Positions 1 to 64,000 of a DNA stretch of 64,000 bases are shown here, one piece after another. The translations under genes and the position numbers were made by a program. Source of the stretch: Oscillospiraceae bacterium (GTDB lineage Bacteria; Bacillota; Clostridia; Oscillospirales; Ruminococcaceae); the NCBI GenBank assembly GCA_045643005.1, contig JAZUJY010000152.1, positions 483 through 64,482 of the forward strand, in the 5' to 3' direction. Numbering within the stretch: position 1 is the stretch's first letter; the number at the start of each line of letters is the position of its first letter. The notes under the pieces are model-generated. The model was given only the letters and a program-made list of their open reading frames with translations. It ran no database searches and was not told where the DNA came from.

Positions 1-857
1 TGAATATAATTTCCTATTACGTGTTTTTCAAAAAACTTCCATGTTAAATGCATTGGATCTATGTTATTTTCTTCAATATATTTTCTGTCCTCAACATCAG
101 GAAAAAGAACATTCGAATGACAAATGAAGCTGAAATCATCACTTTTTTCAGGCATATCAAGAATATAGAACCTGTAATCTTTTGAATTTCCTTGTTCTTT
201 AGTTCCAAAATTGGCTATACATTCATTTTTATTATCTTCAGAAGGTATAAAATCAATATTATCAGTAATCCAAATATGAACGACCGGAAAAATATCACCA
301 CATTTCAAATCAGATTCACCAATATATGATTTAATTATACGATAATCAGGATCTTCTTCAAAATAGTCACCTATTTTCTGAACAAAAAGATATTTATTCA
401 GCATATTATATTGATTGGCAGTTTCTCCTTTAAATTCATAACGAAAAATATCTCCATCAGACCAATTACATTTTATGTATTTCTTTTTTCTGAATTTTTT
501 TATTTTCGGCTGTTCAGAATTCAGTTTAACTTTTAGTTCTTCAAGAATCTTTTTACGTTCATCTCCGGTTTTTTCGGATATAGCATACCATTTCTCCAAT
601 TCATATGAACCTTCAATACAGGATATGGCATTTTCTTTGATTTTCTCAGTAAGTCTGCCCGCCTGCCACATTATTTCTGCTAGTGACATCCAAAAAAGTT
701 CTCCGTCTTCAGGATCTTCAATATACATTTTAAATTCTTTGAGCGTATTATTTAATGCTTCATCATCACTAAATCCATACTTTAAAAAAGCTGTGTAAAA
801 ATCTCTGACATCACCATAAACGTCATTCTGATTTATTTTCACACCCCATGCGCCCAT
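1..857 (-). CDS. Putative immunity protein (DUF4259-like N-terminus); 3' end lies outside the window
   Basis: Not in the ORF track because no stop lies in the window. Manual translation from ATG 857..855 (complement) reads MGAWGVKINQNDVYGDVRDFYTAFLKYGFSDDEALNNTLKEF...HLTWKFFEKHVIGNYI, open down to position 3. The ATG is 8 nt after the stop of toxin ORF 865..1686, with GGAG ~10 nt upstream. The MGAWG..N.D..D start matches my recollection of DUF4259 immunity-type proteins; no search was run. Confidence 0.6.
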   Translation of the reverse strand, partial: MGAWGVKINQNDVYGDVRDFYTAFLKYGFSDDEALNNTLKEFKMYIEDPEDGELFWMSLAEIMWQAGRLTEKIKENAISCIEGSYELEKWYAISEKTGDERKKILEELKVKLNSEQPKIKKFRKKKYIKCNWSDGDIFRYEFKGETANQYNMLNKYLFVQKIGDYFEEDPDYRIIKSYIGESDLKCGDIFPVVHIWITDNIDFIPSEDNKNECIANFGTKEQGNSKDYRFYILDMPEKSDDFSFICHSNVLFPDVEDRKYIEENNIDPMHLTWKFFEKHVIGNYI

Positions 858-864
858 TTTTTTA

Positions 865-1686
865 TCACTCCTGTTTTATTTTTTTTAATATTTCATCAAA
901 TAAATAAGCGTATACTTCACCCGCTTTTTTAAATGTATCATACCCTTTACCATCAGGATTAACACCATTTATTTGATTATTGTATTTTTTATTTTTATTT
1001 TTTGTCCCAAAACGTTCAATTCCAATCTGTTCCATTCCTCTGCCTGCTTCATTTGTAGGATTTTGATACAAAGTCACTAAATTTCTTGAATCTGCACCAT
1101 CTCCTCCTAATTGTTGAGCAATTAAATGACTTCGTGCATGTCCTGCGCCACCATGACTTAAATAGTTTCCATCTATAAAACCAGAAGGTCTAATATTCTT
1201 GTTAGCAATTGTTCCAGCCATAGGCATAAATCTAGTTAATTTTGCTATTGCCCCTGTTGCCCTTCCAAGCTCGTCCAGTTCGCCATAAATGATCCATCCT
1301 AAATCGTCATTATCCTTTTTATAACGTGTTTCTTCAATAACGGCATCATTTACATCTATAGAATCCAATGCACCATCTGTAATCATCTCACAAATTGTAT
1401 CACCAAACAACATTACTAAAGGTGCAGCAAACAATGTTGTAAACAATGTGATTCTTAGAGCTTTTAATGTGTTAATCGCCAGTAATGTTGATATATCTGA
1501 TACGCCTTCTGCTGCATCAGACATTACACTTGAAATAGCAAAATCGCTCGAGGTCATATATCCGCTTGGATCCACATTCATTACAGGATCTGCATTTGCA
1601 TACAGATATTTATGCAGTGAAACCGGATCAAATATGCTTCCGGGATACGTATCCATCGACGTAAATGTTCCCGTCTGCGGATTCAT
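865..1686 (-). CDS. Orphan RHS C-terminal toxin cassette 1: RHS core tip + hydrophobic pre-toxin segment + Endonuclease_NS_2-like (HNH/beta-beta-alpha-Me type) nuclease
   Basis: It starts with MNPQTGTFTSMDTYPGSIFDPVSLHKYLYANADPVMNVDPSGY, identical to the core tip of the large RHS gene. The frame stays open upstream (EGETENSYLYCGEQFDNATGLYYLRARY) without an ATG or SD, so it looks like a silent cassette. The nuclease motif is GGAGHARSHLIAQQLGGDGADSRNLVTLYQNPTN. Confidence 0.75.
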   Translation of the reverse strand: MNPQTGTFTSMDTYPGSIFDPVSLHKYLYANADPVMNVDPSGYMTSSDFAISSVMSDAAEGVSDISTLLAINTLKALRITLFTTLFAAPLVMLFGDTICEMITDGALDSIDVNDAVIEETRYKKDNDDLGWIIYGELDELGRATGAIAKLTRFMPMAGTIANKNIRPSGFIDGNYLSHGGAGHARSHLIAQQLGGDGADSRNLVTLYQNPTNEAGRGMEQIGIERFGTKNKNKKYNNQINGVNPDGKGYDTFKKAGEVYAYLFDEILKKIKQE

Positions 1687-1770
1687 GTATCTTGCTCTGA
1701 GATAGTAAAGCCCTGTTGCATTGTCAAACTGCTCTCCACAGTAGAGATAACTGTTTTCAGTTTCTCCCTC
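1559..1770 (-). repeat. RHS core-tip repeat, copy 1 (212 bp, near-identical to 6091..6302)
   Basis: Direct nucleotide comparison with 6091..6302 shows only a few mismatches. The plus-strand shadow ORFs 1448..1705 and 6049..6237 end in the same peptide YPLGSTFITGSAFAYRYLCSETGSNMLPGYVSIDVNVPVCGFMYLALR. Confidence 0.9.
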
Positions 1771-1774
1771 ATAA

Positions 1775-2647
1775 TTGATGACACCATAGCATCAAAAACA
1801 AAACCATCATCAAAAGCATTACATCCAATAGAAGATGCATACTTCCACCAGTCTCATCTTAAAGGAAAGCAGGATTATGGACATCAGGCAGTTGGTGTTA
1901 TGCTTCCCTGCAACGGAATAACTCTAAATTATGATATTATTCTGTACGATAAATCTGTAAGTAAGATAGACCTTGTCTGCGGTATAGCTGACGAACTTAA
2001 AACTGCACCTAATGTTTCATACCTGCTTTGTGACAGCTGATATACATGCAGCAAAGTAACAGAAGCTTTTATCAGAAAAGGTTTCTATACAATCGTAGCA
2101 CTTAAAACAAACAGAATAATTTTTCCTTCAGGGGTTGACATCAGCATCAGTTAAGCTTGCTGAAAATATTCTGGAAGAAGATAATTTCTTTTACCCCGTT
2201 ACAGTTAAAGGAAACAAATACCTTGTTTTCAGATATGAATGCAATTTTAAAGATATTGATAACGCCGTTGTTCTCATAACTTATCCAGCAGGAGCTTTTC
2301 ATAATAAAAAGCCTCTTAGAGCTTTTGTAAGCACTAATTCTGCTCTTTCAACTGAAGAGATACTCAACATTTTTACTGAAAGATGGGATATTGAGGTTTT
2401 CTTTCGTGAGAGCAAGTCAAAACTTGCTCTTGATAAGTACCAGATAAGATCTTCAAAAGGAATAAAGAGATTCTGGACTATTTCATCTCTTGCTTATCTT
2501 ATTGCCTGTTCTGAATCTGATAGTTTTGACTTTACTGAGGGTTACTGCATTCTCATGAAAAAAATCAGTAATGATCGAATGGCTAATATTTTTAAATTTG
2601 CAAAAGACTGTGATACTCTTGAGGCCTTTTTGTCTTTTGTTGCTTGA
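1775..2647 (+). mobile_element. 5'-truncated, degenerate IS remnant (DDE transposase, IS4/IS701-like)
   Basis: The C-terminal part reads ...ILNIFTERWDIEVFFRESKSKLALDKYQIRSSKGIKRFW (the RW.IE..F...K......Q.R motif of IS4/IS701-type DDE transposases). Upstream, frame ...NVSYLLCDS*YTCSKVTEAFIRKGFYTIVALKTNRIIFPSG has TGA at 2038..2040 where DSWY is expected. There is a frame change near 2130. No N-terminal region or start codon is present. Confidence 0.6.
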
Positions 2648-2695
2648 ATCAACTTGTGCATTTTGACTATGATTTTAAAATTTGCTCATTTATAG

Positions 2696-3205
2696 TTAAT
2701 AACATACGATGCCATTATCAAATAAATCCATCGGCAAAAATTCTATCATTTCAGGAATCTCATTATTAACTAGTTTATACAAAAACTCTGTAGTAGTCAT
2801 ATCAAATTCATAGTAATCAGCATCCTCACCATATACTATGATAGTAATTGATTTAGTATTAATCTTCCAAAAAAATAATGCACCATTATCACAAATAGCC
2901 CACGGAATTATTCCATTTTTTTGCGGATAAAAATCAAATGGATAACCTTCACCCTTTTTATCTGTTAATCCATATTGATGATAAGCTTCTTTTAAATCTT
3001 CATATATTTCTTTTTGTTCCTGTATCTGTTCATTCCATACGTCATCATAAGGTGAAATAAACCAGATATAATCATTAAAGCCCCCAATTTGTTTTTTAAA
3101 AAATAAAGATGCATCTTCAGGCAATAACACACCTTTAATATCTATCATCGATTCCGTGTTATATTTTCTTGAATATTCATGTAATTCAGTTAGTAAATCA
3201 TTCAT
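2696..3205 (-). CDS. SMI1/KNR4 (SUKH-superfamily) immunity protein
   Basis: 169 aa. It carries LLPEDASLFFKKQIGGFNDYIWFISPYD plus later aromatic/acidic blocks typical of SUKH-1 immunity proteins. It overlaps the end of the upstream nuclease remnant by 8 nt. Confidence 0.7.
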   Translation of the reverse strand: MNDLLTELHEYSRKYNTESMIDIKGVLLPEDASLFFKKQIGGFNDYIWFISPYDDVWNEQIQEQKEIYEDLKEAYHQYGLTDKKGEGYPFDFYPQKNGIIPWAICDNGALFFWKINTKSITIIVYGEDADYYEFDMTTTEFLYKLVNNEIPEMIEFLPMDLFDNGIVCY

Positions 3206-4054
3206 AATAATTTAAACTATTTCCTTTCGAATTATTAAATATATTAACATACATTCTAAATCCTCTATTTCCATATGCTATCATTTGAATACTATATGGC
3301 ATTAGTTCATTTGATAAATAATATGGAATAACAGCATAATATACAGTTTCTCCTGAATCTCTTTTGGCTTTGACTTGAAATTCTACTTTTTTCATTATTG
3401 AATTATTAACTGCGTTTTGATAAAGTGTTACTAAATTTCGTGGATCTGAACCATCTCCGCCCAACTGTTTTGCAATTAAATGTCCTCTAGCATGTCCAGC
3501 ACCACCTTTACTTATTGAATTACCATTAACAAAACCTGAAGGTTTAATACTTGAAAGTGCTTTCGTGCCAGCTTGTGGCATAAAGCGCGTTATTTTTGCT
3601 AACGCTCCAGTTGCTCTTCCTAATCCATCTAATTCACTGTAAATTATCCAACCTATGTCATTTTTTTCTTTTTATTACTAACATCTTCTTGTACTAATTC
3701 TTCTGTAACACTATTACTAATATCCGTAGAATCCAGTACACCATCTGTAATCATCTCACAAATTGTATCACCAAACAACATGACTAAAGGTGCAGTAAAT
3801 AGTGTTGTAAACAATGTGATTCTTAGAGCTTTTAATGTGTTAATCGCCAGTAATGTTGATATATCTGATACGCCTTCTGCTGCATCAGACATTACACTTG
3901 AAATAGCTAAATCGCTCGAGGTCATATAACCGCTTGGATCCACATTCATTACAGGATCTGCATTTGCATACAGATATTTATGCAGTGAAACCGGATCAAA
4001 TATGCTTCCGGGATACGTATCCATCGACGTAAATGTTCCCGTCTGTGGATTCAT
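3198..4054 (-). pseudogene. Orphan RHS C-terminal toxin cassette 2 (Endonuclease_NS_2-like nuclease), frameshifted
   Basis: ORF 3653..4054 (MNPQTGTF...ELVQEDVSNKKKKMT*) and ORF 3198..3581 (…GGAGHARGHLIAKQLGGDGSDPRNLVTLYQNAVNNSIMKKVEFQV…VYYAVIPYY…) are two halves of one gene. The piece between them reads DIGWIIYSELDGLGRATGALAKITRFMPQAGT in the second frame, parallel to DLGWIIYGELDELGRATGAIAKLTRFMPMAGT of cassette 1. The frame breaks in the A7 run (T7 on plus, 3661..3667). Confidence 0.75.
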
Positions 4055-4089
4055 GTATCTTGCTCTGAGATAGTAAAATCCTGTTACAA
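3927..4089 (-). repeat. RHS core-tip repeat, copy 2 (~165 bp; homology to 6091..6302 decays upstream of YYLRARY)
   Basis: Direct nucleotide comparison. It is also ~390 bp near-identical to cassette 1 (about 3745..4089 versus 1380..1725), covering the hydrophobic pre-toxin segment. Confidence 0.85.
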
Positions 4090-4240
4090 TGTTTTCAAAG
4101 TTCTGATCTGTAGTTTACAGCCTCATATTAAAACTATTTGGTCAAGATAAAGCCCATAATCTTTTATGTGGAGGAATATCTGCATCGTCGTTATAAAAGC
4201 CTCCATGTTCATTCTTCAATGTCATCCCCTAATTTTTAAC

Positions 4241-4546
4241 TCATAAAATTATTTCATATAGTTTATAAATTACGAAATCACCTTGCTCAAAAACCAGATT
4301 ATTACCATTGCACATCATACTTTCACGCAATTTTATAAATTCATTTAGTTTTTCTATATCATCAAACAATCCATTACTGTTTAATTTGAATTTTATTAAC
4401 TGCTCAATCCTTTTCAAATAAACATCACTATATACTGCTGAATAATAAGAGCCACCTGAATAAGCATAATCATATCCTATAAATTTAGTACGCCAATTAT
4501 TGATGGATAATTTAGGTTTTACCTTGTCTGTTTCGCAAAGCAACAT
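4241..4546 (-). CDS. Hypothetical protein (possible orphan or second immunity gene, or a remnant)
   Basis: 101-aa ORF located between the cognate immunity candidate and orphan cassette 2. I see no convincing SD before the ATG and recognise no motifs. Confidence 0.3.
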   Translation of the reverse strand: MLLCETDKVKPKLSINNWRTKFIGYDYAYSGGSYYSAVYSDVYLKRIEQLIKFKLNSNGLFDDIEKLNEFIKLRESMMCNGNNLVFEQGDFVIYKLYEIIL

Positions 4547-4597
4547 ACGAAATCTATAGAAACCTGATCCTGCTCGCCGGTGATATCCTCTTCGTCA

Positions 4598-4945
4598 TTA
4601 TATTTCATACCTATTGGTAAGGGTAATATACTCTTTAAACTTTTTATACAATCTAAAAAAAAGCTGTATTTCATTTTGATTTGAAGAGTTATTTTTTTGA
4701 ATTATTTCATACCAGTATTTCATATTGTGATTTTCATTTATTTGTTTTGAATCATACATCTCATTGATTACAAAATCTCTAAACATGCAATTAAAGTTTT
4801 TCTCATAACAAGTTTGCTGATTATTAATTTTTCTTGAATACAAATAACCCTCTATAAAATGATATAACGATTTATTATCAATATCATCACCTAAAAAAGC
4901 TCCAGGTCTTATTTCGATCTGTTTTATTAATTCATCTAAATTCAT
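4598..4945 (-). CDS. Putative cognate immunity protein of the RHS C-terminal toxin
   Basis: 115-aa ORF that starts 5 nt after the RHS stop on the same strand. It has no signal peptide (MNLDELIKQIEIRPGAFLGDDIDNKSLYHFIEGYLY...). The call rests on position only. Confidence 0.5.
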   Translation of the reverse strand: MNLDELIKQIEIRPGAFLGDDIDNKSLYHFIEGYLYSRKINNQQTCYEKNFNCMFRDFVINEMYDSKQINENHNMKYWYEIIQKNNSSNQNEIQLFFRLYKKFKEYITLTNRYEI

Positions 4946-4949
4946 TTTA

Positions 4950-7900
4950 TCACTCCAGTATCTTATAATCTATTGCACCAAAATAATACCCTAAGTCTCT
5001 AAGCCAATTTTTAAAATCCATTCCATCAAGTGAAAAATTATCATATACTATTCCATCAACTAAAACGCCATAATGATATCCATTGTTGCCAACATCTCCA
5101 TATTTGTCAGAATAAATATGTGGATATTCAGTAGTAACATAAACTTGATTTGATGGGATACCAGCTGCATTTAAATTTGCAGTAAGCTCATTTGCGAAAT
5201 TATCACACTGACCACTTTTCTTATATTTATCAGGAACTTTACTAACTGCTTTTTCTATATCTGACTGATCATAATTATGCACCAGCACCCCATCATCGCC
5301 AACAAAGTACGTATTATAACCTTCAACCTCAAGGTTATAAACCTTTATCACTTCATCCGGCTTTTCAAGCTCAGATCCTGTTACAACCGCACTATCTCCG
5401 TCAATAAGGTAAACCTCATCACCGTTTTCCAGATCACCTGCTGCCACCCAGCCTTTATCCATGACATAGAACGGATGATTTGTTGTTGTATCAATATCCC
5501 CTGCCGTTGTCTTCAGATGCAGTATCTCATCCTGATCATGAACATATACCGTCAATACTTCCTTAAGTTCTGTCTTTCCGGTATATATATCATATGCCCA
5601 TACCTTGTCCCCGACTTCGATCTCATCTATTCTTTTCTGTCCGTCTTCGGTTGATACAAGTGTATCTCCGGTGAAACATGTCTGACTCATGGACATCAGC
5701 TGAATAATAAGTTCGATTGTTCCCGTTACTGCAAGATCATATTTGCCTTCCTTGGTATAGTGAATAATACTCTGTACTTGTTGTCCAAGTCCTGCTGCGG
5801 TAAATATCTTTGTAAGAACCGGTCCGAGTCCCTTGATCTTACACATGAGATTGATAAATACCCCGGTTACTATTCCTCTTGCAGCTGCCCAGATTATATC
5901 TTCTGCAGTACTGTCAGGATCAAGTGCTGCCTCCATTATCTGTCTTCCGATATCATAGATCGTGCACATTATGTTTACAACATTAAGTACATTTTTCATC
6001 TTCTGATATGTTTTCAGATAATTCTTATATGTCTGGCTGTCAAGGATCTTGTCTATTACATTTCTTACCGATAATTCACCAAGTGTAAAATATCCGCTTG
6101 GATCCACATTCATTACAGGATCTGCATTTGCATACAGATATTTATGCAGTGAAACCGGATCAAATATGCTTCCGGGATACGTATCCATTGATGTAAATGT
6201 TCCCGTCTGCGGATTCATGTATCTTGCTCTGAGATAATAAAGCCCTGTTGCATTGTCATACTGCTCACCACAGTAGAGATAACTGTTTTCAGTTTCTCCC
6301 TCCTGAGATATCATATTTCCCCATGCATCGTATACATACGTATCTGTTACGTTTCCTTCTATATCCGAAAGCTGTCTTACTGAGCCGTGTCCGTCTGTCA
6401 GATATATGGATATTACTCCTTCTCTTTCCTGACTTATCAGTTCTTCGCCTCTTGTATAATGACATTTTACGTTTCCGTTTTCATCTCTTTCTTCAAGTAC
6501 CTGTGTGAGACTTCCGTATATATCATTGAGGTAATATGTTTTTTCTGCTTCTGTGAGCTTTGCTGTTCTGTTTCCTAAGCCGTCATATTCATACTCTTCT
6601 ACTGAAACATTATTTCCTTCCTGTACTGTTGCTCGGATCATTTTGTTTTCAGTATTGTATGTAAATGCTGAGATCTTTTCTCCTTCGGTTTTGCTTATCA
6701 GATTTCCTGCTTTGTCATATTCATAGACTGTTTCATTTTCACTGACAAGCTGATTAAGAACATTGTATACATATTCTGTTCTGACTCCGTTTTCGGTTTT
6801 TGCTGTTCTGTTGCTTACCTCGTCATATTCATATGTATATTCTGTAACTTTACCTTCATTGTCAGTTATCTTTTCTCCGGTCAGTCTGTAGAGTGCATCA
6901 TAGGTATACTCAACTGTTCTGTCAGTTTCTTCTGCCTTTATGCGTTCTCCTGATTTTCCGAGGCTATAAATATATGATGCCACAGTGCTGTTGTTTTTGT
7001 CAAGTATTTTTTCACTTACCAGACGATTTAACTTGTCATAGCTGTAGGTCACAGTCAAACCGTTTGCATACTCAACCTTTGATCTGTTTCCGTTTGCATC
7101 ATAGCTGTATGTTGTCGCATAACCGTTTTTGTCAACTACTCTTTCAATTCTGCTAAGTGCGTCATAGGAATATGTTTCTGTTCCATACGGCGTTTTTACT
7201 TTTGTAAGTCTTAAATAATCATCATATTCATATTCAACATAACTTCCGTCAGGATATCTTACTTTAGTAAGTCCGTCCATATTATCATAGTCAAAATATG
7301 TAGTCTTTCTGTCCATTGTGACAGATACAAGCAGATCATTTTTATATGAATAGGAATATTTATGATCGGCTGTTGTTTTGCTTATCATTCTGTCATACTG
7401 ATCATACGCATATTCAACAGTATTTCCGCCAAAATCTGTTGCTGACAAAACATTTCCGGTATTGTCATATGAAACTTCTGCTGTCTGACCTGCTGCATTT
7501 GTTGTTTTTACTGCTCGTCCGGCATTATCATAAACATAAGTTGTTACATGTCCGGCTGCATCTGTCACAGAAATAAGATTTCCAACTTCATCATACGAAT
7601 ATCTGGTGATATTTCCATAAGCATCAGAAAAACTGATAAGTCTGTCTGCTCCGTCATAGCTGTACTCTGTGATATATCCGTTCTGGTCTTTCTGAGAAGT
7701 CAGTCTTCCTCTTGCATCATATGCGGATTCAGAAGTTGTTCCGTCTGCATAAGTTACCTTTGTTCTGTTTCCGTTATCATCATATGTATATGTTACAGCA
7801 TTTCCTTTTGCATCTGTTACGGATGAGATCTGTGAATGTGAATCATATTTGAATTTCACTGTGTTTCCAAGAGCATCGATTATCGCAGTATTTTTTCCTG

Positions 7901-10900
7901 CCTTGTCATACTCATATTTCGTCTCTGCTCCGGTTACATCTGTAATGGTCAGAAGGTTATAAGCTGCATCATACAGATATGTTTCTGTAAGTCCGTTTGG
8001 ATATGTTTTTGAAAGAAGATTTCCAACCTTGTCATATTCCATCGTAACTTTTCTTCTGAGTCTGTCTGTTGCTGTCAGAGTGTTTCCTTCTGCATCATAT
8101 GTAAATGATTCGGTTGACAGATCAGGGTAAGTAATTTCAGTTACGTTTCCTGCATAGTCGTATTCATAACATGTCTGTCTGCCTTTATTATCAGTTTCCT
8201 TTATCAGATTTCCTATGCAGTCATATTCCTTTGATATTTCGTTTTTATCACTGTCGATCACTTTTACAGCATTTCCGTAAATATCATATGTATAGTTTTC
8301 GGTATAGACCTTTTCTTCCCCGTCTGATGTGTATGTGATCTTTTTGGAAATACAGTTATCTTCTGAATCATAGGTAAATTCTGTTACAGTTCCGGCTCCG
8401 TTTGTTGCGGTCTTTACATTTCCTCTTTCATCATAGGTTATATTCATAAATATTCCTATGCTGTCAGTTACGGAGTTGAGTCTTCCCTTCGAATCATAAT
8501 CATATTCTGTTTTATTTCCAAGTGCATCTGTCGTTGAAGATGTCAGTCCCATATCATTGTAATCAAGCTTAAGAATATCAATTCCCATAGCATTTATGGA
8601 TGTGATCATTCCCTTGCTGCTGTAACCATTTGTTACCTTGTTTCCTTCAGGATCTGTCATGGAAAGCAGAAGTCCGCTTTCATCATAATTATATGATGTT
8701 TCATATCCGAGTGCATCGGTCATTTTTGTTTTGTTGCCGTGTGCATCATACTCATATGTTACAGTATTTCCATTAGGATCAGTCATGGAAGTTACATTTC
8801 CGTTTTCATCATAAATGTAAAGAGTAACTCCGCCGTTTCTGTCAGTTATTACTTCCTGTCTGCCTTCTATATCATGATCATATGTGGTTTCTTTTCCGGC
8901 TTCATCTGTTGTTTTTATCAGTCTTCCGTTTTCATCATATACATTTTTTGAAACCAGTTTTCCTCTCGGATCGTATACTTCAGTAATATAATGATCGCTG
9001 TATACAAACTTTGTACTGTTTCCGGCTTCATCAGTTACACATACAAGATCTCCGAAAACATCATATTCATACTTAACAGTTTTTCCGGTACTGTTTGTCA
9101 TTTCAGTTATTCGGTTCCTGTCATCATAAGTAAACCTGATGGATTTGTTCGCCGACTTATCGGAACACTGTATGCTGTCTTTGGAAAATGTTATTATTTC
9201 TCCGTTTAAAGCGATTACTTTAGTAAGTCCTTTGTTTTTGTCAATATAATACTTTGTACCGTCATTTCGGGTATACAGAAACTGCTCCGGTTCAAATATG
9301 TCAAAATCAGTTGTACACAGAATACCTGATGCACTGTCAAACATAAGATCAGATGACGAAATATCCACTGACTCAAGTTCGGACTTTGAACCGTTGAGCG
9401 CAATAAATTTTACATTTATATTCTGGTATGCAGGTTGAAATACACTCTTTTGCGGTGAATCGATCACCATTGCAAATTCATCCCTGATCCCGTTTCCGAG
9501 ATCAACATTTATTCTGTGTGTTTTGCTTTCCATAAACTGATAGGATGATATCGGTACTCTGCCTGATAATGTATCCGGTGACTGATACCAGTTTTCTGAC
9601 AGCTTGCTGCTGAGAGTGAGCGATACGTTGTTATATTCAACATCCCATCCATACCCGAACGCACCTTTATAATCCTTTTTACGGCTGTCATACGTCCTGA
9701 TAACATTTACCGGCACTCCGTTCACATCAAAGCTCATATCCTCAAAGCTGAGCGTGAAATTGCCTATCTTCATGTTTCCGGTCACATTTACCGTGATCAT
9801 GTCTGCTGCTGTGTACTTGTCACTGTATGCAGTAAGTCTGATATCATAATATCCGTTTTCAAGAAGTGTAGTATCAAATTTTCCTGATACTTCAGACTTT
9901 TTACCTTTGCTGCCTGAATCGAATACAACAAAGTTATTTTCACCGGCAGGTGAATATTCAAACTTATAGTCTGAGAATATCTTCCCTGATATCTCACCCT
10001 TTATTTCCGATACTGATTTCAGTTCTGACATTTCTTCAGGAGATGTGATCCTGCAGGTGTACTGTTCAGCCGGTGCTGTTCTGTTATGTTTTACGGTTAC
10101 AGATGTATCTTCTGATACTGATATGTCATCTTTTAATACTTTCAGAGTAACAGTATATTTTCCGTCATCAAGCATTGAGGAATTTACTGATTCTGATATG
10201 CTGCAGTCATTTCCTACAGTGCCTTCCTTTGAAAATACAGGTTCACCGCTGTCATCTTTTTTTCTGACAGTGAGTTCATATTTTCCGGTTATGACAGATG
10301 CGTCAGTCTTTGCTTCTATTCTGATCGTATCATCTGCATAAACTGATGGCTGAGGCTTGTCAAATATGATAAGACTGTTCTCAAGATCTGCCGGATCTGT
10401 TTCCCTGTTGTTTTCTATCTGATAACATGCACCTGCATATGAGGTGTTGCCGCCGTTGTCGGTTACAGCTACTCTGATCTCATATGTTCCGTCTTCAAGT
10501 AAAAATGTATCCCATACGCCGAGTATACCGTCTCTGATCTCATTATATGAAGCTGCTATCGGTGTATATCCGCCTGAATCCTTCTTTCTGTATTCGAGAA
10601 CATATTCTCTCATCATTGTTTCATCAAAAGCAGAACCTTCAATATTTACTTTTCCGGACAGCTTTGACTCGTTTTCAGGTGATGTGATCTCTGCTGAAGG
10701 GAAATCATGGTCTGAACTGTCTTCAAATACGATTTCAAAACTCTTTTCATAAGTACGGTTTTTTGAGTCTGTCGCAACAGCCTTAAATACTACCACTCCC
10801 GGCTCTGCCTGAGTAAATTTTATCTCTGACGGTCCGTCTGCGATCTGTTTGTCGTTCTTGTATATGAGCAGCTTGACAAGACCGTCCTTGTCATCAGCAT

Positions 10901-13900
10901 TTATCTCAAGAGTTACTATTTCTCCGATCTCAGCTTTTTCTGATGAAGTATTGAATGTTATTTCAGCAGGAGTATCTTCTTTTTCCTGCTTATAGTCTGT
11001 ATTTGTATTTTTTTCTTTGGTTATTTTCTCGTTTGAAGATGATAACTGGTTCTTTTCTATTTTAAGATCCACTTTGCAGTATGATCTGTTTGACGACTTG
11101 TCACACGCTTCAATGAGTACAGTGTACTTTCCTGCTTCGGAATATCTGAATGATACTATCTCTGAATCAAACACTTCCTCACCTGAAGTCAGAAGCTCCC
11201 TGCTTTCTTCAGAACCGTTTTCAGTCAGGCTTACCTTGTAACTGTCAAATTCAGGATCCTTTATGGTTCCTTTTATCACAACAGTATCATCAGTAACTGT
11301 AATATCACTTTTTGTATCAACTATTATCTCAGGAGGATCAAGGTCTCTTCTGTCTGTAACTGTTATCGTCTTTGTATCACTGCCCTTATTTCCTGAAACG
11401 TCCTCACAGTCTGCCCTGATCACAAGTTCTCCGGCTCTGTCACATTTGTAAACAAAGCTTCCCGGGAACTTTGATATTGCTTTGCCTCCGACATATGTAT
11501 TTACAGATTTTATTCCTATATTATCATCCGGTGCAACAGAAACAAGGATCTCATCTCCGAGGCTCGGATTTTCATCTGATACAGTTATAACTACAGTCGG
11601 CGGTTCATCGTCTGAAAAAGGCTCGACATCATCGCCCTCAAGCTCGCTTATCACTTCTACACACGGGCTGCTCCATTCGCCAAGCTCATCACATACCATG
11701 TATTTCTGAAGATATACCTGATTTGCGTCTATTATTTTCGGAACGGTGCCGTTTGTCCAGCTGCTTTCATCAACTCTCTTCCACTCATATTTTTCTTTGG
11801 TTATACCCTTGTTTTCCTTACTGAGTGCATCTGTATCATACGCGCTGAATTCCAATTCACAGATATATTTTTTCTGTTCCTTTGCCTTTGAAAGCTTTGC
11901 TTTGATCTCTGCTGAAGGTTTGCTGTGAACAAACAGCCTGTCTGTCCACTTAACTTTTTCAGACCACTTTTTGTATGAATCAAGTGATGTGTTTCCGTTT
12001 GTCGGATCATCCATCAGCTTCGACCAGATACTGTAGCATCCGGTTTCACTGAAGGAAACAGGAGCTTCTTCAAGAGTGTATTTTCCGCTTTTGCCGGTGC
12101 TGTTTTCATATACCGAAGCATCAAGCTCATATTCCCACACCTGTTTTCCGACAGGATCATTTTCTCTGTCGATATAACTGTTGGTATATTCGATCTCATC
12201 AGATGTCGTGATCGTATCACCGATATCATAATTTATGCCTGACAAAGAATTTAAAATATAGTTTTTAAGTATATCCTTGTTCTTTATAACATCATACCAG
12301 TCGGCATATATTCCGTCTGCTGATCTTAAAACTTTGTCATACTGCTGTTTTGAAGCAGCAGTTCCGAGACCTATCAGAGCAGCATCATTTTCTATAAGAG
12401 ATTTTGCTGCACATCCGACTGACTGATCATCACTCAGATCATAGTTTTTGCTTTTGCTCAGATTTATAACAAAATGTTCGGCAGAATCTCTCCATTCATT
12501 TTTCTCAAGGATCTCACTGAATTCACTGCCGTTTACTGTTGACATTTTTATATCGCTGAATACAAAATATGATTCCTGTTCACAGTAATGTGATTTATGG
12601 AAAATTACCGGTCCGAATCCTGTTCCGCTTTCCTGCTCCGGCAGAACATAGTTATCCAGCATGAGCGTATCATTAATATATACAGTAAGTGTCTTCTCAC
12701 TTACGAGCAGTCTGATGTTGATCTTGTCATCGGTTTTCATCTGACTGAGAATATCATAAATATCCGAGTCAGACGGGAAATCTGATGCACTGAAGCTGCG
12801 TATGGGAGAAGCTCCTCCGCCGTTTCTGAAGGTTTCGATATCAACATCATCAAATTTATAGAGCTGAAAAGCACCTTCTGTTCGTATAAATGCAAGACCT
12901 GTTATTTTCTTTATGGTTTCTGAATCAGGATCATCAGGATCTGTCTTCTCATTATATATTTTTGTATTGAAGAGGAATCCTCCGCCTATCATACTATGCC
13001 AGTTATTATCATCTCTTCGCATATCAAATGACAGGATCCTTCTTGATTTGATACCGTCATCAACGAAAAGCCAGTCACGGAACGGATATACATGATAACC
13101 AAGCATTTTTACGGAATTATCCTCATATGTTATATGGTCCGGATAGATCGTTCCGTACAGATCCATATAATTTTTGTGATCATACTCTTCCCATGCAAAT
13201 TTGTCTTTGGCTGTAAGAGTGGATGCAGATATGGTGTTCAGATTTACATTGTATCCTCTCTCTTCAAGGTCGGCTTTTATTTCTTCAATGTTTTCATTAA
13301 GAATGTCTATATCATCAAGATCAGCATTTGACGCTGTAACTACGATATCAACATTTTTAGCCTTACTGATGCCTGAATATGACTCAGGTGCTTCATTTGT
13401 AACCTCTGTTACAAAATTTCCGTCAGCTGCTGATGACGTATCAGCTACAAGATATGACTCTTCTGTCAGAAGTGAAGGAATAGTATCATCGATCTGTTCT
13501 GCAACACTCAGCTTAAATTTATACTTTCCGACTGAATCAGCTGTATATACGGCATTTTTTTCGTTTCCGACAAGAAATACCTCTTCCTTTTCATCTGAAA
13601 AATCTCCGTCGTTATCGCTGTCAAACTGTACAGACCATACTCTGCTTCCGATAGTATCTCCGTCAGGAGAATATGATGTGTCTTCGAGTTTTATCTCGGC
13701 TTTTCCGTCTTCGTCTCTGCCTGTGATATCAGTTTCCTTCCAGAAGCCTGCCACTGGGGCAATATCCTCAGTTACATTTATTACTTCATAGTATTTTACA
13801 CTCTTGCCTGTATTATCTTTTCCGGAAAGCTCGGCATGATAAATACCCGGCTTCGTGATGATAAGGTTCTTCGTAATTTCTGTAGAAGTACTCTCATCGA

Positions 13901-14795
13901 CCTTAACACATGCTGCATCTTCAGGCAAGTCAGCTGTAAAATTCCATTCAAGAGAAGAAACATCAATATCCTTAAGACCAAAGCTGTCAGAAATATCAAG
14001 CGTTATCTTTCTGTTCTGCTTATATGTTTCTTCAAAATTCTTAAATTCTATCTCCGGTGCAAAGTTTACAAGCGAGGAATCATGATCTGATATACTGTTC
14101 ATCTTAAAATCAGTACCGTTTATCTCAACATTTTCAGCAACGATCATTCCGTTTACGGTAAGATTTTTAGCGTTTATCTCAACCTTGCCTTTTGGTGCAT
14201 AGAGAATTCCATTGATAGTGATATCTGTTCCCTGAACAGTAATATTTCCGTTTTCAGAATACAGAAACAGCTCTGCACTGTCTTCATTTTTCACAGCATC
14301 ATACTGGATATCGTTTTTGGCTCTGATATATCCTTTACCGGAAAATGCTGTTCTGTCTATCCACAGATCACCTGCTGACATTACAGAATCAGAAATATTG
14401 TATTCATTTGTATTAAAATGAACTTTATCTTCTGTAAAAACATTTTTGTAGTTTACACCGTTTTTCAGCTGATTTCTGTAATCAGGCATGACTGTGCGCA
14501 CATCTGTCTGTGAAACAGCCTGAACATTTCCTGATATTTTACCGGAATTTAATGTATCATTTACATAGCAGCTTCCGTTTCCGCAAAAATCAAATTCACT
14601 GCCGGAAAATACTCTTCCGTTTATGGAGGCTCTCTCCATATTTACTGTGATCTTCTTTTCTGAATATATGGTGTGCTCCATATCAAGAGGTGCAGCAAAA
14701 ACACTCTCAGGAAGCGATGACATTCCAAGCTGAAGTGTCATGGTAAGAGACAACGCTGCTGCAAGAGCTTTTTTCAGTATCTTTGTATGCTTCAT
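4950..14795 (-). CDS. Secreted RHS/YD-repeat polymorphic toxin (about 3,281 aa) with HINT domain and C-terminal toxin
   Basis: The likely start is [34 protein letters not shown] (signal peptide) at 14795, with AGGAG ~10 nt upstream; the track start at 14858 overlaps the upstream gene. The N-terminal half contains Ig-like/beta-sandwich repeats. Dozens of YD repeats follow (YDxxGN..., e.g. [26 protein letters not shown]). The RHS core end is [16 protein letters not shown]...NVDPSGY. Confidence 0.92.
   Translation of the reverse strand: [3281 protein letters not shown]
4953..5273 (-). other. C-terminal 107-aa toxin domain, family not recognised (possible papain-like Cys/His/Asp fold)
   Basis: Sequence: [40 protein letters not shown]...[23 protein letters not shown].... 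There is a single Cys preceded by Gln, a His in a hydrophobic strand ~55 aa later, and Asp/Asn ~12 aa after that. Confidence 0.4.
5274..5678 (-). other. HINT (Hedgehog/intein-like) autoprocessing domain inside the RHS C-terminal cargo
   Basis: 135 aa. It begins [30 protein letters not shown], has TTNHPFYV in the middle, and ends [23 protein letters not shown]. Block A Cys, block B TxxH and the terminal HN are all present. The next residue is Tyr. Confidence 0.8.
6090..9715 (-). other. YD-repeat/RHS shell-encoding region of the toxin gene
   Basis: It runs from ...[26 protein letters not shown] (about 9660) to NVDPSGY (6090). The YD/YxYDxxGR-type repeats are continuous. Confidence 0.85.
6091..6302 (-). 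repeat. RHS core-tip repeat, master copy inside the full-length gene
   Basis: It encodes [36 protein letters not shown]...DPSGY and is matched by 1559..1770 and 3927..4089. Confidence 0.9.
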
Positions 14796-14796
14796 G

Positions 14797-15780
14797 TTAT
14801 CTCTTCTCCTTTCTTCTGAGTACAATGCTTCCTGCAGCTGATACCCCTGATACAACAAGCATAATAATACTTCTCACAGGGAATGAATCTGAAGTATCAG
14901 GTGAAGAAACCAGCCTGACTTTACTGTCATCTCCGGTATTTACATCATTTCTGATACCGTAGTATGTAACAAATTCTTTGTTTAAAACATTTGACTCAGG
15001 TTCCCATTTTACAGCAGCAGCTGTATCTGTCAGTATGGAATTTATATCCGGAGTATATTCCCACACTGCATCGTAAAGTACACCCCAGTCAGCAAATATC
15101 AGACTGTCAGGCGTATTTTCATCTGTATTTGTTTTTCCGTAAGCAGCTATTTTTTCATTGCTTCCTGCTGTAACGCTCCAGCTGTCAGGAATATTTTCAC
15201 TGAACACAGCCTCGTTTGAGACAGGTGTATTGTCAACTCTTACTGACGGAACATCGTCCCCGGAAAGCATCGGATCAATAAGGATCCTGACACCTATGGA
15301 GTCATTTTCCCCTGCCGAAATAACTTTGTAGGAAATTCTGAGCATATCTTCATAATCAGGTGTATATACTTCAGAAAAAGCAAGAGTCTGCTCTATTATC
15401 ACATCTCCGAATTTCTGAGCCGAAATATGACATCTGTTGTCAATATCATACTTCGGCTCACCAATATCCTCACCTCGTCCGTACTCATAGTACGAACCGT
15501 TGATGCAAAGTGTAGTATAACCGGAGTAAAAATTTCTGTAGGTTATATTTTTATTGTCGTCCTCATCGTTATATGTCTTTCCGCCCGTCGTTGACAGCTT
15601 GTATCTGAGATACTCTCCCTCTCTCTTATCCTGTTCAACGTTTAAGCTTAAAAAAGAATTTTCCATGGAGACATTGTTAAAATACGCCTTACTGTCCGCA
15701 GCAAAGCATACTGCTCCTGTAAAAAGCGAAATTGCGAAACTTGCAGTTAATACGATCTGTGCAATTTTTTTAGCTTTCAT
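14797..15780 (-). CDS. Secreted, C-terminally anchored protein of unknown family, translationally coupled to the RHS gene
   Basis: The likely start is MKAKKIAQIVLTASFAISLFTGAVCFA (signal peptide) at 15780, with GAAGGA 5 nt upstream. The C-terminus is ...SSPDTSDSFPVRSIIMLVVSGVSAAGSIVLRRKEKR (hydrophobic helix plus basic tail). Its stop TAA is separated from the RHS ATG by 1 nt. Confidence 0.7.
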   Translation of the reverse strand: MKAKKIAQIVLTASFAISLFTGAVCFAADSKAYFNNVSMENSFLSLNVEQDKREGEYLRYKLSTTGGKTYNDEDDNKNITYRNFYSGYTTLCINGSYYEYGRGEDIGEPKYDIDNRCHISAQKFGDVIIEQTLAFSEVYTPDYEDMLRISYKVISAGENDSIGVRILIDPMLSGDDVPSVRVDNTPVSNEAVFSENIPDSWSVTAGSNEKIAAYGKTNTDENTPDSLIFADWGVLYDAVWEYTPDINSILTDTAAAVKWEPESNVLNKEFVTYYGIRNDVNTGDDSKVRLVSSPDTSDSFPVRSIIMLVVSGVSAAGSIVLRRKEKR

Positions 15781-16084
15781 TTTCGTCCTTCTTTCAAAAA
15801 AATAAAGGGACAGCGATTTGCTCGCCATCCCCTCAGATATTTTAGCACACTATTATAAAGAAAGAAATCCATAAAAATTCTAAAGATTTTCATTTAAGTT
15901 ATTAAGGATATGTGCAGATATTATAATTATTTTGCGGTTTAAAACATTTTGTATTATCATGAAAAGTAGATCTTACCAGCGCTGATTTTACATTCAGATG
16001 TGAAGTAACTGCCGTTCTAAAATATAACGGCAAACGCAGCAGAGAAGTAATAGGACATTCAAACGAATTAAAATTTACTATTGG

Positions 16085-16106
16085 TTCAAAGCTCTGTGTT
16101 GTTATA
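16085..16106 (+). repeat. 22-bp box TTCAAAGCTCTGTGTTGTTATA (short form of the intergenic repeat family)
   Basis: Exact string match to the other boxes and to the joined ends of the long elements. Confidence 0.85.
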
Positions 16107-16230
16107 AAAAGGCTGTTAAACCATCAAGCCCTAAATTTACCGGCATATTAGCCCCCGGCACTCTTGAATCTGTAAATCTTTCATAAAAAAACAATTATCA
16201 CAAAACGCCGCTGATATATAAATAAAAAAA

Positions 16231-16275
16231 AGCCCCTTAAAGCTCCCGTTGAAGCTGCAAGGGGCTGTTTTCTTT
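16231..16275. terminator. Orphan bidirectional rho-independent terminator-like hairpin
   Basis: The stem AGCCCCTT (16231..16238) pairs with AAGGGGCT (16259..16266). It is flanked by A8 on the left and GTTTTCTTT on the right. No annotated gene ends here. Confidence 0.5.
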
Positions 16276-16489
16276 ATAATACACATCCTTCCATATTTTA
16301 CCATTTTTAAATAAAATATTTCATAAATATTTGAATTGCAATATTGAAAAATATACAATTATATGATACAATATTGATATGTAAATATTAAATATGACTA
16401 TAAATTTAAATAAATTTCTTTCGTCTGAACAGATTGCAAATGCTCAGGCGATATTATATCAGCAAAAAGTTGAAAGGGGTATTGTTTTT

Positions 16490-18160
16490 ATGGCTGAAAT
16501 AACGATCGAACCAAAGAGCTGCAGACAGATCGAGGAGATATCAAAACGTAAAGAATCCATGAAAGATCTTTATCACCTTACTGACGAACAATTTGAAGCA
16601 GGACTTTATCTTATGGTCTATGCAATGGCATGCGGCGGTTTTGATGTAAAAAACTGCAGGGATGACTTTACGAACAAATGCATAGACACTGTTATCTCCG
16701 TTGAAGAACCGGAATACAGAAATCAGTTTATGAACAGGATCTCACATACCTCACCATATACAGGAAGATTTGAACCATGTGAACCAAATGCCGATCATCA
16801 GTCATTGTTTTTCTCCTTCCTTATCACAGAACTAAAAAACACTGACAATATTTTTGGTTTTCTTACCGCTCTTTACAACCAGGATAAAGAAAATTTCGGA
16901 TATTTTATCATTATCGTGGCAAAGGATCTTCTTGATCACAATGACCCGAACGATTTTCAGAATATAATAAACACTTTTTCCGTTATTTCAAAATGGGCAT
17001 GCACAGATCCGCAAAAGACTGACTGGCTTGCAGTTCAGTTTATTACTGCAGTAAAGAGCATCAAGAGCTACGATCATTCAAATATCATTCTTTCATTTCT
17101 TACTCCTTTAAAGGACGGCTTTATAACTGAAAAGCAGTACAATCTCAGACGTGCTGAATATCTTTCATATGCTATAAGACTGTCGGATGATGTTACAGTC
17201 AACAATTCAGTATGTTCAGTAATAAAAGACATTTTAAATACCACAAACACACCGGAAGCCGCAGATTATTATGCAAGAGCACTCTCTAACGCAGCATATC
17301 AGAGTCATTCAAGTGAAAAGGCTCTTATCTACGCTTCTCTCATAAAAAGCGATGTTCTGGAAAAATCAACAGACTTTCAGTCATCCAAAGCAGCACTTGC
17401 TTATGCACGTTCTCTTTCAGTCGCAGCACATTTTTCCGATGACCATCAGGTTTGCCTGAAAGCTGCAGAGCTTATAAAAAAAGATCTTATCAACAGCGAT
17501 GAGCCGAAATATCACACAGCGGAAATTTCTACCGAATATGTAAATGCCATCGCTTCTTCAGATACCATTGCCTCAATTTCAGCAGCTGAAACCGAAGAGC
17601 TTGCTGAACTGATCTGGGATGAGATCCTGTGCAGTTCTGAAAAATCATATAAAAATGCTTCCAATATCTCAAAATATGTCGGTCTCCTGCTTCAGGCATG
17701 TATAAAATACACTGATGTAAAGGAACGTGCCCGCATTACCGATATGATCTCAGAAGTTTTCGACGAAACAAATCCGGGAGTACTGATAAAGGATACTGCA
17801 ATTACATATGCACAGTCAGTATATGAAACGGCAAAGCTCACAAAGGATCCGAAAATATGCATAAAAATGGCAGACAAGATAATCAAAGATCTTTTAAACA
17901 GCACCATAGAAGAATTCAAAAACACCGAAGTTGCAGAAGCTGCTGCCAAAATATTATTTATAGCTGCAAACAATACACCGGAAAACAAGGATAAGCTCGA
18001 AATAACATACAAAATGAAAAAAGACCTTATAATTCACTTTGATTCAGAAGTGATAAACAAGCTTCAGTCTGAAATAAAAGCACAGATACCGGAACCGGAA
18101 AAACCTGATAAGCAGGAAAAAGCAAAAGGCGGACTTTTCGGACTGTTCAGAAAGAAATAA
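16490..18160 (+). CDS. Hypothetical protein with ~6 degenerate ~44-aa two-helix repeats
   Basis: The ORF track start is 16394. I prefer ATG 16490 (MAEITIEPK) because AAAGGGG lies ~10 nt upstream. The repeats each begin AADYYARALSNAAYQS / AALAYARSLSVAAHFS / ISTEYVNAIASS / ISKYVGLLLQAC / TAITYAQSVYETAK / VAEAAAKILFIAAN. The tail is basic and amphipathic: KGGLFGLFRKK. Confidence 0.6.
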   Translation: MAEITIEPKSCRQIEEISKRKESMKDLYHLTDEQFEAGLYLMVYAMACGGFDVKNCRDDFTNKCIDTVISVEEPEYRNQFMNRISHTSPYTGRFEPCEPNADHQSLFFSFLITELKNTDNIFGFLTALYNQDKENFGYFIIIVAKDLLDHNDPNDFQNIINTFSVISKWACTDPQKTDWLAVQFITAVKSIKSYDHSNIILSFLTPLKDGFITEKQYNLRRAEYLSYAIRLSDDVTVNNSVCSVIKDILNTTNTPEAADYYARALSNAAYQSHSSEKALIYASLIKSDVLEKSTDFQSSKAALAYARSLSVAAHFSDDHQVCLKAAELIKKDLINSDEPKYHTAEISTEYVNAIASSDTIASISAAETEELAELIWDEILCSSEKSYKNASNISKYVGLLLQACIKYTDVKERARITDMISEVFDETNPGVLIKDTAITYAQSVYETAKLTKDPKICIKMADKIIKDLLNSTIEEFKNTEVAEAAAKILFIAANNTPENKDKLEITYKMKKDLIIHFDSEVINKLQSEIKAQIPEPEKPDKQEKAKGGLFGLFRKK

Positions 18161-18262
18161 AAAAACTACAGCTGCATTAAAACAAAAAATGTAGCTGTTT
18201 TTATAAGCAGAGCTCCCGGGATCTATACTGTCAGAAGAACATTTATCATATCAACAAAAAGG

Positions 18263-21200
18263 ATGGGAAAAGCAATGATCTATACAGACGAAACGATTAA
18301 TTCATTATATGAAATTTTCAGAAAAAACTTAAGTATCAGTGAAAAAAACATTGATCTTTTTACCCGCTGGATGAACGTATCAGCTCCAAGAGACTTCAGT
18401 ATTCTTGATGAAATAAAAAGAGATGAAAGGATAAATTCCTACTTTGATATATATGAGCGTATACTGATATCACTGTTAAACCCTGTATTAAAAAAGATAG
18501 ATCCAACAGATGAATGGCGTGACAGATACATCCTGTTCATGTATAAAATGTATGGTTTTTACACAGCAATGTTTTCCAATAAAATTATAAAAACTGACCC
18601 TGATACAAGTTATGCAGAAGAATTGCTTGAAAAGTTTTATATTATAAAAAATGCACTGATGACACTCGATAAAGAAAATGCATCAGCTCATGCCGCAGCC
18701 GCATGCATCCTTACAAACCGCGACATCAATTATCCGGCTAACTTATTCGCCTCATCAGAACCTGAAAGCTGTATTGACGGATGTATCCTGACCAAGGAGT
18801 ACAATGAACCAAACGCTGTCTATTTAGCAGGAATAGCAGCCGATATACTTATTGAAAGCAATATACAAAAGGCAAAAGAAGCTGCAGCCTTAATTACATC
18901 CGCAAAGACTGACCTTTCATCCGTTTATTGTCTTTCATCCATATGTACAGCATCATACTTTGATAATTCTCTTTTAGAAAAATATTCAGAACAAATTTGT
19001 AAGGAAAAAGAAGTGATCTACAGGATCATCAGAATGAATACAGGAAAAAAACTAAGTACTGCCGCGCTGCAGCTGTTTAGTGTAAAAGACGTCATTACTC
19101 CTTCATTTATCGATCTGGTTCTGGATCTGGACTATCCGTACAACAATTCTTCGGAAACTCTGCAGGGTTCAGCAAGTGAATATCTTCTTAAAAACCACAC
19201 TGACGTCTTTGAAAAGGCAATTTTCGAAACAGACAACCTGAAAAAAGCAGAAAGGGCACATAAACTGTACATCACCATGTTCCCTGACAAAGGAGAAAAA
19301 ACTATTTCGTATGAAGATATTATCAAAGAAAAGGTTATCGATTATCTGTCGGAAATTTTTGAAACCCCTGACGCAAAAGAAGCTGTAAATAATTATCTCC
19401 ATGAAAAAATACTTTTTTCAGAGCTTGCATCACTTAACATAAAAGCTGCCGGGGCATATCATTTCCCAAAATATTCTGACTTTTTTATAAACAGAGAGGA
19501 TGAACTTACCAGAAGAACTGCAGTCATCATGACCCAATATCATGTTCATGCACCATATCATTATTATAATCCTCTAAACATAAAGAATCAGTTTATAATT
19601 GATTCTGTCTTTAATTCAGACCTTCCTGATGAAAATATTATAATTTCTTTAAACAATTTCATTTCAGATTTTGCAAAGGATGATCTAAAACTTCTTGCAT
19701 CTTATCTGGAAAAATATTTTGACAGGATAGACAGCACAGATATCTCAAAGCTTGACACAAATCTGAGAATTATTTTCATCATGCTCATGTCAAATGATAT
19801 CTCAAAATACAGATCCAAACTTCTTTTATTTGCAGCCGACAGCAGCAAACCGGTAAGAAACGAACTTTCAGAGGTTCTCTCAAAGGATCCTTCCATCACA
19901 GATGAAGTTAAAAAATTTCTTTGCAATAAAAAGTCATCCGTCAGAGAGCTTGCACTTGACATAATTGAAAAAACAAACGTTTCATACTACAAGGAAGCCT
20001 TAAAGGAAGCTTTTGAAATAGAAAGATCCGTAAAATTAAAAAACAGGATCCAGAAGCTCTGCGGCATTTCAAGTGAGGAAGCCAACTCAAACCAGGATAT
20101 AAATGTCGATGAGATAGTAAAATCTCTTACAAAAGGTGCAAAAATGAAAAAATCAGCCTTTGCCTTTGAAGGAATTATTCCGTCAGTACATCTCAAAGAC
20201 GGAAGCACCGCTGACACAAAGCTTCTGACGGCTCTTATGAACTGCTATGCTGAGGATTTCGGCAGCAAAAATCCATATGCAGATATTCTTCTTCCTTTAT
20301 TTGAAAAGGATGATCTGGTGAATTTTTCAAAAGCTGTTTTTGAAAAATGGCTTAATAACGATGCTGATACAAAAAACAAATGGATCCTATGCTTCAGAGC
20401 AGCGTGCGCCGGAAATCAGATAATTCCCGAATATGACACTCTTATGAAAAAATGGGGCACCGGATTTATGTTTTCAAGATCCGGTCTTGCCGGGGATACA
20501 GCACGCTCTCTTGTCTTCTGTGAAACAAATGAAGCTCTGAGCTTTTTAGTTGAAACATCCGAAAAATTCAGAAACAAAATGGTCAGAAGAAAAGCTCTTG
20601 AAGCTCTTGGAAATGCTGCAGCACTTATGGGCATCTCCAAAGACGAGCTTGAAGACAAAATCATTCCCGATCTGAACTTCAGCGACGATATGAGCAGAAC
20701 CTTTGACTACGGTACCCGACAGTTCAAAGTATATATCGGCAAAGATCTTAAGCCGGAAATCACCTGCAGCGGAAAAAAATTAAAAACCTTCCCGAAACCC
20801 GGTGAAAACGACGATCAGATATTATCAAAAAAATCATATGCCGAATATAAAAAAATGAACGATACCATAAAAAGCATCGTAAAAACACAGAAAAAACGAC
20901 TTGAAAACTGCCTCTTGACCGCAAGAGTATGGACAAAACAAAGCTTTGACGAGATGTTTTTAAAAAATCCTGTTATGCACTGCTTTGCAGAGGGCCTTAT
21001 CTGGGGAATGTATGAAAACGGCAGGCTTGTAAGCTCTTTCAGATATCTTGATGACGGCTCTTTTACAGATTCCGGTGATGAGCCGGTAACGATCTCCGAA
21101 AATTCACTTATCGGAATCGTTCATCCGATCGAACTTAGTGAAGAAGAAATAAATGCATGGAAGGAACAGCTGAATGACTATGAAATTACCCAGCCATTTC

Positions 21201-21607
21201 CTCAGCTTGAAAGAAGAGTCTTCCGACTGTCTGATTTTTCTTCAGACGAAAGTGAGATCACCGTTTTTGAAAAATCTCCTGAGCTCAATCCTTTATATTT
21301 CTGCAGTGCCATGGAAGGAAAAGGCTTTGCAAAGGGCTGTGCAGGAGATGCTGCATATGTCTATGATTTTGAACAAACGATCTCTTATTTCGGTAATCAG
21401 AAAAACGAAAACGTACGATCCATAAAAGCAGTTCTTCTCACATCCGGCTTTTGCGCAGTCGACTTTTCTACTGACCCCGACACCGCCTTTGAAATAAAAA
21501 CTCTCTCATTTAAAAACTCATCATCAGAAGAAATATTACTCAAAGACATTCCAATAACACTTCTGAGCGAAATACTGAAATCTGTCATTGAGACCTCAGG
21601 CAGATAA
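18263..21607 (+). CDS. Large DUF4132 domain protein (MolR/YehI-like C-terminus) with HEAT-like helical N-terminal region
   Basis: The C-terminal block is FKVYIGKDLKPEITCSGKKLKTFPKPGENDD...VWTKQSFDEMFLKNPVMHCFAEGLIWGMYENGRLVSSFRYLDDGSFTD...IGIVHPIELSEEEINAWKEQLNDYEITQPFPQLERRVF. This matches my memory of the DUF4132 signature (LvWG...FR...DG...HP.eL...W...Y.i.QPF.QL.R). ATG 18275 is an alternative start. Confidence 0.75.
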   Translation: MGKAMIYTDETINSLYEIFRKNLSISEKNIDLFTRWMNVSAPRDFSILDEIKRDERINSYFDIYERILISLLNPVLKKIDPTDEWRDRYILFMYKMYGFYTAMFSNKIIKTDPDTSYAEELLEKFYIIKNALMTLDKENASAHAAAACILTNRDINYPANLFASSEPESCIDGCILTKEYNEPNAVYLAGIAADILIESNIQKAKEAAALITSAKTDLSSVYCLSSICTASYFDNSLLEKYSEQICKEKEVIYRIIRMNTGKKLSTAALQLFSVKDVITPSFIDLVLDLDYPYNNSSETLQGSASEYLLKNHTDVFEKAIFETDNLKKAERAHKLYITMFPDKGEKTISYEDIIKEKVIDYLSEIFETPDAKEAVNNYLHEKILFSELASLNIKAAGAYHFPKYSDFFINREDELTRRTAVIMTQYHVHAPYHYYNPLNIKNQFIIDSVFNSDLPDENIIISLNNFISDFAKDDLKLLASYLEKYFDRIDSTDISKLDTNLRIIFIMLMSNDISKYRSKLLLFAADSSKPVRNELSEVLSKDPSITDEVKKFLCNKKSSVRELALDIIEKTNVSYYKEALKEAFEIERSVKLKNRIQKLCGISSEEANSNQDINVDEIVKSLTKGAKMKKSAFAFEGIIPSVHLKDGSTADTKLLTALMNCYAEDFGSKNPYADILLPLFEKDDLVNFSKAVFEKWLNNDADTKNKWILCFRAACAGNQIIPEYDTLMKKWGTGFMFSRSGLAGDTARSLVFCETNEALSFLVETSEKFRNKMVRRKALEALGNAAALMGISKDELEDKIIPDLNFSDDMSRTFDYGTRQFKVYIGKDLKPEITCSGKKLKTFPKPGENDDQILSKKSYAEYKKMNDTIKSIVKTQKKRLENCLLTARVWTKQSFDEMFLKNPVMHCFAEGLIWGMYENGRLVSSFRYLDDGSFTDSGDEPVTISENSLIGIVHPIELSEEEINAWKEQLNDYEITQPFPQLERRVFRLSDFSSDESEITVFEKSPELNPLYFCSAMEGKGFAKGCAGDAAYVYDFEQTISYFGNQKNENVRSIKAVLLTSGFCAVDFSTDPDTAFEIKTLSFKNSSSEEILLKDIPITLLSEILKSVIETSGR

Positions 21608-21632
21608 AAACAGAAAAATCAATTAACCAAAT

Positions 21633-21667
21633 AAAAAAACCGGAGATGTACTCTCCGGCTTTTTTTG
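21633..21667. terminator. Bidirectional terminator between the DUF4132 gene and the GH9 gene
   Basis: AAAAAAA-CCGGAG-atgtact-CTCCGG-CTTTTTTT. Confidence 0.8.
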
Positions 21668-21696
21668 AAATTGGCTGAATTTTTTAATATAAATTA

Positions 21697-24213
21697 TTAG
21701 CGGGGACCGAGAACTTTAACTGAACTGTCCTTGCTGATATACTGCTTGAAGTGCGGAAGATCGGCAATATCAAACTCGCCGCTGCCGTCAACATCTGCAG
21801 CCTTCTTCAGGCTTTCAGGAATGTTGTGATTCATAAGATAGATACTCATCTTTGTAAGGTCTGTCAGATCTGCTACACCGTCACCGTTAAGGTCACCATA
21901 AACAAATTCTGAGTTGCTTGCTGAACCTGAATCATTTTTCTTTGATGTAGTGGTTGTTTCTTTTACATCTGAAGTAGCTGTTGTAGTTTTCTGTTCTTCT
22001 TTTTTTGCTGTATCAGGAACAGTACCGTCAGGCTCTGTTCCGCCTACGAGAACACCGTCATCATAAACACAGATGTTCGGATTTTCTTCTTCATTTCCGT
22101 TTCCGAAAAATGCATCGTCTTTATCATAGATCTTAAGACCGTTATAGCTCCAGTCGTTTGAAGGATCCCATTTGTCGCCGTAATAAAGACCAAGGATGAA
22201 CTGATATTTTTTACCTGAGTTTGCGATTGCATATCCGTCCCAGTCAACGTCAACATAGTATGTATCAGCGAGCTTTTCATATTTGAACGGACCAGACATT
22301 ATTCCGTCTGCATCTTCTACTTCAGCTGATGACTGATCGTAAAGTTCCTTGGCTGTATTTACTGCATCGATACCGCCTGAAATTTCCTTGATATTGAAGA
22401 AGTAACGAACTTTAACCTTTGTTGAAGGCTTGGTTGCACCTGAGCAAACCTTGAAGGAAACCTTTGTTACACCTGCGCCGTCAGCATTTATATCATCGAT
22501 ACCGCATGCTTCAACCCAGTAACCGCTTGATGAAGAACCGCCGTTTGCATCATCTCCGCCTCTCTTTTCGTCTTCCGGAGGGAAGTTTGGAGTCGGAGCC
22601 ATGTCAGCTGTTCCAAAGTATTCGTAAAGACCTGCACATGCTCCAACAAAAGCAGCATTGTAGTCGATAGTAACTTCGTTTCCTACCCAGTCTGAAGTAA
22701 CGTCTGTATGTGAGTCAGCATCGTCCGGACCGCCTGCAAGAGCACCCCAGAGGATGTGTCTGTGTTCACGAGGATCTTCTGCTTCAAGAAGTCCTGATGC
22801 TGCACGGTGATGAGGATATTTTACAGAGCTGTCGTTGTATCCTACGATATAGCATCTGTTCATCGGGTTATCACCCATGATATAATGCATCTGCTTCTGA
22901 GCCCATTCACTGTTTGCGCCCGGCTTTCCGCCGTTGTGATATTTGTCGATAAGAAGAGCTATAAGCTGCATAGCAGTGTTGTATCTTGCAGAACCCCAGA
23001 TCTGAAGGAATGCATATCCTCCCGGAGTTTCAAGTGCCTGCCATGTAGGCATGCATTTTTCAACTTCTTCCCATATGTTGTCAAATACATACTGATTTTT
23101 GCCCTGAGCTTTTCTGATAACATTTATAAGATCGAGTTCAGGATGTGTTTCATTTATTACTGCCCATCTGAGTCCGGCACCGCTCCATACATCGTTCCAG
23201 CAGTAGCACCAGCCTGAAGGAGCATAATAGTCGTAGTAAGGTGCAGCCATTTCCATATATGTGCTGTCGCCTGTACATTCATAAAGCCATGAAGCAGCCC
23301 AGCAGTAATCATCTTCCCATTTGTTTGATTTATAGTACTGTTTCGGACCGTCACCGTTATCAGATACTTCAAGTTCATGTGAATTTGCGAAATCCCAGAG
23401 TGCTATAGCATAGTCAAGTGATTTTTCAGCATAATCGGGATCTGTATCCTTAAAGTTGAGATAGTTTATTGCAAGAGAAGCAGCTGCAGATACAACATAA
23501 TCTGTCTGCGGCTTATCAGCTGTAAGGAAAAATGCAGGTCTTGCCATTGAGTCAACTTCAGGAGCTTCCCAGATTGCATGGTCAATATCACCGTCACCTA
23601 CCTGGTAACAATGTGCAACGACTTCACCGTTTTTGTCACGGAATGTACATTTCATAAGGTAATCGTTGAAGCATCTTACTATCTCTTCGATATGGTCGTC
23701 CTGACCTGTCTTAACGTATGCATCACGGAACTCATAATAACCCCATCCGAGTGTAGCAGCTGCATAGTTTTCAGGCATACCGAATTCTACATGGTCACCT
23801 GCGTCGTGGAAACCGCCGGCAACGTCAACGTATCCGTCTCCGTCCGGATCAAGTACATCCTTGAGCTTGCTTATCTGAGCTGCAGAAAGGTTTGTACCTA
23901 CATTTTTTGAATCCATAGGCTGAAGCGGAACCTTTGCATCGTATGTGTGACAGTTGCCTCTCCATGACAGACGGTTATGTTCTTCAACCTCCGTACCGCA
24001 CATATTGGCATCGTAAAAATAAATAGAATACTGAAGAGCACGAGCATAGTCATAATCCAGACCTGAGTCATTTACAACCTCGCTTATCGGTGCAGCCTTT
24101 GTTTCCTCTGTCTTTCCTGCAGCTATTGCAGCAGTTGAAGAAACAGTTGAAGCAAGTACCACAGCACTGACAGCCGCAGCACCGATCCTGCTTAGAAACT
24201 TTTCATTTTTCAT
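21697..24213 (-). CDS. Cellulosomal glycoside hydrolase family 9 endoglucanase with CBM3c-like module and C-terminal dockerin
   Basis: The likely start is MKNEKFLSRIGAAAVSAVVLAST (signal peptide) at 24213, with GGAGAAAGG upstream. GH9 motifs are ALQYSIYFYDANMCG, LSWRGNCH, GGFHDAGDHVEFGMP and YPHHRAASG. The dockerin is VYGDLNGDGVADLTDLTKMSIYL...DVDGSGEFDIADLPHFKQYI. Confidence 0.92.
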   Translation of the reverse strand: MKNEKFLSRIGAAAVSAVVLASTVSSTAAIAAGKTEETKAAPISEVVNDSGLDYDYARALQYSIYFYDANMCGTEVEEHNRLSWRGNCHTYDAKVPLQPMDSKNVGTNLSAAQISKLKDVLDPDGDGYVDVAGGFHDAGDHVEFGMPENYAAATLGWGYYEFRDAYVKTGQDDHIEEIVRCFNDYLMKCTFRDKNGEVVAHCYQVGDGDIDHAIWEAPEVDSMARPAFFLTADKPQTDYVVSAAASLAINYLNFKDTDPDYAEKSLDYAIALWDFANSHELEVSDNGDGPKQYYKSNKWEDDYCWAASWLYECTGDSTYMEMAAPYYDYYAPSGWCYCWNDVWSGAGLRWAVINETHPELDLINVIRKAQGKNQYVFDNIWEEVEKCMPTWQALETPGGYAFLQIWGSARYNTAMQLIALLIDKYHNGGKPGANSEWAQKQMHYIMGDNPMNRCYIVGYNDSSVKYPHHRAASGLLEAEDPREHRHILWGALAGGPDDADSHTDVTSDWVGNEVTIDYNAAFVGACAGLYEYFGTADMAPTPNFPPEDEKRGGDDANGGSSSSGYWVEACGIDDINADGAGVTKVSFKVCSGATKPSTKVKVRYFFNIKEISGGIDAVNTAKELYDQSSAEVEDADGIMSGPFKYEKLADTYYVDVDWDGYAIANSGKKYQFILGLYYGDKWDPSNDWSYNGLKIYDKDDAFFGNGNEEENPNICVYDDGVLVGGTEPDGTVPDTAKKEEQKTTTATSDVKETTTTSKKNDSGSASNSEFVYGDLNGDGVADLTDLTKMSIYLMNHNIPESLKKAADVDGSGEFDIADLPHFKQYISKDSSVKVLGPR

Positions 24214-24593
24214 TTTAAATTCCTTTCTCCAAAAAATACTTTTCGCTATTCCGTTCATAATATATGACCGGGCATCCCGAATACATCCCACATACCATTC
24301 AACCATACTACATGTAATTATATCATATTTTTATAAAAAAAGAAATTCTTTTAATTATAAAAAAATACAATCATTTTTATCAAAAAAACAAATAAGTGTA
24401 AAAAAATTGTCAGCGATACTTTCCGAAAAGTACACAAATCATTTTATTATAAAATGTGCATAACAACTATTTTGTAATATACTCTTGATTATTTTTTATA
24501 AATGTTGTATAATATATATATAAATTTGATACGGTTTTTTTATTTTATAGGGATAAATTAATCAAAATAAATAACAAAAAGGGGGAATTGTGA

Positions 24594-24863
24594 ATGAACA
24601 ACGAAATCGTACAAAATGTTAAAACAGATATCTCTGTTTATCTTTCAGTGATCAAAAACATCCTGAAAATGATCATGGACTGTGACGATATTTTTCAGAT
24701 CATTGCTTTGCTTGACAAGCTTGCTGACCGTTTTGACGAGATCTGGGAAAACGAATATGCTGTCAAAGCCGTTAAGATCATCAATGCCATCGAGCATACA
24801 AACGAGCCGAACGTCGACTCTTACAAGGATCTTATAAGATTTGACTTTGCACGTTATTTTTGA
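24594..24863 (+). CDS. Small hypothetical protein (89 aa)
   Basis: GGGGGAATTGTGAATG provides a good SD, and a terminator follows at 24931..24969. I recognise no motifs. Confidence 0.45.
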   Translation: MNNEIVQNVKTDISVYLSVIKNILKMIMDCDDIFQIIALLDKLADRFDEIWENEYAVKAVKIINAIEHTNEPNVDSYKDLIRFDFARYF

Positions 24864-24930
24864 TATTTTCAATACAGCTCTAATCACAACTATACTGTTT
24901 GAACTTGTTTCAGACACTTCAAACAACAAA

Positions 24931-24969
24931 AAAGGACCGCTTAATCGATGCAGTCCTTTTTTGTTTTTT
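24931..24969 (+). terminator. Rho-independent terminator
   Basis: AAAGGAC-cgcttaatcgatgca-GTCCTTT followed by a T-rich run. Confidence 0.7.
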
Positions 24970-25235
24970 CTTATTATATATTATCCGCCTGCTTTTAAAG
25001 AATTCAGGCTGTACGCAGAAGAACCACCTTCTGCATCTTTCTCATGACTATATGTTATATACGTCATAACATATATCACTCAAAAGTTATACAAATTATA
25101 ACATAAAGAATCAAATAAAACCACCTTAAACTTGTACAAAAAAATATAAAAAAATTATGTTATTTTTTTCATTAACAAGCGGCATGGTAACCGGATGAAA
25201 TTCCTTTACCATGCCGCTTGTATATCCGTTTTAAT

Positions 25236-25387
25236 TTCAAAGCTCTGTGTTGTTCAAAGCTCTGCTTTTAACAAGCAGAGGCGATTCGCAGAATCGGTTC
25301 CCGCTCAGTCGGAGATTGTACTCCGACTGAGCGGGAAGATAGAACCCGCCGCCTGCAGAGGCGGGGGATATCCTCTGTGTTGTTATA
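25236..25387 (+). repeat. Modular multi-hairpin intergenic repeat, long copy A
   Basis: It consists of TTCAAAGCTCTGTGTTG + TTCAAAGCTCTG, then four hairpins, then ATATCCTCTGTGTTGTTATA. Hairpin 1 is CTCTGCTT/AAGCAGAG. Hairpin 2 is CGATTC/GAATCG. Hairpin 3 is a 15-bp perfect stem CCCGCTCAGTCGGAG/CTCCGACTGAGCGGG. Hairpin 4 is CCGCCT/AGGCGG. Confidence 0.9.
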
Positions 25388-25409
25388 TTTGAATCAAAAA
25401 ATTTTTTAT

Positions 25410-27068
25410 TTAAAAATACTCCGTTTTATAACCTGCATTTATTGAAAATTCCTCAGCATATGATCCTTTTTTTACAAAAACAGAAGGCGACATTTTCAAA
25501 GGATCAAAAAGGCCGTCCTCGATCTCGCTTATTTTTTCTCTCAGGACCAGCTTCTTAAGACCTCTGCATCTTTTAAAGATACCCGCTCCAAGCTTTGTGA
25601 CGCTGTCCGGCATCTCAACGCACTCGAGTGATTCGCAGCGGTCAAATGCATACTCTTCAATATATTTCATTCCCTCGGGGATAGTGATATTCTTTAATTT
25701 TTTACATCCGCAGAAGGACTTGAATTCTATTTTTCTGATATTTTGCGGAAGTCTTATTTCTGAAAGCTCCTCACAGTCAAGAAAAGCGCCGATGCCTATC
25801 TGAAGAACTGTATCAGATATTATCATTTTTCTTAATTTTATACATGCTTCAAACGCAAAATCTTCAATAACTGCAACTGAAAAAGGAAGTGAAGCTTCAC
25901 CGGAAGCTGATGTTTTTTTCATTGCTTCAAGCTCATCGTCATCGTTATAGACCGAGATCTCTTCAAGATTTGTGCAGAAGCTGAATGCCTCCGAGCTTAT
26001 CTTGAAAATCGACTTAGGCAGAAATACTCTTTTGAGATTTGTACAGTTTTTGAATATTCCTTCAGGGAGAACTGTCACAGTAGGCGGGACCACGACCTGA
26101 CACGGTCCGTGCTCGACTGAGCAGAATGCTCTCTGTGCAAGCTTTTCCGTTCCATTTTTTATTTCATATATGATACTGTCATCTATCCTGCCCTTCAGGC
26201 CAAGAAGGATCTTGTCATAGTAGATGAGTCCGTCAGGCTGATTTTCATACCATGGTGTGTTTTTGAACGCCTCAGCACCAACTGTTCTGATCTCTTCGGG
26301 AAGCCTGATATCGATAAGTCCGCTTCCCTTGAACGCCATATCACCTATTTCATTCAGGTTTTCGGGGAAATCTGCGTGTGTCAGATTTTCACAGCGTTTA
26401 AAGGCCTCGTTTTCGATTTTTTTCAGGGATCTCGGAAATATGATCTCCTTGAGTCCGCTGCAGTTCTTAAACGTTCCGGAATAAATCTTTTCCACACCTT
26501 CCGGTAGCTCTATACGAGAAAGCTTTTTACAGTCATCAAAAACCTTTTCCTTGATCTTCTTTACGCCGTTTCCCAAAGTCACCTTTCTTAATTCTGTACA
26601 GCCTGCAAATGCTTCCTCAGAAATTCGCTCGACAGGTGACGGAATATCCGCTTCAAAGATCATTCTGCACTGATAGAAAGCTCTTCTTCCTATCTTTGTG
26701 AGTCCTTCAGGAAAATTTATCTCCTTAAGACAAAAGCATTTGCTGAAGGCCTCTTCTCCGATACCGGTCACAGTTGAAGGCAGTCTGACGCTTTCGAGCC
26801 TGCTGCAGCCCTCAAAGGCTTCATCCCCTATCTCGGTTATTCCTTCATCTATATAAGCAAAACGAATATTTTTTGCAAATTCCTCATCTGAGATATTTTC
26901 CAGAACACCTGTGCCCTGGAGATAAAGCTTTCCGTCACTTTTAAACCGGTAGCTGATATTTTCACATTTTCTTACAAATCCCGATGTTTCAAGCGGTGCT
27001 GTTCCTGCATTTGAATCGTTTACAGCAGGCGGCAGCTGCGGTGGTCTGATATCTATAAAATCACTCAT
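25410..27068 (-). CDS. Leucine-rich repeat protein (BspA-type LRR_5 repeats), no signal peptide
   Basis: The ~23-aa repeats follow the IP..V..IG..AF..C..L..I pattern (e.g. LPSTVTGIGEEAFSKCFCLKEINFPEGLTKIGRRAF). I prefer the start MSDFIDIR at 27068, with AAGGGAG 7-8 nt upstream. Confidence 0.8.
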   Translation of the reverse strand: MSDFIDIRPPQLPPAVNDSNAGTAPLETSGFVRKCENISYRFKSDGKLYLQGTGVLENISDEEFAKNIRFAYIDEGITEIGDEAFEGCSRLESVRLPSTVTGIGEEAFSKCFCLKEINFPEGLTKIGRRAFYQCRMIFEADIPSPVERISEEAFAGCTELRKVTLGNGVKKIKEKVFDDCKKLSRIELPEGVEKIYSGTFKNCSGLKEIIFPRSLKKIENEAFKRCENLTHADFPENLNEIGDMAFKGSGLIDIRLPEEIRTVGAEAFKNTPWYENQPDGLIYYDKILLGLKGRIDDSIIYEIKNGTEKLAQRAFCSVEHGPCQVVVPPTVTVLPEGIFKNCTNLKRVFLPKSIFKISSEAFSFCTNLEEISVYNDDDELEAMKKTSASGEASLPFSVAVIEDFAFEACIKLRKMIISDTVLQIGIGAFLDCEELSEIRLPQNIRKIEFKSFCGCKKLKNITIPEGMKYIEEYAFDRCESLECVEMPDSVTKLGAGIFKRCRGLKKLVLREKISEIEDGLFDPLKMSPSVFVKKGSYAEEFSINAGYKTEYF

Positions 27069-27195
27069 AAACTCGCTCCCTTTCCCTATATGCATTTTTG
27101 CATATTAATCTATCTTTATTATATCACTTATTTTGCATTTTGGCAAATATTTTTTCACTGAGAATAGCTTTATTATTTTTTTATCAAAAAAAATA

Positions 27196-27215
27196 TTCAA
27201 AGCTCTGTGTTGTTA
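27196..27215 (+). repeat. 22-bp box, variant TTCAAAGCTCTGTGTTGTTA(CA)
   Basis: String match. It lies in the divergent promoter region between the LRR and vWA genes. Confidence 0.8.
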
Positions 27216-27356
27216 CAGATACCAAAGAAAAAAATTGTCGCTTTTGAAGCGACCTTTATGTCTCTGAAATAAACTATAATAAAAACAACGAAAGACGAAA
27301 AACAAAAAAGTCTCTAAGAAAATTTTACAATAATATATTAACGGAGGTAAACAATT

Positions 27357-28010
27357 ATGAAAAAGGATTTTACAGAAATAGTTTTTATACTTGACGAAAG
27401 CGGCTCAATGTCTAACCTTAAAAGTGACACTATCGGTGGTTTCAACTCAATGATTGAAAAACAGAAGACTGAGAACGGTGATGCTGCAGTAACAACGATC
27501 ATGTTCAGTACTGAAAGCAGAATCGTTCATGACAGAGAAGATATCAGCAAGATCGAAGAAATGACCGGCAAGCAGTACTGTCCGGGCGGATGTACAGCAC
27601 TTTTTGATGCAGTCGGCGGTGCAGTAGATCACATCTCTTCGATCCACAAATATGCACGTGAAGAAGACAGACCTGAACATACGATATTTATCATTACTAC
27701 CGATGGTATGGAAAATGCAAGCAGAAAATACTCAAAACAGGATGTAAAGAAAATGATCGAAGCACAAAAGGAAAACGGCTGGGAATTTGTCTTCCTTGGG
27801 GCAAATATTGATGCTGCTCAGGCCGCTGCTGATATAGGGATCTGCAGGGAAAGCGCTGTTGACTATGTTCCCGACTCATTCGGAACTCATACTCTGTTCA
27901 AAGCTGTATCCTGTGCTGTTTCAAACGCAAGAATGGGCAGAAAGAATTCTGAGTACCAAAAGTGGCGAGAAGAAGCAGATCTGTATATGGAAACAAAAAG
28001 CAGACATTGA
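27357..28010 (+). CDS. Stand-alone von Willebrand factor A (vWA) domain protein
   Basis: IVFILDESGSMS supplies the MIDAS DxSGS motif, followed by GGCTALFDAVG and IFIITTDGMEN. There is no signal peptide or TM segment. SD is GGAGG. Confidence 0.8.
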   Translation: MKKDFTEIVFILDESGSMSNLKSDTIGGFNSMIEKQKTENGDAAVTTIMFSTESRIVHDREDISKIEEMTGKQYCPGGCTALFDAVGGAVDHISSIHKYAREEDRPEHTIFIITTDGMENASRKYSKQDVKKMIEAQKENGWEFVFLGANIDAAQAAADIGICRESAVDYVPDSFGTHTLFKAVSCAVSNARMGRKNSEYQKWREEADLYMETKSRH

Positions 28011-28130
28011 TCGCGGAATATTCGTTATGCTTTTTTCTATACATCTGCTTGCAAAATTCCCGGATTTTATGCTATACTGATTCTGAAACATACAGTCTTC
28101 AATTAAATCGAAAGGAACCATTCAGTTGTT

Positions 28131-28688
28131 ATGGAAATATTTGATATCGTAGACGAAAAAGGCGATCCTACGGGAGAAACAGTGGAAAGAAACGAAGCAC
28201 ACGACAAAGGGATCAGACACCGTACTGCTCACACATGGGTTGCAAGGAATAATAACGGTCATACCGAATTTCTTCTGCAGAAAAGGAATGACGACAAGGA
28301 GAGCTTTCCGGGCTGCTACGACACATCATCTGCAGGACATATTCATGCCGGAGACGAGCCGCTCGTATCAGCACTCAGAGAACTTGAGGAAGAGCTGGGG
28401 ATCAAAGCAGAGGCTTCTGAATTAAACTTCGCAGGTACATTCATTGTTGATTATGAAAAAGAATTTTTCGGAAGGATCTTCCGAGACAAAGAGATCCCTT
28501 TTGTTTTTGTCTATACGAAAAATGTTGATATTTCAAATCTTAAGCTTCAGAAAGAAGAGGTATCCGGAGTAAAATGGTTTACTGCCGAAGAAATATCCGA
28601 CATGATCACAAGACATGACAAAATATGCTGTGTTCCGAAAAACGGATTTTTGCTTGCAGAAAAATGGTGCAGTATCAACTTAAAATAA
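28131..28688 (+). CDS. NUDIX hydrolase
   Basis: Nudix box GHIHAGDEPLVSALRELEEELGI (G-x5-E-x7-REUxEExGU). Confidence 0.85.
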   Translation: MEIFDIVDEKGDPTGETVERNEAHDKGIRHRTAHTWVARNNNGHTEFLLQKRNDDKESFPGCYDTSSAGHIHAGDEPLVSALRELEEELGIKAEASELNFAGTFIVDYEKEFFGRIFRDKEIPFVFVYTKNVDISNLKLQKEEVSGVKWFTAEEISDMITRHDKICCVPKNGFLLAEKWCSINLK

Positions 28689-28700
28689 CAGAGAAAAAAA

Positions 28701-28739
28701 GGTGTATGCGATCCTTTCAGGGATACATACACCTTTTTT
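28701..28739 (+). terminator. Rho-independent terminator of the Nudix gene
   Basis: GGTGTATG...CATACACC followed by TTTTTT. Confidence 0.75.
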
Positions 28740-28871
28740 CAGCTCTTTTTTTACTCATCCGCAGTCATATATCCGAACAATACTTGCTCAAATCTGAGAA
28801 GCGATGTCATTCAGTTATTTATCTTCGGATAATTAAGCACAGACCGATACTTTCAAAATGTCAGAAGCACA

Positions 28872-29357
28872 TCAGAACAGCGACAAAACAGCAGCCATAA
28901 GTGCTGCTATCAACGGGAATCCCACGATCGTTCCTATCCATTTTCTTATCATGGTTTTTTTAGGAACATACGGCATCAGATCCTCTGTTCCCGGGATCAC
29001 CCAGGCTTTTGTCCTGCCTACCCAGTACCAGTCGATAAATATCCTGTCAAAAAGTCCCTCGATCATCAAAACGCCAAGGGACTGACAAAAAGATTCTCCA
29101 AAGCCTCTTGCACCGTTTATGAAATAAACCATCAGAGGGATCAGTACAAGCATCGGAACAAACAAAGCCAGAGCTGCCGCTGTCTTTCTCTTTTTCAGCT
29201 TTTCTTCAGTGATAAGACCTTTCTCCACTACTCTCTTACGGACCTCCGGCTCATAAAAATACACAGAGCCGACAGGACCATCCGCTATCCCTACCACACA
29301 TACGAGAAGCATCAAAAAGCACATGGCAAAGCCTTCGATCATAATTTTTAATATCAT
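28872..29357 (-). CDS. Small integral membrane protein (about 4 TM segments)
   Basis: I prefer the start MILKIMIEGFAMCFLMLLVCVV at 29357, with GGGGAGAGG upstream. The longer track ORF would overlap the upstream gene. Confidence 0.6.
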   Translation of the reverse strand: MILKIMIEGFAMCFLMLLVCVVGIADGPVGSVYFYEPEVRKRVVEKGLITEEKLKKRKTAAALALFVPMLVLIPLMVYFINGARGFGESFCQSLGVLMIEGLFDRIFIDWYWVGRTKAWVIPGTEDLMPYVPKKTMIRKWIGTIVGFPLIAALMAAVLSLF

Positions 29358-29370
29358 TTTCCTCTCCCCA

Positions 29371-30576
29371 TCATGTATTTGGCTGAACGTCATCCCAGTC
29401 TGCAGATTCATCCGCACCGACCAGCCAGTCAAGAGTCTTGTGTCTTTCAAAAACAACTCCCTGATCCATACCTGCCACAGAAGGAAGTCTGTGGATCCTG
29501 TTGTCAACGCATGACCAGTCGAGACAGAAAACAAGGTCATCAGCATCCAGAAGCTCGCCCGGTGTTCTCAGACTGCAGGCATTTTTCAGTTCATCATATG
29601 ATTTGTATTCATGTATTCTTTTTACTATTCCCGACACATCACAGTAATGATCAGGAAAATCAAGTTCCGTAAGACCTAAGGCCCATTCACAGACATAAAG
29701 ATTTTCATACTGCCATGTGTAATTTGTCGCATCATCATCTGACGGATCTTCATCGTTAAAGAACTCAAGCTCATTTGGTGAGAACCAGTCCTCTGTCATT
29801 CCGTACATATTCATCACATTTGAAACAAGATCATGAGCGTCTTCAATATCACTTTCTTCATCCATAAGTACTTCAGCATAAAGTGATATCGCAAGAAGAG
29901 CTATCGTTCTGTGTAAAACTTCATCAAGTGATCTGCAGTTGCTGCTCTCCTCAGTTTCCACAAATGGATACATCGTCGGAAGCATCAGACATTTTTCATC
30001 AAGGACCTTCATGGTTCTTTCTCTTCTCGCTCTTTGCTCGGTCGGAGCATCGGTAAACGGGCTCGGCTTTCTCGGAGGGAGATATGTTTCCAGATCAGAT
30101 TCGCCGTCATCGGAAAGAATGCATTCTGCTTCACCATTGCTGCCGGGACGATAAATCTTTCCCGGCTCGTCATCATCACCTGCCACGAGAAGCAGTGAAT
30201 TTATCTCATCTGACGAACTCAACAGCTTTTTTATAATATCAGAAATATCAGCTGAATCAGACTGCTCAGTTTCGCATCTCATCATCACTATGGAATTCAT
30301 CCATAAAAGATATGTGACGAGATTTGTCCTGATATCAGAATGCACGGTTTTTGTATGATAAAAATGTCCGGCAATACCGTTTATCTGTTTTTTGGCACTT
30401 TCCTTTTCTTCTTCGCCCATTCCTTCGGATAAGATCACCATATCGATCCCGAAATTATCGGACTCGACCGTGAACTGAAATGTTGATGCATCAGAAATAC
30501 CAAACGGCTTTAAAACCGCTGTTCTGATTTTCTCAGGATTTTTTTCATCTGTCAGTAAATACAACTTTTTTTCCAT
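29371..30576 (-). CDS. DUF4272-like domain protein with N-terminal extension
   Basis: The C-terminal block is YTWQYENLYVCEWALGLTELDFPDHYCDV...LLDADDLVFCLDWSCVDNRI...GVVFERHKTLDWLVGADESADWDDVQPNT. It resembles my recollection of DUF4272 (...ERH.ALNWL....WDDV..dT). Confidence 0.6.
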   Translation of the reverse strand: MEKKLYLLTDEKNPEKIRTAVLKPFGISDASTFQFTVESDNFGIDMVILSEGMGEEEKESAKKQINGIAGHFYHTKTVHSDIRTNLVTYLLWMNSIVMMRCETEQSDSADISDIIKKLLSSSDEINSLLLVAGDDDEPGKIYRPGSNGEAECILSDDGESDLETYLPPRKPSPFTDAPTEQRARRERTMKVLDEKCLMLPTMYPFVETEESSNCRSLDEVLHRTIALLAISLYAEVLMDEESDIEDAHDLVSNVMNMYGMTEDWFSPNELEFFNDEDPSDDDATNYTWQYENLYVCEWALGLTELDFPDHYCDVSGIVKRIHEYKSYDELKNACSLRTPGELLDADDLVFCLDWSCVDNRIHRLPSVAGMDQGVVFERHKTLDWLVGADESADWDDVQPNT

Positions 30577-30599
30577 AAATAATTGCTCCTTTTCTTTTT

Positions 30600-30665
30600 T
30601 TCAAAGCTATGTTTTCATCGAGCAGCGGCGATTTGAAGGCTCGGTTCCTGATCCTGCGGAAGATA
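30600..30665 (+). repeat. Degenerate copy E of the intergenic repeat
   Basis: TTCAAAGCTATGTTTTCATCGAGCAGCGGCGATTTGAAGGCTCGGTTCC aligns with the 5' half of copy A at roughly 70% by eye. Confidence 0.55.
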
Positions 30666-30813
30666 TTCATCTTCGTCGCTGTCTCAGCTCACACTGTATC
30701 ATCATTATATCATTTATCACATAGTCATACAAGTACAAAAATATATAAAAAATCTTCCGGAAATCTGTAATATGATCCCCGGAAGATGCTGTCAGGTTTT
30801 CTTTAAAGTTTTC

Positions 30814-30985
30814 TTATTTTTTGGGTGTCAGACTGTATACTGTATTTTCTTTCTGGCTGAACGCAAGCAGAACGCCTGTTTTGTCAGGTGCTATGACCAG
30901 GTCAAAAAGCGGAAAACCTGCTTCTTTTTCATCAAGAAGCTTTGTACATGTGTTATTATAATTTTTTTCTTTTTCGTAATATATG
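30814..30985 (-). pseudogene. Startless C-terminal gene remnant with retained terminator
   Basis: The frame reads ...YYEKEKNYNNTCTKLLDEKEAGFPLFDLVIAPDKTGVLLAFSQKENTVYSLTPKK* with no ATG/GTG/TTG after the upstream in-frame TAA. It is followed on the minus strand by hairpin ATCTTCCGG/CCGGAAGAT (about 30753..30790) plus a T-run. Confidence 0.3.
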
Positions 30986-31122
30986 ATAATATTTTAGCAT
31001 ATGATGATTTTCAGGTCAATCAAACATATAAACTCAAAAAAATCAAAAGAACGCTTCTCCGTTTCAAAGACGGAAAAAGCGTTCTTCTGTAGTATATTTC
31101 TTAAAAAATCATTCTATTTTGA

Positions 31123-31857
31123 TCAGATAACAGACTCACAGCCTTCGGAACCTGAAAAATATAAACTTAATTCATTTTTAAATTTCTTTAATTTCTTTTG
31201 TGCTACGGGAACAGAAATGTTATTTGTCATATATATCATATAGTCGGTAATGCCCTTCACATATTCCATATTTATAATAAAGCTTTTATGAGGAGACGAA
31301 AACCGCTTCATATCTATCATTTCTATTATTCTGACAATTCCGCCTCGAATAATATATTTCCGTTCTTCTGTAAAAATAGTTATCCTTCGGTTGCCTGTAT
31401 ATTCAAACACATATATATCATTTGTATCAAGCATCAGCGGACCTGTCACACCCTGAAACTCGACAACTGAATTTTTCTTTTTCTGTTCAACATAATACAG
31501 ATAAAAATCTTTTATTACTTTATAGATCCTCTCTGTCGCGACCGGCTTTTCTATAAAGTCAAACGGATGAACCGCAAATATCTTTATAATACAGTCCAGA
31601 CGGCCCGATATATATACTATAGCTGATTTTCTGTTTTTCAAACGAATTTTTGCTGCCATCCTGAGCCCGTCCACACCATATGGATCAGGATCAAAAAAAA
31701 TCATATCAAATAACATATCACTCTGACACAGTTCATCAGGACTTGAAAAATTAAAGATCAGATGATCGAGACTGTATTTGACCTGAAAACCCGACAGACT
31801 CTTTGTGATCTGCTCAGAAACGTTTTTATCATTATTACATACTGCTATTTTAATCAT
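31123..31857 (-). CDS. LytTR-family response regulator (receiver + LytTR DNA-binding domain)
   Basis: Receiver-like N-terminus: MIKIAVCNND...DMIFFDPDPYGVDGL...IVYISG...FIEKP. LytTR-like C-terminus: ITIFTEERKYIIRGGIVRIIEMIDMKRFSSPHKSFIINMEYV. ATG 31866 is an alternative start. No histidine kinase is adjacent. Confidence 0.8.
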   Translation of the reverse strand: MIKIAVCNNDKNVSEQITKSLSGFQVKYSLDHLIFNFSSPDELCQSDMLFDMIFFDPDPYGVDGLRMAAKIRLKNRKSAIVYISGRLDCIIKIFAVHPFDFIEKPVATERIYKVIKDFYLYYVEQKKKNSVVEFQGVTGPLMLDTNDIYVFEYTGNRRITIFTEERKYIIRGGIVRIIEMIDMKRFSSPHKSFIINMEYVKGITDYMIYMTNNISVPVAQKKLKKFKNELSLYFSGSEGCESVI

Positions 31858-31894
31858 ATATCCCATCCCCCATTCGTTATTCTGAAATCAAAAA

Positions 31895-31965
31895 GTACAA
31901 TCTGCGACTGTCTGGTCAGCGATTCTACGAATCGCCTCTGCTTGTTAAAAGCAGAGCTTTGAACA
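31895..31965 (-). repeat. Truncated copy D of the intergenic repeat (reverse orientation)
   Basis: GTACAATCTGCGACTG..GCGATTCTACGAATCGCCTCTGCTTGTTAAAAGCAGAGCTTTGAACA matches the reverse complement of the 5' half of copy A. Confidence 0.8.
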
Positions 31966-32150
31966 AATTTAATCATAACAAATGCTGTTCTTCAAAACCT
32001 TTTTTCGATAAAGGCTCTGAAAAAACAACGACTGCGTAAAAAACAATTACGCAGTCGTCCGGTAGAATTATCAGTTTAAGTGATCTGCTGCCGAAAATGC
32101 AGCTTCAAAAACTACTGACTATTCAAAAAGTAATTTGGCTGTTGTAAATA

Positions 32151-32882
32151 TCATGTGTATCCATTCATCTTCTTATTCTTTATCAGCGTCGGATAGTCTA
32201 CAAAACAGAAACTCATGTCACATTCGGTTTTGACGCCGATCACTCTTCCAATATCTGTATATTCCCACATACCAAGCTGATCTCCATGATCCTCAGTCAT
32301 GTAATATTCATTTTCATTATACTTCATACTCCGGTCAGATACCCAAAATGCATAATCTGTTCTGATCGTATCCTTCTTGCTAAGAGACTGATTATTAATT
32401 ACATTCAGGTTTGACTTATTCACATAAATTCCCATCCATTTGTTATATGTCTGAACAAGTCTGCTGTTCAATGCTTTAATTATATTTTTATAATGATAAC
32501 TTGATGATACAAAATAAGACATTTCATTGAGTCCTATGTATATAGGATATTCAAACTTTCTGCCTTTTAAATTGTAGTTGTTCAGATTATCAACCAAAGA
32601 ATTGACCTTTTTGGTAATATTTGAAGTATTTGAAAGATCACCTGATGTCAGGAACAGTTCATAATACACGCCTGTCTTGATGTTATGAGTGTTATGGCAT
32701 TCATTATAAACATCTGAAAATATTTCTCCTCCACGTGAAATATTTTCAGCCTTTCCAATTGCTTTCAGTATCACAAAATCCACATTTTTACTCACATAAT
32801 CAAAATTGATATTGCTGCACTCCAGAGGATCAAGTAATATGCCTCTTTTAATAGTCTGATTTGAAATAGTACTTTTGGTCAT
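32151..32882 (-). CDS. Divergent GH25-like (lysozyme/muramidase fold) protein, no signal peptide
   Basis: GILLDPLECSNINFDYVSKNVDFVILKAIGKA... parallels the GH25 N-terminus (GIDVS..QG.IDW..V....i.FviiKa..G). The C-terminal MWEYTDIGRVIGVKTECDMSF parallels WQY...G.v.Gi.g.vDln.f. The match is weak, and catalytic residues are not confidently alignable. Confidence 0.4.
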   Translation of the reverse strand: MTKSTISNQTIKRGILLDPLECSNINFDYVSKNVDFVILKAIGKAENISRGGEIFSDVYNECHNTHNIKTGVYYELFLTSGDLSNTSNITKKVNSLVDNLNNYNLKGRKFEYPIYIGLNEMSYFVSSSYHYKNIIKALNSRLVQTYNKWMGIYVNKSNLNVINNQSLSKKDTIRTDYAFWVSDRSMKYNENEYYMTEDHGDQLGMWEYTDIGRVIGVKTECDMSFCFVDYPTLIKNKKMNGYT

Positions 32883-33217
32883 TATAGATTCCCCCTAATA
32901 GTATTTTGTACATTTTGTCAGCAAATTGGTCTTTCTTTTTGTTCTATATTATGTTTACATACATATTATAACATAAAAAACACGTTTTGTGTCAAAATTA
33001 CAAAATTGTAATTTCAAAAAATCGACTTTCAAGATAAGCAAAAAAAATATTTTAAAAAATACGTTTTGAACAAAAAACACTTGACATTGTTGAAAACTTA
33101 TAGTATAATATATATAACAAATAGGAAAATTTGTGTTCGATTGCACATTATAACTAAATTTTAATATTTGGAAAATATGAATGGGTGATTTTACACTAAA
33201 TCAGGGGGATGATCATT

Positions 33218-33628
33218 ATGCGTTTAAATGAAATGTTTTTTAATATCAAAAGGAAAATATATGATGAAGTTCAGGATACAAAAAAGAACGAACTTCGTTT
33301 TGATCCGGACGGCTCATCAATTTCTTTTGGTAACCCGAAAAATTCTCAGGTAACTGTTTTTATCGAAAAGAACAAATGCTGGGCAATAGCTGAAGGTCAG
33401 TACGGAATTTATCAGAAAGCTGTTATTTCAGATAATTTCTTCAAATCTTCGATACCCAACAATGATGCTGATATCAGCGACTATGTACTAAGTGTATGGA
33501 ACACACTGATGTCCGTAGTAAATCAGTATATCAGAGAAAACAGTATTTCCACAAGAGACGGCACACCTGATATCGTTGTTTCGATGACAGGAAAAGAAAA
33601 TGAGATTCGTTTCAGAGGCGCTGTCTGA
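33218..33628 (+). CDS. Hypothetical protein (136 aa)
   Basis: The ORF has GGGGG 9 nt upstream of ATG 33218, and a terminator follows. Confidence 0.45.
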   Translation: MRLNEMFFNIKRKIYDEVQDTKKNELRFDPDGSSISFGNPKNSQVTVFIEKNKCWAIAEGQYGIYQKAVISDNFFKSSIPNNDADISDYVLSVWNTLMSVVNQYIRENSISTRDGTPDIVVSMTGKENEIRFRGAV

Positions 33629-33652
33629 TATTGATTTTTTTAATTATTCCGG

Positions 33653-33687
33653 CCTGCTTTCAATAATCTGAAAGCAGGTCTTTTTTT
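33653..33687 (+). terminator. Rho-independent terminator
   Basis: CCTGCTTTC-aataatct-GAAAGCAGG-TC-TTTTTTT. Confidence 0.8.
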
Positions 33688-33878
33688 ACGTAAAAATTAA
33701 TACTAAAAAACAGAGCTTTGAAGAAAATATGCACCCTCGAGGGCAAAAAATAACAGAATATTACATATTTCAGGATAAGAATATAATAATTCTTATATTG
33801 ACTAAACAAGATAAAATATGTTAAAATATTAAATATATCGGTTCATTTTTTTTATTATTGAGGGGGAAAAGAAGAATA

Positions 33879-35261
33879 ATGAAACAACTAAAATGTGTCC
33901 TTTTGATATTATCCTTATGTCTTTCTCTCTGTAGCTGCACGATTTCCGGAAACAACAACAGCAGCGCTACATCAGAAGAAACAGCAGAAACATCTGAAAC
34001 TTTCGCAGAAGAAACCACTGTCGCAGAAACTACTGTTCCTGTAGTAACTGAAAACAAAAAAGAAACAACTCAGACCACAAAAGAAGTCATCAAAATAGAA
34101 AAACCTGAACTTCTTTATTTTATCAGTCAAAATCAGACATTGAGAGAATATGAAACCTCCAAAAACATTCCTTTGGTTCAGATGTCTTATTCACTCGCTG
34201 TTCTTGACGATACAAACAGAAAAAACTATTCCGCTCTTGCTGATATCCTTGACATGCACTCAAAAATTGTCAAAGCTTCAGAAGAAGAGCTGTTTGATGA
34301 GCTCAAAAAAACTGCTCAGGACGAATTCAACAAAGATCCTGATTCTTTCAGCATCTATACAAATTCTTCAACCACTCTTGTCCGGAGAGCAGATTCACTT
34401 GCAGTCAGCCTGCTTGAAGAAATAACAGACAACAACGATAAAACCGAACATAAAAACGTTTTATCATACAAGACATATAACTATGATTCAAAAACAGGAA
34501 AAGAACTTGTCCTCTCTGATGTCATAAAGGATACAGCCGCTCTTCCGGATATCATAGAAAATCTTCTCAGATACAGTCAGGAGCTTTACAATCTTGAATC
34601 TCCAAATGCGTTATCCGACTATTTCAATAACACAAAGGAAGAAGATATAAAATGGACTCTTGAAAATGAGGGTATCACATTTTATTTTGATTCAACAGAC
34701 GGTGTTTCCGCCAAAGGAGGATCACGACCTGTTACGATCTCATACTCAGCACATTCATCAATTTTTAAAACCGACTACATGCTTTATCCGGACGCCTATA
34801 TAATAGGAACCGGTGAATCCAACTTTTATTATGATGTAGATGATGACGGAATATGCGAAGAGATCATCACAAAATTCAGAAATACGGATTCTTCAGCTTT
34901 CGAATATTCATCCGTTTCAACTGCAATTGATTCAAAAGCATTTGAGATCAGCATTCGTGCTGACAAAAAAAATCAGTATATAGTCAAAACGTCTGATAAC
35001 AAATGTTATCTTTATATCTTCTCACAATATCTCGAATACCCCGGTGAACTTCACATTTTTGAACTTACAACAGACGGTCCGAAATATCTCGGTGAGGAAC
35101 TTTTAGAACTTCATACTTACGAAAGTCAGGCAGGAAATACAATTATGCGTGATATTCCTACTGATCCCGAAATGTTCTATCTCGATGACGTAAGCTCCGT
35201 ATCACGCGACCATAACAGAACAGCATACACTATCTCAGATGGTAAACCTGACATTAAATAA
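33879..35261 (+). CDS. Lipoprotein, possibly DUF4163/DUF3298 (RsiV-like) type
   Basis: MKQLKCVLLILSLCLSLCSC carries a lipobox, followed by a Ser/Thr/Glu-rich linker. WTLENEGITFYFDSTDGVSAKGGSRPVTISY resembles the DUF3298 pattern; this is recollection only. Confidence 0.6.
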   Translation: MKQLKCVLLILSLCLSLCSCTISGNNNSSATSEETAETSETFAEETTVAETTVPVVTENKKETTQTTKEVIKIEKPELLYFISQNQTLREYETSKNIPLVQMSYSLAVLDDTNRKNYSALADILDMHSKIVKASEEELFDELKKTAQDEFNKDPDSFSIYTNSSTTLVRRADSLAVSLLEEITDNNDKTEHKNVLSYKTYNYDSKTGKELVLSDVIKDTAALPDIIENLLRYSQELYNLESPNALSDYFNNTKEEDIKWTLENEGITFYFDSTDGVSAKGGSRPVTISYSAHSSIFKTDYMLYPDAYIIGTGESNFYYDVDDDGICEEIITKFRNTDSSAFEYSSVSTAIDSKAFEISIRADKKNQYIVKTSDNKCYLYIFSQYLEYPGELHIFELTTDGPKYLGEELLELHTYESQAGNTIMRDIPTDPEMFYLDDVSSVSRDHNRTAYTISDGKPDIK

Positions 35262-35287
35262 TACAATTAACAGGCTATGCGAAAAAC

Positions 35288-35336
35288 AAAGCACATCAAA
35301 GCTGAAATTATTAATTCAGCTTTGATGTGCTTTTTA
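35288..35336. terminator. Bidirectional terminator (16-bp stem)
   Basis: GCACATCAAAGCTGAA / TTCAGCTTTGATGTGC, flanked by A-rich and T-rich runs. It lies between convergent genes. Confidence 0.85.
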
Positions 35337-35371
35337 ATTTTCTCAAAAGTCCTGTACCGTTTTTTGTATTA

Positions 35372-38002
35372 CTATCTCATTTCATTTGAATTAACTATAT
35401 CTGAAGATGTTTCGTAAAGACGTTTTATCCATGGACGAGCACAGCCAATACTGATCAAAATATTTGTAATGAATGTAAATGCACTTACTCCTATGGCCGG
35501 AAGGATCATTTTAAATACAATGTCATTAAATTCTTTTACATCCATCTGATCAGGTGAATACAGGAATGACAGATATATTCCGACGCCTAATAAAACACCG
35601 ATAACACTTGAAATTGCAGTAAACAGAATAACCTCACGGAAAACTGAACGATTGATCTGCTTTTTCGTCATGCCCTGACATCTCATGATAAAATATTCTC
35701 TCTGTGAATTCATCGTTCTTGTATTCGTAAGATTTACAGAAGTGATAACTCCTGCAAGCCAAAGCAAAACTGCAAAAACAATAAATGTTTCAAACACAGC
35801 CTTTGGAAATTTTGTTTTTCCTGATGATTTAAGATAACAGTCTTCATATTCAAAAATATTATCATTTTTGTCGATGATCTCGCGGAATAATGTTTTGGCT
35901 GTATCATAATCAGATTTATCCGAAGTCGTCAGACTTACACTTACAACTCCGCATCTGATATCATTCATCATTTCTTCAGGTACCAGCATCCATTCATCAA
36001 TTGTAACATAAAGCTTTTCAGCTTTGAACATAACTCCTAATATATCTGCTTTAATAGTTCCAAAATCCACATATGTATCCGGACTGATCATCGAGGATGG
36101 CGCAAAGCAGGTTTCCATGATTCCGGTAAATCCCTGCATTTCATTATTATCATCCATATCAAAGCTTGTAGCTAATCTGGAAGTCATCACAATTCCGTTT
36201 TGTGCTCCTGAAAAATCATCATATGAAATATTTGTATACTTTTCATATTTGTCTTCATATTGCTGTCTGTTTACAGGAATTATATAAACAGCACCGTCTT
36301 CTGTATCAGTAAAATAAGTATCAACAACCGATCGTGTCCTGTCATCAAGTGCGTTGATCTCACAATAGGATACTGTTTTCGGAATTACAGCAGAGAAAAC
36401 AGATGAATCAGAAAAATCTTCATAAACATCATTAAGTGTTGTATTCAGATAAGATATGGTAAAATCTTCAGGATATGTTTCCTTTTCAGACATCTGATCT
36501 ATCATTTTAATTACAGAAAAGCCAAACAAAAATGTTATAACAAGAACAGTTGTGCTTACAGAGCAGGCAAAAACTGAAAAGGCAAATTTTCCTTTTGTTC
36601 TTCCTATATTTTTTCTAACAAACGAAGAAATAAACTGTCCCGGAGTCTTGTCAAGAACTGCATTTTTTCTCTTGGACTCAGGCTTGCTGCTGCCTGAAGC
36701 AGCTCCATAGCTTGCAGCCTGTGCAAGAGTTTTCTTTTTTGTCGGAAGAACAGCGGATGTATAAGACGATATTATCAGACTTATAAAACAGAAAACAACA
36801 GCAGCAGCTATAAGCAGCGGATGTACATAAAAGACAATTGCCGGTACACCTGATTTTTTTAATAAATTAAAGATCAGATCTGAAAACAGATATGAACACA
36901 CTGTTCCCGGAATAACAGCTGTAATGCCGTAAAATATAGCTTCTGTAAGTGTAAGAACCGTAATATGTTTTTTCTGTGCACCTACTATTTTTAAGAGATT
37001 AAGTTTTCTGTTTCTCTCAGTTACGGATATTTCAAATGCGTTGTCAATTACAAGTCTCGTATACAGCCATAAAGCAATTAAAAATACGACAAGCATCACA
37101 AAATACTTCAGGAAGAATGAGGCATCAACAAGTGCTTTTCCTTCCACAAGCAAAAGTTCCTTATTAAAACCGTTCGGGTCATTTCTTACATCGTACTGAT
37201 CCTTTGAAGGATCTATCTGTTTAACGATATCATCAACGGATTTCCAGAAGTTTGAATCATCCTTTATTGTCATTGCTGCTTTATTGCTTAATGTTGAATT
37301 TGATACATACCCCTGATTTGAAGTGATAAGATCGCGTATGATAACATCTCTGTAATATGTATATACAGGAAAAACGCTGTCATCCGTAACGGTAGAAAAG
37401 CCTTCGATCGTATACATTCCTGATACTGTTTTTCCTCTTGTACCGTCTTTTACAGGAGTAAATGCGATCAGGATCCTGTCTCCTATTTTATAATCGTAAT
37501 TTTTGTATAATTCAGGAAGTACAATACCATCTTCCTTTTTTACTTCAATACACTTTTTATGAGTAAGTGTTTCATTTGTAATTGTTCCGGTGATAAATTT
37601 CTGAACAATTCCCGGAACATTTACGATCATGCCGTTATCAACATTTACCTCTATATAGTTTTTTGAAATGTCAAATGTTTCAGAATTGACATCATCCACT
37701 GAAGCCGCATATGTATTTACTGCACCGTAATACATGTAATCCTTGACATCAGGATGATGCTTAAGAACATTTACACCTTCTCTCTGATCCGGCAAACCTG
37801 CAAATATCTGACTGAGATTTACCTCTTCAAATCCGGTTTTATATTCTATCAGATATTTTTCATAGCTCTTTAAAAGACTGTTTCCGATTATCAGACTGAT
37901 AGTCAAAACAAACGCTGCAAGAAAAACACTGATATAGGTCAATAATGTTCTGAATTTTTGCCGCTTTATATACTTTAGCGAAAGAGAAATTATATACTTC
38001 AT
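35372..38002 (-). CDS. ABC transporter permease, FtsX/MacB-type (two FtsX-like TM modules with large extracytoplasmic domains)
   Basis: 876 aa. Several TM clusters are separated by large soluble domains. It lies immediately downstream (2 nt) of the MacB-type ATPase gene. Confidence 0.8.
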   Translation of the reverse strand: MKYIISLSLKYIKRQKFRTLLTYISVFLAAFVLTISLIIGNSLLKSYEKYLIEYKTGFEEVNLSQIFAGLPDQREGVNVLKHHPDVKDYMYYGAVNTYAASVDDVNSETFDISKNYIEVNVDNGMIVNVPGIVQKFITGTITNETLTHKKCIEVKKEDGIVLPELYKNYDYKIGDRILIAFTPVKDGTRGKTVSGMYTIEGFSTVTDDSVFPVYTYYRDVIIRDLITSNQGYVSNSTLSNKAAMTIKDDSNFWKSVDDIVKQIDPSKDQYDVRNDPNGFNKELLLVEGKALVDASFFLKYFVMLVVFLIALWLYTRLVIDNAFEISVTERNRKLNLLKIVGAQKKHITVLTLTEAIFYGITAVIPGTVCSYLFSDLIFNLLKKSGVPAIVFYVHPLLIAAAVVFCFISLIISSYTSAVLPTKKKTLAQAASYGAASGSSKPESKRKNAVLDKTPGQFISSFVRKNIGRTKGKFAFSVFACSVSTTVLVITFLFGFSVIKMIDQMSEKETYPEDFTISYLNTTLNDVYEDFSDSSVFSAVIPKTVSYCEINALDDRTRSVVDTYFTDTEDGAVYIIPVNRQQYEDKYEKYTNISYDDFSGAQNGIVMTSRLATSFDMDDNNEMQGFTGIMETCFAPSSMISPDTYVDFGTIKADILGVMFKAEKLYVTIDEWMLVPEEMMNDIRCGVVSVSLTTSDKSDYDTAKTLFREIIDKNDNIFEYEDCYLKSSGKTKFPKAVFETFIVFAVLLWLAGVITSVNLTNTRTMNSQREYFIMRCQGMTKKQINRSVFREVILFTAISSVIGVLLGVGIYLSFLYSPDQMDVKEFNDIVFKMILPAIGVSAFTFITNILISIGCARPWIKRLYETSSDIVNSNEMR

Positions 38003-38004
38003 TA

Positions 38005-38691
38005 TTATTCTTTTCCTTTCAGTGTAAGCTTTCCGTCATTCATAAGATATTGAGTGTCTGCCTCAAGGGCGATTTTCTGATCATGCGTAATAAGAACAAG
38101 TGCCTGCTTATATTTTTCAACTGAATTTTTTAATATTGATATTACTTCTTTGCTGTTTTTGTTATCAAGATTTCCAGTTGGTTCATCAGCGAGAATGATT
38201 TCCGGCTTATGAATCAGTGCTCGTACAAAAGCAACTCTCTGCTGCTGACCGCCTGACATCTCATGAGGATATCTTTTTCTCAGAGCTGATAGTCCGGACA
38301 TTTCCAGAAGTTCATCAAGGTATGCCTTATCGACCTTCTGATTGTCAAGATTTAACGGAAGAACAATATTTTCCTCAGCTGTCAGAACAGGTATCAGATT
38401 AAATGTCTGAAAAATAAAACCTGTATGCTTTCTTCTGTACTCAGCAAGCTGATCGTCAGTCATGGACGTCAGTTCAGATTTTCCAAACGTTACTTTTCCT
38501 GATTCAGGAAGGTCAAGTGATCCGAGAATATTCAAAAGGGTGGATTTTCCGCTTCCGCTTTCTCCGGTAACTGATACAAATTCGCCCTTTCTTATTTCAA
38601 TGCTTACATCATCAAGTGCTTTTACTTCTGTTTCACCTGAACCATATGTCTTAATAAGATTCTCCGCTTTTAAAATTACTTCATCTGTCAT
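38005..38691 (-). CDS. ABC transporter ATP-binding protein (MacB/LolD-like)
   Basis: Walker A is GESGSGKSTLLN, the signature is MSGGQQQRVAFVRAL, and Walker B is IILADEPTGNLD. Confidence 0.95.
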   Translation of the reverse strand: MTDEVILKAENLIKTYGSGETEVKALDDVSIEIRKGEFVSVTGESGSGKSTLLNILGSLDLPESGKVTFGKSELTSMTDDQLAEYRRKHTGFIFQTFNLIPVLTAEENIVLPLNLDNQKVDKAYLDELLEMSGLSALRKRYPHEMSGGQQQRVAFVRALIHKPEIILADEPTGNLDNKNSKEVISILKNSVEKYKQALVLITHDQKIALEADTQYLMNDGKLTLKGKE

Positions 38692-38757
38692 TTTTATACC
38701 AACTTCCTGTTATTATTATTCAAAGCTATACTATTATAATAGTATAGTATAGTATAT

Positions 38758-39069
38758 TTATTCAATAAAAAAAACTTCCCCCGTCATTTCTCCTTCAATG
38801 GAAAACGTCGCTTCATAAAAGCCAATATTGCTGCCTCCGGGATAGCACATCCTGAACTTTAATATGATCTGTTCTTCGTCAGTTTTCTCTTTGATCCTGT
38901 ATGAAATACTATACAGATATGATTCAAGCGAATTCCTGTCAAAAATACCGAATGCCGCACTTTCTTCAGCTTCTTCAAGCAGATATTTGTCGAATCTGTT
39001 TCCAAATGTTTCCCATGCTCTGTTCTTCAGATCATACTTATCAACAATACTTTCAAGTAAATCCTTCAT
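38758..39069 (-). CDS. Hypothetical protein (103 aa) upstream of the ABC pair
   Basis: ATG at 39069 has GGGGAGGG ~8 nt upstream; the track start at 39087 is TTG. Confidence 0.45.
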   Translation of the reverse strand: MKDLLESIVDKYDLKNRAWETFGNRFDKYLLEEAEESAAFGIFDRNSLESYLYSISYRIKEKTDEEQIILKFRMCYPGGSNIGFYEATFSIEGEMTGEVFFIE

Positions 39070-39256
39070 ATCATAATCCCTCCCCAAAACACTATATTAT
39101 GATTTGAATATAGTATTCTATTATATTATAATATATTATGTAACAAAAAGAAATAGAAATTTAATATAATTTTAAAAAAATTCCAACAGTTGAAAACATT
39201 TATGTTTCATGCTATAATATAATAGTATATATTATTTCAAAAGGAGTATTCGAAAA

Positions 39257-39988
39257 ATGAAAATAAATAGTCAACGTATATTCTCTCTGATCATTGCATT
39301 TACTTCTGTTCTGACTTTATCTTCATGCAAACCAAAAGATCCCGAAACAAGTGTAAGCAGCGCAAAATATCAAAAGCCTTCAAGAACTATCCGCACACCT
39401 GATGTCGAAGATATGAAAGAAGGAAAGCTATACGTTTCAACTGACAGAATTTTCATGGGGCAGATAAACACTGTTCTGTTTGAAATAAAACTGGATCCTG
39501 AGATCGTAAAAAAGGGTGACGATACTCTGGTCTACTCAAGCGCCCCTCTCGGACAGCTTCATGATGATGGAAAAGACGGAGACCGTGAAGCAAATGACGG
39601 AATATATTCTCTTTACTATGAAGAAGATTCCGCAGTCGGAGATGATGCAGGTGAATTCAACTGCTTTGTTGGCATTTCGGCCGATGCTGAAGTTATTTTC
39701 AAAAGCGACGAAGTTAAGATGAAGCTTTACGAACCTCTTGAATCATCAGATTACGAAGAACAAAACAGAATGTACTCCGAATTATCAAAGATCTATGACC
39801 CTTTCCTTGAATTTGGCGGAATTCCGTCTGAAAAAACCAAAGACGCCTATGAAGCTGTAGCAAAAGCTGCTGAAGACATGAAAAAGGAAGGAAAAGTTGA
39901 CAACGTAATTACGGATCCGGACAATTACTCTGTTCGAATAGTACTGAAAAGCGGTCTTCTTTGTGATTATCAGCTTATGCCGTACTGA
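39257..39988 (+). CDS. Lipoprotein, unknown function
   Basis: MKINSQRIFSLIIAFTSVLTLSSC carries a lipobox. SD is AAGGAG. Confidence 0.6.
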   Translation: MKINSQRIFSLIIAFTSVLTLSSCKPKDPETSVSSAKYQKPSRTIRTPDVEDMKEGKLYVSTDRIFMGQINTVLFEIKLDPEIVKKGDDTLVYSSAPLGQLHDDGKDGDREANDGIYSLYYEEDSAVGDDAGEFNCFVGISADAEVIFKSDEVKMKLYEPLESSDYEEQNRMYSELSKIYDPFLEFGGIPSEKTKDAYEAVAKAAEDMKKEGKVDNVITDPDNYSVRIVLKSGLLCDYQLMPY

Positions 39989-40010
39989 TTTTTGATTATT
40001 TACAAATAAA

Positions 40011-40082
40011 CCCGACTAAATGATAACTTTTCATGATAAAGTATTTATCTGAAAATAGAATCATTTTGTCGGGTATTTTTTT
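40011..40082 (+). terminator. Terminator-like long hairpin
   Basis: CCCGACTAAATGAT...ATCATTTTGTCGGG followed by TATTTTTTT. The loop is large. Confidence 0.4.
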
Positions 40083-40184
40083 ATTTATTGTCAGTCAATT
40101 TAATTGACAAACCAAAACCAGCCGAGCAGTCGACTGGTCGTTTTGGTGTGTCTATCACATTAAAATTGGAGGTTAATATCATAA

Positions 40185-40273
40185 TTCAAAGCTCTGCTTT
40201 TAACAAGCAGAGGCGATTCGCAGAATCGGTTCCCGCCGCCTGCAGAGGCGGGGATATCCTCTGTGTTGTTATA
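40185..40273 (+). repeat. Intergenic repeat, medium copy B (lacks the 15-bp-stem module)
   Basis: TTCAAAGCTCTGCTTTTAACAAGCAGAGGCGATTCGCAGAATCGGTTCCCGCCGCCTGCAGAGGCGGGGATATCCTCTGTGTTGTTATA. Confidence 0.9.
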
Positions 40274-40514
40274 AAATAATATCTTTCTATTTCATTTTAT
40301 CATAATTATGATTTTTTTGCTATTATCTTTGTTTACAAATAAGCTATGATTTCTTTCTCTTATCGGATTAAAATTAAATAATTAAAGGTCTTGAAAAAAA
40401 TTATATATTTTTTTAATAAATGAAACTCCCCTCATATTCATTGACAATGTCATGAACATAAGGGGAGTTTCTGGAATATATGAATAAAAACAAAGAAAAT
40501 AGCAGAATTATTTC

Positions 40515-43130
40515 TTATTCTCCAAGAATAAGACTTTTTAAAGTGATCATATCAAGAATGCTGACTTTTCCGTCTGAATTAACATCAAAAGAATTTGAAT
40601 ACGAAGTCAGTCCGATAAGATACTTCTTTAATAGAATAATATCTGATGCATTGATCATTCCGTCAGAGTTTAGATCTCCTTTAACAGATGTATCAGCAAA
40701 TGATGTACTTTCGCCCTCTTTTACAAAAACAGGCTCTGCTGTAACACTTGATTTCAATGAGATCTGAACTTCACTGCCTGAAATAGTTCTTCCGTCTGAG
40801 AGCTTCCAGCCTGATACTTCATAGCCTTCCTTCGGAATTGCTTTCACCGGCACAGGACAATCTGAAAAATATTTTCCTGTATATGAACCGTCTGTTCTTG
40901 TTGTTCCGACTATAACACTTCCATACTGGGAATCATTTTTTACTGTCAGTGAAACAAGATCGCCGGATATCTTAAGTGTTGATTTAAGTGAAGATACTAT
41001 ATTTGAATATCTGCTGTCAAAGAAAGATTTTACCTTGCTTACTTCACTTGAAAAATTATCTTTTCCATAGAAAGTTTTCATGGTATCAGATGCAAAATCT
41101 TTATAGTATGAGGATAATTCACTAATTAATGAATCCACTCTTGAAGAATTAAAATTGTTGTTCGCTATATCCATAAACGAAGCAGCAAACATGTTTTTAA
41201 ACTTGTCATTTTTCAGAGCACCGTTTAAAAGATCTGAAATAAACGAGTTTCCCTTCATTATCTGGCTGAAAGTATTTGTATTTGCAGGGATCTGACCATA
41301 CATATTTGCGCTGTATTCAGTATCAAACATATTAAAGCGCCATCTTCCATCCATATACTGGTTGCTTTCTTTAATTTTATTTGATTTCCACATGGAAACA
41401 TTATTTGATCCCCAGTCTTTGTTGCCTATATAAATGTTGCTGCTCATATAATCAGCAAAGCATTCCATATCGACTTTTGAACAGAGCTCTTCATATGCTG
41501 AGTCATCACTGAAATCTGTAGACTTTACCCATGACCAGAGATTTTTGAAATCTTTGTAATCCTCATCATCGCCTTCTTCAAGCTTCTGGTTCTTGATGAT
41601 AACTACACTCTTTTTGCTGACATCGAGATGGGAATTGATATAGTCGGGACTAACCTTTTCAGTGATCTCCATATGTCCGTAGAAAGCACCATTAATAAAC
41701 ACAATACACGGTTCCATTCCCTGAGTAAGGAAATTTCTGTCTGAAACAAGTGTCTGATTGATCTTGTCTCTTATTCTTGTTGATTCGTTATCGTTTCCGC
41801 CGTTTCTGAGAATAAAGCTGTCAAATTTTTTTATTGATTTTCCGTTATCTTCACTTTTTACATTTCCTGAAAAAAGATCATACTCAAACTCAGATGCACC
41901 GTAATCACTTCTTGCATAAACGTTCAGACTCTTCTGATTGAATCTTCTTGTATATCCGCCATGGATCCTGATACCAACATTCTGTTCGTAAGAATAGTCA
42001 TAGCCTGAAAAGATCTGAAGATTTGCCGGTCTTTCCCATTCTCTTCCTGAGCCTTCATAATTTTTGAATATACCTGTTTTACTGTCGTACAGATTTGACG
42101 AATCGGTAACTATAGAAATCACTTTAACGTTCTGATAATATGATTTCGATCCTTTTAATCCTATAAAATAAACTCCGCAAACCGGTTCACTGACATTTCC
42201 TTCACTGTCAACAGCAACTGCACGTACTATATATGCTGATTTTGAACCGCCTGCCTGTGCTCCGCCGGGCTCTTTTTCTCCGTTCGGAGCCGGCTGATTT
42301 TCCGGTCTTCTCTCAGGCTCTCCGCCCTGATGATTACCTTCTTCGGGTCTGTGTTCTTCCCTGTGTTCATCCTCCCTGTGCTCTTCTCTGTGTTCATCCT
42401 GTTTTTCCTCATTCTGAGGCTTGGATACAGTAAGTGCTCCGGTGTATTCCGTCGATGAAACAGATGGAGTCGAGTAATCGGTCGTATAGTATATTTTGTT
42501 GCCCTGAGCTGATGACAATGTCAGTTCAAATTCATTATCATAAAAACCACTTGGTACTGAAAGTACAGGAGGTGCAACATACTTTTGCTTTACTTCCGAA
42601 TTACTGTTTGATTCACCGGGTGAAAGAGAAAGAACTGCAAATGAATCCGAACCGTCAGATACTCTTCCGAATGAAGTGTCTGCATCAAGAACACCAAATG
42701 TGACCTGATCCACGATACCTCCGTCCGGTGACATCAGTGAAACTGTTTCACCATCAGTCGACAATCCGAAATATCCGGTGTACTGACCATCAAGGGTAAA
42801 TTCCTTGGAATTCAGATATACAACGACTTTTGATCCTGCTTTTATAACAGAACCATCAGGGAAAACAAATCTGAAAGGTTTGGTTTCATCGTCAGTCAGT
42901 CCATAGCCACCGATATTTATATCATTTCCGGTAGGATTGTATAATTCTACATAATCATAGCAGTTTCCATCCTTTGAAGAAACGGTAGTATTTTTGGCAC
43001 AGACTTCATTGATAACTAAGCTTCCCGAAGCTGCATTTACAGCATGATCAGGAACACAGACAGCTGATGATGTTACAGCAAGGAATGCCGAACAGCTGAC
43101 TGCTGTAATCTTCTTTTTGATATTTTGCAT
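40515..43130 (-). CDS. Cellulosomal CotH-kinase-family protein: signal peptide, lamin-tail domain, CotH domain, C-terminal dockerin
   Basis: The LTD is LVINEVCAKN...YDYVELYNPTGNDINIGGYGLTDD. The CotH block is FILRNGGNDNESTRIRDKINQTLV...CIVFINGAFYGHMEITEKV. The dockerin is VKGDLNSDGMINASDIILLKKYL...DVNSDGKVSILDMITLKSLI. Confidence 0.85.
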   Translation of the reverse strand: MQNIKKKITAVSCSAFLAVTSSAVCVPDHAVNAASGSLVINEVCAKNTTVSSKDGNCYDYVELYNPTGNDINIGGYGLTDDETKPFRFVFPDGSVIKAGSKVVVYLNSKEFTLDGQYTGYFGLSTDGETVSLMSPDGGIVDQVTFGVLDADTSFGRVSDGSDSFAVLSLSPGESNSNSEVKQKYVAPPVLSVPSGFYDNEFELTLSSAQGNKIYYTTDYSTPSVSSTEYTGALTVSKPQNEEKQDEHREEHREDEHREEHRPEEGNHQGGEPERRPENQPAPNGEKEPGGAQAGGSKSAYIVRAVAVDSEGNVSEPVCGVYFIGLKGSKSYYQNVKVISIVTDSSNLYDSKTGIFKNYEGSGREWERPANLQIFSGYDYSYEQNVGIRIHGGYTRRFNQKSLNVYARSDYGASEFEYDLFSGNVKSEDNGKSIKKFDSFILRNGGNDNESTRIRDKINQTLVSDRNFLTQGMEPCIVFINGAFYGHMEITEKVSPDYINSHLDVSKKSVVIIKNQKLEEGDDEDYKDFKNLWSWVKSTDFSDDSAYEELCSKVDMECFADYMSSNIYIGNKDWGSNNVSMWKSNKIKESNQYMDGRWRFNMFDTEYSANMYGQIPANTNTFSQIMKGNSFISDLLNGALKNDKFKNMFAASFMDIANNNFNSSRVDSLISELSSYYKDFASDTMKTFYGKDNFSSEVSKVKSFFDSRYSNIVSSLKSTLKISGDLVSLTVKNDSQYGSVIVGTTRTDGSYTGKYFSDCPVPVKAIPKEGYEVSGWKLSDGRTISGSEVQISLKSSVTAEPVFVKEGESTSFADTSVKGDLNSDGMINASDIILLKKYLIGLTSYSNSFDVNSDGKVSILDMITLKSLILGE

Positions 43131-43227
43131 TTGCGATCCTCCAGACCCGGTTAAAAAGTAATAATAATCATAATTTCATAATTTTAAAATCTGATACTTT
43201 CTATCATTTTTTTATCCTGAAATAAGA

Positions 43228-43270
43228 TGCACCGGAAACTAAAAAAGTTCCCGGTGCATTTTATTTTTTA
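43228..43270. terminator. Hairpin between the regulator gene and the CotH gene
   Basis: TGCACCGGAA.C / G.TTCCGGTGCA. The T-run (TTTTATTTTTT) is on the plus-strand side only, so its orientation is ambiguous relative to the minus-strand genes. Confidence 0.45.
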
Positions 43271-43319
43271 TATCAATAACATTTGTTTTTTTATAACTTT
43301 TTACTTATAACATATTTTC

Positions 43320-44369
43320 TCATGAACTTTCTTTTTCAGCAAAAGTCCATGATACTTTTTCAGAATAGACCTTTTTATCGTTAAGGACATCTATCAGCTT
43401 CTGTGCAGCTATTCGTCCTATGTTCTTATCACCATGTGAAAGAGATGAGATCCTTACGGGTGAAATATCGCTCATTTTACTGTTGTCAAAGCTGACTACA
43501 GCAACGTCTTCCGGAACACCAATATCATGGCTCAGAAGGATCTTGATCAGTGAAAAAGCTATCTCATCATTATAGCATACGATCGCTGTAGCACCTTCTA
43601 TTCGTGAAAGCAGATCTGCGCTGTCACTGAACATAAGCTCCTTCGATTCAGTTGTATACCAGATAACCTTTTCATCAGGAACCAGCATTCCTGCATCTCT
43701 CAGAGAAGTTATAAATCCGGAGTATCTGTCATGGCCCTGAAGGTCATCACTTTTAAAAATTCCTGCTATGTTCCTGTGACCCTTTTCAAGAAGGATATTT
43801 ACAAGATCATATCCGCCCTGATAGTCATCAGCACATACAGATACAGCTCCTTCAATATCACGGCAGCATGCATTGAAAAATACCACAGGAAGATTTCTGC
43901 GGCTTATCTCATCATAAAGATCAAGGTTCGGACTTGGCATTGCAGTTTTTGTTCCTTCGATAAGCAAACCGTCTATAGGTTTTTTCAGCATTTCGTTTAA
44001 CACCGTTCTCTCGTTATACACCTTATTGCCTGTTGCAGCAAGTATAGGAGTATATCCGTTGGCTGACAGAACTGATTCAACAGCTCTCAGCTGTCCTGGA
44101 AAAATATAATCATCTATGTATGTAGCTATGACGGCGATCAGAAAACTCTTTCTTGAACATTTTCCTGTTTTGACTGTTGAACCGCTGCCCTGTCTTTTGA
44201 AAATAAGTTCTTCTGCGACTAAAATATCCAGTGCTTTTCTCACAGTCTGTCTGCTTACTGAGTATATTTCGGACAATTCCTCTTCAGTTGGAAGAGTTTG
44301 TCCCTGTGTGTAAACTCCCGATAAAATCTGCTCTTTGAGCCTTTGTGATACAATCTCAAACTTTCTCAT
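43320..44369 (-). CDS. GntR-family regulator with LacI/PBP-type sugar-binding C-terminal domain (AraR-like architecture)
   Basis: The start MRKFEIVSQRLKEQI is at 44369, with GGGAG 9 nt upstream. The wHTH is LPTEEELSEIYSVSRQTVRKALDILVAEELIFKRQGSGSTV. The C-terminal domain is PBP-type (...VVFFNA...IAGIF...IVCYNDEIAFSLIK...). Confidence 0.85.
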   Translation of the reverse strand: MRKFEIVSQRLKEQILSGVYTQGQTLPTEEELSEIYSVSRQTVRKALDILVAEELIFKRQGSGSTVKTGKCSRKSFLIAVIATYIDDYIFPGQLRAVESVLSANGYTPILAATGNKVYNERTVLNEMLKKPIDGLLIEGTKTAMPSPNLDLYDEISRRNLPVVFFNACCRDIEGAVSVCADDYQGGYDLVNILLEKGHRNIAGIFKSDDLQGHDRYSGFITSLRDAGMLVPDEKVIWYTTESKELMFSDSADLLSRIEGATAIVCYNDEIAFSLIKILLSHDIGVPEDVAVVSFDNSKMSDISPVRISSLSHGDKNIGRIAAQKLIDVLNDKKVYSEKVSWTFAEKESS

Positions 44370-44469
44370 AAAATACAACTCCCACATATATTACATACAA
44401 ATATAATACAACTTTTTTCAAAATATGTCAAGTAAAGTCATTTTTTTAAATTTGTATTTAATTTCTTTT

Positions 44470-44491
44470 TTCAAAGCTCTGTGTTGTTATA
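44470..44491 (+). repeat. 22-bp box TTCAAAGCTCTGTGTTGTTATA
   Basis: Exact string match. It lies in the divergent region between the regulator and the GtrA gene. Confidence 0.85.
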
Positions 44492-44801
44492 AAAATATTG
44501 CTGAAAATAATTAAATTACTATTTTTTTCATACTGTTCAAAAAAATACTTTTTCAGTTCAGAGTTTTTTATCAAATTTAATAAACAATAACTCAAATGAT
44601 ATTTTCCTATTGAAATCTTCAAAAAAATATATTATTATATGCTTTAGGGCTTTTGGAAAATTTTTTTAAAGCTCCGGCATACACAGATTTTACAAAAATA
44701 ACATTTTACAAACCAATTATAAACATAAAACAAACATTTTTTATTTTTATAATTAAACTATAAAAAAAGCGAAATATACAATTTGAAAGCAAGGTGATAT
44801 T

Positions 44802-45263
44802 ATGAAAGAAAAAATCAAAAGGGTTTTTCTTTTTTGCATGTCTTCTTTCTCCTCTTTTCTCATAGATTATCTTTTGTTTAGTCTTTTTGAGTATCTTCTT
44901 CCGGACAGCAAAAATGCTTCCATTGTCGTTATGACTGTTATAGCAAACGTCAGTGCAAGAGTTATCAGTGCAACCTTCAACTACATAGTGAATACAAAAC
45001 TGGTATTCGAAACAGAAAAGAGCATCAAGTCCGCATCTTCTTATTGTGCGTTAGCTCTGTTTATTCTTGTATTCAATACTCTGATCCTCAGTTTACTTAC
45101 AAAATTTGCTCATATTGATCCGTTGATCGGTAAACTAATTACTGAAACCATTATGTTTGTTTTCAGTTACATTATACAGAGCAAGATCATTTTCAGAAAC
45201 AAAGAAGAGAAATGTTATATTAAGAAAGAAATAGGTGAAGGTGTTTATGAAAAAAGATGCTAA
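44802..45263 (+). CDS. GtrA-family membrane protein
   Basis: 153 aa with 4 TM segments. The N-terminus FLIDYLLFSLF is GtrA-like. Its end overlaps the GT2 gene. Confidence 0.65.
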   Translation: MKEKIKRVFLFCMSSFSSFLIDYLLFSLFEYLLPDSKNASIVVMTVIANVSARVISATFNYIVNTKLVFETEKSIKSASSYCALALFILVFNTLILSLLTKFAHIDPLIGKLITETIMFVFSYIIQSKIIFRNKEEKCYIKKEIGEGVYEKRC

Positions 45264-45954
45264 TTTAAAAATTGCTCTGATACCCGCATATCAGCCTGAC
45301 GAAAAACTCGTCACACTAACAAAAGATATCAGAAAAAACGGTTTTTATCCTGTTGTTGTTGATGACGGAAGCGGAAAAAAATACAGAAAATTTTTTGAAG
45401 CTGCAAAAAAATATGCTGACGTATTATCATATTCAGAAAACAAAGGCAAAGGTCATGCGCTGAAAACAGGATTAAAGCATATAAAAAACAAGTTTTCCAA
45501 TGATTATACAGTTGTTACTATCGATTCTGACGGACAGCACACTGTTCCTGATATGCTCAAAACAACTGATGAAGCTATATCAAATCCGGAATCCCTTGTG
45601 ATCGGAGCAAGACAGTTTGACGGCAAGGTACCTTTCAGAAGCAGATTTGGAAACAGCATGACAAGAAAGATCTTTAAACTGAAAACCGGTGCAGTTGTAT
45701 ATGATACGCAGACCGGACTTCGTGCTTTTTCAGATAAACTTACAGATCTTATGCTTTCTGTCGAAGGAGCAAGATATGAGTATGAAATGAACATGCTGCT
45801 CGAATGTGCCTGCAGCGGCAGAAAGATCATAGAAGTACCTATCCATACAATATATATAAACGATAATGAAGGATCTCACTTTGACCCATTGCGTGATTCC
45901 ATAAAAATTTATCGTGAAATATTCAAGTTTAAAAAACACAGGAGGAAAAAGTGA
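45247..45954 (+). CDS. Family 2 glycosyltransferase
   Basis: IALIPAYQPDEKLVTLTKDI...VVVDDGSG...VTIDSDGQH (GT2 DxD-type motifs). I prefer ATG 45247 over GTG 45235. Confidence 0.8.
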   Translation: MKKDANLKIALIPAYQPDEKLVTLTKDIRKNGFYPVVVDDGSGKKYRKFFEAAKKYADVLSYSENKGKGHALKTGLKHIKNKFSNDYTVVTIDSDGQHTVPDMLKTTDEAISNPESLVIGARQFDGKVPFRSRFGNSMTRKIFKLKTGAVVYDTQTGLRAFSDKLTDLMLSVEGARYEYEMNMLLECACSGRKIIEVPIHTIYINDNEGSHFDPLRDSIKIYREIFKFKKHRRKK

Positions 45955-47105
45955 TGAACAAATTCAAAAAACTGTATCCCTGGATATTCAGTCTGGCTCT
46001 GGTTGCCTTTACAGCATATGCTGTTCTGGATATCTTTGTAATTCCTAAAAAAGGGGAGATAATCGATACAGGAAACACATTCTCGTTTGCCGAAGCCATT
46101 CCGGATCAAACAGCAGCTTCAACTACGGTTACCACCGCAGTTTCCGGAACACAAAAATCAGCTGCATCAACTACTGTAACAAAAGCTTCATCAGAAAAGG
46201 ATAAAAAAACAACTACAGCAGAAACTACTGCTTCAACAGAAGCAACTACCACTGAATCAGCTGCAGTTTCTGAGGCCGCTTCTCAGAATAACGAAGATCC
46301 GAACAATAACGAAGAAGATGTTAATGTAGACCTCATCGAAGAAGAAGTAAAGCCTATTGAAAGAGGTTCTGAGGAAGATCATATTGCCGATAACTACACG
46401 ATCCAGGTAAGTCAGTTTGAAGCATTCGGATGTACGATACACTGTGCTGATGTTCAGCTTTCACACATTTCTTATCTGAAAACAGCTGCTCCAAACGGTG
46501 ATTTTGGAAACAACAACAAAGACTACACATCTGAAATAGCCAAACAGGTCGGTGCTGTTTTTGCTGTAAACGGAGACTTTTTCGGTTCAAGAACCGAAGG
46601 TATCGTAATCAGAAACGGAAATCTCTACAGAGACAAGCCTTCATCCAAACGTGACTCTTTTGTTATCTGGAATGACGGTTCATGTGACATGTATATTCAT
46701 GAAAATTCAACATCAGGTTCTGAGCTTGCTTCAAGACAGGCATATCAGGTATTTACATTCGGACCGGGTCTTGTGAGAGACGGCGAAATACTCATTGATG
46801 AAAACACTGAAGTAAACGGAAACCATATCGGAAACACAAACCCAAGATGTGCTATCGGCTACTATGGTCCAAATCACTTCCTCTTTGTAGCAACAGACGG
46901 AAGATATATAAACGACGAGCCGGGACTAAGGCTCTATGATCTTGCACAGATCCTGAGAGACAAAGGTGTTGCACTCGGCTACAATCTTGACGGCGGCGGA
47001 TCCACAACAATGTTCTATAATGACGGACTTCTCAATACTCCTGCAAATAACAGAAACGATCTCGGAGAAAGAAAAGTCAGCGATATCATATATATCGGAG
47101 GTTGA
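45954..47105 (+). CDS. Membrane-anchored phosphodiester glycosidase (NAGPA/DUF2233) family protein
   Basis: N-terminal TM segment, then a Thr/Ser/Ala linker. NAGPA motifs are VFAVNGDFF, NPRCAIGYYGPNHFLFVATDGR and GYNLDGGGSTTMF. The ATG overlaps the GT2 stop (TGATG). Confidence 0.8.
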   Translation: MNKFKKLYPWIFSLALVAFTAYAVLDIFVIPKKGEIIDTGNTFSFAEAIPDQTAASTTVTTAVSGTQKSAASTTVTKASSEKDKKTTTAETTASTEATTTESAAVSEAASQNNEDPNNNEEDVNVDLIEEEVKPIERGSEEDHIADNYTIQVSQFEAFGCTIHCADVQLSHISYLKTAAPNGDFGNNNKDYTSEIAKQVGAVFAVNGDFFGSRTEGIVIRNGNLYRDKPSSKRDSFVIWNDGSCDMYIHENSTSGSELASRQAYQVFTFGPGLVRDGEILIDENTEVNGNHIGNTNPRCAIGYYGPNHFLFVATDGRYINDEPGLRLYDLAQILRDKGVALGYNLDGGGSTTMFYNDGLLNTPANNRNDLGERKVSDIIYIGG

Positions 47106-47110
47106 TCAAC

Positions 47111-47545
47111 ATGAGCGAAACAAATTATAATCTTGAAGCCGTAACAGAAAAAACTCCGAAGGAAAAAAGCAAAAAGCTTGCTGTCATATATCTTTGCATC
47201 ACAATTTTTACTGCAATTTTCGGAGCTGTATATTCTGCTTTCGGACATGGTATCATTTCGTACCCTATGAAGCTTGCTTTTCTGTTCCCTCTTGTTATGG
47301 GACTTATTCCTTCTTTTATTCTTTCATTAAACAACAACGGCATTTTTCCTAAAATGCCTGCAAGATATCTCTGGCATTCTTCTGTTTCCCTTTTGACTGT
47401 CGGATCCGTTTTAAGAGGTGTTCTTGATATTTACGGAAACAACATGAATCCGTATCCTCGTGTTTATGTAATTGCAGGATGCGTTTTTGCATTAGCGGCT
47501 GTTATTTCACAGCTGGTTCTGAAGAATAAAGAATCAATAGAATAA
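47111..47545 (+). CDS. Small membrane protein (4 TM segments)
   Basis: GGAGG lies 9 nt upstream of ATG 47111. The protein is hydrophobic throughout. Confidence 0.55.
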   Translation: MSETNYNLEAVTEKTPKEKSKKLAVIYLCITIFTAIFGAVYSAFGHGIISYPMKLAFLFPLVMGLIPSFILSLNNNGIFPKMPARYLWHSSVSLLTVGSVLRGVLDIYGNNMNPYPRVYVIAGCVFALAAVISQLVLKNKESIE

Positions 47546-47747
47546 TACTATTTTTCCCCTTGCCGGAAATCATTCCGAAAAGGGGATTTTAGCTTTATTA
47601 TGTCATAATTCTGAATTTATAATGACACTTTATTTTTTCTATTGATACTTATATTTTTATAATTTATAATTATGTAGTGGAAAACAAAATATAGAGATTA
47701 AGCCATTTTTCTAAACAAAATGTTTTTTCACAGGAGGTATTTCTATA

Positions 47748-48965
47748 ATGAAAAAAGCAAGCAAATTATATGCAATTTTAACAGCAGCTGCTGTATCATT
47801 CAGCGTTCTGACTGCAGCAGGAGGAGCTAATGCTGCATCAGCACTTAAGGGCGATACTAACGGTAATGGAACTGTTGATTCTTCAGATGTCATCACTCTT
47901 ATCAATTATCTGTTAAGTAAAGATGGAAGTTCATTTAACAACGAACTTGCTGATGTAAACAACGACGGAAAAGTAAATGTTAGCGATCTGATAATGATAA
48001 AAAGCGGTATTCTGAACGGTACATTCAGCGAAGCTGATGTAACAACAGATGTATCCGAAACTACAGATGTAAGCGAAACAACTGACATTTCATCAAATGA
48101 CGTTCCTCAATATCAGGAACCTGTCATCGAGGGTGAAGAGCTTGTTGAAGAAGAAGAGGCTTCGTATTATGATGATAATATTTCAATAAAGATCAACAAA
48201 TACAGAAGATATGATACAACTATCCATCTTGCAGATGTCAGACTTTCATCTCCTGAATACCTCAGAACCGCACTTGCCAACAACAAATACGGAAAAAATA
48301 TTGCCAAGAATACAACAGAGATCGCCGAGCAGGTTGATGCTATATTTGCTGTAAACGGCGACTACTACGGCTTCTATAACAGAACTGACGGCATAGTACT
48401 AAGAAACGGAGTTCTTTATCAGGACAAACCGGGCAAATCAAGAGATGCACTTGCAATTTATCCTGACGGATCATTTGAGCTTATAACACCTGAAACATCA
48501 ACATCAGGTGCCGAACTTCTTGAAAAAGGTGCATATCATGTTCTTTCATTCGGACCTGCTTTATATGACGGATCAAAAATACTTGTCGGGGAAAATCAGG
48601 AAGTCGGCTCACAGCACAGATCTTCTAACCCGAGAACAGCGATCGGTATAGTTGATAAAAACCATTATATGTTTATGTGCTCTGAAGGACGTTTGTCAAA
48701 CGAAAAGGGTCTTTCTCTTTATCAGGTCGCAGAATTTATGAAAGATCACGGCTGTACCAAGGTTTACAATCTTGACGGCGGCGGATCATCTACAATGTGC
48801 TTAAACGGAAAGCTCGTAAACAGACCGACAAATGACGGAAAGAAAATCGCTCAGAGAGAAGTTAGTGATATTGTTTACATCGGTTACAAAGCTCCTTCAT
48901 CTTCAAAGGAACCTGCCAAGGAAGAACCGGGCAGAACAGAACCCGGTAATGAACCAAAAAAATAA
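47748..48965 (+). CDS. Cellulosomal phosphodiester glycosidase (NAGPA) with N-terminal dockerin
   Basis: After the signal peptide comes the dockerin LKGDTNGNGTVDSSDVITLINYL...DVNNDGKVNVSDLIMIKSGI. NAGPA motifs are IFAVNGDYYGF, NPRTAIGIVDKNHYMFMCSEGR and VYNLDGGGSSTM. Confidence 0.85.
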   Translation: MKKASKLYAILTAAAVSFSVLTAAGGANAASALKGDTNGNGTVDSSDVITLINYLLSKDGSSFNNELADVNNDGKVNVSDLIMIKSGILNGTFSEADVTTDVSETTDVSETTDISSNDVPQYQEPVIEGEELVEEEEASYYDDNISIKINKYRRYDTTIHLADVRLSSPEYLRTALANNKYGKNIAKNTTEIAEQVDAIFAVNGDYYGFYNRTDGIVLRNGVLYQDKPGKSRDALAIYPDGSFELITPETSTSGAELLEKGAYHVLSFGPALYDGSKILVGENQEVGSQHRSSNPRTAIGIVDKNHYMFMCSEGRLSNEKGLSLYQVAEFMKDHGCTKVYNLDGGGSSTMCLNGKLVNRPTNDGKKIAQREVSDIVYIGYKAPSSSKEPAKEEPGRTEPGNEPKK

Positions 48966-48975
48966 TATCCGGTCA

Positions 48976-49127
48976 TATAACAACACAGAGGATATCCCCC
49001 GCCTCTGCAGGCGACGGGTTCTATCTGACCAAACAGTCGGAGTACAATCTCCGACTGAGCGGAAACCGATTTTACGAATCGCCTCTGCTTGTTAAAAGCA
49101 GAGCTTTGAACAACACAGAGCTTTGAA
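48976..49127 (-). repeat. Modular multi-hairpin intergenic repeat, long copy C (reverse orientation)
   Basis: It is the reverse complement of copy A with scattered substitutions, and one arm of the long hairpin is degenerate. Confidence 0.9.
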
Positions 49128-49131
49128 AAAA

Positions 49132-49172
49132 CCCATTGCTTATCATTCAAAAATAAGCAATGGGCTTTTTTT
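49132..49172. terminator. Bidirectional terminator between convergent genes
   Basis: AAAAAA-CCCATTGCTTAT-cattcaaaa-ATAAGCAATGGG-CTTTTTTT. Confidence 0.85.
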
Positions 49173-52100
49173 ATCGTATCATATTTTTTATAGCTATAAA
49201 GTCAATAATATTTATCATTCCGTCATTATTAAGATCAGCATTAAAAAATGTTATAAAATCACTTATATATTTTTTCCCAAGAATAATTTCTTCCAGAATT
49301 TCTTTATCCTCAGTATCTATCTTTGAATCACTGTTAATATCTCCTTTAAAAGTGTTTCCGATACTTGTTTCAAAAGATGAACAAACAGATCTTAATACGA
49401 TCAGATCTGTTATATCTGTGTTTCCGGAAAAATCAATATCATATTTCTCTGACCTGATATTTGAATTTGTTTCTCCTGTAAAAAGATACTCATACATCAG
49501 TACGATATCCTTCTGATCTTTCTTTCCGTCAGAATTAATATCTCCTCCGGTCTTTTCATTATCTGTATTTGCAACAGGAATAACAGAATAATTCCAGTTA
49601 TACACCTTTGAAGAAGGAAGAAGATACTGTGATAGTGTTCCGGGTCCGCATGTTGCTGTTCCTGTTCCCATAGAACCATAGTTTATTCCAAGTATTGTCT
49701 CCTTTCTCGGAGTCAGCTCGTAAACATGGGAAGCTGAATTCAGATCAAAGGGAGTAAAATGAAGAGCCTGCGCTTCGAGTGGTGATGAAGCTTTAACAAG
49801 AACAGCAGTTTCTTTTGTCGGATCACTTACTGATATCCATCTGACTCCGGTAAGATTTCCGGTATCATCTACCTTCATATACGGATAGAAAAAGTCTGAA
49901 ACTGTTTTATTCCATATTCCAACTCTTGCACACGATCTTCTGTCATTGTAGGTTTCATCCGGACCGTTTCCGTACCAGGAAACATTTTCAAACCCTTCAG
50001 GCAGGACCATCTTTGTTCCAACTCTAAGGAAATTACCCATTCCCGATCTCGTTGCATCTACAGAAACATCAACATTTATTACTCCGTCACCGTAAATCCT
50101 GTAGACCATTTTCTGCGACGTATTTCCTGCATCAGGAAATACAATATCAACTGTTATTTCTTTTGCACCGCTGCCGTCTTCTGAAACCGAGATATTTTTT
50201 ACCTTTCCGTTGCCGTCTGCCTTCTCCCAGTTTGTGTCAAACAGCTTGCTTCTTCCGGAGTTTCCGTCATTTTCAGTCAGTCCTCTGTAAAAATTCGCCT
50301 CAGGTCCGCTTTCAAAAAGTATTTCTCCGTTATAAGTATAATTTGAAAGAAGACCTGTGGAACTGTCAAGAACTACTTTAAAATTTTCTCCGCTGATAAG
50401 ATATCCGCTGTCATTTTCTTCAACGGATACGTTGGTGTCATGATGAACTTCTTCTGAAGTATTTGCCTCGGCAGATACTCTGAACTGTCCGAAAGCAAGC
50501 TCGGTTCCTGCCTTTATAAGATCTTCATCAATTTTTTGTTTTACGGAGATATCAAGGATCAGCTCATCACCGGAACTTACTGATGAAGGAAGAGTATACG
50601 GAATTGTCAGGATCCCTGATGAAAGCGGTTTGACTGATACAGCTTCCGCCTTGCCTTCATCACATATTTCTCCGTTCTTTAAAAGTCTGAATGATACATC
50701 ATATTCTGACAGATCTTTAAAAGAGTTTTCGTTATACACTATAACATTTTGACTTTTCAGAACTTCCCCATCTGACGAAAAACGGAAATTCTGATACTGA
50801 TATTTTACTTCATTTATCTCCGGCTGCGGATCCCTGTCCGGACTGACTATACCGTTCTGACAAAAGCTGTTATCATTCGGAACGTCTCCCCAGTCACCGC
50901 CGTACGCCATAAAATGACCTTTTGTTTCTTCAGAATATAAATGCTTATGAGCATCGTCAAGCGAATAATAATCCCACGGACCTGATTTTTCCAAGACGAT
51001 ATCACTATAATCAAGCCATACAAGCACTGAAGGATCTGTTGAAGCTATATTCGGAGATGAACTCATCTGTCCCTTTATTTCGCTTGCTGACAAAGCCTTT
51101 GAGTAAATTCTCGCAACCGAAATCGCTCCGTCAAATCTTCTTCCTGTCTCAGTATCGATGCCGATTCCGACAGGCTGACTTCCTCCTGCAATACCGTCTG
51201 AAACTGATGTTTTCTTCATCAAAACGCCATCAACGTATATCGATATATTTCCTTTGTCATATACACCGGCAACCTGATGCCAGTTTCCGACCCATCCTGA
51301 AGGAAAATCACACGAAACTGCTTTCCACTCTGAATCATAGACGAAAAATTCCAGTCCGCTGCCGGAGCTTTTTGTTTTCAAAGCCGCCTGTGTATCGCCC
51401 TTTGCTATAATAACGTTATTTAAATCAGATGAATCAGGCTTTACCACTGCTTCAAAGGTAAATGATTTACCTGTTCCTGATAAAACTGAATTGAGCTTTG
51501 AGCTGTTTGTAATGACCGAATATCCTGTAAAAGCCTTTCCGCTGTTACAGGTTTTACCTGAAGCGTCTGAAATAAATGAAGAATCGGAGCCTGTACATTT
51601 TCCCTGATTTCCTTTACTGTCCGTAAAAATCCATTCCGAACCGCCTTTGTCAATACTCACCAGTCTTGACTGATCTGCCCAGTCCCATATAAAACCACCA
51701 AGCATATTGTCTGCACTTCTTATAACATCCCAGTACTCCTTCATTCCGCCGACTGAATTTCCCATGGCATGACAGTATTCGCACATAATATACGGTATTT
51801 TTCCGTTTCCTGCCTTATATTTTATCCCATCCTGTGAAGGATACATCTGGCTTGACAGGTCAACGCCCATCGAATCTCCCTGTCCTTCACTATGAACCGG
51901 TCTTGTAGGATCATTTTTCTTAAAAAACCAGATCATATCTCTGAACAGACCGTTTGATGATCCCGGATCTCCGGTATATACCATTTCATTTCCAACAGAC
52001 CAGCTGAATATAGCAGGATAATTTTTTAATCTTTCAAATGCTGTTTTGGTCCTGTCCATTCCAAGTTCATAGAAAAGACCCTTTGCATCATCATCATTCA

Positions 52101-53640
52101 TAAGTGCATGTGACTCCATATTAGTCTCAGCCATCATATACAAGCCGTATTTTCCACACAGCCAGTACATATATGAATCATTGCTGTAATGAGAAGTACG
52201 AACAGCGTTAATGTTGTACTGCTTCATAAGACGAACATCTTCCAGCATTGTTTCCTTCGGAGTTGCTTTTCCATGAACGGGATCGGTATCGTGCCTGTTT
52301 ACGCCTTTTATCAGAAGATGTTTTCCGTTTATTGTAACAGGATCCCATTGTGATGTTGTTACTCTGAAGCTTCCGTCAACCTCTGTACGTGTAAATCCTA
52401 TCTCTCTGAAACCAAGCTGTGCTGATACGGTTTCTACAGATCTTGAATTTCCGTCTTTAAGAGTAAGAACCAGAGCATATATATTCGGATCCTCTGCACT
52501 CCAGAGCTTTGGTGATGAAACAGGAATCTCAATTTCAAAAGAACCTTTTTTTCCTGACGATGCACTGATTCCCGTTATTTCCTGACCGGTTAAAATATCG
52601 GTTCCGTTTTCATCAAATGCACTGATCTTCATACTCCATCCTGACATGTCAGATGTTGAATTATTTTTTATTTCACCGTTGATTTTCAGAACAGCATCTC
52701 TATAGTCCGAATCCAGATCAGTCACAACCGTATAGTCATCAATTTTGATCAGCGGCTCCGATGTAAGAAAAACATCACGGAAAATACCGCCATCGTAGAT
52801 CATATCCTGATCCTCAAACCACGTTCCGTCACAAAATTTATGAACTTCAACGCAGAGTGTGTTTTCTCCGTCCTTAAGATAATCAGTAATATCGAATTTA
52901 TGCGGACTGAACGAATCTTCACTGTATCCGACCTCTTTGCCGTTAAGATAAACATAGTATGCTGACTCAACACCGTCAAACTGAATATATGTTCTCCTTC
53001 CTGAATCATATATATTTTCGCCCGGAATAAATTTTTTTATATATAGTCCCACCGGATTATAATTCACCGGAGCCGCCGGAGCCTGAACAAAGCTGTCATA
53101 TTTCGACTGAAACGGCACTGAAATATTCGAATAAATAGGAAAGTCAAACCCCTGACACGTCCAGCTTTCCGGCAGAGTAACTTCTTTGAAGTTCTTGTCA
53201 GGAATATAGCTTTCATCTGCAAAGCCTTCAGAAAAATATTTGTCTGCTTCAGATTGATTCATCACTACATTGAGTGACCACAGCTGATCCTCACCGGTCA
53301 GCAGCTGAAAATACTCAGAAGCTTCCCTCGCATCATAATCATTTACCGCATCACAAGCAGATCGTTCATCCTGAAACGGTACAATCGTCACTGACGCCTC
53401 TTCCCTGTTGATACCGAAAACATCCTCAGCATTTTTTTTGTTTCCGTTCAGATCGGTATACGACGTTCCTGTCCACTCCTTATGAGTAAATTTTTTGGAA
53501 TCTGTATCAGTTCTGAAACATGGCATCAAACCTTCTGATGACGTTCCTGCTGCCTTGAGAGTATGATATTTTTCTTTTGGCAAAGCAGACACAGCGATAA
53601 AAACTGCTGTAAAAAATGCAATGATTTTTTTGATTTTCAT
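49171..53640 (-). CDS. Cellulosomal GH2 beta-galactosidase-like enzyme with inserted LamG/ConA-like module and two C-terminal dockerins
   Basis: The start MKIKKIIAFFTAVFIAVSA is at 53640. GH2/LacZ-like motifs are WTCQGFDFPIYSNISVPF, NAVRTSHYSNDSYMYWLCGKYGLYMMAETNMESHA and MCEYCHAMGNSVGG. There are two dockerins, each with two DxNxDGxxD segments. Confidence 0.9.
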   Translation of the reverse strand: MKIKKIIAFFTAVFIAVSALPKEKYHTLKAAGTSSEGLMPCFRTDTDSKKFTHKEWTGTSYTDLNGNKKNAEDVFGINREEASVTIVPFQDERSACDAVNDYDAREASEYFQLLTGEDQLWSLNVVMNQSEADKYFSEGFADESYIPDKNFKEVTLPESWTCQGFDFPIYSNISVPFQSKYDSFVQAPAAPVNYNPVGLYIKKFIPGENIYDSGRRTYIQFDGVESAYYVYLNGKEVGYSEDSFSPHKFDITDYLKDGENTLCVEVHKFCDGTWFEDQDMIYDGGIFRDVFLTSEPLIKIDDYTVVTDLDSDYRDAVLKINGEIKNNSTSDMSGWSMKISAFDENGTDILTGQEITGISASSGKKGSFEIEIPVSSPKLWSAEDPNIYALVLTLKDGNSRSVETVSAQLGFREIGFTRTEVDGSFRVTTSQWDPVTINGKHLLIKGVNRHDTDPVHGKATPKETMLEDVRLMKQYNINAVRTSHYSNDSYMYWLCGKYGLYMMAETNMESHALMNDDDAKGLFYELGMDRTKTAFERLKNYPAIFSWSVGNEMVYTGDPGSSNGLFRDMIWFFKKNDPTRPVHSEGQGDSMGVDLSSQMYPSQDGIKYKAGNGKIPYIMCEYCHAMGNSVGGMKEYWDVIRSADNMLGGFIWDWADQSRLVSIDKGGSEWIFTDSKGNQGKCTGSDSSFISDASGKTCNSGKAFTGYSVITNSSKLNSVLSGTGKSFTFEAVVKPDSSDLNNVIIAKGDTQAALKTKSSGSGLEFFVYDSEWKAVSCDFPSGWVGNWHQVAGVYDKGNISIYVDGVLMKKTSVSDGIAGGSQPVGIGIDTETGRRFDGAISVARIYSKALSASEIKGQMSSSPNIASTDPSVLVWLDYSDIVLEKSGPWDYYSLDDAHKHLYSEETKGHFMAYGGDWGDVPNDNSFCQNGIVSPDRDPQPEINEVKYQYQNFRFSSDGEVLKSQNVIVYNENSFKDLSEYDVSFRLLKNGEICDEGKAEAVSVKPLSSGILTIPYTLPSSVSSGDELILDISVKQKIDEDLIKAGTELAFGQFRVSAEANTSEEVHHDTNVSVEENDSGYLISGENFKVVLDSSTGLLSNYTYNGEILFESGPEANFYRGLTENDGNSGRSKLFDTNWEKADGNGKVKNISVSEDGSGAKEITVDIVFPDAGNTSQKMVYRIYGDGVINVDVSVDATRSGMGNFLRVGTKMVLPEGFENVSWYGNGPDETYNDRRSCARVGIWNKTVSDFFYPYMKVDDTGNLTGVRWISVSDPTKETAVLVKASSPLEAQALHFTPFDLNSASHVYELTPRKETILGINYGSMGTGTATCGPGTLSQYLLPSSKVYNWNYSVIPVANTDNEKTGGDINSDGKKDQKDIVLMYEYLFTGETNSNIRSEKYDIDFSGNTDITDLIVLRSVCSSFETSIGNTFKGDINSDSKIDTEDKEILEEIILGKKYISDFITFFNADLNNDGMINIIDFIAIKNMIR

Positions 53641-53959
53641 TTTAAAAATCACTCTCCTTAAATAAATTTAACTTTACACTATTCCTATCGGCACACAAAT
53701 TTATGTCGATATGTATATTATATTATCGAACTTGTATAATGTCAACATAATCATGTAACATTTCTTTTATTTTTTATAACAAATAACACATCGCATTGAT
53801 AGATTTCAACCGCTGAGTACAGTCAGACAAATTGTCATATAGAATAACTTTTAATCAGATTGGTTTAATCCAATTTTATTCAACTTTAACAAAGATATAT
53901 ACATCGTTATGTTGCTAATATACATATTCAGAAAATTTATTTTTACTCATATTTCGTTA

Positions 53960-53988
53960 TTGACATTTTGATGTCGTTGTGATAAAAT
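53960..53988 (+). promoter_or_regulatory. Near-consensus sigma-A-type promoter with no annotated gene downstream
   Basis: TTGACA (53960..53965), a 17-nt spacer, then TAAAAT (53983..53988). Confidence 0.45.
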
Positions 53989-53994
53989 AATATG

Positions 53995-54101
53995 TGTTAA
54001 AAAAAAATCAGCAGTTTAGATAGCAATAATAATTTAGTTTAAAAGGAAATATTTATATACATAAAGGAGCAGTGGATGATCGTCGATACTGCTCCTTTTT
54101 T
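53995..54101 (+). ncRNA. Candidate ~100-nt small transcript (sRNA or carrier of a 22-codon micro-ORF)
   Basis: It is bounded by the promoter above and by the terminator GGAGCAGT (54066..54073) / ACTGCTCC (54088..54095) + T6. AAAGGAG and the ATG at 54076 sit inside the hairpin. Confidence 0.3.
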
Positions 54102-54114
54102 CATCATAAAATTA

Positions 54115-54157
54115 CAAAAAAATATCCGTATCATTTTAAAGTGATACGGATTTTTTA
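54115..54157. terminator. Bidirectional terminator (3' end of the aminotransferase gene)
   Basis: AAAAAAA-ATCCGTATCA-ttttaaag-TGATACGGAT-TTTTT. Confidence 0.8.
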
Positions 54158-54180
54158 ATAATATACAACTTTTTAATGCA

Positions 54181-55437
54181 TTATTTCGACAAAGCTTCCT
54201 TAACTGATCTCATTACTATATTCAGACCTTCTGTAAGTATCTCATCCTCGATAGTAAGAGGCGGCATGATCTTAAGTACTCCGTCATGTCTTCCTGCAAC
54301 CTCAAGGATCAGATGATTGTCAAATGCCTTGTGGACGCAATCGATCGCGATCTTAGAATCGATCTCGTTGAAATCAATGCCCCAGATCATTCCTATTCCT
54401 CTGATTTTTATTCTTTCATCAAGAGGTCTGATCTCTTTTTCAAGGAACTGTTCGATAATTACACTCTTACGTTTAACCTCTTCGTCTATCTTATGCTCGT
54501 TAAAATATTTTATTCCGGCCTTTGAGCCGACAAATGCAAGCTGATTTCCTCTGAATGTTCCATTATGTTCTGCAGGTCTGAATATATCAAGCTCCGGCTT
54601 TACAAGAACTATTGACATAGGAAGTCCGAATCCGCTTATCGATTTTGAAAGAACTACCATGTCAGGCTCTATTCCTGCTCTTTCAAAAGAGAAGAACGTT
54701 CCTGTTCTTCCATTTCCGACCTGAATATCATCCACGATCATCAGAACACCATGTCTTGTACAAATATCTCTGACTTTCTTCAGCCATTCAACTGATGCAA
54801 TGTTTATACCGCCCTCGGCCTGAACTGTTTCAAGAAGAACAGCCGCCGGCTTGTCTATTCCTGAATGATCATCCTCAAGTACCTCTTCAAGATAATCGGT
54901 CGAATTGATCCTGCTGTTGCAGTAAGGCATAAATACAGCGTTGTTTAAAGGAACTCCTGCGCCTTCACGGCTGACCTGGTCTGTTGTGCAGGCAAGACTT
55001 CCGAGTGACATTCCGTGGAATGCTCCTGAAAATGCGATAACATTTGTTTTACCGGTATTTTTTCTTGCAAGCTTGAGCGCTGCCTCTACTGCGTTTGTTC
55101 CTGTTGAACCGCAGCACATTACTTTATAGTCAAGTTTTCTTGGCTTTAAGATCATTGTTTCAAGGGCTTCTATAAACTCTTCCTTTGCCTTGGTATACAT
55201 ATCAAGGGCATTTATGATCCTGTCCTCTGACAGATAATCAAGAACCGCTTTTTTTATTTCACTGTTGTTGTGACCATAGTTTACCGAACCCGCAACTGCA
55301 AGGAAATCTATATAACGAACATTGTCAGTCGAAAAAAGCTCGGCATTTTTGGCATGATCAAAAACTACCGGATACTTTCTGCAGTATGATCTGACATTTG
55401 ATTCATATTTTTCAAATATTTCAAACATTTTATTCAT
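54181..55437 (-). CDS. Class-III PLP aminotransferase, diaminobutyrate--2-oxoglutarate transaminase-like (EctB/Dat type)
   Basis: The N-terminus is FEKYESNVRSYCRKYPVVFDHAKNAELFSTDNVRYIDFLAVAGSVNYGHNN. It also has MIVDDIQVGNGRTG and VVLSKSISGFGLPMS (PLP lysine). Confidence 0.8.
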   Translation of the reverse strand: MNKMFEIFEKYESNVRSYCRKYPVVFDHAKNAELFSTDNVRYIDFLAVAGSVNYGHNNSEIKKAVLDYLSEDRIINALDMYTKAKEEFIEALETMILKPRKLDYKVMCCGSTGTNAVEAALKLARKNTGKTNVIAFSGAFHGMSLGSLACTTDQVSREGAGVPLNNAVFMPYCNSRINSTDYLEEVLEDDHSGIDKPAAVLLETVQAEGGINIASVEWLKKVRDICTRHGVLMIVDDIQVGNGRTGTFFSFERAGIEPDMVVLSKSISGFGLPMSIVLVKPELDIFRPAEHNGTFRGNQLAFVGSKAGIKYFNEHKIDEEVKRKSVIIEQFLEKEIRPLDERIKIRGIGMIWGIDFNEIDSKIAIDCVHKAFDNHLILEVAGRHDGVLKIMPPLTIEDEILTEGLNIVMRSVKEALSK

Positions 55438-55642
55438 CTTCCTTAAGATTTCAAATTATTGCGAAAAGGTCAGTGTATATGTGACCTCACGTATTTTAAT
55501 TTTAACACTTATCAGAGTGATAGTCAACAATTTTTTTTCATTATTATTTTAATTAAATTTACCTTAATAAACATATTTTCAAATTAAATACCTCTTAACA
55601 GTGTCTTTATTTTGAAAAAAATATGACATATCATTAATTTGA

Positions 55643-55672
55643 TTGACAGAATTTATTATCATAAATTATAAT
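55643..55672 (+). promoter_or_regulatory. Promoter of CotH paralog 1 (conserved with 58659..58688)
   Basis: TTGACA, an 18-nt spacer, then TATAAT. It is preceded by ATGACATATCATTAATTTGA, which is also conserved upstream of paralog 2. Confidence 0.6.
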
Positions 55673-55755
55673 GAAATAAAAACAGCCCGGGATGTCTCCA
55701 GCACTCCTTTGCTGTTTTCAGTCAATAAATGTTTTTATATGGAGGTTAGTAGTTT

Positions 55756-58518
55756 ATGAGCATGAAGAAAAACAAAAAAAATATTTTCATTGCTTCTTTT
55801 CTTATCTGTTCACTGATGCCTGCAGCAGCTGCAAGTGCAGCATCTCTCGGTGATGTTAACGGAGACGGAAGCTTCAATGTTTCTGACATCAAAGCAATGT
55901 CAAAATATTTTACCGGGGCATCTGCTTCAATCGACACATCCGCTGCTGATTTTGACGGCAACGGAAAAATAAATATCGTTGATCTTATCAAGGCAAAAAA
56001 TACTCTTCTTGAAAACGGAAGTACAAGTACTGAAACACAAACCACCGTTAAGCTTAACGGATCATCAATATCAGTAACAGGCAAAAATGCCACTGCTTCA
56101 GGCAGCACACTTACGATCACAGGTTCAGGTATATTCAACATCGAAGGAAAACTTTCAAACGGTCAGATCATCGTTGATGTTGACAAAAACGCCGACCCGG
56201 GAACTGTTAAGCTGTTCTTCAACGGTGTGGACATTACATGTACAAAGGACGCTCCTGTATATATCAAGAGTGCTGAAAATACTTCAATCAATCTTGCTGA
56301 CGATACTGTAAACTATATCAATGACGGTTCAGCCTACAATGAAACAGAAGCTGCCATCTACGCCAAGGATGATCTCACCATCAAGGGCAACGGACGTCTT
56401 GAAGTTCATGCATCTACATACTTTGGAATTCACTGCAGCAACGATCTCAAGATAAACGGCGGCGACATATACGTTCTCACTGATACCGAAGACGCTGTAA
56501 GAGGCAAAGATTCTGTAACAGTCAAGAGCGGAAAGATATTTATTGATTCTGCCGGAGACGGTATCAAATCAACACAGGGCAATGTTGATATCGAAGGCGG
56601 CACTGTTCAGATCAAGGCTTCAAGTGATGCCATCCAGGCTGAAACAACAATCAACATTTCAGGCGGTGACGTTACTGCCTGTGGCGACAGAGGTCTTACC
56701 TCCGTAACAAAAACAAATATCACCGGCGGTTCAGTTCTGGCTACGAGTTCCAAGGAACAGGTTTCAAATATCTCATGCAAGATCAGTGCAATGACACTCG
56801 ACTACGCTAAAGAATGGAAAAAGAACAATCCTATTGCTCTGACAACATCCGGAAAAGCAGTCAAATTTGAAAAGGATACATACAAGAAATTCTCATATGC
56901 ATTTATCGCCGATGAATCCTTAAACGGCAGCTACACACTCTACACAGGCGGTATCAACACCGGCACTGTTAAAACAGGAAGTCCTGCCAAATTTACAAAT
57001 GTAAACAATGAGTCAGATGCAGACACACTTTATTCAGATTTATTCGATCAGACTGTTGTTCACAACATAAGCATCAATATGCCTGAAAGTGACTGGGAAC
57101 AGCTCAAATCAACCGCAACAAAAGAAGAATACTTCACATGTGACCTTTCAATAGACGGAGTAAAATACAAGAACTGCGCTATCAGAACCAAAGGCTTCAG
57201 CTCACTTTCAGCTGTTGCAGGTCAGGGCGGAGAAAAATTCAGCTTCAGAATCAAACTCGACAAATATGAAAAATATCAGAACTACAAGGGACTCACAGAA
57301 TTCTGTGTAAACAACCTTTACGGCGATTCTTCCGGTATGAGAGATACTCTCTGCTATGATGTTCTTCATGAACTTGGTGCATATGCTCCTGATACAGCAT
57401 ATACAGATGTATATCTTAACGGAAAGCTCTTCAGTTTCTACATTCTCTGCGAAGTTCCTGCTGAAACAATGGGCGAAAACTTCTCAACAGACAATGATGC
57501 AACAATATACAAAGCTGATCAGGTTTCATGTACATTCCAGCAGAATCAGAGACTCTCTGACTTCAGCGTAAAATACGGTCCTGACGAACAGATGACACAT
57601 ATTACTGAAGTTGTTGAAGCTATCAATAAGGTTACTCCTGACAACTACAAGTTTATCGAGGATATAGTTGATGTATCAAGCTTCCTCAAGGGCTTTGCCG
57701 TAAACTGCTATATGTGCAACACAGACAGCTACAACGGCTCAATGGCTCATAACTATTACCTGCTCTGGAACGACGGCAAAATGAGCTATGTTGCATGGGA
57801 CTACAACCTTTCTCTCGGCGCATTTATGGGAGGTACTTCAAGTGTAAACGCTGATATCACAACAGGACTTGACGGTGCAAGTGCAGCAAACAGACCGCTC
57901 GTCGGAAAACTTCTTGCTGTTCCTGAATATTACGATGAATATATCGGCTATGTAAAACAGATAGCAAACTACTTCAAGGATCCTGAAGCAAGAGTAAATA
58001 AAATTGACAAAGTTATAGGCTCACATATCAAGGCTGATCCGAGATACCTCTTCACATATGATGAATATGTTTCAGGTATTTCAAAGAGTGCTGAAGGTCT
58101 TCAGGTTTCAGACGATGCAACAGGCGGCTGGGGCAACATGGACTGGGGCAATATGGACTGGGGCGGCTTCGGCGGCGAAGGCGGCGACCAGGACTGGGCT
58201 AATATGGACTGGGGCAACATGGACTGGGGCGGCTTCGGCGGCGGAGACGGTGCAGGCTTCGGCGGCGGTGATGGTGCCGGCGGATTTGGCGGCTTCGGCG
58301 GTGAAGGCGGCGACATGGACTGGGCTAACATGGACTGGGGCAACTTTGACTGGGGCGCTATGGACTGGGGCGCTGACGGTGAAGGCGGCGCTGACTGGGG
58401 CAACATGGACTGGGGCGGCTTCGAAGGCGGCGGCTGGGTCATGGACTTCGGCGGTACAGTTTCAGTTACAGACTTCCTCATAAAACGTTATGAAGTTGTT
58501 ATGGGTCAGATTTCGTAA
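55756..58518 (+). CDS. Cellulosomal protein: N-terminal dockerin + Cthe_2159-like beta-helix carbohydrate-binding domain + CotH kinase-family domain + Gly/Trp/Asp-rich repeat tail
   Basis: After the signal peptide comes the dockerin LGDVNGDGSFNVSDIKAMSKYF...DFDGNGKINIVDLIKAKNTL. The beta-helix block is ITGSGIFNIEGKLSNGQIIVDVDK...LTIKGNGRLEVHAS..GIHCSNDLKINGGDIYV...IDSAGDGIKS. The CotH block is NCAIRTKGFSSLS...FSFRIKLDKYEKYQNYKGLTEFCVNNLYGDSSGMRD. Confidence 0.85.
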   Translation: MSMKKNKKNIFIASFLICSLMPAAAASAASLGDVNGDGSFNVSDIKAMSKYFTGASASIDTSAADFDGNGKINIVDLIKAKNTLLENGSTSTETQTTVKLNGSSISVTGKNATASGSTLTITGSGIFNIEGKLSNGQIIVDVDKNADPGTVKLFFNGVDITCTKDAPVYIKSAENTSINLADDTVNYINDGSAYNETEAAIYAKDDLTIKGNGRLEVHASTYFGIHCSNDLKINGGDIYVLTDTEDAVRGKDSVTVKSGKIFIDSAGDGIKSTQGNVDIEGGTVQIKASSDAIQAETTINISGGDVTACGDRGLTSVTKTNITGGSVLATSSKEQVSNISCKISAMTLDYAKEWKKNNPIALTTSGKAVKFEKDTYKKFSYAFIADESLNGSYTLYTGGINTGTVKTGSPAKFTNVNNESDADTLYSDLFDQTVVHNISINMPESDWEQLKSTATKEEYFTCDLSIDGVKYKNCAIRTKGFSSLSAVAGQGGEKFSFRIKLDKYEKYQNYKGLTEFCVNNLYGDSSGMRDTLCYDVLHELGAYAPDTAYTDVYLNGKLFSFYILCEVPAETMGENFSTDNDATIYKADQVSCTFQQNQRLSDFSVKYGPDEQMTHITEVVEAINKVTPDNYKFIEDIVDVSSFLKGFAVNCYMCNTDSYNGSMAHNYYLLWNDGKMSYVAWDYNLSLGAFMGGTSSVNADITTGLDGASAANRPLVGKLLAVPEYYDEYIGYVKQIANYFKDPEARVNKIDKVIGSHIKADPRYLFTYDEYVSGISKSAEGLQVSDDATGGWGNMDWGNMDWGGFGGEGGDQDWANMDWGNMDWGGFGGGDGAGFGGGDGAGGFGGFGGEGGDMDWANMDWGNFDWGAMDWGADGEGGADWGNMDWGGFEGGGWVMDFGGTVSVTDFLIKRYEVVMGQIS
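58117..58455 (+). repeat. In-frame GC-rich tandem repeat (15-nt unit AAYATGGACTGGGGC = NMDWG, interspersed GFGG units)
   Basis: It encodes GGWGNMDWGNMDWGGFGGEGGDQDWANMDWGNMDWGGFGGGDGAGFGGGDGAGGFGGFGGEGGDMDWANMDWGNFDWGAMDWG... Confidence 0.9.
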
Positions 58519-58554
58519 TTATCAATTTCCTAATATACAAATACACTACTTACA

Positions 58555-58598
58555 GAAAAGATCTTTCGATTTTACCTCGAAAGATCTTTTCTCTTTTA
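58555..58598 (+). terminator. Rho-independent terminator of paralog 1
   Basis: GAAAAGATCTTTCGA-ttttacc-TCGAAAGATCTTTTC followed by a T-rich run. Confidence 0.8.
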
Positions 58599-58658
58599 TT
58601 TTTTAATGCTTTAACATTGTTCAAAATTTGAAATTATTATGACATATCTTTAATTTGA

Positions 58659-58688
58659 TTGACATGCTTTGCTTCCATGAATTATAAT
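58659..58688 (+). promoter_or_regulatory. Promoter of CotH paralog 2
   Basis: TTGACA, an 18-nt spacer, then TATAAT, with the same upstream ATGACATATCTTTAATTTGA box. Confidence 0.6.
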
Positions 58689-58764
58689 TAAATCAAATGA
58701 GTTTGATTCTATTTTTATGTTTACATTTTAGTAAACATATATTAACTATGGAGGTTAGAATTTT

Positions 58765-61437
58765 ATGAGCATGAAAAAGAACAGAAAAAATATTTTCATT
58801 GCTTCTTTTCTTATCTGTGCACTGATGCCTGCAGCTGTTGTAAACGCTGCTTCACTCGGTGATGTTAACGGAGACGGAAAATTTAATGTTTCTGACATTA
58901 AAGCAATGTCAAAATATTTTACCGGTGCATCTGCTTCAATAAATACTTCTGCAGCTGATTTTGACAGCAACGGAACTATAAACATTGTCGATTTCATAAA
59001 AGCCAAGAATACACTTCTTGAAACAGGAGGAGATCCTGCTGAAGAGACAGAAACAAATATTAAGCTCAACGGAAGCTCTATTTCCGTAAATGGCGAAAAT
59101 GCCACCGCTTCAGGCAGCACTCTTAAAATTACAGGTTCCGGCAAATTCAATATCGAAGGAAAACTTTCAAATGGTCAGATCATCGTTGATGTTGACAAAA
59201 ATACTGATGCAGGAACAGTAAAGCTGTTCTTCAACGGTGTTGATATCACATGTTCAAACGATGCGCCTGTATATATCAAGTGCGCTGAAAACACATCGAT
59301 AAATCTTGTTGAAGGTACTGTAAACTACATAAATGATGGCACTGCTTTCAACGAAACGGAAGCTGCCATCTATGCAAAAGATGACCTCACCATCAAGGGC
59401 GACGGACGTCTTGAGGTTCATGCAGCAACCTACTTCGGAATTCACTGCAGCAACGATCTCAAGATCAACGGCGGTGACATCTACGTTCTTACTGATACCG
59501 AAGACGCAGTAAGAGGCAAGGATTCTGTAAAAGTCAAGAGCGGAAAGATCTTCATCGATTCCGCAGGCGACGGTATCAAATCAACACAGGGCAATGTTGA
59601 CATCGAAGGCGGAACTGTACAGATCAAGGCTTCAAGTGATGCGATTCAGGCTGAAACGACCATCAACATTTCAGGCGGCGATGTTACTGCATGCGGTGAC
59701 AGAGGACTTACATCAATTGAAAAAACAAATATTACAGGCGGTTCTGTTCTTGCTACAGGAACAAAGGAACAGGTATCCAACCTTTCATGTTCAATAGGTG
59801 CCATGACACTTGACTATACTAAGGAATGGAAAAAGAACAATCCGATAGCTCTTACCACATCCGGAAAAGATATCAGATTTGAAAAAGATACTTATAAGAA
59901 ATTCAGTTACGCATTTATAGCTGATGAATCATTAAGCGGCAGCTACACGCTCTACACAGGCGGCATCAACACCGGAAGTGTAAAAACAGGAAATCCTGCA
60001 AAATACACAGATGTAAACAATGAATCAAACGGTGACGTACTCTACTCTGATTTCTTTGATCAGTCAGTTGTACACAATGTCAGCATCAGCATGCCTGACA
60101 GCGACTGGGCTCAGCTCAAAAAAGAAGCTACAAGAGAAGAATATTTCAAATGTGATGTTTCCATAGACGGTGTTGAATACAAAAACTGTGCTATCAGAAC
60201 CAAGGGCTACAGTTCACTTTCTTCTGTTGCAAGTTCAGGAAGTGAAAAATTCAGCTTCAGAATCAAGCTTGACAAATATGAAAAATATCAGAACTACAAG
60301 GGACTCACAGAATTCTGCGTAAACAACCTATACGGTGACCCGTCCGGAATGAGAGACACTCTCTGCTATGATGTTCTTCATGATCTTGACGCATATGCTC
60401 CTGACACAGCATACACTGATGTATATCTCAACGGAAAACTTTTCAGCTTCTACATTCTCTGCGAAGTTCCTGCTGAAACAATGGGTGAAAAATTTGCAAC
60501 TGACAATGATGCCACCCTCTACAAAGCAGACCAGACTTCATGTACATTCCAGCAGAACCAGAAGCTCTCAGACTTCAGTGTAAAATTCGGACCTGATGAA
60601 CAGATGACACATATCACTGAACTGGTAACTGCAATAAATCAGGTTACTCCTCAGAACTACAAGTTTATCGAAGATATTATGGATGTTTCAAGCTTCCTCA
60701 AGGGCTTTGCCGTAAACTGCTACATGTGCAACTACGACAGCTATAACGGAATGATGGCACACAACTACTACCTGCTCTGGAACAACGGAAAAATGAGCTA
60801 TGTAGCATGGGACTACAACCTCTCACTCGGTGCTTTCATGAGCGGAGCTTCAAGTGTAAATTCAGATATCACATCAGGTCTTGACGGCACAAGTGCTTCA
60901 AGCAGACCGCTTGTAGCTAAGCTTCTTGCAGTTTCTGAATACTATAATGAATATATCGGTTATGTAAAACAGATCGCTGATTTTTACAAGGACCCTGAAT
61001 CATATATAAAAAATATCGACAGTCTTATCGGTTCTCATATTAAATCCGATCCAAGATACCTGTTCTCTTATGACCAGTATGTTAAAAACATTTCCAGAAG
61101 TGCTGAAGGTCTTCAGGTTTCAGGTAACTCCGGCGGCTGGGGCGGCTTTGGCGGCGGCGGCTGGGGATTCGTAGGAGCTCCCGGAGACGGCGGCTGGGGC
61201 GGCCAGGACTGGGGCGGCGGTCAGAACTGGGGTGGCCAGGGCGGCGGCCAGAACTGGGGCAACATGGACTGGGGCAACTTTGACTGGGGTCAGAACGGCG
61301 AAGGCGGCGGAAACAATGCCAACTGGGGCGGCATGGGCGGCTTCGGCGGATTTGGTGCAGGCTTCGGCGGTGAAAATGTATCTGTAACTGACTTCCTTAT
61401 CAAACGTTATGAAGTAGTTCAGGGTCAAATCAGGTAA
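58765..61437 (+). CDS. Tandem paralog of 55756..58518 (dockerin + Cthe_2159-like + CotH + Gly/Trp-rich tail)
   Basis: It is collinear with paralog 1 and identical at most positions by eye over the globular part. The tail differs: WGGFGGGGWGFVGAPGDGGWGGQDWGGGQNWGGQGGGQNWGNMDWGNFDWG... Confidence 0.85.
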   Translation: MSMKKNRKNIFIASFLICALMPAAVVNAASLGDVNGDGKFNVSDIKAMSKYFTGASASINTSAADFDSNGTINIVDFIKAKNTLLETGGDPAEETETNIKLNGSSISVNGENATASGSTLKITGSGKFNIEGKLSNGQIIVDVDKNTDAGTVKLFFNGVDITCSNDAPVYIKCAENTSINLVEGTVNYINDGTAFNETEAAIYAKDDLTIKGDGRLEVHAATYFGIHCSNDLKINGGDIYVLTDTEDAVRGKDSVKVKSGKIFIDSAGDGIKSTQGNVDIEGGTVQIKASSDAIQAETTINISGGDVTACGDRGLTSIEKTNITGGSVLATGTKEQVSNLSCSIGAMTLDYTKEWKKNNPIALTTSGKDIRFEKDTYKKFSYAFIADESLSGSYTLYTGGINTGSVKTGNPAKYTDVNNESNGDVLYSDFFDQSVVHNVSISMPDSDWAQLKKEATREEYFKCDVSIDGVEYKNCAIRTKGYSSLSSVASSGSEKFSFRIKLDKYEKYQNYKGLTEFCVNNLYGDPSGMRDTLCYDVLHDLDAYAPDTAYTDVYLNGKLFSFYILCEVPAETMGEKFATDNDATLYKADQTSCTFQQNQKLSDFSVKFGPDEQMTHITELVTAINQVTPQNYKFIEDIMDVSSFLKGFAVNCYMCNYDSYNGMMAHNYYLLWNNGKMSYVAWDYNLSLGAFMSGASSVNSDITSGLDGTSASSRPLVAKLLAVSEYYNEYIGYVKQIADFYKDPESYIKNIDSLIGSHIKSDPRYLFSYDQYVKNISRSAEGLQVSGNSGGWGGFGGGGWGFVGAPGDGGWGGQDWGGGQNWGGQGGGQNWGNMDWGNFDWGQNGEGGGNNANWGGMGGFGGFGAGFGGENVSVTDFLIKRYEVVQGQIR
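61121..61372 (+). repeat. GC-rich Gly/Trp repeat tract of paralog 2
   Basis: The repeated coding units are GGCTGGGGC / CAGAACTGGGGC / ATGGACTGGGGC. Confidence 0.85.
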
Positions 61438-61474
61438 TCTTCATTTCCCATTTATACAATAATACATAACTTCT

Positions 61475-61516
61475 GAAAAGATCTTCCGTTTTCCCTACGG
61501 AAGATCTTTTCTTTTT
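61475..61516 (+). terminator. Rho-independent terminator of paralog 2
   Basis: GAAAAGATCTTCCG-ttttcccta-CGGAAGATCTTTTC-TTTTT. The stem sequence is related to that of the paralog 1 terminator. Confidence 0.8.
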
Positions 61517-61557
61517 AAAAAAACAGGACCACGAAAGATTCGCGATCCTGTTTTTTT
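61517..61557. terminator. Second, imperfect hairpin; probable terminator of the minus-strand AIM24-family gene
   Basis: AAAAAAA-CAGGA..CGAAagaTTCG..TCCTG-TTTTTTT. Confidence 0.5.
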
Positions 61558-61581
61558 ATTTTTAACTATAAAATCTGATCC

Positions 61582-62265
61582 TTATCTGGATGTTGGGAAA
61601 TATGGTCTGAGTGAATTTGCAAGTCCGCTGATAGGCATTGTCTGGAGCCAGATATGACCCGGACCTGTTACTCTTGTATTGAACAAGCCTTCACCGCCTG
61701 CAAGAACATTACCAATACCTTTGATCTGTTCAATATCAATTGAACATGTTCCGTCCATAGCAGCAAGATAACCTGTATCAATAAGCATTGATTCACCGGG
61801 ACGAAGATCATATTCGATCGTGCTTCCGTCAATTTCAAGGAATGCCATACCCTGTCCTGTAAACTTCTGCATTACAAATCCTTCACCGCCGAAGATACCT
61901 GCGCCAAGTTTCTTCTGGAAAAATACATCCATCTGTACGCCTTCTGTAGCAGCAAGATATGCTTTCTTCTGTGCAACGATCATTCTGTCAGGTGCAATCT
62001 CTACTGCAAGAATATGACCCGGCATTGATGTACCGAAAGCAATTTCTCCGGGACCTCCCTGAGCTGTATATTTATTCTGGAAAAGTGATTCACCTGATAC
62101 TACTCTTGAAAACATTTTTCCAAGATTTCCTCCGGCTGCATTTGTAGACATCTGCATATTTGGAGACATCCATGTCATTGCACCCTTCTGACAGTTTACT
62201 GTTTCGTTTGGTTCAAGTGTCATTATAACGACCGGAAATGGTTCACCTTTAACTTCGTATCTCAT
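61582..62265 (-). CDS. AIM24/TIGR00266 (DUF124) family protein
   Basis: MRYEVKGEPFPVVIMTLEPNETVNCQKGAMTWMSPNMQMSTN...GESLFQNKYTAQGGPGEIAF...KKLGAGIFGGEGFVMQKFTGQGMAFLEIDG...GEGLFNTRVTGPGHIWLQTMP matches the family consensus as I remember it. Confidence 0.85.
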   Translation of the reverse strand: MRYEVKGEPFPVVIMTLEPNETVNCQKGAMTWMSPNMQMSTNAAGGNLGKMFSRVVSGESLFQNKYTAQGGPGEIAFGTSMPGHILAVEIAPDRMIVAQKKAYLAATEGVQMDVFFQKKLGAGIFGGEGFVMQKFTGQGMAFLEIDGSTIEYDLRPGESMLIDTGYLAAMDGTCSIDIEQIKGIGNVLAGGEGLFNTRVTGPGHIWLQTMPISGLANSLRPYFPTSR

Positions 62266-62421
62266 ATATTTGTACCTCTTTCTTTTTATAAATATTGTTT
62301 TATCTGTTAATAAGATTAAATTATGTATTTATTATAGCATCATTTTACATCAATGTCAACAAAAGATCACATTTTTTGATTATCTGCAATAAAATTTGTT
62401 CCTCATTTTATTGAATATGAG

Positions 62422-62466
62422 AAAAAAGTGCCGGACTGTTTTGTTAAAGTCCGGCACCGTTTTTTT
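62422..62466. terminator. Bidirectional terminator downstream of valS
   Basis: AAAAAA-GTGCCGGACT-gttttgttaa-AGTCCGGCAC-CG-TTTTTT. Confidence 0.8.
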
Positions 62467-62471
62467 ATGAA

Positions 62472-62492
62472 TTCAAAGCTCTGTATTGTTAT
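62472..62492 (+). repeat. 22-bp box variant TTCAAAGCTCTGTATTGTTAT
   Basis: There is one mismatch to the consensus box. It abuts the valS stop codon. Confidence 0.7.
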
Positions 62493-64000
62493 TATTTAAA
62501 ACTTGCAATTGATTCGTTTATCTTAGCCATTTTTTCTTCCGCAGCCTGAAGCTTAGCTTTTTGTTCATTGATAAGCTTTTCAGGTGCTTTTGCAATAAAG
62601 CCCTGATTATTGAGCTTTCCTGCAAGGAAGTCGATATCCTTCTGTACTTTTTCCTTTTCTTTGGTGAGTCTTGCGATCTCCTTATCCTTGTCAACAAGCT
62701 CATTCATCGGAATAAATGCTCTCGCACTGTCAGTAACTGCAGTAACTGCATCTTCAACAGAAACCTTTTCAGAAACATTTACACTGCTTGCTGAAGCTAA
62801 TTTTTCAAAGAACATTGCACAGTCATTGAAAAGATCTGTGAATTTTGTTTCGATATATACATTTGCCTTTACTGAAGGCGGAATGTTCATTTCTGTTCTT
62901 CTGTTTCTGATTTCTCTGATTACTTCGATAACTTTTTCAAAGGACTGAGCTTCTTCCTTGTATGAAAGTGATTCTTCAAATACAGGGAATTTTTCAAGCA
63001 TAATAGGTGTCTTTCCATCTGTCAGAGTCTGCCATATTTCTTCAGTGATGAAAGGCATGAAAGGATGGAGAAGCTTAAGCATACCCTGCATGATAAATAC
63101 AAGAACTGCCTGTGCTGTTTCCTTTGTTTCACCGCCTGCCTGAATTCTCGGCTTTGTAAGCTCGATATACCAGTCACAGTATACATCCCAGATGAAATCA
63201 TAAAGTTTCTGTACAGCAACACCAAGCTCGTAGCTGTCAAGATTGTCGTTGACTTCCTTTGCAAGATCGTTGAACTTGCTTATGATCCACTTATCTTCAA
63301 TGTTGAGATTGTTAGGAAGTTCTGTAAACTGATAATCATCAGGAAGATTCATCATGATAAATCTTGAAGCGTTCCAGAGCTTATTTGCAAAGTTTCTTGA
63401 AGCCTTAACTTTTTCTTCTGTGTAACGCATATCATTTCCCGGAGCATTACCGGTAGCAAGTGTAAATCTCAATGCATCAGCGCCATATGTTGCTATAACT
63501 TCAAGAGGATCGATACCGTTTCCAAGTGACTTGGACATCTTTCTTCCCTGTGAATCACGTACAAGACCGTGAATAAGTACTGTATCAAAAGGAACCTTGC
63601 CCATATGTTCGATTCCTGAGAACATCATTCTTACTACCCAGAAGAAAATGATATCATATCCGGTAACGAGTGTATTTGTAGGATAGAAGAAGTCAAGGTC
63701 TTCTGTCTTGTCAGGCCAGCCGAGTGTTGAGAACGGCCAGAGTGCTGAACTGAACCATGTATCAAGTGTGTCAGGGTCCTGACGCATCGGCTTTCCGCAT
63801 TTCGGGCATACTGCACTGTTTTCCTTGGTAACTACCATTTCACCACAGTCATCACAGTAAAATGCAGGTATCTGATGTCCCCACCAGAGCTGACGTGAAA
63901 TACACCAGTCTTTTATGTTTTCAAGCCAGTGATAGTAAATTTTGTTAAATCTTTCAGGAACAAATTTTGTTTCGCCGTTCTTTACTGCATCTATAGCCGG
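62492..64000 (-). CDS. valS: Valine--tRNA ligase, C-terminal part (5' end outside the window)
   Basis: It has [12 protein letters not shown] (KMSKS), the anticodon-binding region and a C-terminal coiled coil. The frame continues upstream of the track Met (…[31 protein letters not shown]…) to the window edge. Confidence 0.95.

Follow-up and report, generated by a model that had tools for sequence, protein, structure and literature searches.

A probable Sec-dependent, WapA-like RHS polymorphic toxin locus with an upstream partner bearing a predicted sorting signal in an Oscillospiraceae bacterium

The 64,000-nt stretch of Oscillospiraceae DNA analyzed here (the window; contig JAZUJY010000152.1) carries an RHS toxin locus on its minus strand, and the nearest relatives of this locus are in Ruminococcus/Oscillospiraceae. 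ORF and domain analysis of the window recovers all five parts of the layout claimed in an earlier note on this DNA, namely, a secreted partner protein, a very large RHS protein, a small leaderless ORF, and two downstream toxin-immunity modules, each on the minus strand. Dockerin-bearing enzymes in the window (Pfam) confirm the attribution to a cellulosome-bearing organism. The candidate operon leader (15803 to 16385, minus strand), defined by a consensus scan, has a promoter-like site (16385-16358) and two terminator-like hairpins (16270-16225 and 15835-15803), the second followed by a T7 run directly before the ribosome-binding site (RBS) of the first gene. The leader has a fold z score of -3.8 and matched no Rfam family, riboswitch, or known leader.

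The first gene (14797 to 15780, minus strand) codes for a 327-aa protein, the partner, from an ATG behind a GAAGGA RBS; a longer 343-aa reading from 15828 is also possible, and exact-sequence look-ups with both forms retrieve no record. An AAGGAG motif in its 3' end lies ahead of the RHS start codon, and the two genes are coupled as described earlier (TAA-n-ATG), with the partner TAA (14799-14797) separated by one C from the RHS ATG at 14795. The N terminus reads as a Sec-type leader with cleavage around CFA/AD, and an AF2 model (pLDDT 74.5) predicts an ectodomain that is a ∼250-aa beta-supersandwich. Foldseek matches this model to the N-domains of GH94/GH65 phosphorylases and to YidC P1, with E values down to 7e-07. 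The tail, SPDTS followed by a hydrophobic stretch and RRKEKR, is anchor-like, as had been noted, but it appears to be more than a membrane anchor, with the form of a sortase-type sorting signal. The partner has 24 homologues in Ruminococcus/Oscillospiraceae, and the arrangement of xPxT[SG], hydrophobic stretch, and RK tail is conserved among them, with the T invariant and the P nearly so. Six of 22 homologues have SPKTG or SPQTG, whereas the window copy is SPDTS and not the canonical ...TG form. The SPKTG/SPQTG type is the Clostridioides difficile SrtB motif (PMC4155245 and related papers), and sortase anchoring is established in R. flavefaciens for ScaE (PMC4081043). The signal thus suggests that the partner is tethered to the wall; no sortase gene is present among the window ORFs scanned.

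The partner could alternatively be an export or folding accessory, comparable to the SecF-like gene of S. suis WapA, or merely a co-transcribed and independent glycan-binding surface protein, with the toxin reading of the locus unchanged. Its fold resembles carbohydrate-binding supersandwich domains and YidC P1 (Foldseek), its sorting motif in the window is noncanonical, and the accessory gene upstream of Streptococcus suis WapA is a different one, SecF-like (PMC12704120). The ectodomain family also heads the N termini of many unrelated surface proteins and is therefore not RHS specific; none of four large representatives examined (LRR/Big_2-type or without a Pfam domain) is a fusion of the partner domain to RHS. 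This role for the partner seems to us unlikely, if deserving of appreciable weight, because the linkage is strict. The partner immediately precedes an RHS gene carrying the same stalk in every one of ∼12 distinct loci with differing neighborhoods, the stop-start junctions are overlapping or 1-nt spaced, and partner and stalk diverge in parallel; moreover, no domain for wall binding is found in the RHS protein itself (Pfam).

The RHS gene (4950 to 14795, minus strand) codes for 3,281 aa plus the stop, and the signal peptide, Ig-like repeats, and RHS shell attributed to it earlier are borne out by Pfam and NCBIfam matches and by the sequence. The putative signal peptide (residues ∼1-36; 14688 to 14795; MKHTKILKK...SVFA/AP) was read directly from the sequence as MKHTKILKKALAAALSLTMTLQLGMSSLPESVFA/AP. 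It is followed by an N-terminal stalk (residues ∼37-1650; 9846 to 14687), described with Pfam, AF2, and Foldseek, that contains a DUF7305-like beta-helix, PKD/Ig-like sandwiches, a jelly-roll-like domain, and small alpha/beta domains, as well as Y_Y_Y/Big_7/Big_13 Ig-like repeats (Pfam). The AF2 model of residues 30-1100 has a pLDDT of 82.9, and Foldseek with this 1,071-residue model returns generic multi-Ig/MG chains only (TM ∼0.1) and no specific receptor-binding fold; a PDB sequence search finds no solved relative of the stalk. Wall-binding domains (CWB2 and LysM) are absent from residues 1-1632 even at an E value of ≤10 (Pfam). Hits P0038 and P0039 seemed to connect the stalk with L-type lectins, but this connection was rejected, as window residues 500-930 have no Pfam lectin match; the source of the lectin hits is probably DUF7305, because P0038 contains this domain (residues 297-390) and so does the window stalk.

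The RHS shell (6090 to 9776, minus strand) begins with a DUF6531 plug (PF20148; residues 1674-1722, 28.8 bits versus a cutoff of 24.1), continues through YD/RHS repeats (RHS_repeat, E value of 2e-119 over 18 stretches; YD_repeat_2x, E value of 1e-97 over 14 stretches), and has an RHS-associated core (TIGR03696, Rhs_assc_core; residues 2822-2901, 61.5 bits versus a cutoff of 32.5) that terminates in DPVMNVDPSGY, with Y2902 the last residue. Putative autoproteolysis-related motifs in the C-terminal part are D2871, D2892, DPSGY, and C3040/H3173/N3174 of the HINT domain. The Sec export proposed earlier is supported by the predicted Sec-type leaders on both secreted proteins, and the reported absence of T6SS and T7SS genes holds in that no such family is found in a Pfam scan of window ORFs of at least 150 aa. 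Export by a T7SS or other specialized apparatus with its genes beyond the window would fit with a view limited to 64 kb and with T7SS export of RHS toxins in some Firmicutes (PMC3482391, Table 1). It is nonetheless highly improbable, as both proteins have a classical N-terminal leader, WXG/LXG and PAAR domains are not found in the RHS protein (Pfam), and secretion genes are absent both from the window ORFs scanned and from the flanks of relatives. Sec thus remains the probable route.

Between the shell and the toxin tip are two further segments. The pre-toxin linker (residues 2903-3039; 5679 to 6089, minus strand), recognized by hydropathy and from relatives, has a hydrophobic helix at ∼2966-2994, is 55 to 69% identical to many relatives, and is kept together with the HINT domain in many C-terminal regions. 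The PT-HINT domain (PF07591; C3040 to H3173-N3174; 5274 to 5678, minus strand; E value of 5e-27, 95 bits versus a cutoff of 27.7) has both intein N- and C-terminal motifs, and as the next residue is a Y, cleavage rather than splicing is expected. The 107-aa tip (4953 to 5273, minus strand) is a Tox-PL-2 papain-fold domain (PF15643; 43.2 bits versus a cutoff of 25) and has all of the catalytic motifs (C3197, N3238-x-x-H3241, and D3252-N3253) of the C/NxxH/DN signature of this family (PMC3482391); a PDB sequence search finds no relative with a solved structure. The small nonsecreted ORF said to follow the RHS stop is a leaderless gene of 115 aa (4598 to 4945, minus strand) with its own GGAG and, by its position, lack of a leader, and co-occurrence with Tox-PL-2 homologues, the candidate cognate immunity gene. 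It starts 4 nt after the RHS TGA (4952-4950), with the GGAG 9 nt upstream of the start at 4945, and homologues lie directly after Tox-PL-2 homologues in related loci L018 (12401-12682 then 12729-13028) and L026. Even at permissive thresholds it matches no Pfam or NCBIfam family, including Imm73, the immunity family reported for Tox-PL-2 (PMC3482391).

The region downstream contains displaced cassettes and decay products. DNA of the RHS core end is present as a three-copy direct repeat (6307-6083, 4085-3920, and 1775-1551; 93 to 94% identity), such that 166 to 229 nt of near-identical sequence is common to the cassettes and the expressed gene, and these copies mark two orphan modules. Ahead of the first is a relic immunity fragment of 101 aa (4241 to 4546, minus strand), 5' truncated and matching the C-terminal ∼100 aa of an ORF in L053 (43% identity to 1396-1689, inside a ∼186-codon ORF at 1141-1698 behind another RHS C-terminal region); it has no NCBIfam or Pfam match at permissive thresholds. 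Orphan module 1 (3198 to 4088, minus strand), defined by Pfam and the repeat, joins a fragment of the RHS core end to a hydrophobic linker and an Endonuclea_NS_2 nuclease (PF13930, with a GH...N core; 65.1 bits, versus 47.5 bits for orphan 2 and a cutoff of 27). A 1-nt loss in an A-run at 3673-3661, upstream of the nuclease domain, splits it into ORFs of 133 and 127 aa, so that it is a pseudogene unless the frameshift is an assembly error; its homologue in L012 (15422-16261) is a single frame. The orphan 1 immunity gene (2696 to 3205, minus strand; 169 aa) overlaps the nuclease stop with its start (ATGAATGA) and is weakly SUKH-like (SUKH_6, E value of 0.026, below the Pfam threshold). A 53% identical homologue is directly after the nuclease homologue in L012, and the two are also paired in L040, L037, and L038.

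On the opposite strand, an IS4-type DDE transposase remnant (1776 to 2647, plus strand; DDE_Tnp_1, E value of 2.5e-06) is decayed and 5' truncated, with an internal stop and a frame change, and has no second copy within the window; it abuts the start of the RHS-core homology of orphan 2. Orphan module 2 (865 to 1775, minus strand; homology from 1775) comprises an RHS core-end fragment and a 273-aa ORF from an internal Met. The encoded nuclease is a variant of Endonuclea_NS_2 that differs in its C-terminal half and covers only profile positions 9-92. Its C-terminal region aligns as a whole with the main C-terminal region of L025 (32% over residues 1-266); we therefore rejected the idea of a cut-down nuclease, and the module appears intact from its sequence. 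The two orphans have 366 nt in common at 95.6% identity and then diverge inside the nuclease domain. The orphan 2 immunity candidate (MGAWGVKINQND...; 1 to 857, minus strand; at least 285 aa) is cut by the window edge and has no NCBIfam or Pfam match at permissive thresholds. In L025 and L069, homologues of the N-terminal ∼140 aa of this candidate begin immediately behind the RHS stop, and there are others in L039, L062, L063, L066, L076, and L083. Both extra toxin-immunity pairs in the earlier note are thus present, but orphan 1 is frameshifted. The immunity candidate of orphan 2 has an AGGAG RBS, and as this gene starts at 857 and leaves the window start, the locus reaches past the 865 of the bounds given for it (865-15780).

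The frameshifted orphan, relic immunity gene, and IS remnant might suggest a locus in decay, and together with a stalk of Ig/PKD/beta-helix domains that makes up half of the protein they could be reconciled with a large structural adhesin or surface fiber whose C-terminal "toxin" and downstream ORFs are inert remnants. There is very little to recommend this reading, however, as the scores for RHS core, PT-HINT, and Tox-PL-2 each exceed the curated cutoff, the catalytic residues are intact, and the tip and its neighboring ORF are kept as a pair elsewhere. The HMM searches advised in the earlier note thus find an RHS core followed by a toxin tip, and a plain adhesin is not supported. Homologues of toxin and immunity are adjacent in independent loci for all three pairs in the window, in support of a toxin locus.

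Comparison with relatives reveals where these proteins vary. Orthologous RHS proteins are ∼50% identical up to DPSGY (40 to 70% along residues 1-2900) and 2 to 24% identical, and unrelated, after it, in accordance with the hypervariability predicted 3' of these codons. Although identity does collapse after DPSGY, the switch point in this C-terminal class is after the PT-HINT "LVHN," as the closest relatives are identical through HINT and unrelated directly thereafter. The linker-HINT module is present in 237 proteins with many different tips, and thirty related C-terminal regions have GIY-YIG, WHH, colicin-DNase, Ntox47, AHH, or Tox-PL-2 tips. In nearly all of 30 related RHS genes, an ORF starts no more than ∼25 nt from the stop. 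Ruminococcus genomes commonly contain such loci, with 453 related stretches; no species-representative genome has a core-end match better than 79%, and in a metagenome scan close relatives are on short contigs only.

Taken as a whole, this is very likely a Sec-dependent, WapA-like RHS polymorphic toxin locus, with a predicted role in antagonism between related Gram-positive bacteria. A toxin directed at eukaryotes (rumen ciliates, fungi, or host cells), akin to Tc-toxin BC cocoons, is improbable. The long lectin/Ig-like stalk could bind eukaryotic surfaces, the tip has no relative of solved structure (PDB sequence search), and the L001, L005, and L056 orthologues have a conserved 211- to 212-aa hydrophobic C-terminal region with no adjacent immunity ORF. 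In the window and in most relatives, however, the gene comes with a closely linked small ORF that has no leader and with arrays of orphan cassettes, a signature of kin conflict, and nucleases account for many of the sister tips. The likeness to TcB/TcC cocoons lies in the RHS/YD shell around a C-terminal toxin and its predicted autoproteolytic release; unlike Tc toxins, there is no SpvB/TcB beta-propeller or TcA injector (the RHS protein matches no SpvB, MidN, or TcA family, and none of the scanned window ORFs is SpvB/TcB- or TcA-like), and there are an immunity gene candidate and orphan cassettes.

The locus is a well-formed case of a known system type, not a new type. RHS polymorphic toxins are well studied in T6SS-bearing Gram-negative bacteria, and Bacillus subtilis WapA is a Sec-dependent, wall-associated RHS toxin; to our knowledge, the display and delivery of Sec-exported RHS cocoons by Gram-positive bacteria is known from B. 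subtilis and one S. suis study only. Salmonella, Escherichia coli, and Serratia have Rhs orphan arrays, displaced modules of C-terminal region and immunity gene with short core-end homology. The orphans here similarly lack a start, a leader, and the greater part of the shell and can be recombined onto the main gene, but they are in a Gram-positive host with Sec-dependent rather than T6SS export predicted, relatives have a second swap point at the PT-HINT end, there is a frameshift in one orphan, and the array is interrupted by an IS remnant. For S. suis WapA, Sec export, wall association, an upstream accessory gene, and nonfunctional orphans are experimentally described, with reference to B. 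subtilis WapA and the orphan concept (PMC12704120). The "little precedent" claimed earlier therefore holds for Ruminococcus, but not elsewhere. Shared with WapA are a Sec leader, a length of >3,000 aa (3,158 aa in S. suis WapA-CT1), the DUF6531, YD shell, and core DPSG, a toxin that varies at the C terminus, a candidate immunity gene just behind it and then truncated leaderless orphans, and, with S. suis, an accessory gene directly upstream. In contrast, a ∼1,650-aa beta-helix/Ig stalk stands in place of CWB2 (B. subtilis) or LysM (S. suis), a PT-HINT is between shell and tip, the tip has a papain fold and is not a nuclease, and there is no adjacent sortase gene. The locus also differs from that of S. 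suis in having a single shell where two Rhs domains are reported, and an upstream gene for a secreted supersandwich protein with a predicted sorting signal rather than a SecF-like membrane protein.

The combination of Sec ("T2SS"), RHS, HINT, and Tox-PL-2 was listed in 2012 by Zhang et al., with Firmicutes among the lineages (PMC3482391), and as WapA systems have also been studied before, neither is new. The same domains and the C, NxxH, and DN signature are present here, although Imm73 is not detected and the 115-aa ORF fits no family described so far; that description (PMC3482391) includes neither the stalk nor the partner gene. New here are the retention of the upstream partner with the same RHS stalk in ∼12 distinct Ruminococcus/Oscillospiraceae loci and the predicted sortase-type sorting signal on that partner. 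Neisseria MafA/MafB offers a parallel, in which surface-anchored MafA is proposed to anchor the toxin (PMC3482391, section 37). In both, the polymorphic toxin has a conserved N-terminal region that is specific to its lineage, and a gene for a surface-anchored (here, putatively) protein comes before the toxin gene in every case. The proteins are not related, however; MafA is anchored in a Gram-negative envelope as a lipoprotein, the partner has a predicted sortase-type signal instead, and only the toxin here is RHS encapsulated. We tentatively propose that the partner and the ∼1,650-aa stalk form a dedicated, so far undescribed surface-display and delivery module for Sec-exported RHS toxins of Ruminococcaceae, possibly a Gram-positive functional analogue of MafA/MafB that replaces the CWB2/LysM anchoring of WapA, with the linker and PT-HINT as a second precise swap and release point.

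In this mechanism, the partner and RHS protein would both cross the membrane via Sec, and a sortase would attach the partner to peptidoglycan through its xPxT[SG] signal, from where it would hold or position the RHS protein by binding the conserved N-terminal stalk. The shell would enclose the C-terminal region, the core aspartyl protease would cut after DPSGY, and Asn3174 cyclization in the PT-HINT would free the tip exactly where the sequences of relatives diverge. In a neighboring cell, the tip may work as a cysteine peptidase or deamidase, from which the 115-aa protein would shield the producer and its kin, and the orphan immunity genes may guard against nuclease tips of neighbors. Homologous recombination between core-end repeats could move orphan 2 onto the expressed gene, with deletion of ∼4.5 kb.

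Cellulosome-producing Ruminococcus-like bacteria thus appear to carry RHS weaponry in a distinct package, which combines a conserved upstream partner bearing a predicted sorting signal with a long Ig/beta-helix stalk and a swappable tip delimited by HINT. Related loci occur frequently in Oscillospiraceae of the rumen and gut; if active, the system would add to strain-level exclusion among fiber degraders. The 107-aa Tox-PL-2 tip and its 115-aa neighbor are an uncharacterized candidate toxin-immunity pair. An orthologous pair of partner and RHS genes (L039) is present in the cultured strain R. flavefaciens 007c and provides a way into experiments.

The RHS locus is organized with all of its relevant genes on the minus strand. 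By every criterion testable in sequence, the large protein (ORF 4950-14795) is an RHS polymorphic toxin, in line with the overall reading of the earlier note, and that the locus works as a toxin system is quite probable. The first gene (14797-15780) codes for a 327-aa secreted protein, here called the partner, with a GAAGGA ribosome-binding site ahead of its start; a single base separates its TAA from the RHS ATG, and an AAGGAG lies inside the 3' end of the partner gene, so that both the TAA-n-ATG coupling and the RHS protein length of 3,281 aa were given exactly in the earlier note. The operon leader (15803-16385, minus strand) is ~570 nt long and contains a strong promoter-like site (11/12 matches); of its two terminator-like hairpins, one stands just ahead of the partner ribosome-binding site. 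No Rfam family matched the leader or its hairpins, and the leader may be an attenuator; a similar hairpin and T-run stands ahead of the partner gene in the relative L058. The divergent neighbours (16394-21607, plus strand), a 588-aa ORF without a family match and a gene for a 1,114-aa DUF4132 protein, are not kept beside orthologous loci.

At its N-terminus the RHS protein carries a classical leader (MKHTKILKK...SVFA/AP), followed by a stalk (residues ~37-1650). Within residues 1-1650, Pfam reports a DUF7305-like beta-helix and several weak PKD, Y_Y_Y, Big_7 and Big_13 matches, and the AlphaFold prediction for residues 30-1100 (pLDDT 82.9) places a string of beta-sandwich and small alpha/beta domains after a beta-helix; Foldseek searches with the stalk model returned only generic multi-Ig chains. 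Pfam/NCBIfam matches to DUF6531 (residues 1674-1722), RHS_repeat (E 2e-119, 18 stretches), YD_repeat_2x (E 1e-97) and the RHS-associated core (residues 2822-2901) follow, and no wall-binding, PAAR, LXG or SpvB domain was found in the protein. The last residues of the core are DPVMNVDPSGY (Y2902); behind them come a 137-residue linker containing a hydrophobic helix, a PT-HINT domain from C3040 to H3173-N3174 (match at residues 3046-3174, E 3e-26) and a 107-residue Tox-PL-2 tip (match at residues 3180-3268, 43 bits against a cut-off of 25). The tip residues C3197, N3238-x-x-H3241 and D3252-N3253 form the C / NxxH / DN signature given for Tox-PL-2 by Zhang et al. (PMC3482391), whose table entry for this family gives Sec export, RHS repeats, processing by HINT and, among the lineages, Firmicutes. 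Because a Tyr directly follows the HINT Asn, cleavage by Asn cyclization instead of splicing would be expected from intein chemistry.

Relatives of the locus were fetched with the partner protein, with the core end against a set holding a single genome for each species, and from metagenomes; the core-end search yielded 453 related stretches, mostly from Ruminococcus, Oscillospiraceae and Lachnospiraceae. The predicted arrangement of a variable toxin tip on a kept shell is borne out, with orthologous RHS proteins sharing 40-70% identity with the window protein in every 100-residue block through residue 2900 and 2-24% beyond it. Among 30 related C-terminal regions, PT-HINT is present in 14, the tips include GIY-YIG, WHH, colicin-DNase, Ntox47, AHH and Tox-PL-2, and an ORF starts within ~140 nt of the stop in 27 (mostly within 25 nt). 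A search with the window C-terminal region shows that the linker-HINT module is common to 237 proteins, where it carries tips of families PF15650, PF15633, PF14412, PF15526, PF15652, PF14414/PF12639, PF15657, PF07927, PF18648 and PF15643 itself. Linker and HINT are near-identical among the closest relatives (L086-L088 and an orphan module in L009), whose sequences turn unrelated exactly after LVHN. Downstream of the RHS genes in several loci are fragments that start within HINT (L012:16807-19868, L022:12343-12513, L029:13802-15229, L040:7782-8117 and L047:2651-2917), which indicates that these are putative orphan cassettes recombining at the HINT end and not at the RHS core end. From the divergence after LVHN and these fragments together, C-terminal regions of the linker-HINT class appear to be exchanged at two places, at the end of the core and at the end of HINT. 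Three loci with partner and RHS orthologues share a hydrophobic C-terminal region of 211-212 aa (L001:19623-20990, L005:17993-19357 and L056:11129-12100); no ORF lies within 300-450 nt 3' of their RHS genes, and these are thus toxin-like tips without an adjacent immunity gene, which could have a non-bacterial target, be membrane-active or be non-toxic.

Each toxin of the window has homologues in the fetched loci that adjoin homologues of its matching immunity ORF. The candidate immunity gene of the main toxin is a leaderless 115-aa ORF beginning 4 nt past the RHS stop with its own GGAG; Tox-PL-2 tip homologues are directly followed by its homologues in Ruminococcus flavefaciens ND2009 (L018; 12401-12682 and 12729-13028, respectively) and in L026. 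The next ORF (101 aa, 4241-4546) aligns solely with the C-terminal half of an ORF of ~186 codons in L053, which comes after a different C-terminal region, and is therefore assigned from this alignment as a relic immunity gene. RHS core-end DNA is present in three copies (6307-6083, 4085-3920 and 1775-1551; 93-94% identity) that mark out two displaced toxin/immunity modules, orphans 1 and 2. In orphan 1 (minus strand) a core end is joined through a hydrophobic linker to a nuclease of the Endonuclea_NS_2 family (E 1e-17); this module is broken into ORFs of 133 aa and 127 aa whose frames lie one base apart across an A-run (3673-3661), and its homologue in L012 is a single ORF. Its stop is overlapped (ATGAATGA) by a 169-aa ORF with a sub-threshold SUKH_6 match, and in L012 a 53%-identical homologue of this ORF directly follows the nuclease homologue; the pair is present too in L040, L037 and L038. 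Orphan 2 (minus strand; homology from 1775, ORF 865-1686) has 366 nt in common with orphan 1 at 95.6% identity, with divergence then inside the nuclease domain, and its C-terminal region aligns over its whole length with the main C-terminal region of L025. The gene downstream of it (an ORF of at least 285 aa) starts at 857, and homologues of its N-terminal ~140 aa begin directly past the RHS stop in L025 and L069. A remnant of an IS4-type transposase gene (1776-2647, plus strand), 5'-truncated and interrupted by a stop and a shift of frame, has no second copy in the window; it adjoins the start of the orphan 2 homology to the RHS core, which suggests an IS-associated rearrangement of the cassette array. 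The earlier note had recognized the two orphan modules and missed the frameshift, the relic gene and the IS remnant; the interval that it gave to the locus was also too short, since the gene from 857 continues past the window edge. The toxin-stop/immunity-start junctions at 4943-4958 and 855-872 (minus strand) are near-identical (GGAGTGATAAAATG and GGAGTGATAAAAAAATG), each toxin terminating Glu-stop and the GGAG being the immunity-gene ribosome-binding site.

The locus resembles WapA in its Sec leader, its presumably wall-associated cocoon, its candidate immunity gene and its orphans. The 3,158-aa WapA of Streptococcus suis is experimentally Sec-dependent, wall-associated and cut at conserved sites, and its downstream orphan is non-functional (PMC12704120). 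However, the RHS protein lacks the wall-binding domain that WapA has inside the toxin, the one WapA feature that failed in the comparison, and we therefore file it under Sec-dependent RHS polymorphic toxins and not as a WapA orthologue. The combination of Sec, RHS, HINT and Tox-PL-2 was catalogued in 2012 (PMC3482391) and Ruminococcus genomes commonly carry related loci, those of the cultured strains 007c and ND2009 among them, so the locus is an ordinary, well-preserved example; for R. flavefaciens, our literature search found no paper about RHS toxins.

The conserved module of partner and stalk is, as far as we could find, undescribed, and is the feature that merits experiment. Close homologues of the partner number only 24, and every one comes from a Ruminococcus or Oscillospiraceae source. 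In each of the ~12 distinct loci with a stalk at least 46% identical to that of the window, which lie in different genomic surroundings, the partner gene is immediately 5' of the RHS gene, and partner and stalk identities drop in parallel across these loci; a partner gene is likewise immediately upstream of an RHS gene in Clostridium collagenovorans. At the partner C-terminus, a conserved xPxT[SG] motif precedes a hydrophobic stretch that leads into an RRKEK tail, the architecture of a predicted sortase sorting signal. Six homologues have SPKTG or SPQTG, the SrtB motif of Clostridioides difficile (PMC4155245), the window copy being SPDTS, and R. flavefaciens is known from ScaE to anchor surface proteins by sortase (PMC4081043). 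The ectodomain is modelled as a beta-supersandwich (pLDDT 74.5) similar to the P1 domain of YidC and to the N-domains found in GH94/GH65 phosphorylases. The ectodomain family (~250 aa; 1,333 representatives at E <= 1e-3 in a profile search) has no Pfam model and is often N-terminal in large surface proteins of 500-3,250 aa (P0040-P0188) that carry BspA-LRR, InlB-B-repeat or Big_2 (Ig-like) domains. The partner might tether or position the RHS protein on the wall, as in the MafA/MafB pair, where MafA is proposed to anchor the toxin at the surface (PMC3482391); we hold this tentatively, at somewhat below even chances, and a role as an export accessory, like that of the SecF-like gene of S. suis WapA (PMC12704120), is a live alternative. 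In a related RHS clade without the partner, a putative Agr-type quorum-sensing set, recognized by reading the sequence, is directly 5' of the RHS gene (L012:6-1235, L014:32-1669, L041:466-1065, L010:16-1153 and L069:22-2144), comprising a ~200-aa AgrB-like membrane protein, GHKL histidine-kinase ends and a LytTR-type regulator.

Pfam scans of window ORFs of at least 150 aa revealed no T6SS or T7SS families, as had been noted from the sequence, and no sortase. The window also codes for a BspA-type LRR surface protein (561 aa, 25410-27095, minus strand), a DUF4272 protein (401 aa, 29371-30576, minus strand) and a 224-aa ORF without a family match (28872-29546) that overlaps the DUF4272 gene region. 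A dockerin-bearing GH9, a GH2, CotH/Cthe_2159 proteins and an NAGPA protein confirm that the organism is a cellulosome producer, as proposed. Dockerin modules are carried by CotH kinase-like proteins and an NAGPA phosphodiester glycosidase (40515-43130, 55756-61437 and 47748-48965), with a Cthe_2159 domain in two of the dockerin-CotH proteins and a lamin-tail domain in one; these are unusual non-glycoside-hydrolase cellulosome cargo.

Follow-up and report, generated by a model that had tools for sequence, protein, structure and literature searches.

The minus-strand ORF at 4950..14858 of the stretch of DNA analyzed here (64,000 nucleotides, hereafter the window) almost certainly encodes an RHS/PT-HINT polymorphic toxin, whose C-terminal end consists of an RHS tip, a conserved helical spacer, a HINT domain, and a small toxin. 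On balance, we favor reading this module, mechanism included, as a C-terminal cassette that serves delivery in a Sec-exported RHS toxin; its host would be a Ruminococcus-like member of the Clostridia that bears cellulosomes. As genome annotation, the locus is nothing out of the ordinary for a polymorphic toxin. The family defined by the tip, spacer, and HINT domain is a compact, widespread, and constant cassette ahead of many interchangeable small toxins, and the sole new element of its layout is the spacer, which had no earlier description. The family offers a good system for the Gram-positive, T6SS-free transfer of RHS-borne enzymes across a neighbor's membrane, and makes testable both the purpose of the HINT domain when the RHS tip already cuts and the capacity of a single-chain cage for a 42-kDa cargo.

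The toxin gene and its C-terminal modules

All parts of the feature lie on the minus strand inside a single ORF of 3302 aa, counted from the first TTG, and the strings and positions quoted in the original prediction were all recovered there; the plus-strand frame across 5274-6090 was rejected as stop-ridden junk. The probable true start is the ATG at 14795 (MKHTKIL…), with a probable Sec-type signal peptide directly after it (aa 22-55, MKHTKILKKALAAALSLTMTLQLGMSSLPESVFA; 14694..14795, minus strand), read by eye from the sequence. Examination of the whole protein with Pfam revealed RHS_repeat (PF05593, E 2.4e-119 in 18 stretches), DUF6531, Ig-like domains, PT-HINT (2.6e-26), and Tox-PL-2 (5e-11), the Ig-like stalk amounting to ~1650 aa. 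The same search detected no wall anchor (LPXTG, SLH, dockerin, or other), and no T6SS or T7SS genes were found near the toxin gene.

The RHS/YD shell (aa 1695-2923, 1229 aa; 6090..9776, minus strand) runs from the DUF6531 plug region, which Pfam places at aa 1695-1743, to the tip. Its best PDB sequence matches are the single-chain T6SS Rhs cages 8h8a, 8qja, 7q97, and 8cp6 (E values down to 1.6e-59), which together with the RHS_repeat array indicate, at the level of sequence, a shell of the RHS/YD-repeat type. The RHS-associated core tip, with its aspartyl-protease signature, occupies 6090..6236 on the minus strand (TIGR03696, E 1.2e-11, 44.9 bits versus the NCBIfam cutoff of 32.5). It contains R2877 and R2879 (RARY), D2892 (SMD), DPVSL (2900-2904), and PVMNVDPSGY (2914-2923, including D2919), the last of which ends in NVDPSGY (aa 2917-2923, window positions 6090-6110) and carries the boundary motif PxxxxDPxG(L) with Tyr in place of Leu. 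Both D2892 and D2919 align with conserved Asp residues of solved Rhs tips, the tip catalytic residues are nearly invariant among 82 aligned relatives, and the DPxx motifs are spaced 14 residues apart versus 17 in Rhs1. Cleavage of Rhs1 after DPLGL, with D1338 as the catalytic residue, has been shown experimentally. In the alignment with 8h8a, the processed chain stops at …DPTGF, opposite DPSGY and Tyr2923, while the 1402-aa chain 8h8b has APTGF at the tip site and runs on. The cut is predicted from these alignments to fall after Tyr2923, and by analogy with the solved proteins the tip would be autoproteolytic here as well.

The HINT domain (C3061-N3195, 135 aa; 5274..5678, minus strand) contains CFTGDTLV, TTNHPFYV, and GVLVHN and matches Pfam PF07591 over profile positions 1-136 of 137 with 92.9 bits, versus a cutoff of 27.7. 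Its catalytic set comprises Cys1 (C3061), T3125-x-x-H3128, N3175, H3194, and N3195; the C, H, N, and terminal HN are invariant in the 82 aligned relatives, as are Cys1 and TxxH together, and sequence conservation across these relatives ends at …VLVHN. The closest PDB sequence is 2LWY (E 1.3e-25, 43% identity), an A-type bacterial intein-like (BIL) domain from Clostridium thermocellum (Amitai 2003, Dassa 2004) that shares Cys1, TxxH, the terminal His-Asn, the lack of a +1 nucleophile, and a hypervariable secreted host. The AlphaFold model of the 135-aa block, with pLDDT of 93-98, retrieved 2LWY as the top Foldseek match (TM 0.94, rmsd 1.1 A), followed by BIL2, mini-inteins, and Hedgehog 1AT0, so that the Hint fold expected for this block was confirmed. 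Placement of the domain in the PT-HINT class of the Zhang/Aravind survey was likewise borne out, with profile, catalytic set, fold, and +1 residue all in agreement with the PT-HINT/A-type BIL class. A canonical intein, which has Cys, Ser, or Thr at +1 and lies at a conserved site of a housekeeping protein, was rejected: Tyr3196, no nucleophile, stands at +1, and the domain is hosted by a hypervariable toxin, so that only the fold is shared.

Following the HINT domain is the 107-aa toxin tail (Y3196-E3302; 4953..5273, minus strand), which on its own matches the papain-fold Tox-PL-2 profile PF15643 with 46.4 bits versus a cutoff of 25 (E 5e-12). The Tox-PL-2 signature of "C, NxxH, DN" listed in Table 2 of Zhang et al. 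2012 is present as C3218 (GQCDNF), N3259-x-x-H3262 (NGYH), and D3273-N3274, and profile and signature together point to membership in Tox-PL-2. The domain calls of the original prediction thus stood in full, on matches much too strong to have arisen by chance: an RHS tip with a DPxG-type motif, a complete HINT domain (Cys1, TxxH, His-Asn) with Tyr as the +1 residue, and a short warhead at the C terminus.

The stacking of an RHS cage and a HINT domain had been called unusual, which it is not. The available text of Zhang et al. 2012 (Biol Direct 7:18) records HINT domains together with RHS stalks, and its Tox-PL-2 row lists HINT as the protease, RHS as the repeat, and firmicutes as hosts; the RHS, HINT, and Tox-PL-2 layout was therefore already catalogued in 2012. 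The order found here is the same as in the RHS/pre-toxin HINT toxins of that survey (PF07591), as far as its available text describes them: Sec signal, RHS, HINT, small variable toxin, immunity gene, and orphan cassettes. In that same text, a conserved helical segment of ~130-137 aa between tip and HINT is neither named nor discussed.

The helical spacer and its family

The spacer (F2924-T3060, 137 aa; 5679..6089, minus strand) is a conserved pre-toxin segment without a Pfam or NCBIfam name. It includes GIVTGVFINLMCKIKGLGPVLTKIFTAAGLG (aa 2995-3025) and AVTGTIELIIQLMSMSQT (aa 3043-3060). Searched against Pfam at E values up to 1, it gave only sub-threshold noise; NCBIfam returned no match, and neither did phmmer against the PDB for this region at E values up to 1. 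Two independent AlphaFold runs predicted five helices, with low to moderate pLDDT (51-87 in context, 52.8 alone), and the Foldseek search of the model against the PDB revealed no structural analogue, the best match having a meaningless E value of 0.88.

The segment had been described as rich in small and hydrophobic residues, and this holds for its middle only (approximately aa 2985-3036), as 25 charged residues are found over the 138 aa from Tyr2923. The middle forms a hydrophobic helix pair (AEDIIWAAARGIVTGVFINLMCKIKGLGPVLTKIFTAAGLGQQVQSIIHYTK; 5751..5906, minus strand; AlphaFold helices 62-88 and 90-113) joined by a conserved LGP turn; the hydrophobic moment is low, and no more than 13% of the residues are charged. 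The KD19 maximum of the pair is 1.7 in the window protein, where the family median is 1.84, and its summed Hessa-scale value is +3.1, approximately equal to that of the protein's own signal peptide. The pair of this particular protein is thus hydrophobic at a marginal level only, and in about a fifth of the relatives (23/105) the Hessa sum is at or below zero, or TM-like. Of the membrane-interacting helix bundle originally proposed, the helices are supported by the models, and interaction with a membrane is plausible at the level of the family, although the hydrophobicity here is marginal.

Queried alone, the spacer found few relatives, four by word index and 24 representatives by full HMMER, one of the latter (P0132) being rejected as a spurious cadherin match. 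The spacer family surfaced only with the combined tip, spacer, and HINT query, which recovered 1229 database proteins at E ≤ 1e-5. Where measured in 104 relatives, the spacer spans 127-154 aa, with 98 of these at 130-138, so that conservation is tight in length but not in sequence. Thirty loci in species-representative genomes of Ruminococcus, Oscillospiraceae, and Lachnospiraceae show the same conserved spacing, again in disagreement with the idea of an unusual arrangement: spacers of 129-137 aa, HINT domains of 135-136 aa, with few exceptions among the complete loci, and tails measuring 86-146 aa, apart from one of 57 aa on an end-truncated contig. These loci mix full-length genes, having more than 2000 aa upstream, with orphans. 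The layout of tip, spacer, HINT, and toxin is common in gut Clostridia, and in every clear sequence relative examined the spacer is flanked by an RHS tip on one side and a HINT domain on the other. The tails of the relatives belong to many toxin families, including AHH, LHH, WHH, HNH, colicin DNase, REase, deaminase, ART, and RNase.

Most of these tails are only ~80-130 aa long and act on nucleic acids. As such tails are too short for an entry domain of their own, entry must come from the constant upstream part of the protein. The spacer may be that membrane-entry module, a role we regard as possible while stopping short of expecting it.

The size of the spacer (15 kDa), its position directly after the tip, and its hydrophobic helix pair also recall Tse5-CT, and it could by that comparison be a pore-forming toxin in its own right, with the HINT-toxin as a second warhead. 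We consider this very unlikely. Neither phmmer against the PDB at E values up to 1 nor Foldseek returned Tse5, and the likeness is solely one of size, position, and hydrophobicity. The spacer was never seen without HINT and a further toxin. Comparison of the window with 17 related loci also turned up no conserved downstream gene that might confer immunity to the spacer, which argues against an autonomous toxin.

Rather than entering a target cell, the helix pair might anchor the exported protein in the membrane of the producer as a stop-transfer hairpin, with tip and HINT as two release sites. The protein is Sec-exported with no wall-anchor domain found by Pfam, and in the 23 of 105 relatives noted above one of the helices matches a genuine TM helix in hydrophobicity (for example, VLMGIAAVVIGVVAVIAFA). 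The segment is, however, too polar for stable insertion in the window protein and in about half of the family (Hessa sum >4), solved Rhs proteins direct the sequence just past the tip to the cage interior, and an anchor does not explain the strict coupling to HINT. There is accordingly only a slim chance that the pair acts in this way.

Cargo size and release of the toxin

The single-chain T6SS Rhs effectors (Rhs1/Tre23, 7PQ5; RhsA, 7Q97; Tse5, 8CP6; RhsP-like, 8H8A) share with the protein here a shell of ~1100-1200 aa, the tip motif PxxxxDPxG followed by a hydrophobic residue, and the catalytic Asp. They differ in being delivered by PAAR/VgrG and in holding cargoes of 9-20 kDa with no second protease, whereas the present protein has a Sec signal, the Ig-like stalk, and 42 kDa after the tip, including HINT. 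This cargo of 42.3 kDa would fill at least ~51,000 A3 (51,200). Published single-chain cages enclose 28,000-35,000 A3 and less than 25 kDa, and the shell here, at 1229 aa, falls in the single-chain Rhs size class. Set against these cages, full encapsulation of the post-tip cargo appears doubtful, and the earlier view of spacer, HINT, and warhead as one encapsulated cargo did not hold up. The available text of Zhang et al. 2012, a survey that predates the finding of the closed RHS cage, does not take up cargo size.

According to the mechanism we propose, the tip would cut after Tyr2923 and detach the cassette, and HINT would free the variable toxin through cyclization of Asn3195, probably also cutting its own N-terminal junction through a thioester at Cys3061. 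The spacer would be the constant membrane-handling part, with its hydrophobic pair protected within or at the RHS cage in the manner of Tse5-CT, a 16-kDa membrane-inserting fragment that is chaperoned by its cage. It would then insert into the cytoplasmic membrane of the target and help the HINT-toxin across. Were the HINT cut to come before membrane passage, the spacer would be unable to carry the toxin across.

A topology resembling that of the teneurins would place only the 15-kDa spacer in the cage, as filler or tether, with HINT and toxin outside, such that the HINT cut would free the toxin from a cage-held anchor. Teneurins have a YD shell in common with the protein here, and their toxin-like C-terminal region, too big for the cavity, lies outside it. 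The spacer alone, at 15.2 kDa (~18,400 A3), would fill a cavity of 28,000-35,000 A3 as 15-16-kDa toxins do, which the full cargo of at least 51,200 A3 would not, and the shell of 1229 aa compares with 1086 aa in Rhs1 and 1121 aa in Tse5. A spacer conserved in length and not in sequence is also in keeping with this arrangement. Against it, the tip retains its catalytic Asp residues, unlike the uncleaved teneurins, which have neither tip autoproteolysis nor HINT; bacterial cages have no known exit gap; and a HINT-less orphan cassette in the window would already make a cargo of 25 kDa. We view the teneurin-like arrangement as credible though on the unlikely side. It concerns the location of the spacer and is compatible with a membrane role.

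Returning to the spacer as a membrane-entry domain, a fuller version of this reading would make it specific to RHS toxins that Clostridia of the gut and rumen export by the Sec route. It would be stored in the cage and obligatorily paired with HINT, with the HINT-toxin outside and the caged spacer as its only tether; the first autoproteolytic cut would unlatch the device and the second release the toxin. The HINT-toxin is placed outside the shell in this version because the 42-kDa cargo is too large for a single-chain cage. The combination is put forward tentatively, and we would not expect all of it to be correct.

Release of the toxin by HINT is likely. A-type BIL domains self-cleave, according to a review, and the description of the arrangement as mechanistically untested therefore does not extend to the HINT class itself; it does apply to RHS-HINT proteins, on which literature searches found no experimental papers. 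The lack of Cys, Ser, or Thr at +1 had been taken to argue for cleavage over splicing. It is not decisive, as the nearest solved relative is an A-type BIL domain. An A-type domain of C. thermocellum with its native Ala at +1 reportedly spliced.

Splicing here would follow Asn cyclization: the freshly exposed N terminus of the toxin would attack the Cys1 thioester, joining spacer to toxin in a 27-kDa fusion of entry domain and toxin without HINT. Kinship with the C. thermocellum domain (43% identity) and the invariance of Cys1 and TxxH, which would be dispensable if C-terminal cleavage alone mattered, speak for such a product. However, the same review has A-type BIL domains cleave without being able to ligate their flanks, and the available text of Zhang et al. 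2012 predicts release of the cleavage type. The +1 position is also highly variable among the relatives, with Tyr in 51/113, Ser or Thr in only 15/113, and otherwise E, A, K, Q, and others, which indicates no selection for a ligation-competent junction. We consider splicing improbable.

A HINT domain directly before a polymorphic C-terminal toxin is also found in UmbC, the Streptomyces umbrella toxin (PDB 8W20), with an E value of 8.9e-14 to the HINT domain here. As given in the available part of that report, the UmbC stalk is an ALF-repeat coiled coil rather than an RHS cage, HINT and toxin are exposed at the stalk tip and not resolved, and HINT processing is not described.

Immunity candidates and orphan cassettes

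Four nucleotides past the toxin stop is the candidate cognate immunity gene (4598..4945, minus strand), encoding 115 aa without a signal peptide. The product is weakly similar (38% over 39 aa, pairwise E 1e-5) to that of an ORF found right after a Tox-PL-2 homologue at another locus (L031). It gave no match to Pfam at E values up to 1 and none to NCBIfam, and hence none to Imm73, the immunity family that is cognate to Tox-PL-2.

Downstream are two orphan C-terminal cassettes lacking HINT, both on the minus strand. The first (3198..4054) is disrupted and joins an identical RHS tip to a different hydrophobic spacer and an Endonuclease_NS_2 fragment; its possible immunity gene (2696..3205, minus strand) has a weak match to SUKH_6 (E 0.026, 15.5 bits, below the cutoff of 27). 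The second (865..1686) encodes 273 aa with an RHS tip, a hydrophobic spacer, and Endonuclease_NS_2. The orphan-cassette spacer had no BLASTP similarity to the HINT-linked spacer, and searching the database with it brought up nothing beyond the ORF of the window itself. For these reasons, the notion of a homologous hydrophobic segment for entry in all cassettes of the family was not supported.

The window thus holds a variable toxin, an adjacent candidate immunity gene, and orphan cassettes in which the tip recurs. The 43-aa tip is identical in both orphan cassettes, and a repeat search found the tip-coding DNA as a 218-nt repeat (family D1) in three copies, at 6085..6302, 1553-1770, and 3921-4138, with identities of 97% and 80%. 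This repeat is likely the substrate of recombination for the swapping of cassettes.

Domain order of the toxin gene

The plus strand of positions 5274-6090 gave no sensible reading. The interval falls within a single minus-strand ORF (4950-14858, 3302 codons), and all of the strings quoted in the original prediction were found at their places on that strand. In the translation, NVDPSGY ends at Tyr2923 (position 6090) and is followed by a 137-residue spacer, F2924-T3060 (5679-6089), and a 135-residue HINT block, C3061-N3195 (5274-5678), which holds CFTGDTLV, TTNHPFYV, and GVLVHN. The 107-residue tail (4953-5273) begins with Tyr3196 at the +1 position, that is, directly after the HINT Asn; all of these features are on the minus strand. 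Searching the whole protein against Pfam revealed RHS_repeat (2.4e-119, 18 stretches), DUF6531 (residues 1695-1743), and Tox-PL-2 (5e-11), the last of which was also matched by the tail alone (5e-12, 46.4 bits against a cutoff of 25), where the C…NxxH…DN signature is present. PT-HINT was matched at 2.6e-26 (92.9 bits against a cutoff of 27.7), and the Rhs-associated core TIGR03696 was matched in NCBIfam.

Directly upstream on the minus strand is a 343-residue ORF without a Pfam match (14797-15828), which shares 62 nt with the beginning of the long, TTG-started toxin ORF. This overlap supports the internal ATG at 14795, which is followed by a Sec-type signal peptide, as the likely start of the toxin gene. 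Only 4 nt past the toxin is a 115-residue ORF lacking a signal peptide, with weak similarity to the ORF behind another Tox-PL-2 cassette.

The gene belongs to the RHS/PT-HINT polymorphic toxins, a known kind. Zhang et al. (2012) place the HINT peptidase just before the toxin; according to them, export is by Sec, T5SS, T7SS, or TcdB/TcaC, never by T6SS, and every type of stalk repeat, RHS included, can accompany it. The stacking of RHS and HINT originally thought unusual is therefore neither new nor unusual as an architecture; searches of the literature turned up no experimental work on RHS-HINT proteins. The observation behind the original prediction stands, and its interpretation is supported in part.

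The RHS tip and the HINT domain

The tip could be aligned by sequence to solved Rhs tips, with DPSGY exactly opposite the …DPTGF at which the processed chain of 8h8a ends; the 1402-residue chain of 8h8b has APTGF at this point and runs on. In Rhs1, a single-chain Rhs effector, the cleavage site lies just after DPLGL, and D1338 of the motif is catalytic. By homology, we predict that cleavage occurs directly after Tyr2923 and is catalyzed by the pair D2919 and D2892. The isolated tip (6039-6341, minus strand), when searched against PDB sequences, had as top matches the mosquito salivary gland surface proteins SGS4 and SGS1 (9on3, 8fjp), with bacterial Rhs and TcC ranking below.

The HINT block matched the bacterial intein-like (BIL) domain 2LWY of C. 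thermocellum (1.3e-25) and the HINT of UmbC (8W20, 8.9e-14) among PDB sequences. In UmbC, HINT and toxin are not resolved in the structure. An AlphaFold model built from 82 sequences had pLDDT values of 93-98, and Foldseek placed 2LWY first (TM 0.94, rmsd 1.1 Å, 43% identity), followed by BIL2, mini-inteins, and Hedgehog. These values favor the Hint fold originally assigned to the block, the absence of which had been named as grounds for refutation. In the alignment of 82 sequences, no substitution occurs at Cys1, the block-B His, N3175, or the terminal His-Asn. Domain identities, catalytic residues, and conserved order and spacing are established.

The lack of a nucleophile at +1 had been taken to argue for cleavage over splicing. 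A-type BIL domains self-cleave, and the title of one paper reports splicing without a +1 nucleophile, so Tyr3196 does not settle the question. This position is Tyr in 51 of 113 relatives, and Ser or Thr is rare. Splicing, which would join the spacer to the toxin, we consider improbable. In the preferred scheme, HINT would release the toxin via cyclization of Asn3195 and would probably release itself through a thioester at Cys3061.

A conserved helical spacer and the capacity of the shell

The spacer has no name, yielded no Pfam or NCBIfam family and no relative among PDB sequences, and is worth attention as a conserved helical segment paired with HINT in every clear relative examined. As sole query it retrieved few relatives; of those scanned with enough flank, one spurious match aside, all have an RHS tip before it and HINT after it. 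Tip, spacer, and HINT together retrieved 1229 proteins at E≤1e-5, and the top 120 mostly cover almost all of the query. In 104 of the proteins, DPxG and the HINT Cys are 127-154 residues apart (130-138 in 98), in two main length classes. Family conservation ends at VLVHN, beyond which the tails, mostly of 80-130 residues, represent many toxin families. At least 30 loci were found among species-representative genomes of rumen and gut Clostridia (Ruminococcus, Oscillospiraceae, Lachnospiraceae, and others), both as full-length genes (>2000 residues upstream) and as orphan cassettes, with the same spacing.

The length classes comprise spacers of 129-132 and 137-138 residues, the latter including the window's protein, and differ by a 7-residue insertion (two helical turns) at spacer positions 28-34 (about 5988-6008) that is absent from about 80% of relatives. 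A 97% identical metagenomic relative of 131 residues, P0001, has the spacer fused straight to the C-terminal half of HINT (…KIFIAAG|NLENGDEVYLIDGD…VLVHNYPGNGTG) and looks like an internal deletion or recombinant remnant.

Two AlphaFold runs agreed on five spacer helices (3-17, 19-56, 62-88, 90-113, and 117-133), with pLDDT of 51-87 in context and 52.8 alone; the spacer-only model had no meaningful structural neighbor by Foldseek (best E 0.88). The hydrophobic core is formed by helices 3 and 4 (residues 2985-3036) about a conserved LGP turn, with a low hydrophobic moment and at most 13% charged residues. The 19-residue Kyte-Doolittle maximum was 1.7, compared to a family median of 1.84, and 77 of 105 relatives have a value of 1.6 or more. 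The summed Hessa scale gave +3.1 kcal/mol for the spacer segment, similar to the +3.6 of the signal peptide of the same protein; HINT and toxin, used as controls, scored +12 to +16. For the spacer segment, the sum was zero or below in 23 of 105 relatives. By these values, helices 3 and 4 are membrane-like at the family level but marginal in the window's protein.

We tentatively suggest that dealing with the membrane would fall to the spacer, as the constant part. The argument proceeds by elimination, since nucleic acids are the targets of most partner toxins and an entry domain would not fit into tails of this length, and by precedent, as the shell of Tse5, another single-chain effector, serves as chaperone to a membrane-inserting fragment of 16 kDa, which it delivers to bilayers. 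That the spacer instead anchors the protein in the producer membrane is decidedly improbable. An autonomous pore-former is very improbable, a reading weakened by the comparison of the window with 17 related loci, which showed no conserved extra gene downstream.

Also worth attention is how poorly the size of the cargo matches what the cage would hold. The polypeptide after the tip, which the original prediction had wholly encapsulated, is 42.3 kDa (about 51,200 Å3 at protein density), whereas published single-chain Rhs cavities measure 28,000-35,000 Å3, with a stated capacity of <25 kDa and observed cargo of 9-20 kDa; four-turn Tc cocoons hold about 30 kDa. The shell, at 1229 residues versus 1086 for Rhs1 and 1121 for Tse5, has single-chain cages as its best PDB matches. 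Together these comparisons make full encapsulation doubtful. The spacer by itself (15.2 kDa, about 18,400 Å3 at protein density) would fit such a cage as well as known toxins do. A teneurin-like topology with HINT and toxin outside the shell is a serious alternative, if a rather unlikely one, and is compatible with the spacer acting at the membrane.

Orphan cassettes and genomic setting

Two orphan cassettes are present, one disrupted (3198-4054, split into ORFs 3653-4054 and 3198-3581) and one at 865-1686. Both open with a 43-residue RHS tip identical to that of the main gene, followed by an unrelated spacer with a hydrophobic helix (ALRITLFTTLFAAPLVMLF) and an Endonuclease_NS_2 toxin, with no HINT. 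This HINT-less spacer (865-1686, residues 44-150) has no similarity to the HINT-linked one, and its sole relative in an index of 5.8 billion proteins was the window's own second copy. The 218 nt encoding the tip occur three times (1553-1770, 3921-4138, and 6085-6302), and this repeat and the identical tips point to the tip as the swap point in this locus. Family-wide, the HINT end would also serve as one.

In L031, a metagenomic orphan-cassette array (4001-9449), a tip-spacer-HINT-Tox-PL-2 ORF precedes two small ORFs, a 237-residue ORF beginning within HINT and ending in an AHH nuclease, Imm11, and a further HINT-containing fragment. Some of its orphans begin inside HINT, and from this arrangement HINT-coding sequence seems to be used for recombination as well. 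Between the window's two orphan cassettes is a DDE transposase fragment (2135-2647, plus strand; PF01609, 2.5e-6), which may account for duplication or disruption of the array.

The setting is cellulosomal and Ruminococcus-like, with no T6SS or T7SS genes nearby in the window. Five dockerin-bearing proteins, encoded at 21697-24306, 40515-43130, 49171-53652, 55756-58518, and 58765-61437, indicate that the host, a Clostridial bacterium, produces cellulosomes; no dockerin is present on the RHS toxin itself. The five are a GH9 protein, a GH2 protein with Laminin_G, and three CotH proteins. One of the CotH proteins has a lamin-tail domain, and the other two, a tandem paralogue pair, each carry a Cthe_2159 carbohydrate-binding domain.
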